64,000 nt of DNA from Ascidiella aspersa. Its lineage: Eukaryota. The notes beneath the pieces were generated by a model. The model had not been told where the DNA came from. It searched no databases and was given only the letters and a program-made list of their open reading frames with translations. The position numbers and the translations under genes were made by a program. How positions within the stretch are numbered: the stretch's first letter is position 1; each line of letters starts with the position of its first letter. The stretch spans positions 12,586,001 to 12,650,000 of the forward strand of contig OZ004612.1 of assembly GCA_963924565.1 (NCBI GenBank). Direction: 5' to 3'. This document shows positions 1-64,000 of the stretch, piece after piece.

Positions 1-1209
1 GAAATACTCGTACCTTCCGTGGCATGTAACCAGTGTGGGAAAAACTAAAAAAAAACATAATAACTATATAGTTGTTAATGTAGATTGAAATATCTGTAAT
101 TGAGAAAAAAGTACAGCGTAATAGTACTATAAGTTGGACTGGGTAGGTCCCATACCGCTCAGGGCTCGAAAGCTATTAATAAACGTACAATCCGGTTTCG
201 GTACGTTTACATCCACAACCAAACTAAATGCGAAAAAATTCACGAGCATATGTGAAAGGTTCAAAGCTACATTGTACAGCCGCAAAAAACCTAAAAAACA
301 GCGGTTTGCTTTTTCAGGGCGCACCATAGCGTGGCTTATAAACGAGTATAGCGCAACAATAAAAAACACCGATTTCCTCTAAAACTTAGTTTCGGGAATT
401 CACGCCCGCGCATCTGTGTCCAAGCTGTGTGAGTTCGCTCACCGCGTTACGAGTCATACCTGGCACGCTGCACGCCCCAACAAGATCATGACGTCATGCA
501 TGAATTGCGAGTGACGAAATGCGGTGAAAGCATGGAAATCACCCCTTACTGCGCAGAAATAAATATGGAAATGTTTAGACATCGCCTTTATGGAAGCTTC
601 GAAAGGAGGCATTTCATCTTTTTCTTGCCTTTTATAGACACATTGATAACAAACGAAACTTTAAATTGTACAGTTAACAGGCTCCAAAAAAATCTCTGTT
701 TGATGGCTTTCGAAACCCATGATTTCCGTCACAGTAAAAAGGCTATTCTTACATTGCGAACCGCAAATGAAACTGGTTTACGCGGCCGGTTAAACTATGC
801 TCCAGCAGCTCAAAAATAGCACGAAAAAGGGTTTGCCATTTCATTGTACATCTTTTAACGTGCTTCTTGTGTTGTAAAAGGTTTGCATACCGAAGCGATT
901 AAACTTGCAGCTTTGGCAGAGTAATGATGGATTGAAGTTACATGCATTTTGGTCTTACGCTGATGAAGCACAACTGTATTGTCAAATCGCACTATGGGTA
1001 GATGCGAAACCGTGAAATGAAACTCGATCCGTTCCCTTATATGGCTTTGAGACTGATTAGGCTGCTTTGCCTGCTTCTCGTGCTCCTTCTCGTTTCTTTT
1101 TGACTGTGATTTTGTACATTGCAACCATAGACAACATTGTTGACAAGGCATTTGTCTGCGGTTGTTCATTGGTACGAAAACACAAATCGCACTTATAAAT
1201 GCTGTTGAA

Positions 1210-1639
1210 CAGTGTTGAAAACAAATATTTTTAAAATGAAGTCCTAGTCATGATATTGGCAAAACAACTCAAGTCCAAGTTAAGTCAGTTCAAATCATTG
1301 ACAGTAAAAATCGCATCTAAGGCACGTCACTGACATTTAAAATAAATTGTATACTTACAAAATCGAAACCACGATATTTTGCATAGCGAACATCAAAAAC
1401 GAAACGAATGTCAAGTCATAGGAAATTAACAAATTTTACTCTAATGTATTCAAATAGAACACTTAAAATTCAAGTCGTTTGTACAAGCGGTTTGAGGGCA
1501 AGTCAAATCAAATTAAATAAATTTAAGTCATTGTCAGTTACTAAAACAGTGCAGTATGCATTTTTGTTGCAATTATACAACTTTACATATAACTTGTAAG
1601 GTCTGCATATAAACACATTCGGTGAATTTACAACAATTG
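1210..1639. mobile_element. Degenerate hAT-type MITE (AAGTCAAGTC-rich family)
   Basis: Begins CAGTGTTGAAAAC, contains repeated AAGTC/AAGTCA motifs, ends TTTACAACAATTG; resembles the better-preserved copy at 46004-46482. Confidence 0.5.
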
Positions 1640-2762
1640 CAGAAATGTCACTCAAAACGAGGGCTAAGAGCCCTATACGATGTTTTGTGGTTTAAAACAT
1701 TATCTTGGCTTGTAAATATAATTTTGGTCTTAGCTTGAGCGTACATTTATTTCATAAGTGATAAGCAAATGAACAGTTTTACTTTGAAGTTGGTTAAAAT
1801 TGTATTTGACGGGGATTATCATTTAAAAGTTCCTACAAATCCGCTGTATTTCAACTTGCTATAAATATAGCCCATTTTGAAATGTCTTTCAACACGTGAC
1901 AAGCAGGACAGATGGCACAGTTTGCGTAAACAGTTCGCCGAAACCGCTCTTGGACCAATACACATATTCTCGGGACGGCCACGACTGGCGTTATTTTGCG
2001 TGAAAAAATACAGAAACGGACGCGGGTCAAACTCGGGCCGCATTTGTTTTGTTTTTTTCTGTGTTTCGCTCATCCTGAGCCACAAACACACGTTGAACTG
2101 TGGTTTTACGCCTAAATAAACCAGTTTCATTTTATGCCAGCCACTTTAAATCTAAGAAATAGACAAACCTGTTTTGCTAGTTTATTTTTTGGGTGAAACG
2201 TATAGCATACAGGGCCAAGTGTAATGTACAGGCGAGCATTTTTTGTTATTCGACGGATTGGTTTAAGATCCCAAGAAATGTACAATAGCGAAAATCACTA
2301 AAGTTTGTTTTTTAAACGGCGCTCAAGCATACACAGAAGCTTACTGCTTGGCCTAAATAGGTAATATTGTGCTGTATAAAGCTCGTTACCAATGTCGCCC
2401 AAGGCGTACCAAATTTTGAGTAGCATGAACATATGGCATGTCAAAAACGGTATGTTAGCTTTTGGTTTTAGTATTTGCTTACAATGGTTAACTGCCGTTC
2501 AGATGGCGTCATCAAAGCTTTAGCCACAATTTACCCCTCTACCGCCGAAAAAGCATTTTACACGGTATTCTTCTGTAATTTTCCAACAGCAAAAACACCC
2601 TGGCGTATACCATTCTGCACAACAGAAACCCCATATAGCTATATATGCTTCTCCGGGGGTAGCGGTATATATGCGTTCTCCGGGGGTATTATCCAACAGC
2701 AAAATTCCCATATAACTATATATGCTATCAAAAACTAAAATTATGTTTGATTTATTTGGCAG

Positions 2763-5700
2763 ACCGCGCCGGGCACCCCTCCCGCCCGGCACACATCGCT
2801 GATCAGCGCCGCGCGCCTAAAGCACCTTGAGGCCGCCAGCCGCTACAAGCGCAGCTCCTATCCGCGCGCCAGCCTCGACAGCGTCTTTGAGCACGTCCCA
2901 GAGATCCGATCGCCGAGATCCCGCGTAGGGTCGGGCGCCTCTTCGAGGTCCGAGTCCTTCTCCCTTGGCGGCGCGCGCGCGCCCAAAGGCCGGCAGCGCT
3001 TTCGCGACACGGTGCGCAGTATCCTGCGCATGCGCAGCGGCAGGACGGCCGCCGACATGAGCCACTCCCAGCAGCCGGGCCACGGCAGCAGCCCGCATCA
3101 GGCGCGACGTCAAAACCAGCGCCTGATCAACGGAGTGGCGCTAAGGAACGGCAGCAGCGGTAGCGACGCGCAAGAGTCCGGTCATCACGAGGACAACCAC
3201 CCGGCCAGTGTCGAGTCGCTAGTGCGCCGTTGTGCCGAGAGCTTTGGTAAGTTTGGGTCGCCCTTTGTTTGGGACTTTTTGCTCCCCGTGTCGTTGCTAA
3301 ATGGATCAACGACTAGAGCGGGATTGGACAAATTTTTTGACAAGGGGTCCGTATTCGGAACAGAAAAAGCCTTTATTTGGGCAGGGATAAAAGAGGAATT
3401 GAAATACCTTTATGGTTATTTAAAACAGTGTATATGAAAGTAGCATTGTTTTGACAAACTGGTAAGAGTAGGGAAAAGTAAGGTTTCCTTACAAAGATAA
3501 ATTTTGAATCCAGGTTAAAATCGTGAAGGTTTTTTTTTCTGAAAAATTGTTATTCCGAAAAATGCCTAGGCGTAGTTTGTCCAGGTTTGCACCAGAGGGT
3601 AGCCTACAAACGAATATTATGCTCGAAATTTCACGGGAAATTTTGATACGTTTTTGCATATATCCCTCTATTTTTTATCGCCGGTATAAGTGTGTTGTGT
3701 TCTTACAAACTCCAGGAGTGGTCCTTCTTATGGGTTTGACCAAAAATAATTTACTGTATTTTTTTTTGGTGGGCGGGGGATGATCAATGATTTCGTACGT
3801 TGTAGACAAAACTTCAACCTTACGCATTGGTTACGTAAGGGCTCACGGCAGCTCATTTCAAATGAACTTACAAGACAATAGAGATTTTTAGTATTTGCAT
3901 TTTTGATCATTATCCCCTTTAGCTCCTGGGTTGTTTTGGTGTTTTAAGTCGCCCAAAATACCCCGTCTGTGAATATATAGACCTCTGAAGCGGTAAATAC
4001 CCGATTCCTAACGAAGGCTGTTTCTCTTTCCACCGCCTTTAGACGCCGAAGGAAATTGCCGATGCGAGGACTTCCCGCGAATTCTGCTCCTCACCCACCT
4101 CTGGTTTATGACGTCAGAACAGCTCATTGTTCTCTTCACGCAACTATATCCTTTTCGCTACTTTGGTTCGCGCGCTGTGTGTGTGGAGTGTGGATGCCAA
4201 AAATAGCGTCAACCCGAATTAGACGCAATAAGCTGTCTGCATGGGGCGCGATTTGATGGAATGCCACGGCGCAGCAACTAATGTTCGCCCTGTTAAATAC
4301 ATTTTAAAACCGGCAAATCTATTTCATTTTTTTGCAGGGTCTGTAAACCTATTTCATTTTTGTAATTGTGTTGTTTCGACATTTACGAAATGCCGTTCTT
4401 ATGTACTTTGCCCATGTTGCGTTGCAACAGTACAATGTTCAGGGCAACGTTTTCAAGAAAACACAAGTTTTCCGTATTTAACCGTACAGGGAACAGTTTT
4501 TTTTAATAAAATACATTATTCAAACTTCGTAATTTGGCAAACTGATCGTTACCTAATGCTATAAAGAAAGTTTAATTATAGTAACTCGCTTAAGTCACAC
4601 AGCGTACAACATTTGGATCAGGTGTTTTAAGTGGCCCGCGATGAAGCCAGCACCCCGACCCCTTATCGTGTTAGCTTCGATCTACCGACCGTTTCGCGCG
4701 CAGCCCAGGTAACAAATCGAATTGGCGACACGGTGCATTTCGTGTACGGTTGCTGCACTGATCGCGACACGCGTCACAATTTTGGAGAATCGGCTCAGCG
4801 ATTTGCAGTTCCCTGGTGTGTTGTGTGCATTGAGACAACCCGATAATACTGCGGTATACCCTTGTGTATAAATACGTCGCTTGCTCTGTTGTGGGGACGT
4901 TTGAACGAGATTTGCCAAAAATGCGGGGGCGATGCAATTTTCCGACGGCAGGTGCGTTTTGAGCTGTTGTTTCTTGTGGATTTCACCTTTCTCTAAATAC
5001 CTTTGTCTCGAAAGCGAAACATTTGGCGTCGGGTGTATGTTGCCCCGTTGACGAACGGCCGGCGACAATCTGTACGTCACTATAACAGGAAAGCCTTGTT
5101 GGTGTGTAGGGGGGATCCGGAGTTATATTTGGTCGGCTCATTTCCGCGCACAGCATTCGACTGCGTATAGTTTTACGAATACCGCCTTTTAGATCGCGAC
5201 CAATCACTACGCTTATTGTTTACCGCTTGAAAACTCGACCCCAGCGCAGTTTTAGCAGCTAGTCATCACTCAATCATACACACACGCACGCAATTGCACA
5301 TGTACAAAATGCATTCGGATTTGCGTGAATCACAATTGATGGGCGTTGCGCGGAACGGTGATCAACGGCCGGCCGTTGTTATGTGCCATATGGCAGCGCG
5401 CCTGACCGGAAGGAAGATGACCGATCAAGCAGCACTTTCGCATGACTCGCTGGGACGCTGGATACCGGTGTTATTTGGGAAATGAATGCGCTAAATGTGT
5501 TCGCCTTTCCTACAGAGCCGGAAGTGAGTGTTGGAATGCCTGCGCTGGTGATATAGAATCGGGTAATGCGGTTCGCGATGGTTTACACTACTGTGGTAAT
5601 GTTCCTATACTTCCAGTTACCTGACTTCGTTTTGCAGGCATCACTGATAGTTCTGGGTGTATGTTTTAAGTTTTTATCCGTTTTTTTTTCCTTTTAAACG

Positions 5701-8700
5701 TTTTTTTTGTCAGACCGTTTCCGATTGGAAACTGAACAGTGTTAGCGAAAAGGTCTGGTTGTGCTAAATTGTGCTGTCAAATGCTATATGCAAGCAAAAC
5801 TATATACAAGCATAAGTTATACATAACGACACCAAAGTGTAAAGCATTAACGTTAGTTTCGCCTTACAAGCAAACTAATTCGTTGATATAGTTGATTGAT
5901 GGCCATCGAGCATTGATTTCGCTTGAGACACGCAGCTATAGTATATTGCATAACACTCATGTGCGTTTATGCATTCGTGGGATGCCTGCGCTTTGCTTGA
6001 AACCTTCACCAGTTTCGGTAATTTCCCAACGAAACCAATTCATCGCGCTGTGATAAAGCCCCCTGTTAAACGTTGCCTGGTCTGCAGTTTTCATTCCAGG
6101 CAAAAACCCTCTTGGCGGAAATGCTCAGCCGAGCCTCGAAATTGCAAACAATGCCGAGTTGGCCCTTCTATATACGATAAATGGCCTCGTGTGCATAACG
6201 AGATGCACCGATAAGTCCGCTCGCTAGGGGAATTCCCGAATAATTTCGGCGGGAATGCGGGATTTCTATGGCCGCCCTTTCTGCGGAAAACCCATTAGTG
6301 TGTTTGTGTGGTTTCGGCGAACAATCGAAACGTTCGTCAATTCGCCAAAAGCCCATTTGTCGCTGGTACTTTTGCGCCTTGGAATGTTATTTTTCGTGAC
6401 GACCTGAGTTTTCTGTTGTAATTTACCCTCCCAAGCAAGTAAAATCGCATTGTCGTAAAAAAAATCCAGTTAAAATTCGCCTTTAGATGACGTGGCCAAT
6501 AATGTCAGCCTTGCTAATTAGTTGCGAAGTAACAGTTCCAAAATCTTGTCGCTTTAAAATTGATAGTTGCTCAGCTGGTGCAAAACGTGAGCCTTTCATA
6601 ACGATTTCACCACTCAAAACATTTTTACGCGGTTCGAACGTTTGGCTAGTCGCCTTTCGAAACTATAGACGCTAGTAGCAGAGAAAATAAACCTTCGCCA
6701 ACTGAGCGCTTTGCACGTAAACAACAGAATCGAAACTCCCGTTGCAGCTTTTTCGCTCAGACTGCAGTTGCAAAACATCGCGGCCGCAAGAGAATGGCAA
6801 GGTTCCGCCTTTTTTGTAGCAATCAAAACTTGCACCCTTCCTCCCCAACCGCTTTCAGTCTCGAGAATTGGCAAAACTCCCGAAATTGGTTTGCCGCTTC
6901 CGCCGCTTTAGCCCACCGCAACAGACCTGCGCAGCGCGCTGCAGTTCGTTTCTATATTATTGAATCTGTACCGTACTGTACCTATAGTTTATTTCTGTAG
7001 TTGATTTATGGCGAGGAGTCCGAACTGTTAAGTTCCCCCAACGCTTTTGTCGCGGTATTGCGGCCGATTGCACTGTCAGGTGGCTTTTTTTTGTAATGAT
7101 GCAGACAGTTTGCGGCATTGGATCGCTTTAGTTTGGCTGTTTTTCACCTTGTTTATTTGCTTTGTACCCTAGTTAGTTGGTGTGACCTTTGTAAACATTC
7201 TGTTATTTCCATCCCATGCAATAGTTGCAAAAATAACGACCCATGGCCTTTCTTCCATTGCATTTTAGTAGAAACCTTTAATAAATATGTATTTTTGGCG
7301 AAATTTAACATGGCAGGTTCTCGTACTCATTTAATGTATTGTGATTTTCGTTAAATTTTCTTAACTCTTATCGTACATTCGAAGAGGAAAGCACAGCATG
7401 CGACGCCAAGAAATCAGTCTTCTTCGCAATCCAGTAAGTACGAAAATCTCTGCTTCATCATTTATTTTGCGCAAACTGTTTTAAATTGCAAAAAACGTCA
7501 TTGAAATGTTCTTCAAATTGTTTACCATTCCCATTGACAATTACAATGGATAAGACAAAAACAAAGAGCAACGAACATTTTTACAAGCTCAAACTGATTT
7601 CCAAATCGCCATGCATTATATTATCAGCTTCTTGGGCGTGTTCAAAACACAAAATAAAGTTCTGCCATTTCAGATACTGGCTCAAGGAGTTTCCGCACAT
7701 GTTTGACCTTGACCACAACCTGGTGTGCGCCCTGCGTGACCTTCAGGAACTCGCCGCCAACGACCCCGACGTCGACCCTTCCACCATCGACCTCCGTAAC
7801 AAGTAAGGGCCGAGCATAATGTTTGGGGATTTTAGTTATACGTATAGTAATAATATCAAAGCCCATATACAAGTTGTTTTTTTCTTTTTTAAAATGAATG
7901 AAGAGATATTATAATAGTTCATTATGCTACCTATTTCTATTTGGGCGTTGATATTCTTTGCTAACTAAAAAAGTCTTACTAAAACCTTCAACCATTAGGC
8001 TGTAAAATTTATTGTCAGCCAGTATGGAGAACAGACGAGAAACATTCTACACAAGCTTAACCTCATCAGCAAACTTGCCCAAAAGCGCAAGGACGTTTCG
8101 TTTTTGCAGACTTGCCTAGGCTATACATTTTGATACCTAAGTTTGTACGATTCAAGCTGTACATACGAAAGCTGGCACAATAAAATTAATCAAGTTTGGT
8201 TTTGCTTATAGGTGGGGAAGTGTGGTAAAATATACAGTTTTTATGACTCGTGGCTCAATTGTGTTAGATTATTTACATATATACCAGTTATGTCAGTTTC
8301 AACAAACGCAATCAGTTTAAATTAATTTTATAACAGAAATGTGTTGCTGTAATTTGACTTTAGATAATCAAATTATTTATTTAGGTTACTTAAGTTAAGT
8401 CAACTTGTAAAATCAGTAATTTGGGTTTACCCAAGTCAAGTAATTGACTTAAGTCATTACTGGGCAAATGTCATAAACTTACGAAGCTTGGGAAGCCGAC
8501 CAATGACTAACCGCGGCGATTTGGAACTTAACCCATAAAAGTTTTAAATTTAGATTTTAACGTTGTCCGAAAAACATGCCCCATGAGCTAAATGCGCTGT
8601 TCCCTTTCATCTTGTAGACAGGCATTATTTTTAAAAGGATCGATAACCCATCGATTTTGGGTCGGTTGGCCATTCTTCGAATTGGTCGTCTAGACACGAG

Positions 8701-11700
8701 TTAAAAGGCCACTATAGTTTAAAGCAGAATTAGTTTAAATATATTATGTTTGCAATCTGTATCGATATTTAATCATGTGTGCGGGACTTTAGTGTCGCAA
8801 TGCGTTCGTTTCTTAGCGAATTTAAACGTGCGATGCAATGCGTAATTTGCTCGTTAACTGTGATAAATGTGGGGGCGTTGGTGAGAGTGTTACGTCAGAG
8901 TTTTATCAGAATTGTTATGCACGGCTATTTTTATGATTGTTCACCTTATAAGAGAAACAGACGGAGGTTAAAATTACTTTTTTATTACGACAAAAAATAT
9001 ATATTTTTTTAAATATCAAACTGGTTCTTAAACCTTTTTGAACCAGGCATTAGCCAAACTACATATGTCAGAAAATATAACATTGGATAGCATCATTGGA
9101 TAGCGTTAGGAAATGTAGCGTTAGGTAATGTGTTGTGTTACACTGTAACTCACTTAGGATGCCCTGATTGTTAAGTAGTGCATTTTCACGAAATGCCTTT
9201 AATCTCCATTAAACCTTTGTCATGACCGAGTAAAGAAACGTCTGCTTCACTTTAAGAACAATTGATTAAAAAAACGTTTTATAATTTTACAACGAGAAAC
9301 AGTCGGACAGTTCGATTCGCACAGAATAAGCTGCTATACCCACCCGATGACCTTCGCAGCGTCACCAAATGTTGTTGTTTGCCGGCGCCGAATGATAGGT
9401 CAGCCGACAACAGTGCACTCGTCTCTGCTTCGCCTCTGGTTCGCAGCGCGACGGGCAACCGGGTTTAGTTGGCGGCCGCGAAAAACAACAACAGCATAGA
9501 GTCACTCTTTTCAAGTTGAACCGCGACCGAACACCCGTTTCGCGGAAAATCGCGCAAGGTCGGCGCCTACGTCACCAATTTTGCCCGCAACACTTCCGCT
9601 TGCTGAGACGGGCTGTAAAGCGATGGTCGCCAAACTTTGTTTAATGCGGCCTGAAGTACTCTTTTCAGAGCTATTGAAGTCTCACTACGTAAAACCACTA
9701 CGAAAACAGTGGCGGATTCAGGATATTTGTTTTTAAGGTGAAATATCACACGGCGCTGTGATGCCCAAACCGCCGATGTAAAACATATTATAAAATGAAA
9801 AATATACGCTCGAAGCGTGAAAAGTTTTGCGCTAACATATAGTTAAAGTTGGCAAAAAATATAGTTCGACAGGCTTTAAGTACCACATTTTGCACGTGGG
9901 TGAAACCACGCTTAGACAAAAAAATTCTGATACGAAGTTTTAAAATAAAGTGCAACCAATGTACGGCTATTACTCGGCCCACAACTACATGATAACACTA
10001 AGCTATTCGAAAGTAACTCGCGGCCCACTAAAAACGGCTCTGCGACCCACATTTGGACCGGGACCCACAGTTTGCCGACCGCTGCTGTAAAGCATTGTTG
10101 GCCGGGCGATTACGGGCGATCCGACAAAAAAAACAGCGAACACACGCCGCGCTGTTGAACGGTAAATGACCAAGCCAGGTTTCCAGTAGTGCGGAAAGTC
10201 CAGCCGCCCGGCTCTACCCGCATAAAGGGTTCCGCGAAAATCCGTTTTACACGGACAGGTCGTTCCCCGAAACGGCCAGCTTCGGTGGCCCGTCGTTAGG
10301 CGGCCGGCACCTTAGCTTTACCTTTTTCCCGTACTTACGCTCCCGGGGTGTTGAAACGACTTAAAAAGGTGGCAAAGGGCGACTTCTTTGTCTGACCTTT
10401 TTAAATCGCCATGGCACTTTAATCAATGCGAAAATAATGCTGGAAATAAAATTGACGCCAAAATCGGCTAAAAATCCACACAATGAACTACGGCGCACCA
10501 CCATGCTGCAAAAACGCTTACAACTTTTTTATTAGTCTTTTTAAAATATCACTGTTAAGTTCTGCACCCCAAACAAGGCCGGGCGCATCGCAAAGTGCAG
10601 CAAAGCAGAGAGTCCGTGTTCGCAATTAGACTCGCAGTGCGTACGCGCCCTTTGCCAAACGCGCCCCCCGCCATAAACCACGCTCTCGTCTCGCAATCGG
10701 GTCACGAGCCATCAATTAGCCAGGGCTATATCAAGCGCAGTCTGACGCCCGCTTCAAGCACACAAGAGAGTTTCTTTATGAGCGGCAGCTCATGCTACAC
10801 TGCAGTACTACCGCGATCGCGCCCGTGTAACACCGTTGTTAGCTTCGCACGCACTTGATCCTTCACTTTTCTGTTCTCGGTGGACGCTGCTCTGCTATTT
10901 CGCAAACGATGAAGAAGTTAGAAAAGACGTTCAGGTGAAGGATTTGTAGTGGCTGCGTGTTTAATGGCTTATAGATTTGTATTAAGTTAGACGCCGTGGT
11001 GGATTCAGACAGTCTTATGTTGGGTGTAAAAAAGTGATTTGCTGTCCTACTAAAGAGCGTTGTCAAGTCGTTTGTTTAGAAAATGAGTTTTAATTATTAA
11101 ATAGTCCTTGTGCCTGCAGAATATTATGTTTACCATTTTAGTATTTGGATTGTTTGAAATTCAGTATTTAAACTGTTAAAAACTAGGCCTGCCAGAATTC
11201 GCTCTGGGGGATTAACAACAAAAAATGACGGGGAGTTGTTTGGAAAGCTTGGAGTTAAATAGTACGCGAAATCGCGTTTGAATATTCCGCACATCAATTT
11301 GTAATGTAACTTAAATCAGGTTGAATAAAAGCGCGTTGTGTAAGAGTATACCCTACTACCCATGCACGTTTGCCAAAATGCGTGTGCACTGTTTTACTTG
11401 TTTTTGTTCACTTGTAAAACAACAATCAAGTGGTTGGTTAAGGTTGTTATAAAAGGTCGCCGTCCAATTTTACGTGACCCTAAAAAGCGTTGGCAATCAA
11501 ATTAACAAGCTGCTGTATTATTTTTTTCTTTTGTCCGCCTTTCTGGAATATTTACTTAGACCTATAGACAAAATCATATGCATAAAACGCTTAGAACTTT
11601 CACACTTCCCCAAGCGGTTTAAGCGAAGAGGGTTACTGGTTTTACAAAAGCAAGGACGAGTGTCATTGCTTAGCAATATATTATAAGCTGCAACCGTCAA

Positions 11701-14700
11701 AATATTCGCCATTTATTGCGGTTTGGACAAAAAATGACTTTGCAAACCTTTTACACATGAAACAAACTTCTAGTAATGAGATTGATATATTGTGAATGTG
11801 TTACAGTAGTTGTTCAGCAAACGGGTCATACAACCAACGCTTCTAAATTCGCTGAAAATTGCAAGATCACGAATAAAAATCGTTTTCTACCCATTCACAG
11901 GGGCTCGTACAAGTGGATGTCGGCGGCCCACATGTCTATCCGGCCCAATCAGGTGAACCGGAAGCGTCGCAAGGTGTCGCTGGTGTTCACCCACCTGGAG
12001 CCCGAGGAGCTCGCGATCCACATTTCCTATCTCGAGTACAAGAGCTTCCGGCGACTCACGGTGAGTGGGATAACTTTGTATATTATATCAAATTGTCGAA
12101 TCGTTTACTTGGCGATGTATTTGAACGGCTCGTGATTAGTCTTAGTTTGGTCCTTCTATCGCCAAGGCAGTCGATTTTTAAGTATCATAAAATGTCGCTT
12201 TGTCTAAATTTACAATTATGTTTACCTTAAATGGCTCTCTTCACTAAAAAATTGTAACTGAACAGACATCTTATCCTGTTATCTTACTATCTTACAAGAT
12301 TTACATTTTAAATCTATATGAAATAATAGCTGTGAATCTCCTAAAATGGAATCTGAATAGATGGGAACATACTTCTTCTGCCATATTCGGATTACGTTTT
12401 GTATACTACCATAAATGTTTTTTTGAACACTGAATCTGGACCCTTTTGCCTTTCGTCGTTTTCCGTTTGCATTTATTCTTGTCGTATTTTGTGGAACTAC
12501 TAAAATCCCTCGTTAGTTCCAAAAGGCAGCGTGAGGTCATCCGCTGGCCAAAAGTTGTCTCTACCTAGAAGCGGGTCGATCTAGTATTCTAATTTTGGCT
12601 CAAAGTGACTCAGTCTTTTTGTATATTTGGCAAAGGAATTTTGATCCAAAAATAGCGCCTTTCTGTCGTCTTGAATTCTGTCGCGCAATTAGACCTAAAA
12701 AAGAAACGATTTGCGATTAATCGGGAATACCCTCGCGAGAGTTTTAACTAAAACGAAAAAGCCTCGCTTCGGAGAAGCTAAAATGCGAATGTCTAAACCG
12801 TGTGACGGCCGTCTGGCGTAAATGGGGGTGTGTCGGGGGCGTGCGTCGCACTCCGCCAAGTGGACAGGCCACCGGTCACGTTGTAGCCAAATCCTTTTAA
12901 GCCGGTTTACCTTGTCGCTTTACGAGCGCCCATCCTTCTATCTTAGTTTCTCTCTTTCCAACTACTCGGCCATTGAAATCCCTGTTTTGGTAAGTTTTTT
13001 TTTGTTGCCAGAAAAATGGACGCTAACTATAGCAAATAACCGAGAAACCACGTGAACCAAATTTGAAGAACCATCAGCGTAAAAGTGAAAAGAATATAAG
13101 GATGAAACATGCATAAATTATAAAAAAAAAATCTGCGCGTAAACATGCAAAAAAGAGAACAAAACGACGTAAACATGCCAAAAAGATGAACGAGGAACGT
13201 AAACATGCGGTAAAGAGAAAAAAAAGATCGGCGTAAACAAGACGACGAATTGGCCTCGCGTCAACTACACAGGCGAACACTATGAGCTTTGCATAGCGGC
13301 CCGTCGCCGTTGCGCTTTGCGTCATTGGCGGAAGCGTCGTCGCTTTGCCGCGAAACGCTGACGCTTTTAGCGTTTTGTACCAAAAAACGTCCGCCAGTCC
13401 GACTTAATCGAGGCGTTCGACGCGCATTTGTCTTTTATGCGGGATGTTGGCATTCGAGCGTACTAAAATTTCATTTTAACTGACGTTCAAAGCGCTACTG
13501 CGTAAAACCCTACGCTCGCAGTGTTTGTTTGTTCGTGTTTTGTTCGGATCGCACTAACTATACGTTTCCCAATTGAAGTAAACGTTCTTCTTCAATACTA
13601 TACCGTAAGCGCAGTCAATCATCAATAAGAACGAATCGCTTTTCAGCAGGATAAAAACTTTCGCGTCAATGAAATTTAAACCTTAGTGATTTGATTATGT
13701 CGAGTATTTATGCCACCCGTATGCATATTTTTCATATTTTGTTGGACCTGTTTGTCAACTGGCCTCTTTTACAAACCATCCTATTTCCAAAAATGCTCCT
13801 GGCATGACTAATTCACCTGTTTGTCGCACGACTGTTGCAACAATATTTGCCCACGCCTTTGTGCAGCGTTCCTTGCATACCCGCATGTATTTTAGGTGGG
13901 CGAACGCGCCACTCGACCCATCGTGTTGTTTGTCGTAAATACATAATATTATTTGCATATGCCACATCGTTGGTATCCGTCATTATGCTGCAGAAAAGAC
14001 ATGTGATTGATGTGTGATCGCTTAAAATGACTCGTGCGCTTTTGTAGCTGCAGGTCTTAGTCCCTGAAACAAAGAACAATCCAGCAGGCGTTTTTTTGCT
14101 GAATTATAAAAAATCGGCGAACGTTGCTTCTTCAGGTCGTATGCGATTTTATACAAACCGCACTAAAACAACATGCCGCCCCGGTCGTAAAAGAAATGAA
14201 ATGTGTGCGCATTTTGCAAGAAAACATCTGACTGGCTCGTTTTTGCAGAGTTTGCATGCGGCGCGCACGTCAAAGTGACGTAATATAATCTATCGATTTC
14301 TCTTTATCTGCGCCCGCAATGCATGCTAAACCCGTATGCGCCGCTGCCTCTTTTGGCCAAGAGGCTGTGGGGGTTTAAAGTGACGCGAATCGAGATACAC
14401 TTCGCTATTATTTATGCGGACAAAACAAGTTCAGTCACGCACTCGACACAATCTGCCACCAAATACGCATGTTTTTGCTGCTTTGGTCACGTGTTTAGTG
14501 AACTGTTTCGCTCTAAACATGTTTTATATATGTCCAGTGAGCTCTTGGACCAATATCGCACCCTTCTAAGTAAGCCAATTAGCCAATATTTCATGTCAAA
14601 TAGAAGTGTTATTCATATCGTTCAGATAAAACGATATATCGAAATTCTCTCGCTATGCTCACTTAAAAAAACGCAAACGTAGATGCTTGGTAAAGCTGAC

Positions 14701-17700
14701 GAAACACAAGTAAAAATGACTCGTATCAAATTTAAATATTCCGGAAACATCATAAAACTTTCCTTTCCAGGTGTTTTTTCATAAATAGAAGTATTTCTTA
14801 AACGTCGAGCTTGGAGTCATGTACTTTAGGTCCACATCCCTCAAATACCACTTACAGATACAAAACGCTGATGGCAACTCGTTCAGTGCCATTGGGGCAA
14901 CAAGCAAGCAGACTTAAACAACTAGATAATCCTTTATTTCTAATTCGAAAATTAGAGCAAAATGCTTGTGAGATGAAATTGCGATTTAAATAAAATTGAA
15001 GGTGAATAATTAATTGTCATTCTAGTTCAAATTCTGGTTTTAAAGAATTCGGTAATTTTAATTCCAATCTAATTTGAAAAAAGCAAATTTATCTAATTCT
15101 AATCCAATTTGGAAAAACTGAAATGCTACAATTTTAATTTTAATCCAATTTAAAAAAAATATATCTTCTAATGCCGAAGTCTGAGCACAAGCGGTCAGTA
15201 AAACGACCACGAGCACCTTTTCTGACCCACTCTTCCGGCGACGCTATTCCTTTTTAAAGCGAAATCATTGTAGGTTTTTAACCCCTATGTTTGTTTCAGC
15301 TTTCCGACTTTCACAACTACGCGGTTCACGGCGTGATCAAGGACAACTTGAAGCTGGAAAGGGCCGTCTTCCTCTTCAACAACATAACGCACTGGGTGCA
15401 ATGCATGGTGCTCGACCACAACAAGCCGCAGGAGCGGGCCGACGCAATCGTAAAGTTCGTTGCCATCGCCAAGGTAAGATATGATAAGTTCTCGATTCAA
15501 AGTTGCCATCTTTCTTGTGTACACGCGGACTCCAGACATAAGACCGAGATAAGAACAATAGCAACGTCAGAATAAAACACCATTCGGAATAAGGCCAAAT
15601 TTGGACTAATACCTAATAGTATTAGTACCGTCTAAATCGGAATAAGTCCTAAATCTGTCGGATTCAGTCCTAAACAAAATTTCAACTAACCCCAAACCCC
15701 CCACCCCTAAGTACATCACTAACTCCCATAATAATTTCAACACTAACCCATTTTCTAATCCCATCCATTATCCCCTCAATAACCCCAAACAGGACCAAAA
15801 TCCGTTTTATAGATTTTTCTGCTTTAGGTATTGACGCTTTGTAGGTCTTATTGTGTGTCCCGTAAACGCCTGTTATATGCAATTCACGCCTCCTTGTCGT
15901 TCAACGTAAAGCATTTATGCTTCCCCCAAGTAAATTTTAATTTTCAGCAACCGCATTTTTCATTTCAACGTTTATACATTATTTTTGTCTTTTGGTTCGG
16001 TTTCTTACATGCTTTTTACCATTTCACCACAGCCTCAGGGTTCTATGGCTACAAAAATCCTTTGTGCAGATTGGAGGCGAACGGTTTTGCTGATTTGTAA
16101 TTTGTTAATGAAAAATCGACTTGTTTTACAAGCATAGTCTAAAAACACCACACAATCATAAGCAAATTATCAAACGTTTTTAGAGCAAGGTGCTACTTAT
16201 AGTTTCCAAAACAACTTAAATTTATCTATCCGTGGCGGTTTTTCATGTAAATAGACTCCTACTGTAATAATATTTTCTTTGTTTTTCTCTTTCAGTTGTT
16301 TACGATTAACCGTTTAAAATGCAAATCAAGGACGCCCACGCATGTTCGGTAGGGCAGTTAAAGTTAATTCTGTGTCCCGATAGTATTCAAATCGCCCAGT
16401 TACCCGAGAACTCCAGTTAAAACAACACGGGAACGGAAATTAATTTGCGCTATGCCAGGGGAAGGAAAGACTGCGAAAGTCCAATTAAGGAGATGTATTT
16501 ATGCTGGACCACGAGCCGTTCGATCATTTCCGCTTACCCCAACATGCCAATATAACATGCTTATAGTCGTGTCAGGTGCGCGTGCATTACAGTCAGAATT
16601 TTAGTGTCTGGTGCCATTTTTGTGCCCTTAAAAATCGTGCAGACCGCTGTTGTAATGTCGACAATGATGAAGCACGCATTTAATGTTTATATCGATTTCG
16701 CACGTTCCAGAAAACTTGGTCATTAGGATTGTGAAAATTGGTCTACATGGCTATCTTTTAGGGTTTTTTACGATCTCGACACCGAAATACTGTCCGTTTT
16801 GCGACATTCGCTACATGGTTTCTTGTAAAAAACTACGAAAAAAGAGCAATATTTATTCGCAAAATGGGTTAGGCTTAACAGCGCATCGTTTTTTTTTATT
16901 TAAATTCAAGACAAATGACAAGCGACAGTTTCCTTTTACATCGGGTCTCGTGCAACGTTATAACGAAAATATAACCTGACCTACACTTAGCTGTGCTTCC
17001 AATTATCGCTATTTTTGTGGAGTTTCTTAAAACAAGCGTGCCACGGCGCTCACCCCAAATTAGCCAGACGCGCGTACTCTGGCTGGCTTCTAAATCGGGA
17101 GTTTTCTTTTCGAATTGCCGAAGAGACGCAATGCGTTGCCAAAATTCTGTCCATTAGCGTCTGTCCGCGAACAACTGACATTCGAGAACCGCAAATGTAT
17201 ATGTTAAGACTTAGAAACATATTAGCAGTAGTTTGTGGTTACGCCTATTTATTTCATTGTTGGCTCGTTTTGTGGTCAATACCAAGTGTGAAGCTTGTCC
17301 GTTAATATATACCTAAAACAGTTTTTTGAGCTTTGGCTTTAATGGCCACTGAGAAAAAATGTTTTTTCATTCTAGTACCTATTTGTAAGTACTAAACTAC
17401 TAGAAATAGACTTGTTTCGGGGATCGTTTTCGAAATATAAGAGACCGTTTTAACACCTTAAAAAACTAGTAATGATACATATTTCAAAAAAAATTTACTC
17501 GCATTTTTAAGTGTTGTTTTTAAGTGACATCAACCTCTACGACCGACAGCAAACTTGGACTATTCAATGAAACTGAAAAAAAAAAAACAGCCCAATCAAC
17601 AAACCCTAACCTTCTGTTGTGTGATCGCAGAAACTGCACGCTATGCGCAACTTCAACACGTTGATGGCCATCGTGGGAGCGCTCACCCATACCGCCATCG

Positions 17701-20700
17701 CTCGGATGAAGAAGACAATGTCGGTCGTGCCCAAGGACACCCTCAAGGTCGGCTGGCTCACAGTTATAAAAACATTTATTTATCGAAGCTGATTTCGCAG
17801 TTCTTCCGCCTTTTTTATGCGTTCGAGCTTGGCTCGTGAAATTTATTACCGCGAGCTCGACTCCTGGAAACAGGTGGTGGCCTTTTCGCCCGTCAAGTCC
17901 TGGCGCGACTGTGCTGTCTTTTGTGCAAAGCTAAATTTGTCGCAGTGAAAACGTTTCTGCCTTTACGTCAAACCGGTCAAATGCCGGAATTTCTTTATGC
18001 CACTTTTATTGAAATATGCCATATAATCCTTTTTGGCGTTTTCAGCGGTAAAACTAATCCTAAAGAATGCTAGTCCGTTATATGAGTAAATTGTGGTTTC
18101 TTTTTTTACATATTATTCTAGCAAACTTTAATATATTGGGTTAAATAAAATTTGTAGGTTTGGGAGATGTACATACAATAGGCTTGGTAAAAGTAGTTAA
18201 AATGAGCACCAAATCGATACGACCTACTCTAGCTTCTTTAGATTCAAGATATGTTCTTTATAGCAGGATTCACGAATCCGCCGAATTTCACGAAAAGGTA
18301 CTATACGTCAAATCGTACAGTCTTTGTCCGCAGTGCTCAAATGTTTAAAGTCACGAGTTATAAATGGGGCTATATTCTTTTTGTTTGCAGACGTTAGATG
18401 AACTCGTCGAGCTTCTGGACTCGAAGGCAAACTACTGCGCATACCGACGCGCATACCAGCAAATCACCAACGAGTTCAAAATACCCGTCGTGTAAGTACA
18501 TATTTATATTTGAAAATAGTAAGCATATTATATTGTACATTTACATATTATATAAGAATGGTCGCTTCAGAAGTTGCTCATTATAGAACACCGGAAAAGG
18601 TATTTGTTGGGCACGGCAATCAGTAGACCGATAAGAATTTGTTTGCAAGCATGGCATTGGTAGATAGAAAATTTAGGGTGCGCGATATTTATACTTGGCA
18701 AAAAAATCATATGTATTATTGTTTGGAACTAGGATCAGATACTTGAGGCGTAATATCTCTGTATTTCTTGCGTTTCCAAATCTTGTCTTTCAATACCGCT
18801 TTCAACAAATAAACTGTCCTAAATGTCCTTCTCCCCGAGTATAAAATGATCCTACTGAACTCTCGCGCATTCCAACCTACGAGAATAGGCCGTTTTGCTT
18901 TTGTCGTCTAACAATCTTTAAACGGGCCTCGTCTTTTGTACGCAGTGGCATCCTAATGAAGGATCTGATCGCCCTGCACGCCGCCTACCCGGACCGGGTG
19001 GGAGATGAGCTCATCAACGTGCGGAAAATGATGATGATCGGCGGCATTTTTCAGGTCAGTTAAAAGGCGCTAATCTTGTTTGGAAATATTCACTTTAAAT
19101 TGAATAGTTGTCTGATTGAAACGCTTTTGTTAAGACCCCGTTTTAAAACAACGGTATTTGGCCAGATCTTCCCCGACTGACTGCTTTCTTAAAGAAACTA
19201 TTGACGTTTAAGGAAACTTTTAAACTTTTATAAAGTATTGGTCGTAGCTACCAAGTCGGTAGGTCGTAAGTTTGAATCTCACAGCCGACAAACACTATCA
19301 ACAATTTCTGTTTTTTCCCAAAGCGACCAAACAAAACCTCACGTAGTATATCGGTATGCGCCGCGACAGTCGCTCGGCATGGCTGTCTAATTGGGGTGTC
19401 TGCGCATGTTTTTCGATCAACTCCACACATCCCCAAAACGACCTAAACCCAACGTATTCTCGCAGGAACTGACTGCGCTGCAACGCACGCCTTTCCCGTA
19501 CGAGGTGAACCGCGACCTGGTCAACACCCTACGCGTTTCGCTTTACCTCAATTACAGTGAGGAGGAAATTTACCAGCTGTCGGTGGTGCGCGAGCCGCGC
19601 GACGTCAAGCATAGCACCTCAGGAAATGTGAGTGCCAAATAAGCCTGCTCCGCTGAGGCTATCGTAGGGCTAGGGCCACTCCATCATACACAGGGCATGA
19701 AATGCTCGGAAACGCATAAGCGTACAGACTTAGCTCTTCTGCGGGGATAGAAATGTCGGGCTTTTGCTTGGCGTTTTTACTTTCGCCTGCTTCTCTGTTT
19801 AGCTAACCTTTGGCAAACTTGAAAAAAGTTAAAAATGAAAACAAAACAAACTAAATTTACTTGAATTTTATCTGGTTCGAATAACGCCAGTTGTAGTGCA
19901 CATTTCCCACTAAAAAAATCGACAAAACTGTTGAAGTATTTGTTCTAAATATTTTATGTGTGTTTTAAACGCAGCGATCACTTGCATTCTAATACCGTTA
20001 CCAAGTGTGTTTTTTTCATAAATACATAGCTTTGCCACAAGAGCGGAAAATTATGGGTTTTCGCCATTTATTTTGCCTGACGCTTTGTCTCGTTTCGTCA
20101 TATGGTGTTGAAAAACAGGCAGGCGTCTATGTGATCAAAAATCCATTATGACACCTAATTTTTTTGGAAACCTTAGAAAGTGCGTTTTTCATCTTCTGTT
20201 GTCTCCCCAATCGTTTGCCTTCCGCTTAATCGCCTATTCCCGATTTTTTTATTCGGCTAAAGCATTGTTTGTTGTTATGGCGAAGGATATCAACATACCG
20301 TTTTGCGCCCCTTCAATCGACCGTTCACCCCCAAATTACTTAACCTTTCCTCGTTTGCTTTGCAGGGCACCTCGCCTTCCCGCTTCATCAACATGGGTTT
20401 CGCAGAGTTTGCTCGCTACACCTGCCAGCTTGATCGTGAAACCATCAAGGAACACGTCAACGCTATGGTCCAGGTCTGTATGGCGTTCGTCAATTGGCCT
20501 CGAAGTCGCGCTTACAATGTATTTTATTGGGACAAGAATCTTGACATGGTGCCCCAACATGCCTAACTGAGATTTTTCGCCGGCCGACAGGATCCGGTTA
20601 TACACGCTTGTGACCTCGTTCAAAAAATATTAATGTTTTTTGCCGTAATCGCTAAAAAAATTAACTTCTCCAAAATGGCTGGTAAATGGTACGCTCGGGT

Positions 20701-23700
20701 TTAAAACAAATTCTTTCGCAATTCATTTTAAATTTAAAGGTTAAAAAATCTTTGGCGGCCATAACCGCGATAAAGGCGAGCAAAATAAAATCCACGCCAA
20801 ATGCCTGAATAAAACCGCATTCACCAAATTTGAACTGACTTTGATGCAAAACCTTTTGCGCAGAGCGTCTTCAAAGCCTACGACCTAAACGCCGACGGGT
20901 TCATCTCGGAAGCCGAGTTCGAGTCCTTCATCCAGAACTTTCCTGGGCTCGACTCCTTCGCAACGGTCGACAAGGACCAGTAAGTGTGACTATATACTTT
21001 CGTCGTTTCCCCGTAAATCGTCCCGTCGCGCCGCGCGAGCTTGTAAGTCTTGACAGCTCACGAAAGGTGTCGGGAGAAAATCTTTGGTTTCACACCTGGT
21101 CTGAACGCGGCCTTATCCCGCTTTTGATGTTGTAATCTTGCAAACGCTTAAAGCCCGATCGCTGAAGCAAACAAGGATTGCGCATTGCTAAGCCAAGCTG
21201 TATAGGGGATTTTTGTTAACCGATCAATGTACATTGTACATTGTACCAAGATCACGTATACAACACCGAAATAAGCGACCGCGCAAAAACAGCATATCGA
21301 AATAGTTTTCTAATTAAACCTTAACCCCGGTAGCCAAGTCTACCCCTCATTCCGCACCCATCGTCCATTTTCTCTTACCCGTTATGCCTTTTAAACCATT
21401 ACGCCTTTTACACTTCCTTGTTCGTTTCTTGAAAAGCTTCAAATGGGCTCTTTTTTTGCTAATTTTTTTATGCCTAAAACCAGCCAATGGAGATTGTTGG
21501 AGTCGCGTTTTAAGGCATTGTTTCTCTATAAAATAATCGTGGTAATTAGTTGTGTTTTTTTAAATCCAGTGATGAAAAAAACGTTTATGCAAGCGCTGTA
21601 TGTAGAATGAATGTCCAACTTAGTAAAGTAGCAGTTTAAAATAATTTTTAGTCTTTGTAAATATATACAATACACGCACCATGGTAAAATTTAATAAATT
21701 GACTATGTTGAAAAAAATTAACGAATTATTCTTAACTTTTAAAATCACGTCTCACTACAACCTCCATCCACTATGTTCCAAGCGTTGTATGACTGTTATC
21801 GTTATTCTCACACTTAAAGAATCGTGCCACGTACAGGGTTGAACAAGCGAAAATAATCAAGCGCATGAACAAGCGAAATAATCAAGCCCCTAAAAAAATG
21901 CCTCCTCGGCGTCTATTTCGGTCTGCGCCGATGGCCTGGCGTCCGATTGTGGCGTAAACAACCTCCCCGTTGCTAATCCGGGCGCGTCGGCGTGATTGAC
22001 GACTCGGATTGCTCGGCCGCCCAAATTGCCACTGTTTTTCTCGTTTTTGTGGGAGCGATTCGCGCTACACACCCACCCCATCATGTTGTTGTTGTCTCAT
22101 CTTTTCTTGCTGCTCTTTTTGGACCTTCCATCAGGCTTTGAAATTTTGTTTCGTCGGACAAACGCAAACGTAAACACAGCCGGTCCAACTGTATTTTAAC
22201 GATGTACCGAGCCTGCACGGAAATAGGAATCGCATTTATCTCGCAAAGCGACAAAATCAAATCAGACTTTTCGGGGAAAAAGCCTCCGTTTCCACCAAAA
22301 TCTAGTACTCGGCATTAAGGTCATATACCTCCACATTTGAAACTATATAGAGGTGACTTAAAACGCATTATGATTCTGGGGGGGGGGGGGAGAATTGCAG
22401 ATCTTAATATTGGGGTAGACGTACTCTTGAACGTTCCACGAACTAATCCCCTTGTTTATTTTTTCTAAGGTATCAATAAGGAAAATGTGCTTTTACCGTT
22501 CGAATGTAAAATGTTCAAATTTCCGTTCGCACGTTTTCAGATGGCATCGCCCAAATTGGGGGAAACGATAAGATACCGATAAGATTTTCTGGGCGGCCTT
22601 TTTAGTCGAATCGTGGACCTCAAGGTGTACGTGTGATCGCACAAACGGTTTGTTAACGACGTTGTTGTACTTTAACTCTATTAAACTCTCAGCTTCCATT
22701 CTGGGTCTAAACAAAATGCGATCCGTCCCGATAAGAAAGCATGGGTTTTAGCGCCGTCTTGCGGTAATTTTAATTGTACATTGTTCTTTACCAGGGATGG
22801 ACGCATCAGCATGGCCGAGATGCTGGACTACTTCCTTAAGATCAGCTCGACGCGGCGCAACGAGTTCACGCAGAGCTTCAAGCACGACTTTGTCGAGACC
22901 AGCTACTTTCACCCGACGTTTTGCGAAGAATGCGAAAAGCTGGTAAGCGGCTCATTGTAAAAAAATCGCGAGACAAACTAATATAGTACGGCCAAATAAG
23001 ATGAAGTGCAAAAGCTGCCTAAAGATGTCCAGTGCCTAAATACGCTGTTTTATTATCAAGTGAGCCCGGCATCTGCCACTTGAGGGACCAAAATTGTCTT
23101 TCTTGTCGTTCTCACATTGATTAATCTTTCAATAATTAAGAACCACTCTTTAAATTAAGAACCACTCTTTTTTAAAAATTGTTAAGGCAGGATCCCCAAT
23201 ATTTCTAAACTTACATAAGAAATTTTCTCTGTTTGTCTATAGCTATAAATTATGTAAGTGATACTCATGTTCACGTTTAATCACTTGTGGATTTGTTTCA
23301 CCACGCTTACCATCATAAAAACAAGTTTTTTTCTTTTTTTCAGCTCTGGGGCTTGGTGAAGCAAGGATGGAAGTGCAAAGGTGAGCGCATTTTACCTATA
23401 GTTAAGAAAAAAGTCTCCCGACTGATTTGTACAGTGTACTGTACTGTACAGTGCACGTAATGGTTAGGCGAGTGATGAGGCAATATGGTGACACCAAAAC
23501 AAACGCTAAATTTAGACTCGCTTTGTTAGTTGCGTTTGTCGCAAATACTCACGCGCGCCAAGCGTCCTTATTCCAGCCCCAGGGCGCGGGAAGTAACCGT
23601 GACGTCATCGCGCTTACTGACGTCACTGCACTTAAGCCCGTCGCCGCCAGGTAAAACGCACGCCTGGCCGCCTTTGATATGACCTATAACGTTTAATCGT

Positions 23701-26700
23701 TGTTTCGTGTTACCTACTGCTACTGTTTAGTTGGCGGAAGTCTGTGAGATTAGGTCAGGGTTTAGTGACACTTTGACGTTTGTGGCAGCAGCGCTGTAAA
23801 TCGCCGACCCAGCTGTGCTATATTGTAAGGAAAGTAGCTTAAGGTGATTAATGCGATAGTGGCAGCTTTATAGTCCTGGTGTTCATGGAACTGTTTATTG
23901 TTGTAGGAACAGACTATTTGATATTTTGTATATGCATTTTACTTATTGGTTATTTAGTCTTGCACTATGTGTTTACTTCGAGGTCAGTATAGTTGCGCAA
24001 GGAAATTAAGGAGTTTGGGTATGTGTGCAATAGAATAGGTGCGAATGTAAGACAAACAGAAAAATGAAGTTATATGTAAGAAACTTAGTCGGACCGTTAT
24101 TTATAGTGTGTTGTGTGTGAGTCGGTGACAAAATACAATCTTCGTATAATTTTGCAAGAAGTTTGACCTTCTACAAAACAGGGTTTTGACCTACTATTAT
24201 CTTTTACTGCTAAACTATGTAAACGTTGTAAGTTTTACAAGATTTATACTTATTGCGCTCAAGCTTTGTATTGGAACAATTTGTGTTTCACGTATTCGGA
24301 TTACGTGAATAGCAATATGTTATTAACTTTAGCTAGCGCTCCATTGTAGATCTCGTACTAAACAAGCTTCGCTGCGTCGAAATACACCGGGAAGGATTTC
24401 TAAATAAATATTTCGCGTACATTTTAGGTTGTATATTTTTTTGCCGTTTATTTTTGGTAAACTAATCATGGAACCATAAAGCCACTAAGTGTCAGGTTTA
24501 TTAAAATCTAACTCCGAGGGTGGGACGTGTTGATCGATACTTTTTTGGAGTGTTGCCCGATCACTCGAATCTTGGGCAGAGCAGACGTGGAAATTCTCGC
24601 CCCCCGTAGCAAACACACGCAACAACATTCTAGCCTTAATATTTTTCTGTTGCCAAGAGCAAATCTAGTCGAAAATTTCGGCAAAATAAAGAAAGTGAAA
24701 TACCTGTGGCTTTTTTGTCAGCGTCCGCTCGATTCTTCCGCGAACCGTGTTTTCCCTCCCGCGGCCACGTATTGCTCCAGCTGTCGTCGTTTTCCGTAGG
24801 TTTTAAAACCGGCAAGCTTCCACCAGCCTCAACAGCAACTTCCCTGTGACGTAACAATGGCGTGCTGTGATCGTGCGTCTTTCAAACGAGAGTGGCACAG
24901 CAGCCTTGCAGGACGAAGCGCCGAGCTCAGCACATAACTGTATGTTGCGCGCGCTTACGTCAAGCCCTGAATGCTCAATTCACGTTTTCAGCACGCGCTT
25001 GCGCACTTACCCATTCCGCTGGGGCGGAGGGCCGCAAGCCCATAATATAGTTGGTTTACTATTATAGACAGTCGTAGTTTTGTTGTGAAGTGGCAACTGT
25101 TCGATGGCTACAGACAGGGCGTGCTTTTGTTGTTAACTTTTTAGTTCAGTTTAAAAGCAGTAGAGCAGTTAAAGCGTGGATATTGACTCCAACTCTACTC
25201 TTGCGATTCTATTGAGGTGTGTTTTATAAAACAAATCTCAGGCAAGAATGTATTTTTACCTTTCGTTTTATCTCCGTAACTTTTTGTCAATAAAAATATT
25301 CCAAAATGTATGGTAAATTTAATGCATAAATACGCTTTTTATTATCAAGTTAGTACTTGCGGGTATAAGTAGGCCTAGGCAGACAAAAATTTGTCTTATT
25401 TTTTAATTTGAATAAGTAGAAAAATCTATATTTTTTTAGCCGAATCACATTTTAATGTTTCCGCCGTATAACGCTGGCACAATTTATTTTTCCTACATGA
25501 GTAAGATCTCTGATTAAGGCTCTCGATCTTATCACTGCAAGACAGAAATGGCAGTTTCTCGATACCACCCCAACTCAGCGTTTCGTGTCTTAACACGAGA
25601 CATGACAAGCGCAGTGTGCCAAATGTGGGGTCGCGACGCATTCTAAAGGCGCACGATCGAGGTCAACATCCTCATAACTCTGACACCTCGCACTTTTGAC
25701 ATGAACATATTGCTGGTCACGATTGTAAGCTCAGATAAAAGGCAAGTCGGCTTTGCGTGCGGCGAACTACAGTGTGACATGTACAGAGTCGTGACAAGAC
25801 AATGGCACTGTAAAGTCAGAGTTGTAGTCGGAATTGACAGGACGAGTTGTAGCACGTAGTAGCTCCCAACGCCGGTTGGTAATTTATTCGCGACTTACTC
25901 GCTCATCTCTTTGCCAACTACTGTTTCAGCTCGACAGAAAGGAATATATAGAGGCCTATTTTTGGACCGACAAAAGACGCAGCCTCTTCCTTATTGGCTC
26001 TGTTTTTACGTAGGCATGCTTTGCATTTTCTGCAGGAGTTGCGCCGGCTAATTGCTTTAGCAGGTCAGTGGCTTAGAAACCGTCGTTGATTAATTGCAGG
26101 TTTGACAGTTTCTATAAGAACGACTATAAGACCCTACTACCGAGGCCAACGGTTGTAACAGCAGCTCTGCATTGAAGTGCTCGCTGGCCTTTCTTTCGGC
26201 GTCCGACGAAAGTCCACCAGCCTCGCTTCTACGAACTCTTATGTTTTTAACCAAATTCGTGACCGGCTTTGCTGCGTCACTACGGTTCAACCGAAGCGAT
26301 GCAATTACGCCGCCGGGCACGCTTCGCCCTTTGTGTACCATGCAACCGCATCAGACTTTAACGCAGCGTTGTCCAACCGGCAGCGGTGATACTATACGGC
26401 TAGTGTGCCGACGCAAAAAAAACGGACCATCGGCATGTGCCGATTTACCACCGGTACCTATAGCGAAATCGCATTAGCGTTGGTAAACCGGTGACCCGGA
26501 ATTGAGCGTGAGGTTACGAAGCCAGATTAGCCGTGTAACTATAGGATTTCCAGAATGTAGTATAGGTAACTTTTCAAAGATGCGTCTCTTCAGTTCACAT
26601 TTTAGTGCTCGCTTTAAAAGGAAATGTTTGTTTGAAGGTCACTTTTTGAACGGATATTTTAATACTTTTTTGTTTGTGTCGTGCAAAGGACAGGCACTTA

Positions 26701-29700
26701 GCCTCCATAGGTCAGTAGTTGTGTTTCGTTAGTCGTTTGAATTTATTTAAACTAAACAGCGATGCTGCCATGGACTATTCAGATGCAAATTTAAAGATTG
26801 CTCGCATAGCAAATTTACTGTTCTTGAAATTTGGCCAACCTTGACAGACACAGTAAAGCCATCGATTTCCATACACCAGAACTGGGTAAAATAGAAAAAT
26901 ACTTTAGCGGAAACACTTAACTTTGTTTTTATTTTAGAAAATAAATGGCGTGTTTTGTTGTTTTTAACGAGCTGCTGTTCTTTAAAGCCCAGTCACATAA
27001 TAAATTGCGATTTACATGAAACTGATTGTGAATAATTAAATGTAATTCTAGTTGAAATTCTAGTTAAAATTCTTATTTTAAAGAATTCGGTAGTTCTAAC
27101 TCTAATCTAATTCGAAAAAAACAAAATTTATCTAATTCTAATCTAATTTTAAAAAGCTAAATAAATCTAGTTGTCCAAGTTGATCCCCGGTATCGAAATC
27201 CTTTGCGGACCGAAACGCCGTTTCGTTGTTAACCAACTCCTCATCATATGTAAACTGGTGCTACCAGGCATAGTAATATTAATAAAAAACAGCTCCTCAG
27301 GTAATCGTAACCAACTCCTCCCCATTGATGCTCAGATTGCGGCATCAACTGCCACAAGCACTGCAAGGGTCGCATCGTGCAGGAGTGCCGACCGAAGAGC
27401 TCCGCCCGCAACGGTAGCGTCGCCTCGCAGTCGCAGGCGCTCGCCGGGAGCGGCAAGAAGCACGAGAAGTCCTCCGGATCCGGAGCACGCGACAAATCCT
27501 CAGTGTCCTCCGAGTCGGATATGTCGGCCAACGGAGGTGAGAATGATGCTCGTTTTTTTTTCAAACGGCTGGATTAAAGCGGTTTGGCGCTGGAGTTTAC
27601 CTATACGCCCTGCGAGTCATACAGACGTTTACATATTTGTTAAATGCCAATGGAATTCCAGCGACCAATTAAGGCAAGGAGTTTGATCATGGTTAAATAT
27701 GTTTAACCTGTTGACATCGCCTCTGGATTAAATCATAAAATTGTTGTAATGCTATGATTAGTCGCATGTAATGCTATGATTAGTCGCGATGTGGCGTAAA
27801 ACATATATTTGCAAATTTTGTTTAAATTAACTCTATATGGTTGTGTTATGTTAGCTTTTATATATTTTCTCCGCGCCTTTTTTAATCCAAAGTCGTACTA
27901 TAAAAAAAGATAAAACGTTGCGATGTACGAAAAATAAAAACAACGTCGCGATGTACGAAAAAGCTAAAAAAAAATAGGTTAAAACGGTTGGTCGTTTGGG
28001 GTAAACATTTAAAAAACAAGGAGATCAAGCGAGTCCGTTGTTACGGGCCGACATCTACCCCCATCGACCTTTACAATAAAATCCACGTCACCGACGAGCA
28101 ATTACCACTACGTGACGTCATAGCTGACAGTTTTACCACCCGAAGGCTGGAGGCTCGTCGCGCTTTCGCCCGTAAATTCCGATGAAAATTTGATGAGCTT
28201 TGTTATTCAACCATACCGCAAATCCTTCGACGGCTGATTGGCGCGCGAACGTTCCGTTGTTTAGTGGTTTAACATCAACACGCCGCTCCTCGCCGCACGC
28301 GCGCGCGCCCTTCCAGTTATTAGATTAATATTTTATGAAATTGCTTCGCTTCGCTGTCGTTTGACGCAGATATTGCACCGAGCGGCGAGACCGCCAGACC
28401 GCGCTGATCGATAACTTGCCCCGTAAATTTGCCCCTATTTTTGTCCCCGCGATAAGCTTATGTAAATTTCCTTTTCGCGGAAGCACGCTCGCGTATAAAC
28501 GTTTTTTTCAGTATGTGATTCAACAAGGCACGATTAGGCTTACGTTTTATTCGGGTTATCGTTTTTCCACCGTTTGAAGTCCACCCCTCCTTATATAAAA
28601 TTGACGTTATTTTTCAGTATGTGACTTACCACGGGGGCTTCGGACACATTTTTATCGGGCAATATTTCCCCCTCGTTTCAAGTACGCCCCCTTCTTATAC
28701 AATATTAGGAGATAATAACATGGTGGTGAAAAGGGCTTTGATCTGCCTACGACTTCCTGGCAGGCAGTTTGTAAAGACGATAGGAAGCTTTTGGGGGATC
28801 CCTCCGTACAGCGCGTTATGCTCAACATTTTTTTGAAGGGATGACTTTAACGAGATTTAATAGGAGTTCAAAATCGAGTCAATCTGCTGCTGTTATTCGG
28901 TTGTTCGTGATATATATTACGTGAAAACACAGGAGAATAGTTCGAATTGCGATTGTCTGTATTATAACTCTAAAACTGTAAAATATTTTACTCATACCGC
29001 CTTCAAAAAGTCTTTAGTTAAGAATACGTGTTCAACTGCGATACATACATAAAACATTAAAAATTTAAATTAACGTCACTGTCTTCCACAGACGGACTTG
29101 GTCACAGCGGCATCCACGCCGTGATCGAAGATGAAGCGTTCGAGATCCCACAGTATCACGTCAAGAGCGGTTCAGGAGCAGCGTCAGGAGCAGGAGGAAA
29201 GTCTTCCCAGATGAAGCGGTCCACTTCCCTGGCAGCGGCTGACGTCCACTCGACCCGGATGCGCCTGGACCCGGGCGGCGAACATCGCAAGGCCAAGCTC
29301 TCGTCCAAAACGCCGCCGCCGGTTCGCAAGGCCTCGTCGCCCATCCTGTCGGCCGGCAACATGTCTCTGCAGCGCAAGATGCACAACTTCATGATCTCCA
29401 AGAAGCGAAGCTCGGTCAAGCGCGCGGTCAACGACGCGGGCACGCAGACGCCGCAAGGGGAAATCCCCGGCGCCGTAGCGGCCGACGACGCAGCCGTGGC
29501 CGTTTCGTCGTTCCTCTACGGCAAAGCACCGGTTTTAAAAGAAGCCAGTGTAAAGCAAGAGCCGTCCATGCGTTTGGGAAGCACCGGCGAGGAACTGAGC
29601 GACGAGAGGCCCTCGGACGCCGAGGGGGAATCCCCGCCGCCGGCGTCACGCGCTGACGTCACGACGCCGCTGCGGACTCGCGGCGTCCACGGCGAGGCGC

Positions 29701-30587
29701 TGCTGGGCGACGACCGGGGCCCGGCCGAGCGCAGGGACAGCGGCCTGAGCGGCTGCAGTTGTGTGACGTCAGCGTCGGCCAGCACCTCGGCGCCTGCGAC
29801 GCCGCACTCCCTTGACGCCAACGGCGCCGCTTCCCAGTTCTCCTATCCCGTGCAGACGACCGGCCACGACGCCGACGGCCGGGCACACGCGCGCAGTGCC
29901 AAGAACAATGTGAGTGTACAGGGCTTTCGTTTGGAAAATTATGTTCTGGGATTGTGGGTTTTGATTGACAAGGCAAAATGGTGTTATGGCTGGAAAAAAA
30001 CTGCTGCCTAAGCTCGGTAGCGTTTCCTATTTGTTTTATTTTTTTTTTTCGGTTTAATTAACGTCAGCTTTTTTTTGTCAGCTTTTTATTCTTCGATTGT
30101 AGGTTGAGCCAAGAAGTGGCCAAACTTTTTTTCGGAAAAATCGTATTAACTGATCAGATGTAAAACTTTCTGTCACAATTTATTAACTTGATTTTCGTTA
30201 AATAGATGCAAATTAAATAACTATTGAAAAAAACTATAGTGAGAGGTCTAAATTGACGTTCTAAATTGAATTTTACATCAAAATTTAGTGTTTATTTGCC
30301 CCGACAACAATTTAACTGCATTTGATCTTCAATAGGGAAATATGCGGGCCGACAAAATGAACCTCGTGTGCCGTAGTTTGATGACCCCTTGGTTCGGTTA
30401 TTTAATTCTCTAGTTGGAGTAATTAACTAACCGTCTCCTCCATTTTCAGGTGAACCTCGCATCCGAAAACGCAAGATTGCGAAAGGAAAACGAGCAACTG
30501 AAAGATCAGCTCACAGCCGCCCGGCAACTCATCATGGACCTACAGGCCAAACTCCACGTCACCGCCACGTCATCGACCATGACGTAG
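2763..30587 (+). CDS. RASGRP: RAS guanyl-releasing protein (RASGRP family; REM, CDC25 GEF, EF-hands, C1, C-terminal coiled coil), 17 exons in window, possibly 5'-incomplete
   Basis: Exons joined in frame: 2763-3246, 4043-4145, 7377-7433, 7674-7802, 11901-12060, 15300-15473, 17631-17747, 18391-18491, 18946-19054, 19466-19627, 20366-20473, 20864-20979, 22795-22942, 23344-23380, 27336-27536, 29092-29909, 30450-30587 (TAG). About 1050 codons. Motifs: REM ([13 protein letters not shown]), [33 protein letters not shown]25 ([13 protein letters not shown]; [16 protein letters not shown]), EF-hand ([14 protein letters not shown]; [13 protein letters not shown]), C1 ([50 protein letters not shown]), coiled coil ([19 protein letters not shown]). 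All introns are GT-AG except one AT-AC. The first exon is open from an acceptor AG at 2761-2762; first in-frame ATGs are at 3030 and 3057. Confidence 0.95.
4146..7376 (+). other. U12-type (minor spliceosome) AT-AC intron of RASGRP
   Basis: 5' site ATATCCTTTT at 4146; branch site TTTTCTTAAC at 7356-7365, about 12 nt before terminal AC (7375-7376). Removal joins CAA CT|A TTC GAA in frame ([24 protein letters not shown]). Confidence 0.93.
8023..8162 (+). mobile_element. Decayed retroelement ORF fragment (Penelope-like)
   Basis: Frameshifted translation [44 protein letters not shown] resembles the FL..C...IPKF segment upstream of RT in Penelope-like elements; assignment from memory only. Confidence 0.35.
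13138..13240. repeat. Degenerate ~30-bp minisatellite (CGTAAACATGC core)
   Basis: CGTAAACA recurs at about 13138, 13168, 13198 and 13232 with A-rich spacers; intronic in RASGRP. Confidence 0.7.
15003..15160. repeat. Interspersed AT-rich repeat, copy 1 (copy 2 at about 27029-27170)
   Basis: Shared sequence GAATAATTAA..ATTCTAGTT..AAATTCT..TTTAAAGAATTCGGTA..ATCTAATT..AAAAA..TTTATCTAATTCTAATC in two RASGRP introns. Confidence 0.7.
22378..22390 (+). repeat. Poly-G tract (G13)
   Basis: 13 consecutive G in a RASGRP intron. Confidence 0.85.
27029..27170. repeat. Interspersed AT-rich repeat, copy 2
   Basis: Matches 15003-15160 over more than 100 bp in the same orientation. Confidence 0.7.
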
Positions 30588-31722
30588 CAGGTTGCGAGAA
30601 AATGTAGTCGCCGCCAATTTTTTTTCGTCAATTTGTAGAGTTCAACCGTCGTCGTTTTTTATCACCTGTTATTTTCCCTTTCTCCCCTATTTCTTTCTAC
30701 CGGTTTTTTGAATGACGAAAAGTTACCTTTTTTGAAAAGTTTTTTAATCGCTCGCCTATTGTCGCTTCCTTTCGATGTTTATTTTGTAAATGGTCGCCAC
30801 GTCTCTTCTGTCGACATTTGAAACCGTGTAAAAAATGTCCTCGCTTAACAGACCTTGAAAACGTCAATTAACAACAACCATCATCACTCTTTAACACTCT
30901 CCAATTCTACGAGTTGCTGTCATCGACCGATAACAGGTTGCACACCTTGCTTACGAAAAAGTCATTTGGCATAATATTCAAACACTGTCACACTCTTGTC
31001 AAAATATTTTCCAAAATTTACAAGGTGATATGAACTGCACTACGCAAATCGACCAAGTGTGCAAAAATGTCCCTGAACTGTTAAAAAAGGATTGCACCTT
31101 AGGAGTACTGCACCCTCGTTGTTATTTCAAAAAGCGTTGAAGGTATACCAAACCTTAACCCAGTGCTTTTTAAAAAAACTTAAGCCTATGATCTCGTCGG
31201 TGCAAAGGTGTCAGTGCACAACAAATGAAAGTCAAAGTTGTTATGTTGCTATTTTTTCATCTGGCGCTCCTGTCGGCGAATAAACTATTTCAAAAATATT
31301 ACACGATTTTTATTTGGCGCCTTGCCTGGAATGGTGGGGGTGCGATTTCATCAGTCAATACACGAATTAGGCTGGTGTACAAAAAACAACGTGAATTGGT
31401 AAAATGGAAATGGGTTTCAACTTAAAAGGCTTAACCGTAGAGTGTGAAAGGCAGAACAGGTGTGCTACATGATTTGTCTCTAACTAGAAAAAGACTTAGT
31501 CTTTGATGTGAGTTTCGGCTTCTTATGCCTAACCCTAAAAGTAGGGATAAGGTAATAACTTCATTAAATAAAATGTTTGTTAATATATCAACTGAAAGTA
31601 TGATAATATGAAACCAAAAGAGTGAACCTATAACGCATAGGCTACTAAGGCATGTTTGACACTCAAGGAGACTTAACGTTCTGTCTATATAGTCTGTTTA
31701 TCAGTCGGTATTCCTTCACACC

Positions 31723-32061
31723 AGTGCTGCGGAGTCGGTTAAATAAGCCCGAATTCCGGGCAACTGTCTCGATTTCGTCGAGTCCCGACTCCGCCGAATA
31801 TACAATCTGTATTTAGCCAGTTTACGTAACTAAAGCAAGGTGAATGAACACAGTAAGACAACCATTGGGTTATCATACAATTTATTCCTCCACGACACAC
31901 GGTCGGCAAATATTCTACCAAATGTATCTTTACAATTTTCGGCTGTCGAAAATTGCTACTGCGCACGTCGGACTCGGGACTCGGGTAGTTTTACGTGATC
32001 TTACTCGAGTCCCGAGTCCAAAACAAACCCACCTCGTTTAAACCGAGTCCCGACTCCGTGC
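31723..32061. mobile_element. hAT-type MITE (GAGTCGGACTCGGG family), degenerate copy
   Basis: Starts CAGTGCTGCGGAGTCGG; internal GTCGGACTCGGGACTCG / CGAGTCCCGA motifs shared with 32155-32528 and about 51960-52320. Confidence 0.65.
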
Positions 32062-32154
32062 TTTAAACACCCCGAATTGCTCAACAACCAGAATATAAGG
32101 TGAATCGTAATTTTGCAATTAAACACGAGTTAAAAAATTACAACCACTTGTAAG

Positions 32155-32528
32155 CAGGGCTGCGGAGTCGGACTCGGGACTCGAGTAAGACCGCGTAAAA
32201 CTACTCGAGTCCCGGGTCCGACGTGCGCATGCGCAGTATCAAATTTTAAAACTGTGAAGGCGGTGAAATGTAAGTTGTAAAAGTGTAATAGAAAATGGTG
32301 AAATATTTTTAATCCATGTAATGCGGGTGGATCAATTATGACACCAATATAAGTGGATTGCAGAAAATCCACCTTAATTTAGTTGCGTGAATGGGTAAAA
32401 TACAGGCTGTAAAGTCAGAGCTGGACTCGGGACTCGACAAAATCTTACATTTGGCCGGAGTCGGACTCAGGTGTATTTTTTTGGCCGGAGTCGGACTCGG
32501 GTTGTTTATAACCGACTCCGCCTCCCTG
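32155..32528. mobile_element. hAT-type MITE (GAGTCGGACTCGGG family)
   Basis: TIRs CAGGGCTGCGGAGTCGG ... CCGACTCCGCCTCCCTG; flanks CTTGTAAG / GTTGTAAG (7/8 target-site duplication). Confidence 0.85.
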
Positions 32529-32959
32529 GTTGTAAGTGGTTGTAATTCTCAACCGGGGGAATTTCTAAATTTTAAGGGGGGATTTGGAAATCAAATGTTT
32601 GAGTTTTTTGTTGTCAGTAGCCTATTTGTTTTAATGATGCACAAAACTGTTTTTTTTTAGTATTTTATTAGACGAAGCGCCATTCTCTTTGCGCTTTCAT
32701 GCACATGTCGTTTCATTTTGCCTATGGCTTAAAATAACTTGCTACGGTAATAATGAACTGTCACACAAAATAGAAAAACCTGCCTAATTTTTTTGTTGTC
32801 CAATCTTGCACAAAACATTGTCGAAAAAAGCTCACAAATAAAGCAAATAAATGGAATTAAAAATAATCAGAAATATCTGTCGTCAGTTGGCAAACTTAAG
32901 CTTTAGAAGTTGGAACTATATAGGTTAAAAATCACTGAGACGGGGTTTTCCAATACGAA

Positions 32960-35900
32960 TCAACTCGGCACCCCGTACCGATTCGCCTTTTTGACCAACA
33001 CCTCTTCTTCATAGCGAGGCAGAGGCGGATAATGAAGTCGAATCGCTTCCTTGCGTAATCGGGCGATCGCAACGTTCACCACAGCCGTGGTTCGCTCGTT
33101 GTACGGTTCCTCCACTAGGGGGCACGACTGGTCGTGGGAAAAGTCGACCGGAAGAGTTTCGGCGCAGAGCAGGCGCCGTTACAGGTCCTCGGCTCCTATT
33201 TCAACCTCCAGGAAGTTGACGATTCTCCTTAGCTGTGTCACCCGGTCTTCCACCAAGTCCTCGTAGTAGACCACCAGTGTGTGATGGTTCGCAGTCATTA
33301 TGACGTAATAGGACTCCAGCCACTCGCCGATGACGCTTGTCGCGAAATTTTCCCAGTCTGTTATTGGGCGCGAAGTAAAGTAAACTAATAGCTTAAATCC
33401 GCGCAAATATAACCTCGTTTATAAAGCTGATGAAAAAATAGCAGTTTTATACAGTCACCCAAAAAGGGGCAAGACGCAATTTCGACGTTTGCGTAATGGC
33501 ACTGAAATTGTAAAGCAAATTGTAAAGCATACCCATGCCTAAAGGTTCCGAGAATTCATAAGTGTACGCTGCTTTCATTTGTACGTAATGTAATACACAA
33601 ATACGGGTTGCCATTTTGGGTGGTTATCGTGACAATCGCGTAAAACTGTCAGATCCACATGTGTTATATTTTTGGATATACTAAACTTTCGAGTGGGGCC
33701 CTTCACTTTAATTTAAAATAATGGGCCGGTGATATGTGCTAATTAAATGTTATCAATTAAACTAGATAACCAATAGTCTCTTGTGTTTAAATTTTTTATC
33801 TTGTTCAGAAAAAATCCTTGTAAATCGCTCATGGTACGCGTTTATGTTAGTTCGTTCTGTATCGTTTGGCAAGGATACTTTTAAATATAGTTAACGATCG
33901 TTCGTCAAATATTTTCATAAATAAACATAAAAAAACAACAACAAACAACTTTACGCACTTATAACTATTCCTTGAAAACAATCAACGGGTAAATCAGTTT
34001 TTATCCCAGTTAGGCATCAGGGCAAAATACTAAACCAGGCGGTTACCTCTAGCTAGCGTGTGTGGGTTCGCCAAAGTGATCGGTTTCTTATTGTCGCTGA
34101 GTTTTGTGAAGAGGGAGAGCAGGACATCAAACGGATTGCGAATGAGAAGGATCACTTTGCTATTGTTGCTGTACGCTCGATATGGATCGTAGAATGTCCG
34201 CTTCAGCAGGACTTGTTGGTCGCCCGCATATTCGCCGAGAAATCCTACAGCGGAAGATCGCAAAATAAGATGGTGAATAAGAAGCTGGTTAGAAGCTTTA
34301 TGCGACGCGTTTACCGTGTATGCGATGCGTTTAACTTTGCTGTTAAACTTATATACAGCAATAAGCTCATTGACCAACCAAGTTTACATTTTGTAGTTTC
34401 ACCATATTTAGGGAAAAATAAAATTTTGATTTTATATAGGATTTTGTGCTGATCTCTACCATTTTTCGTGAAAGGGAACCGAAGACATGTCCCGATTAGA
34501 TGCAATTTGTTACGCGTGCCTAAGTAGAACAAACCTGTATAATTTGATTTCTAAGTATTATGCAATTTTTATGTAATTCTCTGTTTAGGGGTGACTATGA
34601 GCAGCTTACAGTAGATTGCAAACAAACCAGGATTTAATAAATTTGGTGCCCCGGGTAACAATAGTAGGCCTAGCACTTAGGCCTGTCATAGTTTCATCGC
34701 CCGAAATTAATTACATAAAAATATACTCTCCTAAAACGGTTACCAAAAAAACGCAAAATGCAAGAAGGACCATATGTGGGAATTTTCAGTGTCCTCGGAC
34801 GACCATTAACTTTATTTTTGAAATTAAGAGAAACTCTTTCAAAAGATGACATACCCTAGCTTTATCGAACCTCCGCCATCTATTAGACTTAAACGTGATT
34901 AAACTAAAACAAACCCAACGCTGTCGCACCTTTGTTGAACAATTCTTTGTCGGGACGTTCACTTCCAGTGTAGTAACCGGTCGCAGATTCAAGGCTGCGT
35001 AGCCATGTGACTCCGGAGCCAGAAACGCCATACAGCTCCTGTTTTAACTCTAAGATATTGTCAAGAAACGCCTTGACAGAGCAACGGTTGTCCTGGTGGT
35101 AGGTCCTCCACACTGATGTCGCCTCTGAGGATCTACCGAAGCTGACCAGCCAAGGCCACCAAAGTGTTTGGTCGATGTCGTAGGACTCAGCCAGCTCTAT
35201 GTAGCCGCCCAGGCAGGATGAGTCCGGCAAGGGTGACCGTCGAAGAATTCTACAAAAATATTTTAGTGCAGTGCTCTTCAACCTTTTTCGGTGCCGAGGT
35301 TTTACACACTGTCGGTGAGAGTTCGATTGTGGCTGCAGGCTGCTTGCGTGTCTGACTGTCGGTGAGAGTTAATTAAGCCTGCAAGTTGCAAGTACTATTG
35401 CATGTCATAAAACAGCATTTAAAAAAACTTGAAAAAAGAGAAGAGACTATTTAATGAATGTTTTGTGATTAAAAATGTCAAATATTAATGGCTGAATAAA
35501 AGTTTGTGATGCACCCTTGAAAACCTTTTCGTAGTGGTGCACCCCATGTATATTTTGGTGCACCGTGCACACCGGTTGAAGAGCACTGATCTAGCGTAAA
35601 CTATAATATCGGCCCCTTTTTCAGTTCCAAGGCTTATTTAAGTTTTAACAGCTTTTTGCTACATTTATCTATTACAGATTTGTGCTAGCTGTGCTTGGTC
35701 CCTGTTACAAAAAGCACAAAAACATAATCTCTAGTCCCTTTTTTAACACCACTCTGTGTCCACACGTATTAAATATTTTTCGCGTAACTTGTTCCACTAA
35801 AATGCCTAAACGATAATTAGAAATCTTTCACCGCTTAAAAATATCAGTTAGGCCTATATAGCAAAAAATGCAATAGAGAAGATGGCGTACAGTTTAAGAT

Positions 35901-38304
35901 CTTTTTAGATTATATTCTTCTAATTTTAAATTGTTTACCGCTTTGTTTTTAAAAAGGCAAACAAACCACATTTTTCCCAAGTAACTGATGAATAACGGCG
36001 GTCTGACGCGCAACAACATATATACGTAAAATTGACTTCTTAATTGTGTGCAGTATTTTTACTAAAATACTCTCTCTAAGCTTACTTGGGCGAGTTAGTG
36101 CAGTAGCAGGCATTATCGTTCGTCACTGCCAATATGCTGTTGGACGCCTGGCAGTGCAAGATGCAACGTGCCGGTTCAAGAAAGATTTGTTTTCCAATTG
36201 TTCCATCCGGCAATTCGTGGGACAAGTTATAACATCCGCCATAGTGACGCTGGTACGCTTCTGACAACGAAAGCGGCTCTGAAAAAAAAAAACGTTATCG
36301 TGATATGAAACGTTTTTGTGGCAAAATATCACAAAAACTAATAAATAAACAAAAAATATCTGTCGGTTACAGCAAATTCAACTAAACTAAGGAACCCAAA
36401 TATTTTCCTAAATTGTGCTTGTGTATAATTTGATAAAATATACCTGCATTGCTGCCTACATTGCTGCCTACAAAGAAATTGCCGACTAACATAAAGAAAC
36501 TTTTATTGCACACCCGTTGGGTGTAAATTGACCAAGTTGTACTTGAAGCATTGCTCACTTACTTGAGCTGCAATTGCTGGCTGCTCGGTAGACATCAAGT
36601 TCTGTGCAGGGTCCCCCGTTTTTAAGCAGAGTCGTTAACGAGCTGGAAGCAGCGAACAAACTTTCTGTAAACATGTTTGCGCAGGCGCAACTCTTGTTCT
36701 TGTAACTGGCGAGGTTGAATAGCCTGGAAACAAAGCTAGGGTCAAACTATCAAACTATTTAAACTATCAACGTCAAACTATCAAACTATTAAAGGTAAAC
36801 TCGTCCGATAAATTGTTATAAGCTTTTTAAAATAAGTGACTTGCTTAAATCATCGACTCAAGTCAATACAACACTGGAAAATGTTTTATGAAATCGCTTA
36901 AAACTTATTATTCATTGTATATTACTTAACAATTACGAAAAGAGTAACACCGAGTTGCAGACGAATCACAATAATCAAATACAAAACGAGAAAAACAGCA
37001 ACAAAAACAACAAAACAAATGCAACCAAAAGGTAAGTTTTATATACCAAGATTTAGGCGTGTAGGCCTAATAGTTTTATGAACCAAGATTCATTTTAATT
37101 TATTTTAAAAATAACGTTTCGAAGTTACGTAATAATGGGACCTCAAGAATTTACGTCGAAACATATGACGTTACAATGTTCCATCTAAACTTGACGTCAT
37201 AAATAATTAATCTTAAGAACATTGCACAATTTATTTAGTTAAAGCTTTGAGCTGGAGAAGTGTTACTTTTTCACAAAATATATGTTACAAAAATGTTATC
37301 GATTCGCGCAAAATTTTTAATTTATATGGTTCAAGTTGCCAATGCTTTTATTTTAGATGGTGCGTTGAGACACATAGCGCCTTTTGGATAAAAAATAAAA
37401 TACAGTTGGGGGGATGCCCACGCGACCCTGGATCCGCCCTTGCCAGGCTTGACGGTCATAATTTTCCTTACATTAGGCTATTCAGTTATATTTTTCCTCA
37501 ACGTGTTGCCTATTAATTTTAATTTTTGTTATATCTTGGTTTTATCGTCCGAAAATACCTAAAACAAGCGATCCAGAAGAATTATCAGATGGCCCAACTT
37601 TCGGTTGCAAACCATACGCTGGGAAACACATAGGCCACCTTGTAAAGACAAATCAAATAAAACATATTCTCCTACGCGGTAAAGCACTGGATCTTGCATT
37701 TCGACAGGCTTTCCACCTTGTGCAGCTGGAAAATTTGCTTGTCAAATAAACTGACATCCGATGATGCTTTAAAACACCCAACGTGACGAACTGTGAAAAA
37801 TAATATAGGGTAAGCCTATTTATACTGTAAAAAATGTAGTCGGTTTCAAGTTATCGCTCGGACTTAAATTTCTAACCAGCGGCGCTGGGTAACAAGCAAA
37901 ACGATTAGTTTCAATATTAACCTTAAGCGGCAAAGAAACACTGAAACACCAACATTCTTGGCCTCCTCTTTTTACCGATATTTCGAAAATTGGTTTCGAA
38001 GGCTAAAAAGGGGCGTTTATAACGTAAGTTGTGTACTGCCTAAAGTAACTTACTCGCATACATAATGCAATTTATCTTAATGAAATGAGTGCAACTTACT
38101 GTCACAGTGAAAACTAGGTTTTGTACGAACGATTTTACAGCCTTTGGAACATGTCGACCATTTGAACAGCAAAAAGCAAGAACTAACAAGACAAACGAAT
38201 CCGACAGTTAAGAGCAAAATAGCAGATTTGTCCCGCAACTTTTCCTTCCATGTTCTAAATTGAAACTCTTCTTTTATTATACCTAACTTATGCGATTTGT
38301 CCAT
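32960..38304 (-). CDS. WSCD: WSC-domain sulfotransferase-like type II membrane protein (WSCD1/2 family), 7 exons, with in-frame TAA at 33181-33179 (possible null allele or pseudogene)
   Basis: Exons 38304-38100, 37790-37676, 36723-36563, 36278-36086, 35249-34930, 34244-34047, 33357-32960, all GT-AG and in frame. N-terminal TM (AILLLTVGFVCLVSSCFLLF), two WSC-like Cys domains (RHVGCF..C...C; HYGGCY..C.LHC..CYC), sulfotransferase motifs SGSGVTWLR..ATGYYTGS, ILLIRNPFD, LVVYYEDL. Confidence 0.85.
35269..35588. mobile_element. hAT-type MITE in WSCD intron
   Basis: Perfect 15-bp TIR CAGTGCTCTTCAACC / GGTTGAAGAGCACTG; flanks TTTTAGTG / ATCTAGCG are only partly matched. Confidence 0.8.
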
Positions 38305-38618
38305 AAAAAAATGTTAAAGATTACGGATACCACAAGTAAGGAGTCAACGTACCTGTTTTGTTTCATTGGTACGCTGCCAGTATAATGAATTAACGGAAAT
38401 GGCAAAGGTTAATTGAGTAAGGGCTTCCAAACAGAAAACTCACAGTGAATAAACTATCAGTTTGTAATGGTAACTACACAAAAAATTATTACTTTAAATC
38501 AATTCTATTCAGTAGATACTTTGTCGAATATACATTTATATATATTCTAAACCCAACATGGCATCCCACTTTTTAATCAAATTATTAATAATAATATCAT
38601 TAGTATTCTATGAAAAAA

Positions 38619-38630
38619 CGCCACCTGGCG
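38619..38630. promoter_or_regulatory. CTCF-like motif in the divergent WSCD/RAB5IF intergenic region
   Basis: CGCCACCTGGCG (reverse CGCCAGGTGGCG) matches the CTCF core; isolated GC-rich word in AT-rich DNA. Motif match only. Confidence 0.3.
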
Positions 38631-39122
38631 ATTTTCAAAGTCTCTATAGAAATCACATAGTTTCTATGGACTTTGGCGATTTTAAATCACGAGAATAAAA
38701 CGTCAAGTGAAAAATATAATGTGTACCAAAGTCTATTCAAATGAAGAGACTCTGATGTGTACCATAATATTAGTTTTACAATAAAAAAGCACCAGTAACC
38801 AAAGAGATTATCTCTTTGCCAGTATTCAAATTTATTTAATTTTGCCACGCTTAATATTTTTAGTATAACTACTGTGGTATTTGACGTATTTTATGTTTGT
38901 ACGTCATGTGCGGTTCTTTTATAAACTTTTATCTTTTTAGTATCATTTTAAGGTTAAGTAAAAAATCAGGAATATATCTATTGTGTTTAATATAATTTAC
39001 TTTTTTATTACCTTTAGCTGTCGTTCCTTATATCCCCTCTGCGATGTTTTTTTTGTCACACTAATAGCACTTAACACTATAAAATCGATTTTTGATTTTT
39101 TTAAATTCAAAATCTGGTCTTA

Positions 39123-39251
39123 AGGCTGGTTCACAAAACTTCACACTAGACTCGTTTAGCGTCTGGCGTCTAACGGGCTAACGTATAACTTTTCCGAAAG
39201 CGTTTTTTAAAAACGTTTTACGCTAGACGCGTCTATAATGTGAACCAGCCT
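39123..39251. mobile_element. PIF/Harbinger-like MITE
   Basis: TIR AGGCTGGTTCACA / TGTGAACCAGCCT, flanked by TTA on both sides (3-bp TWA duplication); partly palindromic interior. Confidence 0.8.
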
Positions 39252-40095
39252 TTAGTGTAGTTTTTTTTGCTATCTAGGTAAGTCGTTTTGAGAAATAGTA
39301 CGTCAAGTCATGGTCAAAGTCATTAGTGGCTGTTTTAGAATTCTACCACAGCGTTCAAACAATTATTAAATCAACACACAATACTTGGATTAGCATCTGG
39401 GTTTGGGATGGTCAAGCTTTATCATTTTAATAATACTTGACCTACCTAAACGCTAACCCGCACCCTAGACCTAAAAGCCAAATAATGTGTGTTGCGGTAG
39501 GATTCTAGACCAGCAAAGTCTGAGTCTAGATAATTACTAATTTGTGGATATGCTCAAATCTCTTTTTCGTGTATAACATTACTTATAGAAAGCTTTGCCT
39601 TTGATCAAATTTTTAACTATAGCCTGGGTATTTTGGTATTAAGTGATATATTCGTTTGTGAAATACTGTGGTTGGAACGGAGATTACTTCCAAACAAAAA
39701 AAAAATTGTGTGTGTTTTTTGTTTGGACTGCACAACAATGTTGGATTTTGTATATAAAAACCTCACAAACACTATTGAAGACCTAATTTAGAAGTGCATA
39801 AGTTTTTTAATAGAAAGTTAGGTTAAACTAAGATCTTTACCAAAGTTGTTTGATATCAGACAATCTGTATAACTAAATACTAACATATGAAAATTATAAC
39901 AAAGTAATTTCATTAAGTACCGTAAATACCATGATAGCTGATTGACAAACACAAGATTGTTTTATAGATCAAAAATGTGGCATTTTGTCATTTTCTCAAG
40001 AAACATTTCACTGATTAGATTTACTATTTAATTAAATTTGACAGATTAATGGTTTTTAGATTACAACTTCAACAAATAAGTGTTTTAATAAAAAT

Positions 40096-40434
40096 ATGTC
40101 TGCATCAAAAAGTCCTATTTCTAAGGCTTTTACACGACAAGGCTGTTGGCCAGATAAAGAAGAATTACTTGATGTTGTTTATTGGGGCAGACAGATTCTA
40201 GCTGTGATGATTGGGATCGTTTGGGGAGTCATTCCACTCAATGGGATCATAGCCATTATTCTCTATGTAGCTGTCACAACATTGGTCATGCAGTTTTATG
40301 TGGCCGAATTTCAGAAGCAGGACATTGAGGAATATGGGGGATTTACTGAACTTGCTAAAGAAGGATTTATGTCAGCCTTGGCCAGCTTTCTGGTGTCTTG
40401 GATTATTACATACTCTGCAATGCACTCATCTTGA
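40096..40434 (+). CDS. RAB5IF: RAB5-interacting factor / OPTI (C20orf24; GEL complex subunit), single coding exon, 112 aa
   Basis: WPDKEELLDVVYWGRQILAVMIGIVWGVIPLNG and EEYGGFTELAKEGFMSALASFLVSWIITYS are characteristic Rab5ip-family segments. Confidence 0.93.
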   Translation: MSASKSPISKAFTRQGCWPDKEELLDVVYWGRQILAVMIGIVWGVIPLNGIIAIILYVAVTTLVMQFYVAEFQKQDIEEYGGFTELAKEGFMSALASFLVSWIITYSAMHSS

Positions 40435-40975
40435 TATAATATATATTTTTCTACTATTTTAAAAAATGTTTCTGGTTCTGGTTGATGCTGAGGAATAAGT
40501 GAATGCAAAAAAAAAACTAAAACCGTTGAAAAATAGTATGAAGAAATATTAGTCTTGTTCTATTGGTTTGATGTATGTTTATTCTGTTACTTGAATGTGC
40601 TTGTGTTTCAATGCCAGCAAAGTTTAGTATTTATTACAAATATTTTATATAATGATTGTGACTGTTGTTTTCAGCGAGTTTTAAATTAAAAAATATATAA
40701 AATATTGCAGATTGAAGTTGGTACTTTTTCTAGTGTGGGTTGTGTTAATTTGCCTGAATTTTTACCATGATTAAAAATGTTGATTACTTATTTTTTTAAA
40801 CTGCAATTTATTTGACTTACAATCATAAAATAATACGTTTCTTGTATTTATTACAAATTTTTGTTTAAAGATATGAGCTGCCAGGCTGATTAAAACCATG
40901 TACTCGTCTGGAAAGTTAGGATAACTTGGTGCTAATTATGAAACTCTGGGATCCCCAAACAGCTTATTGCTCAAA

Positions 40976-42090
40976 ATGAAAAGTTTAAAACAAAAGCAGC
41001 AAACCCTATCAAAACGTGGCAGGACAAAACACAGGAAAAAGAAAAACTCTACTACATCTGACTCATCAAGTTCACCTGACAGAAAGAGTAACATATTAAA
41101 AAAAGAGAAAACCAAATTAAAAAAGAAGAGACAACGCTCATCTTCCAGTAGCTCAAGCTCCCCTGCTCCTAAAAAGTCCAAGAAAACAAAACAAAACAGT
41201 AAATCTAAAAAGAAAAAACGGCAACGGTCAGTGTCCAGTGACTCTTTGTGCTCTCCTAGTAAAAAAACTAGTAAAAAATTGAAGAAAAAGATTTCTAAAC
41301 ACAAAGTCAAACATAAAAAGCGAAGGAGATCCAGTTCATCATCTTCTAGCTTATCAGACACTGTCATAAAAACAAAACTCAAAAAAACAAAAACTGTTAA
41401 GCCTGTTCTACCAAATGAGTTGACTGCGAAAACAGCACCTACACAACAAAAACAAGAAGGTAGTGTTTGTGTATTTACCCTTTTTGGGGACAACTGTAAT
41501 CTTTTGTCATCATATAGTAAGGTTTTCCTGTGGCTGATTAAACGTTAGATTTTTTACTTTTATTAGTGTGCTAATTAGATTAAATAGAGAAAACTGTTTA
41601 AACTCAAACATTTGTTTATATACAATTAAAACCTATACAATTATTTCAATATAATCAATTGGTTAATAGTGATATATATCTAAAACATGCAGTTTATTCC
41701 GATGTCATAAAGAATAACCTAGTTTTGGGGAAAATGACCGGTAATACGTAAGCATCTCGCCCTTTAGTTTAAATCTACATAAAACGCTTTCCTTTGCTTT
41801 TCATTCATAATTGTGTTTGCAAATCGAACCACATTTAATGGCGAACTGTCAATCCAGAGCCCGACGCGCGCTCATTGGCCATGCGTCCGATGACGCAGGA
41901 GGAATGGGCGGCGCGACAAAGCGTGGTGCGGCGCGTGTACGACGAGGAGAGCGGGCGCACGCGGCTGGTGAAAGGAGACGGCGAAATTCTGGAGGAAATT
42001 GTGTCGCGTCAACGCCACCAGGAGATCAACCGACAGGCGACCAAAGGCGACGGCAACGCCTTTCAGACGCGACTAGGTCTCAACAAGTAG
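40976..42090 (+). CDS. ARL6IP4: ADP-ribosylation factor-like 6 interacting protein 4 (SR-25 family), 2 exons, about 238 aa
   Basis: Exon 40976-41459 (Lys/Ser-rich with poly-Ser runs) spliced GT-AG to 41858-42090 encoding [58 protein letters not shown], the conserved SR-25 C-terminus. Confidence 0.93.
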
Positions 42091-43037
42091 CTTCCGCGTT
42101 TGACCGTTGTTCCACGTCTTTTATCGGTTCGAAAGACGAACCTTTGTTTAGTTGGTAGGTAATTTTCAATCGGTCAATAACGCTAAAAGCGGCAATTAGC
42201 TGGCACCTCACAATTATTCGAAAAGTGTTTACTAAAAGTTTGAAATGGAGCGCCGCTACTGGTAGACCTTTGCATAGCGTTCGCGATTTGGAGGTCTTAA
42301 CCGCTTTTCAGCGAGAAAAATGGAATGAAGCTTCAGTGGTACATTTACGAAGAAACGTTGATTAACTACCGGGAACATGCGCGAGAGGGACAGTTGCTGA
42401 CAAGAAAAAACAACAAGTTTTGTGCGCGACGAGCCCATGAAGATGCCAACACTCAAACAAGGTCAACAACCACAGCCCTTTGCTAAAAAAATATACCCAA
42501 TAAAACTGCCTTAGGCGTCACGCGCCAGGAAAGTTTGAGAACAACTGCTTAAAATAATTTTATTGGTTGTAATTCGAGAAAAGGCATTGTGCCTCGAACA
42601 ATAGCTAGCTGAGTCGGATCGTATATTATGTTTTTAAACATGCCAAATCATTTTTTGTTCGTGTCATGGTTTAGTGCACTTTTGTTATAGTTGCAACTCT
42701 TGTTAAAGAAGCATAAATATTTCATACAGCATGACCCGCGCATGTTTCTTACTTTTTCACAATGGCGCATTAGCCCCCATGTTCTTTCACAGAGCTTGCA
42801 TTTTTGTGCAACATTGTCCAAAAAAAATATATTTTTTTCCAATGCGTTAATTCACATTACAGATATAGATTAAACTAAAAAGCCTTGTTATAATTTCCCT
42901 GTGTCGGTTTGTGCTGACAACTCACTTAGGACCACACGTTCTTCCTTCGCGTTTCTTACTTTTTTTAAAAAAACGCGGCGTTACGCTGCAAAATCTGGGC
43001 GTTGACTTCAGCGGAGCAAACGATAGACGACAAGAAC

Positions 43038-45592
43038 TCAAAAAATTCGGGCCACCGAATTTCGTTTTGGTGACTTGGATTTGCCCGGTGGCCCGGCCAG
43101 GCGCTTTTTGCCCGGCCCAAGGCTCTTGCCCTTGGGCGACTGCTGGGCCGGTCGGGACAGGCGTTCCAACCGCTCGGCAAGCTCCGGGTACAGCTTATCG
43201 ATGTTGTTGAGCAGTGGTTCGTACTTGTGCGGCTCCAAGTCAACGTTGGCGGATCCTGACCCAAAAAAGTAACTTATTTCGCTATGGAAAAGGCCGAACA
43301 TATTGTATTTTACGCGTTTTTGTTCTATCGGTATTTATTTGGTTTAATAACCCGCATAAACAAACGTTAAACGGAACGTAAAATCGCGGTTAAAAGTAAA
43401 TAAAATATATCAAAAATTCAAGATATAAGCGCCGTCTTATTTAATCCGTTTTGACCTGCTTTTCTGTTGCCTGTCTTGTACCGGATATTTTATTGCTAAA
43501 ATGTAACTTTGGCTAAAAAAAACTAAAAAAAAAAAAAATATTTTACTTGCATTACACAGCATAAAAGTCCGAAATGTGATAATCAAATCGCTCACATCGC
43601 TTTATGTTATAGCCTAAACCCGTGGTCGGCAAACGCCGGTCCGCGGACCGGTACCGGTCCGTAGCAGGGTTGTAAGATTAAAATTTTGTTGAAAAACGAA
43701 CTTAAATATCCTTATTTTGAGAAGCTGGTAAGAATATAGGAATAGGTAATTATGTTATACCAGCGTAATTTAAGAAAAAAACGTAAAGGCCTAAAAGTGT
43801 TATTGAAATGAGCCGCGGGCTGGGTGAAACTAAATTGTTTGGCTGGCCCGATGCCGCTCGCGGGTTTCAGTAAGTTCAATAATTCTTAGATGGGAGCATC
43901 TCTTTGCGGCAAAACAAGCATAAAGTTCGCATTAAAAGTTGTAATAAATTTCCTTTCCTGAACATTTGTTGTTTTTTCAAGGCCGGTACCCGACAAAATT
44001 TTAGTTTTAAACCGGTCCGCAGTACAAAAAATGTTTCCGACCCCTGGCCTAAACCACTTACTCTTCTTGTGGAATTTAACAGCAAAATACCACAAATCTT
44101 ATCCTTTTTAATATCAGCCTGGCATTTTTTAAATTTAGGCGAGAATCCAAATACGGTCGCCAGCAATTAAGTGAGGGTAGCATGTTCGTTTCACTGTAGT
44201 GTGGTTATCAAGCAAAGGCACAACATTTCTACAGCTCTACACTTATAGCCATACTTACGTGTGACACTGACGAGGACATATTTTCTCCTGCCCTCCAAGT
44301 GCAAGCTCGCGTACTCCGTGATGTTGTCTTTGTCGGAGATGTTCGACACGTGACCACTTTCATCCACTAAGTCCAATGTAGCTGGACAAAAAAGCGACTA
44401 ATTACACTAGATAGGTCTTTCCAGTACTCTTAAACGCCCAAAATGTTGACATAAGCAGTAACCAGTGGGTCGCAAAGCATTTTTAAATGTTACAGTTTTT
44501 TATTAGAGCGGGAGAGTATTGCATTACCATTATGTAACATTAATGCAACTATGATCACAAATACGTAACAATTAGATGTGTTGTGTCGCATTAACTATTT
44601 CAGTCCGTACACCAGTAGTAAAGATGCAGGTTTTATGTAACTTTGTTTGTTTGGTCAGACCTCATTGTGGGTCGCCCAATAAAACTTGCGCTAAAATGGG
44701 TCGCAAATTGAAAAAGGTTGGGAAGCACTGGCTATTAGTGTATTTTTTATCAGAACACACAATAAACCACACTACAATACATGAATAAACAAACGCTAAA
44801 TTAACACAAAATTTATGATTATTCTTCTCACTTTCTTCGCTGCAGTTGCATTTCTCCCGTATGCATTCAAGCAGGAGCAGGCTTTTACAGTGAGGGTTGA
44901 AGAGCTCTTCTTTGTTATCTTTGCGTTAAAACACAAAAATGTTTATAGGGTTGTGACTATGGTGCGATTGTTTTTGACTTAAAAATTTAGAAATTTTGAC
45001 CTAAAAATATTTTTTGACATTATTTTAAACTATTATAAAAACATTGATTTAAACGACGCATTGTTGTATGAAGTACGGTACGACATTAGTGCCTCAGCGT
45101 CGTCAGCAGTCACTAGTTTTTGATGTTTAACTGATGACCGGTGAAAGAGAAATCAGTCATTTTTTTTTTTTTGGATTTATGCAATACTCTTGAAAATGCT
45201 TAGTTGATATTTTTGTAATATTAAAAAAAACACAAACAACCTAAAAGTGGTGAAAAAAGACGCGGGTTGTTTTAGAAATTTGTTTAGTAAACAGTTTAGT
45301 TAGGTTAGAAGGTAAAAAATAATTACAAAAAATCAAGAAAATCTCTCATATTATCATAATAGGGATGGGGTATTGGACACGCCTAAAAAATACGTTACTG
45401 TACTAAAATTCGGCAAATCAGAGATACACAAATTCGGCAAAATCAGAGACTCCAGTCAAAAAATAATCGCCCCATTAATGACACGATATATAAAAAAAAT
45501 ATTATGATCGCATTTTGTTACAAAATTAAGTAGGCTACTGGTACGATTAACTTACCTCCGTATTTGACTGTAATAAAAAGTTGGTTCGACAT
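43038..45592 (-). CDS. CXorf65/C22orf15-like uncharacterised protein, 4 exons, about 154 aa
   Basis: Exons 45592-45556, 44918-44832, 44381-44259, 43255-43038, in frame and GT-AG: MSNQLFITVKYGDNKEELFNPHCKSLLLLECIREKC..TLDLVDESG..YASLHLEGRRKYVLVSV..YEPLLNN, then a basic tail. Confidence 0.8.
43620..44046. mobile_element. hAT-type MITE
   Basis: Ends CCGTGGTCGGCAAAC ... GTTTCCGACCCCTG; perfect 8-bp duplication GCCTAAAC on both sides; subterminal CCGGTCCG motifs. Confidence 0.85.
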
Positions 45593-46003
45593 ATTGGGTG
45601 CGTTGCTTTACGTGTTGATTGGTAGACGTTCTGTTAAAATAATAAATCAACTGTAAAGAAGACATTTGGATTGGTTAGCCTACTTCTTACGTAGTACTAC
45701 CAACCTTAATTATTGAATTTTCTTTGACATTTTCTGATGCAATTTAAGCGAAGCAAATTTCTCTCACAAAACACTGTTTATTACGTAACAAATATTTAAA
45801 AATAAATTTAAGTAAGCCAGGAAAGGTTGATTTCGAATTGCCTGTTTAGTCGTTTTACATAGTTAATTACATTTCTTTCACATGGATTTTTTGTTTGTTC
45901 AACAAAAGAATCAAATAAGAAGATGAAATGCATAAACAAAAACATGTGCGATAAACTTTAACTGTTGTAGCGTATCATTCTGCGTTCACACTCATGTAAT
46001 TAA

Positions 46004-46482
46004 CAGTGTTGTAATGAAATTAACAGTGTTGTAATGCACTTAAGTCACTGTTTTTAAACGACTTGACTTGACTTAAGTCATTTGGGAAAAATGACTTGAC
46101 TTGACTTAAGTCATTTGGACAAATGACTTGGGTTAAAATAAAGCGTTTTTTTCAAATATTTTTTTATAAAATTGAGCCTTTTATCCAAATTTTAGCACAT
46201 AAAACAAATTGCTTGCTATATGTTGCGTTTTTTCTTATTTTTTAGTTCAGTTATTGCTCATAATCATACAAATTTAAAAATTTTAATAGTTTAAAATTTT
46301 ATTTTTTAACAAGGACATGACTTAAAGTTGACTTGCTCTGATTATGACTTGACTGGGATTTGACTTGCGCAACTGATGACTTGGACTGGGACTTGACTTG
46401 TTATTTGACTTGGACTTAAGTTGTTTTACAAATGACTTGACTGGGACTTAAGTCAATTTAAAATGACTTGTTTACAACATTG
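46004..46482. mobile_element. hAT-type MITE (GACTTGACTT family)
   Basis: TIR CAGTGTTGTAA / TTACAACATTG; perfect 8-bp duplication GTAATTAA; many internal GACTT repeats; the left end has a local ~20-bp tandem duplication. Confidence 0.88.
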
Positions 46483-48279
46483 GTAATTAATCCAATTGTG
46501 TAAAATGCTTAACATGGCAGCAACAGCTACATAAAGATCCCTGTGGCAATTCTATACAATCTTTGTTTTGTGACGTCAATGCTGCTAAATTACTTGGCGT
46601 TGTTAATACGCTTTTGCAGCACTGTTGAAATTCTAGTCAGGTTTATATTTCTCGCCTATAACTTCTATCTATGAAGCTGACAGCATACAAATAATTTAAG
46701 CTAGAAAATAAAAATCTTAATGCAATTACAGTCAAGCGATAGCACGCGAGTGAATGTCGGCACAAAGCAGCAATCGAAGAGCCTCGTCTGAAGCATTTAG
46801 AAACTCGGAAAGCCGACAATGAAAATCGTGTTGTTGTTGTTGCTGTTATTTGAAAGGTGTGGTGAAAGGAGGCAAAAGGTATTGACCCAAGCGATATTCG
46901 TTGCCTCGTCTTATCGTCTTGCGACCGCACAATACGCAGTGAGAGCGCCTGTGGTATTGGTGTTTGTCGTGCGTGACCGTCTGAGATAGCTGGTATTTTG
47001 CGACTGCCGTGTTTGAAAACGCGCGCCCATAACGCCGACACTTTTGTGAGTTTAATCCCCCACAAAATAACAGATGAGGCGACGTGTCAGCGCCGGAAAG
47101 TATTGTTAAAGAGGCTGAAACGACTCCAAATTGCTGCGGTTCGTCAAAAACTACACTCAAAGCGGTTAAGACTACAATTTTTTTGCATTCCAAATAAACA
47201 CTGACAAAACTAAACCAACTCGTCGATAAAAGCAGATAAGGCGCGAACTGAAAAACTTTTTATAGACCTATTTTATTTGAGTTGTGTAAATTAGAAATTT
47301 CTTTTCTTAACATAAAAACATAATTGGTGTTTAATGATCCATTAGACTAGGTAAAACAACAATTAGTAACACAGGATTTTCTGCCACCAGTCACCTGCAT
47401 AAGCTACGTATTAATGTTCTTCTTGTGTTCACCGGCAATTCAATCAGGAAAAAGCCATTTTAATTTGCTCAACCTACTTGAATAAAAATACACGCTGTTC
47501 ACTTTTTTTTAAATAAACGAGGACATACCTATATCGCTATACTTGTAAAGATTCAACTTTTTAACAGTATTTACAAGCTACTAAGTTCCATAAAAGATAC
47601 AAATATATATTCCAGCTACTGATACAACAGACCATTTCAATCAAATGACAAGGCATAGTTATTCGCGCGATAAGATTACTTGGGAATCCGATATCGGGTT
47701 CCGCTGATATGTTTGCGGGTGGCAACGTGTGTAACCTAACACCCGGACCATAAACCATCCAAATCATCTGTTAACCACGTGTACTCTCGTTCTCCTAAAC
47801 CAGGGTTCGGCAACCTACAAGTCCCGCGGCCCGGCCGACATTAACTAGTCGACAGGCCCACCACCTCTTTTACAAACAAGGCACGAGGCCAATCACAATT
47901 TTTTTGTTATTTTACTCATCTAAATGTAAAATAAATTATCTTATTGATCCATCTAATCTAGTTGTTTGCGTCTTGAAGGTGTAGACTGTAGACAAACGAC
48001 CCATGTCTGTTTGTGCTTGTAATTATAGCGTGTTCGCCTAGTAAAGTTTTAAATATTTCACTTTTTTCCTTTCCTGGCCGTTCTGGCACATCCAACCGGC
48101 ATTTCGACTTAGCTAATGCCCAACTCAGTCGCTCTTGTGCTATATAGTGTCACGCTGCTCCTGGATAAAAAAACTCCAGTCAACAAATGCATGCCTTGCT
48201 TTCGGGCCGCGTTTTTACTGCGCTGTAAACTATTTTATTGAAAGCGAACTATGCTGAATTCGGTGAATGTACAATAAAC

Positions 48280-48471
48280 CTATAAGCGACCTGACAGTAT
48301 GCACTTTGAAATGCAATGACAGTTTGTTTTAGTTTTGATATAGTGGAGTTCAGATAGTACGGTGGTCATGTCTCACCTGTTGAAATATACATTGGTGACC
48401 CCGACGTGATATGAACACGCAATTAAACCGTTCTAAATTAAATTTTATGCATACTGTCAGGTTGCGCATAG
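48280..48471. mobile_element. Small inverted-repeat element carrying a 45-bp copy of nearby DNA
   Basis: About 24-bp inverted ends CTATAAGCGACCTGACAGTATGCA / TGCATACTGTCAGGTTGCGCATAG; internal 48346-48390 is identical to 48869-48913. Confidence 0.55.
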
Positions 48472-49769
48472 AAAGTATGAATTAATATGGTTTGCTAGTG
48501 CAGTTTCTCGCTTGTAAGTATTTTCAAGTTACGCCGATCAGTTATGATTTGTTGAAACGTTTGTTGCCAAGTTTACGCCAGCGTTACTGCTTGTTTAATT
48601 GATATTTGATAAGTATAGCCCTTTTTGGTAAAGTTTTTAAGGTGAAAATATTACGATCGAGGTTGAACACCTCTCGTGATATCTAATCTCAAAACCAATA
48701 AACGGATAGATTCCATCTTAACCAGCACTTGCAGAAGTCGTTACTTTTTGTCTGAAATCCCTGCGTCACTTAACCGCTATCATTTATTAGAAGGAAAACA
48801 TAGCAGAAGGCCAAACCTTGTTGCCAATTCCCCAAATAACGCGAGATTTATCACACTTGGTACTGCAAGAGTTCAGATAGTACGGTGGTCATGTCTCACC
48901 TGTTGAAATATACGATGGCATCTTTTCTGTCTTAAGGCTTTATGCTTACCCTGGGACTATCAATAATAAAAAAAATTACCAACTATAAGTGTCTCAATGC
49001 ATTTTATAGCGCTTTGCAAGAATCTGTTTGAAAGTATGAACACAACATCAAGAGTTAAACTGTCTTTTAACTTATACCATAAAGTAGATCACGGGGTTCT
49101 TAAACTTTTTGGGATCGCACCTTTCTAAGCATACACAGTTGTTCAAAACTCGACCCCTCTATAATGTGTTTCATAGCAACAAAGTCCATGTGTGCTTACA
49201 ACCTGCATTATACAGACAGTGTTTTCATATTAACATAAACTGCGCTTAGTAAAAACAGGTGCTTAAAATGATAAACCGTGTTATTATATTTTTTTTAAAA
49301 GAGTGATTTTAAACCCAATGCGATAAACTAGGCCGGGATGGTTAATTCTTTCAGCTCACGTATACCGTATAATCCTGATATTATTAAAAATATATTGAAG
49401 TTTAAATGTCTTATAAAAACTAAATTGTTTTGATAAAATAATTTTTCTATTTTGAAAATCATTTATGTGTCCTTTTAATTTTGAATTAAAATAATTTTGA
49501 CAAATATTGACTTTAACGAGTAAGTTTTGAAAAATTTTCGACTTTTTGACAAGTCAATAAATAATCGCCCGAGTAATAATGTAATGCATTTCTCAGATTG
49601 TTATTCATAATGGGTATTACTGCTGGGAAAATTGGATATACTCGCTTTACCCAGTGTTCTTGTCCGACATAATACATACATCAATTTTAGTTGGATGTTG
49701 TATGTTTTACACATTAAAAGCGCCAATCCAACGATAAAAACCACTCCCAACACGGACGAATAAAGGGTG

Positions 49770-52700
49770 TCATAGGTGTCGGACATACACCGACGAAGCG
49801 TCGTGCGAATACGAGACGGTGTTAAGCAAGTTGTAACGCTGCAAAAGGGCCGAGTTGCCAATCCGGCAGTCAGGGTCGGCCGCGTGCAACCTCGATGAGA
49901 GTTCGGCCAATGAGAAGGGACTTAGATCCGCCAGTCCGTATTCTCTCAGCGCTGAATACTCTTCAGTCCAGTCAGAACGTCCATTGCTATTGGCCTCGGA
50001 AAGGTTCAGGTAGTATTGCGTGTAATCCTATCGTGAAAAGAATTTAAGAGCAAATGTATATCATTGTTAGGAAGCTTCAGTACAACATGTTGTTACTTTG
50101 TATTTTCTAGTCATTTTTTCGTGTCATGTGAAGGAAGTGGGTGCTACGTGTTTTTCAACACCCAAATTGATTAACTGCCATAAGCCAAATCTTAGAGTTC
50201 ATTAAGTGATTTTACGATATGATAAATAGGGTTTTAGAATACGCGTTTCAGCTTTCGTTTGCCCAAATATGTTCTTCAGTTACATAATATCATATTTGAT
50301 GATGTAAAGTTTTCCGTATTGTTGTGTGTAAAATTCCTGAGTTTTTCTGCTTTAGTTCGCCTCGTTTCAAACTTGACATGTAACCTTTAATCTCGTAATC
50401 TATAACTGTCAGTCTTGCGGGCGGTGTTCTCACGTTCTGCAAAACAAGTCACTTGTTTTGCTGGCGTCTGACTCCCGCTGCAATTTGGCCTTAGAATGGC
50501 CGCTGTAATGCCTAGCCATGTTTTCAGAGTGCCGGCCAGTCTTATTGGCCAAATATGACGTACCTTTCGTGTTCTTTTTCTTCCTACGTATTGGCTATAT
50601 ACATGTCGCTTCTTAGCGGCTTTGAGCTTTTCTCTAGAGAAGTCTTTTGCAAAGTCTTGGCCGACAGTCGCTGCAATAGGCGGTGGCTGTCTGTCTCACA
50701 TTAACTTGAAAATTAATATACGTTCACTAATGCTTTTGATAACGTTTTACTGCAAATTGTAACAATACACTCTTCATTGAAATTTCAGTTGTGGTTATGA
50801 CAGGTAGCATATCTGATCAGAAACCTTCGCAAACAACAAGAACTCGCGCGGTTGCGACCCGCCGGGCAACTGTATGGGGTCAGGGGCCAGGCCCCAGTGC
50901 GCAGGTCGCGGCGGGGGCGTAACAGTGGGTTAATTATGAGTCTCATTAAAGTATTTTTGCCTCGGTGAATAACCTCAATGAGGATTGTCTTAGCCTTCGG
51001 GAGACCTGACAAGCGAACTGTCCTTGGTTCTAAAACACGACCACTCGTTTTTCCTTCTGGGCTACAGGGCATTTTTATTTGCGACTCTGTCTTATAACGA
51101 AATTAGTAGGAAGAATTCTGTGAAAATAAAGGTAAACGTAGGCAATTATTAAATTATTTCTTTATATATCACGTGACACAGGTATTGGCCTGTGTTGTGC
51201 CCTTTTTAACATTTTCTCTAACGCGAAAGTATAAGCTTTGTCCATATTTAGGCAAAAAAAGGCTCTAAATTTTACGTTAATCGTAAACAAAACAGCTGAA
51301 TCAGCAACTCAAAAATATCTGGGCGCTTTCACTGAAAATATGTTTTACCACACGGCAAGGATAATAGGTCAACCACGAGGCGTATTTGTGTCAAAAAAAA
51401 AGATGTGCAAATTTTCGTAAGATGTGCAAATTATGGAAACGTTGGTATTCAATCTTCATCGACACCGCCCTTAGTGTAAGCTGCCGATATGATGTACAAC
51501 TACGCGTATCGGTTCCTTGATTTTAGAAAATAACTATTGTTTGTCTTGATTTTAGAAATGGGACTTCTTTAATTATAACTTACTTGTTATTTAGGCCAGA
51601 CATAGACTTCGCATTCAAATTATCAAGATTGTTATGAAAACTGATTATATAATGTGTACCAACCAGTGGAATTGAAGTGGACCGATCGTACTGGAACAGT
51701 CTGATGGAAGGATTAACAGAACCGTCTCTAAATCCGATTCTTGGAGTTACGCTCGGAGCATAAAATAATGAGGAAACCTGGAATGGAAAATATCAATTAT
51801 AGATTCTACCTTGGTCAATATTTGGGTATGGAAAACGCTTCGTAAGAAACTGGTCACAAAAATATGTTGTTATTTAGTACTGGTTGGAATCAACGTGCTT
51901 TAAAAATACAATGACACTGTTATACATTTAGTCGAGTTGAAACCTAGGATGCGAGTTTGTTAAAAACTACGCGAGTCCGACATCGGGCGAAAATAGGAAA
52001 TTCTCGTCTGTCTCTTGAGACCTGAGTCCGAATAGGGCCAGTTTGACGATTCTGACGAGTCCCGATTCCGGCTCCGACTCTACAGCATGTATTCCACCAA
52101 TTTGCTTAACTCACACATGGTCGAAATACAGCAATCAAGGGGAATGTAGGGGTTCGGATAACCCTTCAACCTACAATACGTGATCGAAAAATAATCCAAC
52201 AAATGCTATTCCAGTTTTACAATTTACCGGTTGCCCCTTATCCGTTTCAAATTTGGAACTGCGAATACGAACGTCAGACTCGGGACTGGGATAATCTTAC
52301 ATAGTCCTACCCGAGTCTATATAATCAGACTTTAGCGAACCATGTTGATTGTCATTAAACCAACCTTGGCTGAATGGGAAAGGTAATAACTGCGTCGTTA
52401 TTTCATGCTTACAGACCAACCAAACACTTGATTATCGCAAAGAAACTTTTCGTTTTTTATTTTTACGTTTAAATTATACCTTTGTTAGGAATGGGACGAT
52501 CACAGGTCTTCAAAATCAAAATCCTATATCGTTAAATCTTTTTTCGAAACTTCTGTTAATTTTTTGCGACTTTTTAAAATAGTTTTTAAAGATTTAAAAC
52601 CACTCATGCTGCCTAAAAACTGCAGAACTAATGTTTATTGTTGTAATAATATTAAAAATTTGTACTTACGAGACGCAAGCGGCGAACGTCCGGGAATAAA

Positions 52701-55700
52701 TTAAACTTACAGTTAAATTGGAGCCATCACGAAACAGTCGAAAGCTGTCACTGTGGTGGTGCCCAAAAAACTGTCCAGCTATGACGTCGCTGTACTTTAT
52801 CACCAAGTCCACGTAACGTTCGTTGTACTGAGGGTGAAAGTAGCTTTCACCTGTGACCCTTTCATAGAAACCTGGTCCGATGTGGCCGATTATGTAAACC
52901 TGGAACAAGGGATAGGAGAAACTGTTTATACAGTTTGGTTCTTAACAAGAAAAGTGATACAGTTAAAAGTACCTCTTAGCGCCGCGTTTACAACTGACAC
53001 TGAGGATAGTTGCTACTTACATCATAGTAATAAATATCACGTATGTGCAAGAGTTTGTTTTGAGCTGCTAGTTGCTATCAGACTCAAACTTAATTTTAAT
53101 TCTGAGTTTTTTCGATTTCCGATCAGTTAAAAGATTCAGTAATTGTTGTACCAAGGATGAAATTTCGCGGTTTAAAATTTAAAAATATGATTGGGTGTAG
53201 GGCCAACACGATTTAGATTCGAAGCGGCATTTTTCATTTTCTATTTATGTTCAACGTATAATGATACATTCAAAACTCCGGATTTCGCTTCCTGCAAGCC
53301 AAACAAAATATTAATATTTGTTTTTTTACGCCGAGGCAATATCACAAGAAATCAGTGCATATTTATTTTGCAATTCGGTTGTAAAACAGCGAATTTGAAA
53401 TAAACATAAAATATTTGTTGCAACGTTGAGCCTGTCACTACGCCAACAAATATGTCTGTAGGTTTTTTGTACCAAAGCTGCTTGAGTTTTTTTTTAAATA
53501 AATAATTAAAAACTTTGTTATGGTCACTAAAACGTTTTCCATGTAGTACATATCAGGTAATAATAAAAACAAAACGATATTGGAGCATAATGTTTGGAGG
53601 TTTTAGTTAGACGTAGTAAGAATATTAATGCCCATATAGCAGTTGGTATGACAATTAGATCGTTTCGAATTTCTCTTTATTCAATTTCAACCTGAACCAT
53701 GTTGCTTACTGACTGTACATACTAAAATTGGCATTCTTACTACGTATAATGACATTGTTCAGAGTATAGACGGAAGAGTTCCGACCTTATGAAAAACAAT
53801 CGAAGAATCCTATTTTTTGGATTTGTTTTTCTATTACCAAAATAACAATGCGTCCCTGCATTATATTTAAACTACCCCTAGGATAAAAACTTCTCCATAC
53901 TCTCTACAGCCTTTCTTAACCTGGGTTAAATTTACCCCTGTGGGTAAATTAGCTATCAAATAAAAAATCCATTTTATGCTGACGGGATATAAAAATTGTG
54001 TTAGCTATAGGTATTGGTAGCTTACTTTACTAGTCCAGATTAACTGCTTATTTAAACCTAGCCAGTATAGTAGCCTATTGATTCTTTATCGACTAGTGCC
54101 GACAACGTTATTTTAGGCCAAGAAAGTTTAGTGGGGTTTAGGAGCTTTATTAGTTAATAGCGATAACCGTAAGGTTTAGTACAACTTTTGAGATTTAAGT
54201 GCTGATTATGCATGTGATTGCCTATTTTTTGTCACTGGGTACGGCTTAACTGCCCAGTTGGATTATTGTTGATCTTTTTAGCCCAATGATTACCGCGTTT
54301 TAGGGGTAAAAATAACTCATTGCCTGATTAAAATATTCTGTCAAAGTAACAAAAAATTTAGTCTTAAAAATAGCATGTCCTAAAAGAAGAGAAAGTACCA
54401 GAAACATCATTTGAATTTTGGATTTACGTATCTTATTGAGAATGGTCTTCAAGTTTCTCCGTATTTTGTGCATGGAAATATTTACAAGCAGTGCCACGAA
54501 AACTGCTCATTTAAAACAACACCTATCAAATGCTCATCCAGCAAGTATGATAAGCAAAAACTGGTCCCTTTTTGAGTCAAAACTGTAGTGTGTCAAAAGA
54601 CAAAAACTAGACCAAACTGGAATGTTTTGACAACAATTCGTTGCCAAAAAGCAATAGCAGCCGTCGCATTGATTAATTACACAATGTAACAAAAAAAAAT
54701 TTTTTTTTTGTTCCCAGGTTCTAATCGATTTTTCCCTATTGCTTAGGACCAGTAAGTGTCGAAAATCAACTTTATTTCATATAAACTTTGTTTTTGTGGC
54801 TTAGAGAATGAAATTCTAAAATCGCAATATTTTTGAGAAAATATATCAACGATATGGCTAAAGAGCATCCAAGATGGATGTTAATCACTTTTAAATGTTA
54901 ATATACTCTGCAATATTTGCCATTTTATACATACTTCTGTTTGTAGGGTTGATTTTTGAGGTGTTGTATAGAAAATATTATGATTTGCAATTGATAATTT
55001 TTTAACGTTTTCTTTAATTGGACAACATTTTGAGTGCTTTCAAAATGCCTAGAAGCTGCAAACACTCTGCTGATGCGTTTTGTTTCATTTGTGGACAATT
55101 TATCAAGACAAGAGCGAAGAAGCACTCAGTTTTGGCTTCCGTTAAGATGTGTGAAGCCTACTATGCTTATTTTGGAATGCCTGTTGGAGACCAAGACAGA
55201 CCTTGGGCACCACATTTTTTTTGCGATTACTGTAAAAAGACTTGGGGGAAGGTAAGGTTTCATCGATCATATATTTTGGGCTATCGAGGGGAGAAAAGGG
55301 CGATGAAGTTTGCTCTTCCAAGGGTATGGCGGGAGCCAACGAACCACACAGATGACTGCTATTTTTATATGGTTAATCCATCCAGACGCAGAGCTGGAAA
55401 AAACGCTCCTCCTATTGCTTACCCATATATTCCTTCCTCAATAGCTCCGGTGCCACATTCAGATGAACTGCCAGTGCCTAACCCCCCCCAAGAAATGAGC
55501 AACTCTCAAATGATGAGTCCACAACCGAGGAAGAAGATGTAGTTGTTGAAAAAAGCAAAAATGGCCAAAACGGAACGAATTTGTTGTTGGAGAGAAAAAC
55601 GTAAAGCAAACTCGGTTGATTAACCCAAACAAAGTGCTTATGTCTCCCTTTCACATAAAACTTGGCCTTATAAAGCAATTTGTGAGAGCATTGGATAAAG

Positions 55701-58700
55701 GTGGTGACGCATTCCAGTTTCTCCAGAACTTGTTTACTGAACTATCAGAAGCTAAAGTAAAAGCTGGTGTATTTATTGGCCCACAAATTAAAAAGATTCT
55801 CAAGTCGAATGATTTTATCCAAATGCTTAATGATGTTGAAAAGAAGGCTTGGGATAGCTTTGCAGATGTGGTGAATGGGTTCTTGGGCAATAACAAGGAA
55901 GATATCTATGCCGAGCTCGTTTCCTATTTGGTAAAGTCGTATGGAAACATGGGGTGCAGAATGTCCATGAAAGTACATATGCTTGATGCTCACTTGGACG
56001 AGTTTAAAGACAATATGGGAGCTTATTCAGAAGAACAAGGGGAGCAATTCCATCAAGGCATAAAAGATTTTGAAAGGAGAAGCCAAGGGCAATATAATGA
56101 AAGCATGATGGGAGATTATGTCTGGGCCTTGATGCGGGAAAGTGATGTAGAGTACAAAAGAAAATCCCGCAAAACATCCCATTTTTAACTGATTTTATAC
56201 TTGAACTGTTTTAGCCTGAAATATTTATTTAGTTTTGCATTTAACATTTAACGATGGTATTGATTCGGATACAGTTAATACATTTATGTGCAAATTTCCA
56301 TGTACCAAATGCCTGTGCTTTGTGATTTGATTTTAATAACAAAAATTCTAATTCGTTGCCTATTGTTATGCCAACTCAGAATTAACCCTTTGCCAGACAG
56401 AAAAGTAGGCTGTAATTTACTTTGCGAAAAAGCAATCGATAGCCTACGACTAACGCGTCAGAATATTTAGTAAATACATTGATAGAATATAACTTCTTAG
56501 TCGATGCCAAGCGATTAAAAATGGACTTACAGCGATCAAAGACAGTTTGGTAAATATCCATGGGGTAAATCAATGTTTGGAATGAACTATATTGATTTTT
56601 GGAAGTTTCTAGGTGAGAGAGATCAGGAAATATCAATTAGAACCCGGGAACAAAAATCGTGTTACACGGTGTTATTATACCTAAAAAAACATATCAAAAG
56701 GTTGAGAGCCCCTGCTTCTAACACGAACCTTTTGATTATTTCGAGATATCCGCAGCTGCTCCTCCAACCAAGCGAACTGATTTGCCGGATCCTCTGATCT
56801 GCTTACTAGTTTGTTACGTATGTACCACATGTTGGTGTTAAGGATGATAACCTTTAAGCTTTGACCATGGAAACTCCTTTGGCAATAACCCGCTAAATTT
56901 ACAATGTAATGTTAAAACGAAAAAAGAAAGAAGGCGTAAAACTGACACCAGTCAAATTTTAGGTCAACCACAACCTTTACAAGGGAAATAGTTATTGGTC
57001 CATCTATAGTTCTATACTCTATAGTGGTATAACTGTTTTTTTCAGGATTGTTTTTCACAGAAACGATTTAACGATTTTTTAGCAAGCATCTACTTCACAA
57101 CAAACATATAGTAGAGCCTACATGTTTAATTTTTATTTGGATGGTTCTGGTTTAAACATTTTTGTTAAAGTATGATATTTTTTTATATTGTAAGATATTT
57201 TGATTTACGTTGTTTATTATGTTTTTGTTATAGGCCTATGGGCTGGAGACAGAGCCAATGCTGTTTTACAGTACAGTAGTTAGCCTACTCAGCCCTGTTT
57301 CTAATGCTACAAGCGTATTGATTAATGCTGCATGAATATAAAATATGCAGTAACAATATAGCGCTCCAACTTTTATAAAACGAAGATGAACATGCACAAT
57401 ATCCTTACTCTTTTTAAATTGAAAATACTGATCGACTGTCAACCAATCCGCCCACAGATCAGCTATATTGCTTAAGATGTTGTTTGGGTGAGGCGGCATC
57501 TGAAACATTGGGTAGTAGTCGTGGTTTCCTAAAGCCGGCAGCACAACCGTACTCGGAAAGGCAGCTTTCAGGTATTTGGTGATGTTGGCAACGGTTTCCA
57601 ACACAAGAAATTCACTAAGGTATGTGTGCTCTTTTATTGTGTGCAATGGATCGTCGCTGAACAAATACAACATCTTATAAAATATTATGATATTCAAAGA
57701 AACCATTTGTCAAAATTTAATAATCAACCTAAGCATTTTTACAAAAGCCTAACAAAAATAGTGCGTGTTTGTCATTGCATGGAGTGCAGGACAGTTCACA
57801 AAATATTACAGTTCACAAAAAACGCTCAATTGTATATATATAGTTGTGATTGCGTAGGCAAACAACGATTGCTATGTAATCTATATCAGTGGTTCTCAAC
57901 CTTTTTAACTTACGGACCGGTAAAATTTCAAAACAAAATTTGCGGACCGGTAGACCTTCAAAAATCAAAATCAACTCAAAATTTAATTAAGACAAAAATA
58001 TGAAAATATGCAAATTAAAAACAAAGAATAGTAACTTTAATTTAATGAGCAATTTGCTGCTGTCTTTTTTTAGTATTGTGACGTAACATACTGTTAATGG
58101 CTGGTTTAAGTCAACTCTGGGACCAGTTGTATGTAAAAAAAACTTCAATGGCAACACGTAAACCAGGGGTGGGGTTCAAATTTTTTGGCAGCCGGTTCTA
58201 TCACAAAAGTCATATTTTTCAGCCGATTCTGTTACAAAAAGTCATATTTTCCGGGAAATAAATTAAAGTTGTTGCAAGAACAGGATGCAATGCAACCCTA
58301 TAGGTGTTGCGAACTGCGAACCGGCTGAAATCCATCACTGCTAGCCACACTGAAAGGCAGCAGTCCTCTCTTGACTTGTACTTATGACGCAACAATTAGA
58401 TTTTCAGATAAACAATCACAAAGGGAAATTACTACCATTATAAAAATTAACACAATGTAAGACTGTTACGTGCGATCTTGACCATTGCACATTTTGAAAA
58501 AAACAAACACGTGAGCTACTTGAATTTGAAAATTTTAATTTATGGAATAAGATGCAAAAATCCATTGACAGTAACCAGTAATGCTAATCGGTTCGCTGAT
58601 CTTATAAAATTTTGTGAGACAGTTCTATAGAACCAGTGCAAACCGGCTGAATCCCACCACTGCGTTTAACACGTATGTTATTGTTATACATGTTTGTATT

Positions 58701-61545
58701 GAAGTTTTATTTACATACAACTGGTCCCAAAGTTGACTTAAACCATTAACTGTATGTTACGACACAATGCTGCAAATTACGCAACTGGCGAAGTTCTAAA
58801 TTTGATGCAAGCCGCCAAAATCTGACAGATATAAAATTCTAATATATTTGGCGAACCGGCAGGAAAGTTGACGCGGACCGGCGGTTGAGAACCACTGATC
58901 TATATGCATTTGGAGAGTGAAATTTCCTATTTCAAAGTAAACAAAAATTGTTTGGTTTGACAAATCGTAATGTGAGAAGTATTTCGCATGCCTGCTAATT
59001 ATTCGTAAGTGTGTGGGTTTCGGATCATTACTAAAGCCATGTCTTCTCATTATTTTTTCTGGTCTACGTTGTATTTGCGTTGCAGTCAGGAAGACATCTG
59101 ATAATCCTAAATTTAATCTGATTTTAAAGTTTTTGTGTAACAGTGGTAGTCTCTTATTCTTACCGTTATTTTTGTAGACATAATATTTAGTTTTTTAAAC
59201 AAAATAAATTACACGTTTGCGTAGTTGTGATTACCTTTTTTTCAAGAAACTTTCAGAGGTGACCATTACGTTACACACTAAAAGCGGGGTAGGCTATACC
59301 ATGTAGCGACATAACTAGACCTGATGGAGAAAAACTGATTACATTTTTGAAATCAGCGTGCCCGAATAAATAAAATAGCGTAAAGCAAGGGTTCTTAACC
59401 TTTTATCCCTTATTACCCATTTCTGTCCACATCAAAGTCCTATTACCCAAAATCTAATTTTATCTATTTTGCTATTTTGCCATACTGAAAATATAAAACA
59501 GCGTTATATAACATAAACAACATTTAATTTGAAGAACGAGATTAATAGTGTTAGTGAGACATTTCTCTTGTTTTTTATACAATCGATATAATATTGGGTG
59601 CGATTTTAGATAGGCCGACTGCACAACACAAATCTAACTCCAGATATAACAGCTTGTTTCGAGATTTTTATGACGAAACAATTCTAAGAATAATAAATAT
59701 CACTGTGCCTGTTGGGTTGTTTTAAACTCACTCAAAATAAAGCAACTTTACAACTCACACCTGTGACATTGTTTGTTACATCCATAATTCCAAAACAATC
59801 TGGTTGAGATGATTAACCACCTGCAATCCTGAAATTACGTGGGTAACTACCCATAAGTTAAGAACCGCCAAAAGCGTTTTAGCACTATGATTTTTTTTTC
59901 AGTGTAGGCCTAATTGGTTGCTTACCCGGTCCATAAAATAAAATCAGGTGTCGGCTCTGTTTCTCTCATTGCCTTGATAGCAGAATAGATAAGCTCTATA
60001 GGGGAGTCGCACCTAGAAGAGTTTGCAATTTTTAATAATTGTAGCGCGCACTGTGTGGCTATTTGATAGAAACAAACAATTTAGCAAGTTGACTTTTTTC
60101 AGCACAGTAGAGGCTACGGTTGTTTTTACTCAAAATCGTAAAAATCACCCGGTTTGTTAACTTTCGCTTCAAATCGGGTAACATCTGTCTATTTCTGCTT
60201 TTATGCCGTGTTCCGCTGGTATAATATATTATTCTGATGATTGCTTATTAGGCATAATTGATTATTAAATAATAAATACTGATGAAGCTTTGTGTATCTA
60301 GGTAGCCTGTTCAGTAGCGATAGGTATATACACATTAAAAGCAGGTTGGCAAAGGATTGTTGTGCCTCTGTACGACTTGACAACATTTGAAAAGTCAACA
60401 GTACATATTGAAAAATAGCACATTATATCACCTTGGTCAAACCTGTGTTTCTCTAGGTTTCTAAATGGGAGGCAAACCAAAGGCGATATGATCTTATAGT
60501 TTGCGTTTTATTATCGCTGCCTAAGGAGGATCTGTTGGTTATTCTGCTCAAAAACTTTCGCAAATGAGCGACCATACTTGCATACAGGACCGGACAACAT
60601 ATTTGTGCAAATTAAACCTAAACGATTATAACGAGACATGTAATTCGAATAGATACTTATTGTATTCCTAATATGCACTACGAGTGACTCCACCTATATA
60701 GTAAACGAAAGTCTGGATGACTCAATGCGACATGGCGCCGAACGCCCTGACTTCTTGGAGCTTTATTCCCCCATCACCGTTACTGAATTAGGGTCGATAC
60801 ACAGCAATTCAGATTTGTGAAGGTATACTCAGTGAGCCATATCAACTGAGTGAAGTGACTTTGTCTAGGGTTCAAGAAGTTTAGGACAGGTAATTTAACG
60901 CCTGTTCTCTGTAGTCAGTCTTGAAAAGCAACGTGTGAGAGACCATAGGTAGCCGTCGGCTCTCGTCTTAGGAGCGAGCGCCTTCTTACTCGTAACTATA
61001 CAGCCCCTCTCATTGCTAAACGGTCACTGCGTTTTCTATCTCGCACTTAATTAGGTACGTGATTTGACCCACTACGTTGTTTACCGATGCTTTCAAGTGA
61101 CCGTGGTTTACCAATGCTTTTAAGTGGCCACAGTTTACCGCCGTTTTTAAGAGACCGCTATTTACTTGTAAGATCACATGGCGATAAACTTACGACGGCT
61201 ATATGCAGCAATTTGTCCGGTTACGAGCCGCGTGATTATAAATGCAGTTTTAACAATTGCAAATCTATGTAGGCCTATTTTTAAATACACATACCTGTAG
61301 TCGCCCCATTTACCTGGGTTCAAAGCAGGGTTTTTCGAGGACGACGGACACACCTCTTTCATATCGCCAATGTCCTTGGAATAATAAAAATCCAAGTGCA
61401 TATCCGTGATGTGCCAAAAACGTCCAACGCCTTTGTGAGATAGCATTCCAGTTGATTCGGTTAAAAAAGGTAAAATGCAATAGAGAGAAATTTTAGTAAA
61501 CATTATGAATGTTGCTATTAAAATAGCTCGAGTTATCCACGACAT
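49770..61545 (-). CDS. SMPDL3: Acid sphingomyelinase-like phosphodiesterase (SMPDL3-like metallophosphoesterase), 7 exons, about 436 aa, C-terminally truncated by frameshift
   Basis: Exons 61545-61295, 60012-59926, 57656-57409, 56892-56729, 52899-52711, 51777-51664, 50027-49770 (TGA). Hydrophobic N-terminus; metal-ligand motifs FWHITDMHLD, LWTGDD, LGNHDYYP, IIGHI, FFGHHHSDSF, also WGDYRCDSP, APSVTP, NPSIRLFQY, DYTQYYLNL. Confidence 0.92.
51960..52320. mobile_element. Degenerate GAGTCCGA-family MITE copy
   Basis: CGAGTCCGA, GAGTCCCGATTCCGGCTCCGACTC and GACTCGGGACT motifs as in 32155-32528. Confidence 0.5.
53907..56714 (+). mobile_element. Decayed hAT (Charlie/Buster-like) element hosting the Chapaev-like insertion
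   Basis: Ends CAGCCTTTCTTAACCT ... AGGTTGAGAGCCCCTG; 54375-54545 translates with frameshifts to RKYQKHHLNFGFTYLIENG..ILCMEIFTSSATKTAHLKQHLSNAHP, a BED-finger-like hAT N-terminus. No clean 8-bp duplication. Confidence 0.6.
54680..56671 (+). mobile_element. Chapaev3-like DNA transposon, internally deleted (non-autonomous)
   Basis: Termini CACAATGTAACA..TTTTTGTTCCCAGGTTCTAAT and ATTAGAACCCGGGAACAAAAATCGTGTTACACGGTG; TTA on both sides. Transposase pieces: 55045-55542 MPRSCKHSADAFCFICG..PWAPH..C..C..PRVWREPTNHTDDCYF and 55616-56188 PFHIKLGLIKQFVRAL..KVHMLDAHLD..SEEQGEQFHQ. Confidence 0.82.
57887..58897. mobile_element. hAT MITE containing two nested elements
   Basis: TIR CAGTGGTTCTCAACC / GGTTGAGAACCACTG with perfect 8-bp duplication ATCTATAT; inside, a long-inverted-repeat element about 58071-58772, and within it a hAT-like MITE 58164-58662 (CAGGGGTGGGGTTCA / TGAATCCCACCACTG). 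Confidence 0.85.
59386..59868. mobile_element. Probable hAT-type MITE
   Basis: Ends CAAGGGTTCTTAACC ... AGTTAAGAACCGC with subterminal TTACCC repeats; no clean duplication. Confidence 0.45.
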
Positions 61546-63582
61546 ATTTCACTCACTGTACATATATATAATACAGTGACAATATATAATATAACATTTT
61601 GTTTGGCATTTGTTGCCTATATTGCACGTTATATGCCATAATCCTTAATCAACCCATCGGAGAATTTTTCAACTTGGAGAAATATTGCTAAAGGGACCTT
61701 TAGGTTTGCATAGCGGGGTTAGATTTGATATTTATGTTTTTATTTGGGTATCTTGTTGAGTGAATTATTATTTTATAGTCAGTGTGTATATGCTCAAACA
61801 ATGTTTTGCGTTGCTGTCCAGCGGACCAGCCTTTTTGTTCTTCGCATTAACAATCATAGAACGGACTTATTTTCTCAAATATTTTTTGTTACAGCGCGTC
61901 GCAATTCTTGTTGACCAACGACCAACCACTGAAAAACCTTAATTTCGCAGCTCATGACATGTGCCAGCAGGCTGCATTATTTTGTGTTGATGTTTATGGA
62001 TAAATTCCAGTCGGCCAGTTTGCCGAGTTCCTAAGGTTGGAAATTAGGATTGCCCACTTCCGTGATAAGCTCTACGTTCAAAAAACCCATTTCGTTTAGT
62101 TATACCGCTTAATCTAGGCTAGTACACGAAGTAAGCACTACTTAGAATTGCTATTGCTTCTTCGTTGGTACACCGCATGCATCCTTGCAACCAATAGATC
62201 AGTTATTTGCTAATAAATCACCAGGCTTCCATTTTAAATCTATAGGCTATTTCAATACCCGTTTGTTTTTTTTGGTAAGTTCAAAATAGTTACTTAAAAG
62301 TAGCCTATTCATTATCAATTTAACTAACTGATAGTAGAAATTTAAGATATGCATATTTGCATGAAAGCCTAAGTGTATTACTCAGGTTATTTAAAAAAAA
62401 ATCAAAAACTGAATGTCTGGTCTACACTCGCTGAAAACACAGAGCTCACGTTAATCAGCCGTAATCTCACATTGTTGACTGACTATTGGCAACGAGCAGT
62501 GTGCTGATCACCCTCCGGCGAATCAAAGTCTATCTATCCGGCCTGTTTGCCGCACAATTGTCGAGGTATAAGAAGTGGCCAGCGTTGTTGGGTAATTTTT
62601 TCAGATACTCCGACAGTCATGTCATTAGTCAACTATAATTTATTAGACATAGTTGCTATTGGTAGACAGCGAAACCTTTAAAACTTTAAATACACCGTTA
62701 TAGTAATAGCCCAATGTAAGGTTCTTGGTTTTCTAACAAATATTTTTTTGGTATACACCAATAATGTTTGTTAACACATATATCGTGTAGTTTGCATACA
62801 TTCATCGGTAAGCTGGACTGCAGCTAATAACCTTCTCATTGAGTTTAAGTAGGCTACTTAGAGTAGACTTGCCGCAGACCTAGAAATTACAAAATAAGTC
62901 AATTTTAGTTAACTATAAGTCTTTCACTGTTGAAGCTATAAGGTCAGCAGATATAAGGAAATTTGTAATAGACAACCGAGGTTAAAGTTCACGTTTAAAA
63001 GTTATGCACATCTTGTACCAAAGGTGTGTAACACGGCGCTCGGACCAGAACTTTTCCGTCGAACCTATTGTTATTTGGTCTTCACCACCAAAACAATATT
63101 AACTGCAATTAAATCGCACTTGTGTAAAAATACATTTGGAATATTCATGGTAAAGCAATTTGGCAATATTTTAAACTGGTACTTCAGCGATTGGAAGTTT
63201 TTATCAAATTCCTTTTGTGATAAATATATGGCTTTTTCGGATTTTTGAATCCTATAAAGCAGTAAAACGATTAAAGGATATAAATAAATGAACTGGGTTT
63301 ATGAGGAGATTATGTAGTTAACGGTTGAGGGAAAGTAAGGCCTAGAATTTTACTTCGCAAATAAATAAAATACAAATCTGTAAAACGTATATTGCATCTG
63401 TTGTTATATAATACACATAAATCACCAACCAAATATTGCAGACATGCGTATGCTGTGGCTGAATGTAAAGTAAAGTCAATTTTTTACATCAAGAAAAAAA
63501 GGAAAAATTATAAAATATTCCTTGGTATAAGTTTTCCTTGGCTATTTTAAGCACAATTACAAACCCATAGAACAAAAGTCAG

Positions 63583-63608
63583 TATATATATATATATATA
63601 TATATATA
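63583..63608. repeat. (TA)n microsatellite
   Basis: About 13 TA units just downstream of the paralogous SMPDL3 stop codon. Confidence 0.9.
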
Positions 63609-63655
63609 ATTATATATCATTATGTGCGAATTAAAAAAAGTAAAATGTACCTCAA

Positions 63656-64000
63656 CTAAAAAACGTATAACTGGAGCATAAGCGCAAATGTAACAATAAA
63701 AACGACTCCCAACACCGACGAATAAAGGGTGTCATAGGTGTCGGACATACACCGACTGTATTCGCGCAGCTTAAGGTTCCGGATGGAGCACACGTGCCGT
63801 TTCTTACACAGCTGGTCACAAGCGCCGTGCGAATATGAGACGGTGTTGAGCAAGTTGTAACGCTGCAAAAGGGCCGAGTTGCCGTCGCAATCCGGGCAGT
63901 CAGGGTCGGCCGCGTGCAACCTCGATGAGAGTTCGGCCAATGAGAAGGGACTTAGATCCGCCAGTCCGTATTCTCTCAGCGCTGAATACTCTTCAGTCCA
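63656..64000 (-). CDS. SMPDL3: Last exon (partial) of a tandem SMPDL3-like paralog with intact Cys-rich C-terminus and hydrophobic tail
   Basis: WTEEYSALREYGLADLSPFSLAELSSRLHAADPDCPDCDGNSALLQRYNLLNTVSYSHGACDQLCKKRHVCSIRNLKLREYSRCMSDTYDTLYSSVLGVVFIVTFALMLQLYVF-stop; near-identical at nucleotide level to 49740-49970. The rest of the gene lies beyond the window. Confidence 0.9.
   Translation of the reverse strand, partial: WTEEYSALREYGLADLSPFSLAELSSRLHAADPDCPDCDGNSALLQRYNLLNTVSYSHGACDQLCKKRHVCSIRNLKLREYSRCMSDTYDTLYSSVLGVVFIVTFALMLQLYVF

Follow-up and report, generated by a model that had tools for sequence, protein, structure and literature searches.

An AT-AC intron bearing U12-type signals within the REM-coding part of an ascidian RasGRP, at a site probably older than the RasGRP family

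The closest described counterparts of the intron reported here are the minor introns of the vertebrate RASGRP genes. The human genes RASGRP1-4 are all on record as minor-intron genes (MIDB, supplement of PMC6717393), as the first-pass annotation of this DNA had stated for the vertebrate RASGRP genes. In mouse Rasgrp3 the minor intron is intron 4 (PMC5224493), and its branch 12-mer has a score of 86.6 in the PMC6717393 supplement. The same supplement includes minor introns of human and mouse RAPGEF1, RAPGEF3, RAPGEF4, RAPGEF5 and RAPGEFL1, all of which start with ATATCCTT. A search of a mouse/human minor-intron table returned no entry for RGL, RALGDS, SOS1/2, RASGEF or RASGRF. Among ascidians, Ciona intestinalis has 113 U12 introns according to U12DB (PMC2831892) or 104 according to the supplement of PMC7367187, and 23% of the Ciona U12 introns are AT-AC; retention of a minor spliceosome and of AT-AC introns is known for this group. 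RASGRP is not named among the Ciona U12 introns in the supplements searched, although the online databases behind them may list it, and our literature search returned no paper giving the ascidian RasGRP intron or a shared REM intron position.

The window analysed here is a 64,000-nucleotide stretch of the Ascidiella aspersa genome. It contains a RasGRP gene whose REM-coding region is divided by a phase-2 AT-AC intron of 3,231 nt, the only exception among the 16 introns of the model, the remaining 15 being GT-AG. The relevant features are as follows.

2763..30587, + strand: model of the ascidian RasGRP gene, with 1053 codons and no internal stop; 17 exons found; REM, RasGEF, EF hands, C1 and a long tail
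2763..3246, + strand: non-initial coding exon 5' of the REM exons; AG before, GT after
4043..4145, + strand: REM-coding exon, 103 nt, with a split Leu codon at its end (phase 2); frame and homology; X3 depth fits about 104 covered bases
4146..7376, + strand: predicted U12-type AT-AC intron; frame, splice signals and homology
4146..4155, + strand: putative U12 5' splice site ATATCCTTTT; predicted pairing with the U11 5' end and U6atac of the same genome
4204..4206, + strand: in-frame TAG, 59 nt into the intron
7356..7365, + strand: putative U12 branch site TTTTCTTAAC; the A at 7364 is the likely branch point
7375..7376, + strand: AC 3' splice site; sequence signal and frame
7377..7433, + strand: REM-coding exon, 57 nt; the next intron is GT-AG and phase 2
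7674..7802, + strand: REM-coding exon, 129 nt; the downstream intron corresponds to the human RASGRP2 c.371/372 boundary

The assignment to RasGRP, proposed earlier, was upheld by domain and structure searches. EF-hand and C1 domains were matched on exons of the window, the PDB matches were RasGRP1, 2 and 4 only, and the complete architecture (REM, RasGEF (CDC25), EF hands and C1) is present in the closest homologues; the REM scores lie below the Pfam cut-off. One exon of the gene matches Ciona at 92%, and exon 11902-12060 has a single match in its own genome; a single ascidian gene stands opposite four vertebrate paralogues. The comparison with human RasGRP used PDB chains, as the homologue searches returned no human RasGRP sequence. 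A tblastn search of the 12.7 kb upstream with the N-termini of four homologues gave nothing under E 0.29 that would mark an upstream coding exon or start codon.

Exon 4043-4145 is preceded by AG at 4041-4042 and directly adjoined at its 3' end by ATATCCTTTT. Within this donor, ATATCCTTT matches the U12 pattern (5' splice site RTATCCTT) at 8/8 positions after +1, compared to 1-4 of 8 in the remaining 15 introns of the model. At the other end, the branch sequence matches TTCCTTAAC at 8/9 positions, starting 20 nt before the junction; TTTTCTTAAC is followed by 9 nt and then by the terminal AC, which places the likely branch A 12 nt upstream of the last intron base. These signals are rare in the window: [AG]TATCCTT occurs six times and ATATCCTTT twice in 128,000 strand-bases, and only 23 of 7,546 AC dinucleotides have TTYYTTRAC within 30 nt upstream. 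The other five donor-like sites have no obvious coding frame upstream, as judged by eye. One GT-AG intron of the same gene likewise has an 8/9 branch match, at -30.

Joining 4145 to 7377 divides the Leu codon after its second base and leaves one of the three frames open. In the homologue alignment, RasGRP homology stops precisely at the donor and restarts precisely at the acceptor, and the proteins of Ciona intestinalis, Clavelina and Styela span the junction with a gap of at most one residue. The AT-AC join ranked first among 85 open in-frame donor/acceptor pairs, with a mean BLOSUM score of 343 against four homologues compared to 329 for the next pair; this lead is small, as the sequence beyond the junction is variable. 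Retention of the intron would truncate the protein inside REM, and skipping of both small REM exons would cause a frameshift.

The genome encodes all four minor snRNAs sought, in line with the earlier proposal that the organism retains a minor spliceosome. One copy of each was found by genome search, all above the Rfam cut-off: U12 (105.1 bits), U11 (90.8), U6atac (90.9) and U4atac (79.5). Complementarity to the donor and the branch site is evident in their sequences; when paired by hand, U11 forms six Watson-Crick pairs and one wobble with the donor, and U12 eight Watson-Crick pairs and one wobble with the branch site. Taking the steps by inference from established minor-splicing biology, U11 would pair with donor bases +4 to +10 and U12 with the branch sequence, bulging an A 12-13 nt ahead of AC; U6atac would then take over from U11 at the donor, and the two REM exons would be joined inside the Leu codon. 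If this splicing failed, the stop at 4204-4206 would be exposed, and the transcript would likely be non-functional and prone to decay. The further proposal of the first-pass annotation, that RAS-GEF output may be rate-limited by minor splicing, is a general hypothesis taken over for this gene.

Four datasets (X5, X3, X4 and X2) were aligned to 2300-21100. From X5, 509 of 7.79 million reads were placed on this region, mostly on repeats, and the RasGRP exons were covered by raw RNA at a depth below 2; the 4145-7377 joint is not among the 15 of 105 joints that were listed, all 15 of which come from repeats. A contig piece from X3 aligns to 2763-3245 at positions 266-748 of its record. The X3 spliced contig depth is 5.23 in the bin 3554-4180, and by hand arithmetic 104 nt at depth 31.5 over 627 nt give 5.22, assuming that X3 is RNA and that the same contig covers the exon. 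Under the same assumptions, the expected depth is about 5.7 for a GC donor at 4157 and about 6.2 for a GT donor at 4166.

Taken together, 4146-7376 is very probably a phase-2 AT-AC intron with U12 signals in ascidian RasGRP. The minor spliceosome likely removes it, and it is likely orthologous to the minor intron of vertebrate RASGRP1-4. It could be argued instead that the U12-like motifs are relics and that the major spliceosome joins the exons at nearby GT or GC donors, such as 4166 or 4157, and at AG acceptors within the exon that follows (7384 or 7396). On paper, 35 frame-keeping pairs of this kind exist (17 GT-AG and 18 GC-AG), the Ciona savignyi model P0001 continues past the AT donor, and many minor introns have been lost or converted in tunicates (PMC2831892, PMC10639083). 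However, every one of these pairs scores lower than the AT-AC join, and they add a Tyr-Pro-Phe stretch that the proteins of Ciona intestinalis, Clavelina and Styela do not have. The alternative donors also lack the GTRAG-type pattern typical of most other introns in the gene, the alternative acceptors sit in purine-rich sequence, and the X3 depth, if X3 is RNA, leaves room for only about 104 exon bases. We consider this explanation very unlikely. Removal of an AT-AC intron by the major spliceosome, as in sodium channel genes, is less credible still. U2-type AT-AC introns are known, with 15 reported in human (PMC1557818), and 10 of the 14 bases preceding the AC are pyrimidines, but that class is described in the same paper as having a U2-like donor except at base +1; the RasGRP donor instead follows the U12 pattern after +1, and a U12 branch site lies at the expected distance.

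Like the minor introns of human and mouse RASGRP1-4, the ascidian RasGRP intron has an AT-starting U12 donor, and the 12-mers are nearly identical: the donor shares 11 of 12 bases with that of human RASGRP1, and the branch 12-mer of mouse Rasgrp3 recurs unchanged at 7355-7366. Its length resembles that of the introns in human RASGRP3 (3,307 nt) and mouse Rasgrp1 (3,754 nt). It differs in ending with AC, whereas the RASGRP4 minor intron terminates in AA, and in that its splicing is predicted from sequence. Exon-end trinucleotides were compared with PDB chains. Four published donor contexts could be tested in this way, from mouse Rapgef4 and from human RASGRP1, 2 and 4 (PMC6717393 supplement), and all fit a phase-2 split of the residue preceding the conserved Tyr, with a chance probability of about 3e-5 by a hand count of compatible trinucleotides. 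For human RASGRP, the same codon and phase fit in 3/3 testable contexts (RASGRP3 has no chain), as judged from three exon bases. The human RASGRP2 splice variants c.74-1 and c.372-3 fall at the codons and phases of the introns flanking the AT-AC intron. Since the RASGRP1/2/4 contexts fit the same codon and phase, the intron is likely the orthologue of the known human one, its human position being deduced from exon-end trinucleotides. The earlier suggestion of an intron ancestral to this family is supported, and the site itself seems older. An AT-AC intron in ascidian RasGRP is an expected conserved feature; it adds to the known range of the RASGRP minor intron a lineage in which much of the minor-intron set has been lost.

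Alignment column 36 is divided in phase 2 in four genes of this genome, namely RasGRP, C3G, SOS and a further gene (L007), which align gap-free over the stretch holding this column. The C3G intron is AT-AC U12, that of SOS is GT-AG and major-like, and that of L007 has a GT donor, with the downstream REM exon about 3.7 kb on. The best PDB match of L007 is SOS (E 3e-4), and Atlas gives only RasGEF_N; the gene may be RalGDS/RGL-like. Two of the six REM genes seen, one of them Epac-like, have no intron at the shared column; the census is partial, as the PF00618 search found five REM genes and missed RasGRP. The RAPGEF minor introns also have AT-type donors like that of ascidian RasGRP; the RAPGEF1 donor context fits the Tyr-Arg split in the C3G gene of this genome, and the mouse Rapgef4 context fits the same REM column, whereas the Epac-like gene here lacks an intron there.

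Given the column and phase shared by C3G, SOS and L007, the REM intron site probably predates the RasGRP family, and the pattern suggests that a single ancient REM intron was retained in some genes and converted or lost in others. In the fuller form that we regard as rather likely, one minor intron was present in an ancestral REM-CDC25 gene before the RasGRP, C3G, Epac, SOS and RalGDS-type lineages split, and in this genome it would have been kept as AT-AC U12 in RasGRP and C3G, converted to GT-AG in SOS and L007, and lost from the Epac-like gene, while persisting in the mouse relative of that gene. The RasGRP intron could also be real and U12-type while the site shared with C3G, SOS and L007 arose by independent insertions at a favoured position. 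Its absence from two of the six genes, the major-type GT donors of SOS and L007, the divergence of the RasGRP and C3G REM domains (which could let the alignment register slip) and the proposal that major introns can become minor ones (PMC11347168) all speak for such insertions. They are nevertheless improbable in view of the identical column and phase in four genes aligned without gaps, and of the rare AT-AC U12 signals common to RasGRP and C3G, for which a twofold origin at one nucleotide is unlikely. If a single ancestral intron is accepted, the fact that RASGRP and RAPGEF genes are reported to be enriched in minor introns would reflect inheritance and not convergence on Ras signalling. The separately counted minor introns of up to nine human GEF genes may then be one, pathway-enrichment arguments would be weakened, and the paralogues would offer a series for minor-to-major conversion.

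Finally, the prediction that GT-AG-only gene predictors would mis-model these exons agrees with two database proteins, flagged here as wrong gene models: P0001, a C. savignyi model, and P0052, a Saccoglossus C3G model, both read through the AT donor.

The donor ATATCCTTTT (4146-4155) directly follows exon 4043-4145, the branch-site sequence TTTTCTTAAC lies at 7356-7365, and the AC at 7375-7376. The AT-AC donor, branch site and acceptor described in the first-pass annotation are thus present in the sequence as claimed; the 4145-7377 join falls within a Leu codon (phase 2), and one of the three frames stays open. The donor pattern [AG]TATCCTT occurs six times in the window (both strands), and a branch-like motif was found within 30 nt upstream of 23 of the 7,546 AC dinucleotides. 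That the two signals sit together where protein homology stops and resumes goes far beyond what chance would produce. The AT-AC intron in the REM-coding region of RasGRP is very probably real, a well supported further case of a known minor-intron type. If it were retained, a TAG would be met at 4204-4206.

The identity of the gene was examined using exon 11902-12060, which has a single match in the genome of A. aspersa and is 92, 87 and 72% identical to its counterparts in Ciona RasGRP, Clavelina and Styela, respectively; its PDB matches are RasGRP1, 2 and 4 only. The RasGRP model (2763-30587) comprises 17 exons and 1053 codons without an internal stop, and all but one of its 16 introns are GT-AG, the exception being the AT-AC intron. 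EF-hand and C1 profiles match exons in the window, and the closest RasGRP homologues carry REM (below the Pfam cut-off), RasGEF, EF hands and C1. No start codon was found by tblastn of homologue N-termini against the 12.7 kb upstream. The GT-AG intron 19628-20365 combines a major-type donor with an 8/9 match to the U12 branch site at 20336-20344 (-30), which is probably due to chance. High-copy repeats are located within RasGRP introns (~7860-8000, 9650-10100, 14940-15060 and 15570-15860), where the summed depth of data set X2 reaches up to 113,721, compared to ~100 elsewhere.

Alternative splice sites were evaluated by pairing 70 candidate donors with 29 acceptors and scoring the products against four homologues. 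Open, frame-keeping pairs numbered 85, including 17 GT-AG and 18 GC-AG. Other GT-AG sites can restore the frame on paper, but all of them score lower than the AT-AC pair 4146/7376, which ranked top of the 85 (343, with the runner-up at 329). The margin is not large, since the protein is variable just past the junction. Among the canonical alternatives, the best combine weak donors with acceptors that lie within purine-rich exon sequence. RNA data bear on the donor indirectly. The 15 joints displayed (of 105) were all repeat-derived and did not include the 4145-7377 junction, at a raw RNA depth on exons below 2. A 2,299-nt contig of data set X3 (depth 31.5), taken to be RNA-derived, looks spliced, because its piece there ends at the borders of exon 2763-3246. 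Presuming that the same contig spans exon 4043-4145, the X3 depth of 5.23 in bin 3554-4180 corresponds to ~104 bases at depth 31.5, while a donor at 4157 or 4166 would raise it to ~5.7 or ~6.2 (hand arithmetic), which indirectly supports the AT-AC donor position. Intronic depth of X5 reads was 0.47 for the AT-AC intron versus 0.48 for a GT-AG intron, values from few reads that are uninformative on retention. On the suggestion that minor splicing may limit RAS-GEF output, the published background is that human U12 introns are retained on average twofold more (PMC4066798), while a survey of wide scope holds much of the evolution of minor introns to be neutral (PMC10639083).

An Rfam search of the A. 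aspersa genome yielded one match over the cut-off for each of U12 (105.1 bits), U11 (90.8), U6atac (90.9) and U4atac (79.5), so the proposal that the organism keeps the minor spliceosome snRNAs holds for all four. Read by hand, U11 can pair with donor positions +4 to +10 (six Watson-Crick pairs and one wobble). U6atac is complementary to donor positions +2 and +4 to +10, and the branch site can form eight pairs and one wobble with U12, leaving one bulged A. From established minor-splicing biology, these pairings would be expected to form in the cell. In the literature, Ciona is credited with ~104-113 minor introns (PMC2831892, PMC7367187), tunicates with the loss of many (PMC10639083) and larvaceans with the loss of the machinery (PMC13326754).

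Rows of the PMC6717393 supplement give donor 12-mers of minor introns, including three exon bases. In these rows, the human RASGRP1 donor shares 11 of 12 bases with the present one, and mouse Rasgrp3 has a branch 12-mer identical to that found here. The exon bases of human RASGRP1, 2 and 4 are compatible with a phase-2 intron in the codon of the residue that precedes a conserved Tyr (PDB chains; RASGRP3 has no chain), and in a gapless hand alignment this residue falls in the split-Leu column of A. aspersa RasGRP. Position and phase, as read from exon bases, therefore agree with the annotation for these three genes. Splice variants c.74-1 and c.372-3 (PMC7037602) place human RASGRP2 introns in codons 25 (phase 1) and 124 (phase 2); in A. 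aspersa, exons 2763-3246 and 7674-7802, respectively, are followed by introns at the corresponding positions. Orthology of the AT-AC intron with the vertebrate RASGRP minor intron appears well supported, by inference from these residue and exon-base comparisons.

A PF00618 search of the same genome (G000) gave seven exon matches in five genes, missing RasGRP. Introns were located at the same REM site in three of them:

G000:C4:12870905-12871754 (locus L013): C3G/RAPGEF1 (named by homologues), 850-nt AT-AC U12 intron, donor ATATCCTTT, branch TTTTCCCTTAAC
G000:C6:15421107-15421310 (locus L016): SOS, 204-nt GT-AG intron, major-type signals
G000:C9:10826013 (locus L015): L007 gene, phase-2 GT donor, donor side only; presumably of the RalGDS/RGL-like subfamily

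RasGRP, C3G, SOS and the L007 gene are all split in phase 2 at REM alignment column 36, so the site is common to four of the six REM genes seen. No intron was found at column 36 in an Epac-like gene (exon L010:1501-1761) or in a further REM gene, which we take to be PDZ-GEF-like. The Epac-like exon passes uninterrupted through column 36, which suggests precise intron loss; the donor context of mouse Rapgef4 does fit this column. The SOS donor AG|GTATGCC comes near the U12 pattern, but position +5 is G and no U12 branch site is present; the intron is possibly a converted minor intron. Minor-to-major would be the usual direction of change, and the reverse has also been proposed (PMC11347168). 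RasGRP, C3G, Epac, RGL and SOS are separate subfamilies across bilaterians (PMC3141262); a shared intron would therefore predate them. A single ancestral minor intron across the REM family is a reasonably likely account of these data. Among the paper listings searched, none concerned the intron of ascidian RasGRP or the REM site common to these genes; intron databases available online may include it.

The expectation that predictors would mis-model these exons was borne out by two database models. In C. savignyi RasGRP (P0001), Tyr-Pro-Phe follows the conserved Leu and the next exon is lost; this is the read-through product of the window sequence past the donor, and the same donor is therefore implied in C. 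savignyi. The signature occurs in P0001 only among 48 aligned RasGRP homologues. One of nine C3G matches, Saccoglossus P0052, ends a few residues past the same signature, which could serve to detect read-through errors in gene models.

Other features of the window were as follows:

~33000-35400, minus strand: exons, tail to tail with RasGRP, presumably of a WSC-domain sulfotransferase-like gene
40060-40431, plus strand: 124-codon open frame resembling a membrane protein, which we take to be RAB5IF/C20orf24-like
40925-41545, plus strand: 207-codon Lys/Ser-rich open frame
55018-56185, plus strand: two adjoining open frames in differing frames, by appearance presumably an interrupted transposon-type gene
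~57269-64000, minus strand: exons of a phosphodiesterase-like gene, assumed to be acid sphingomyelinase-like
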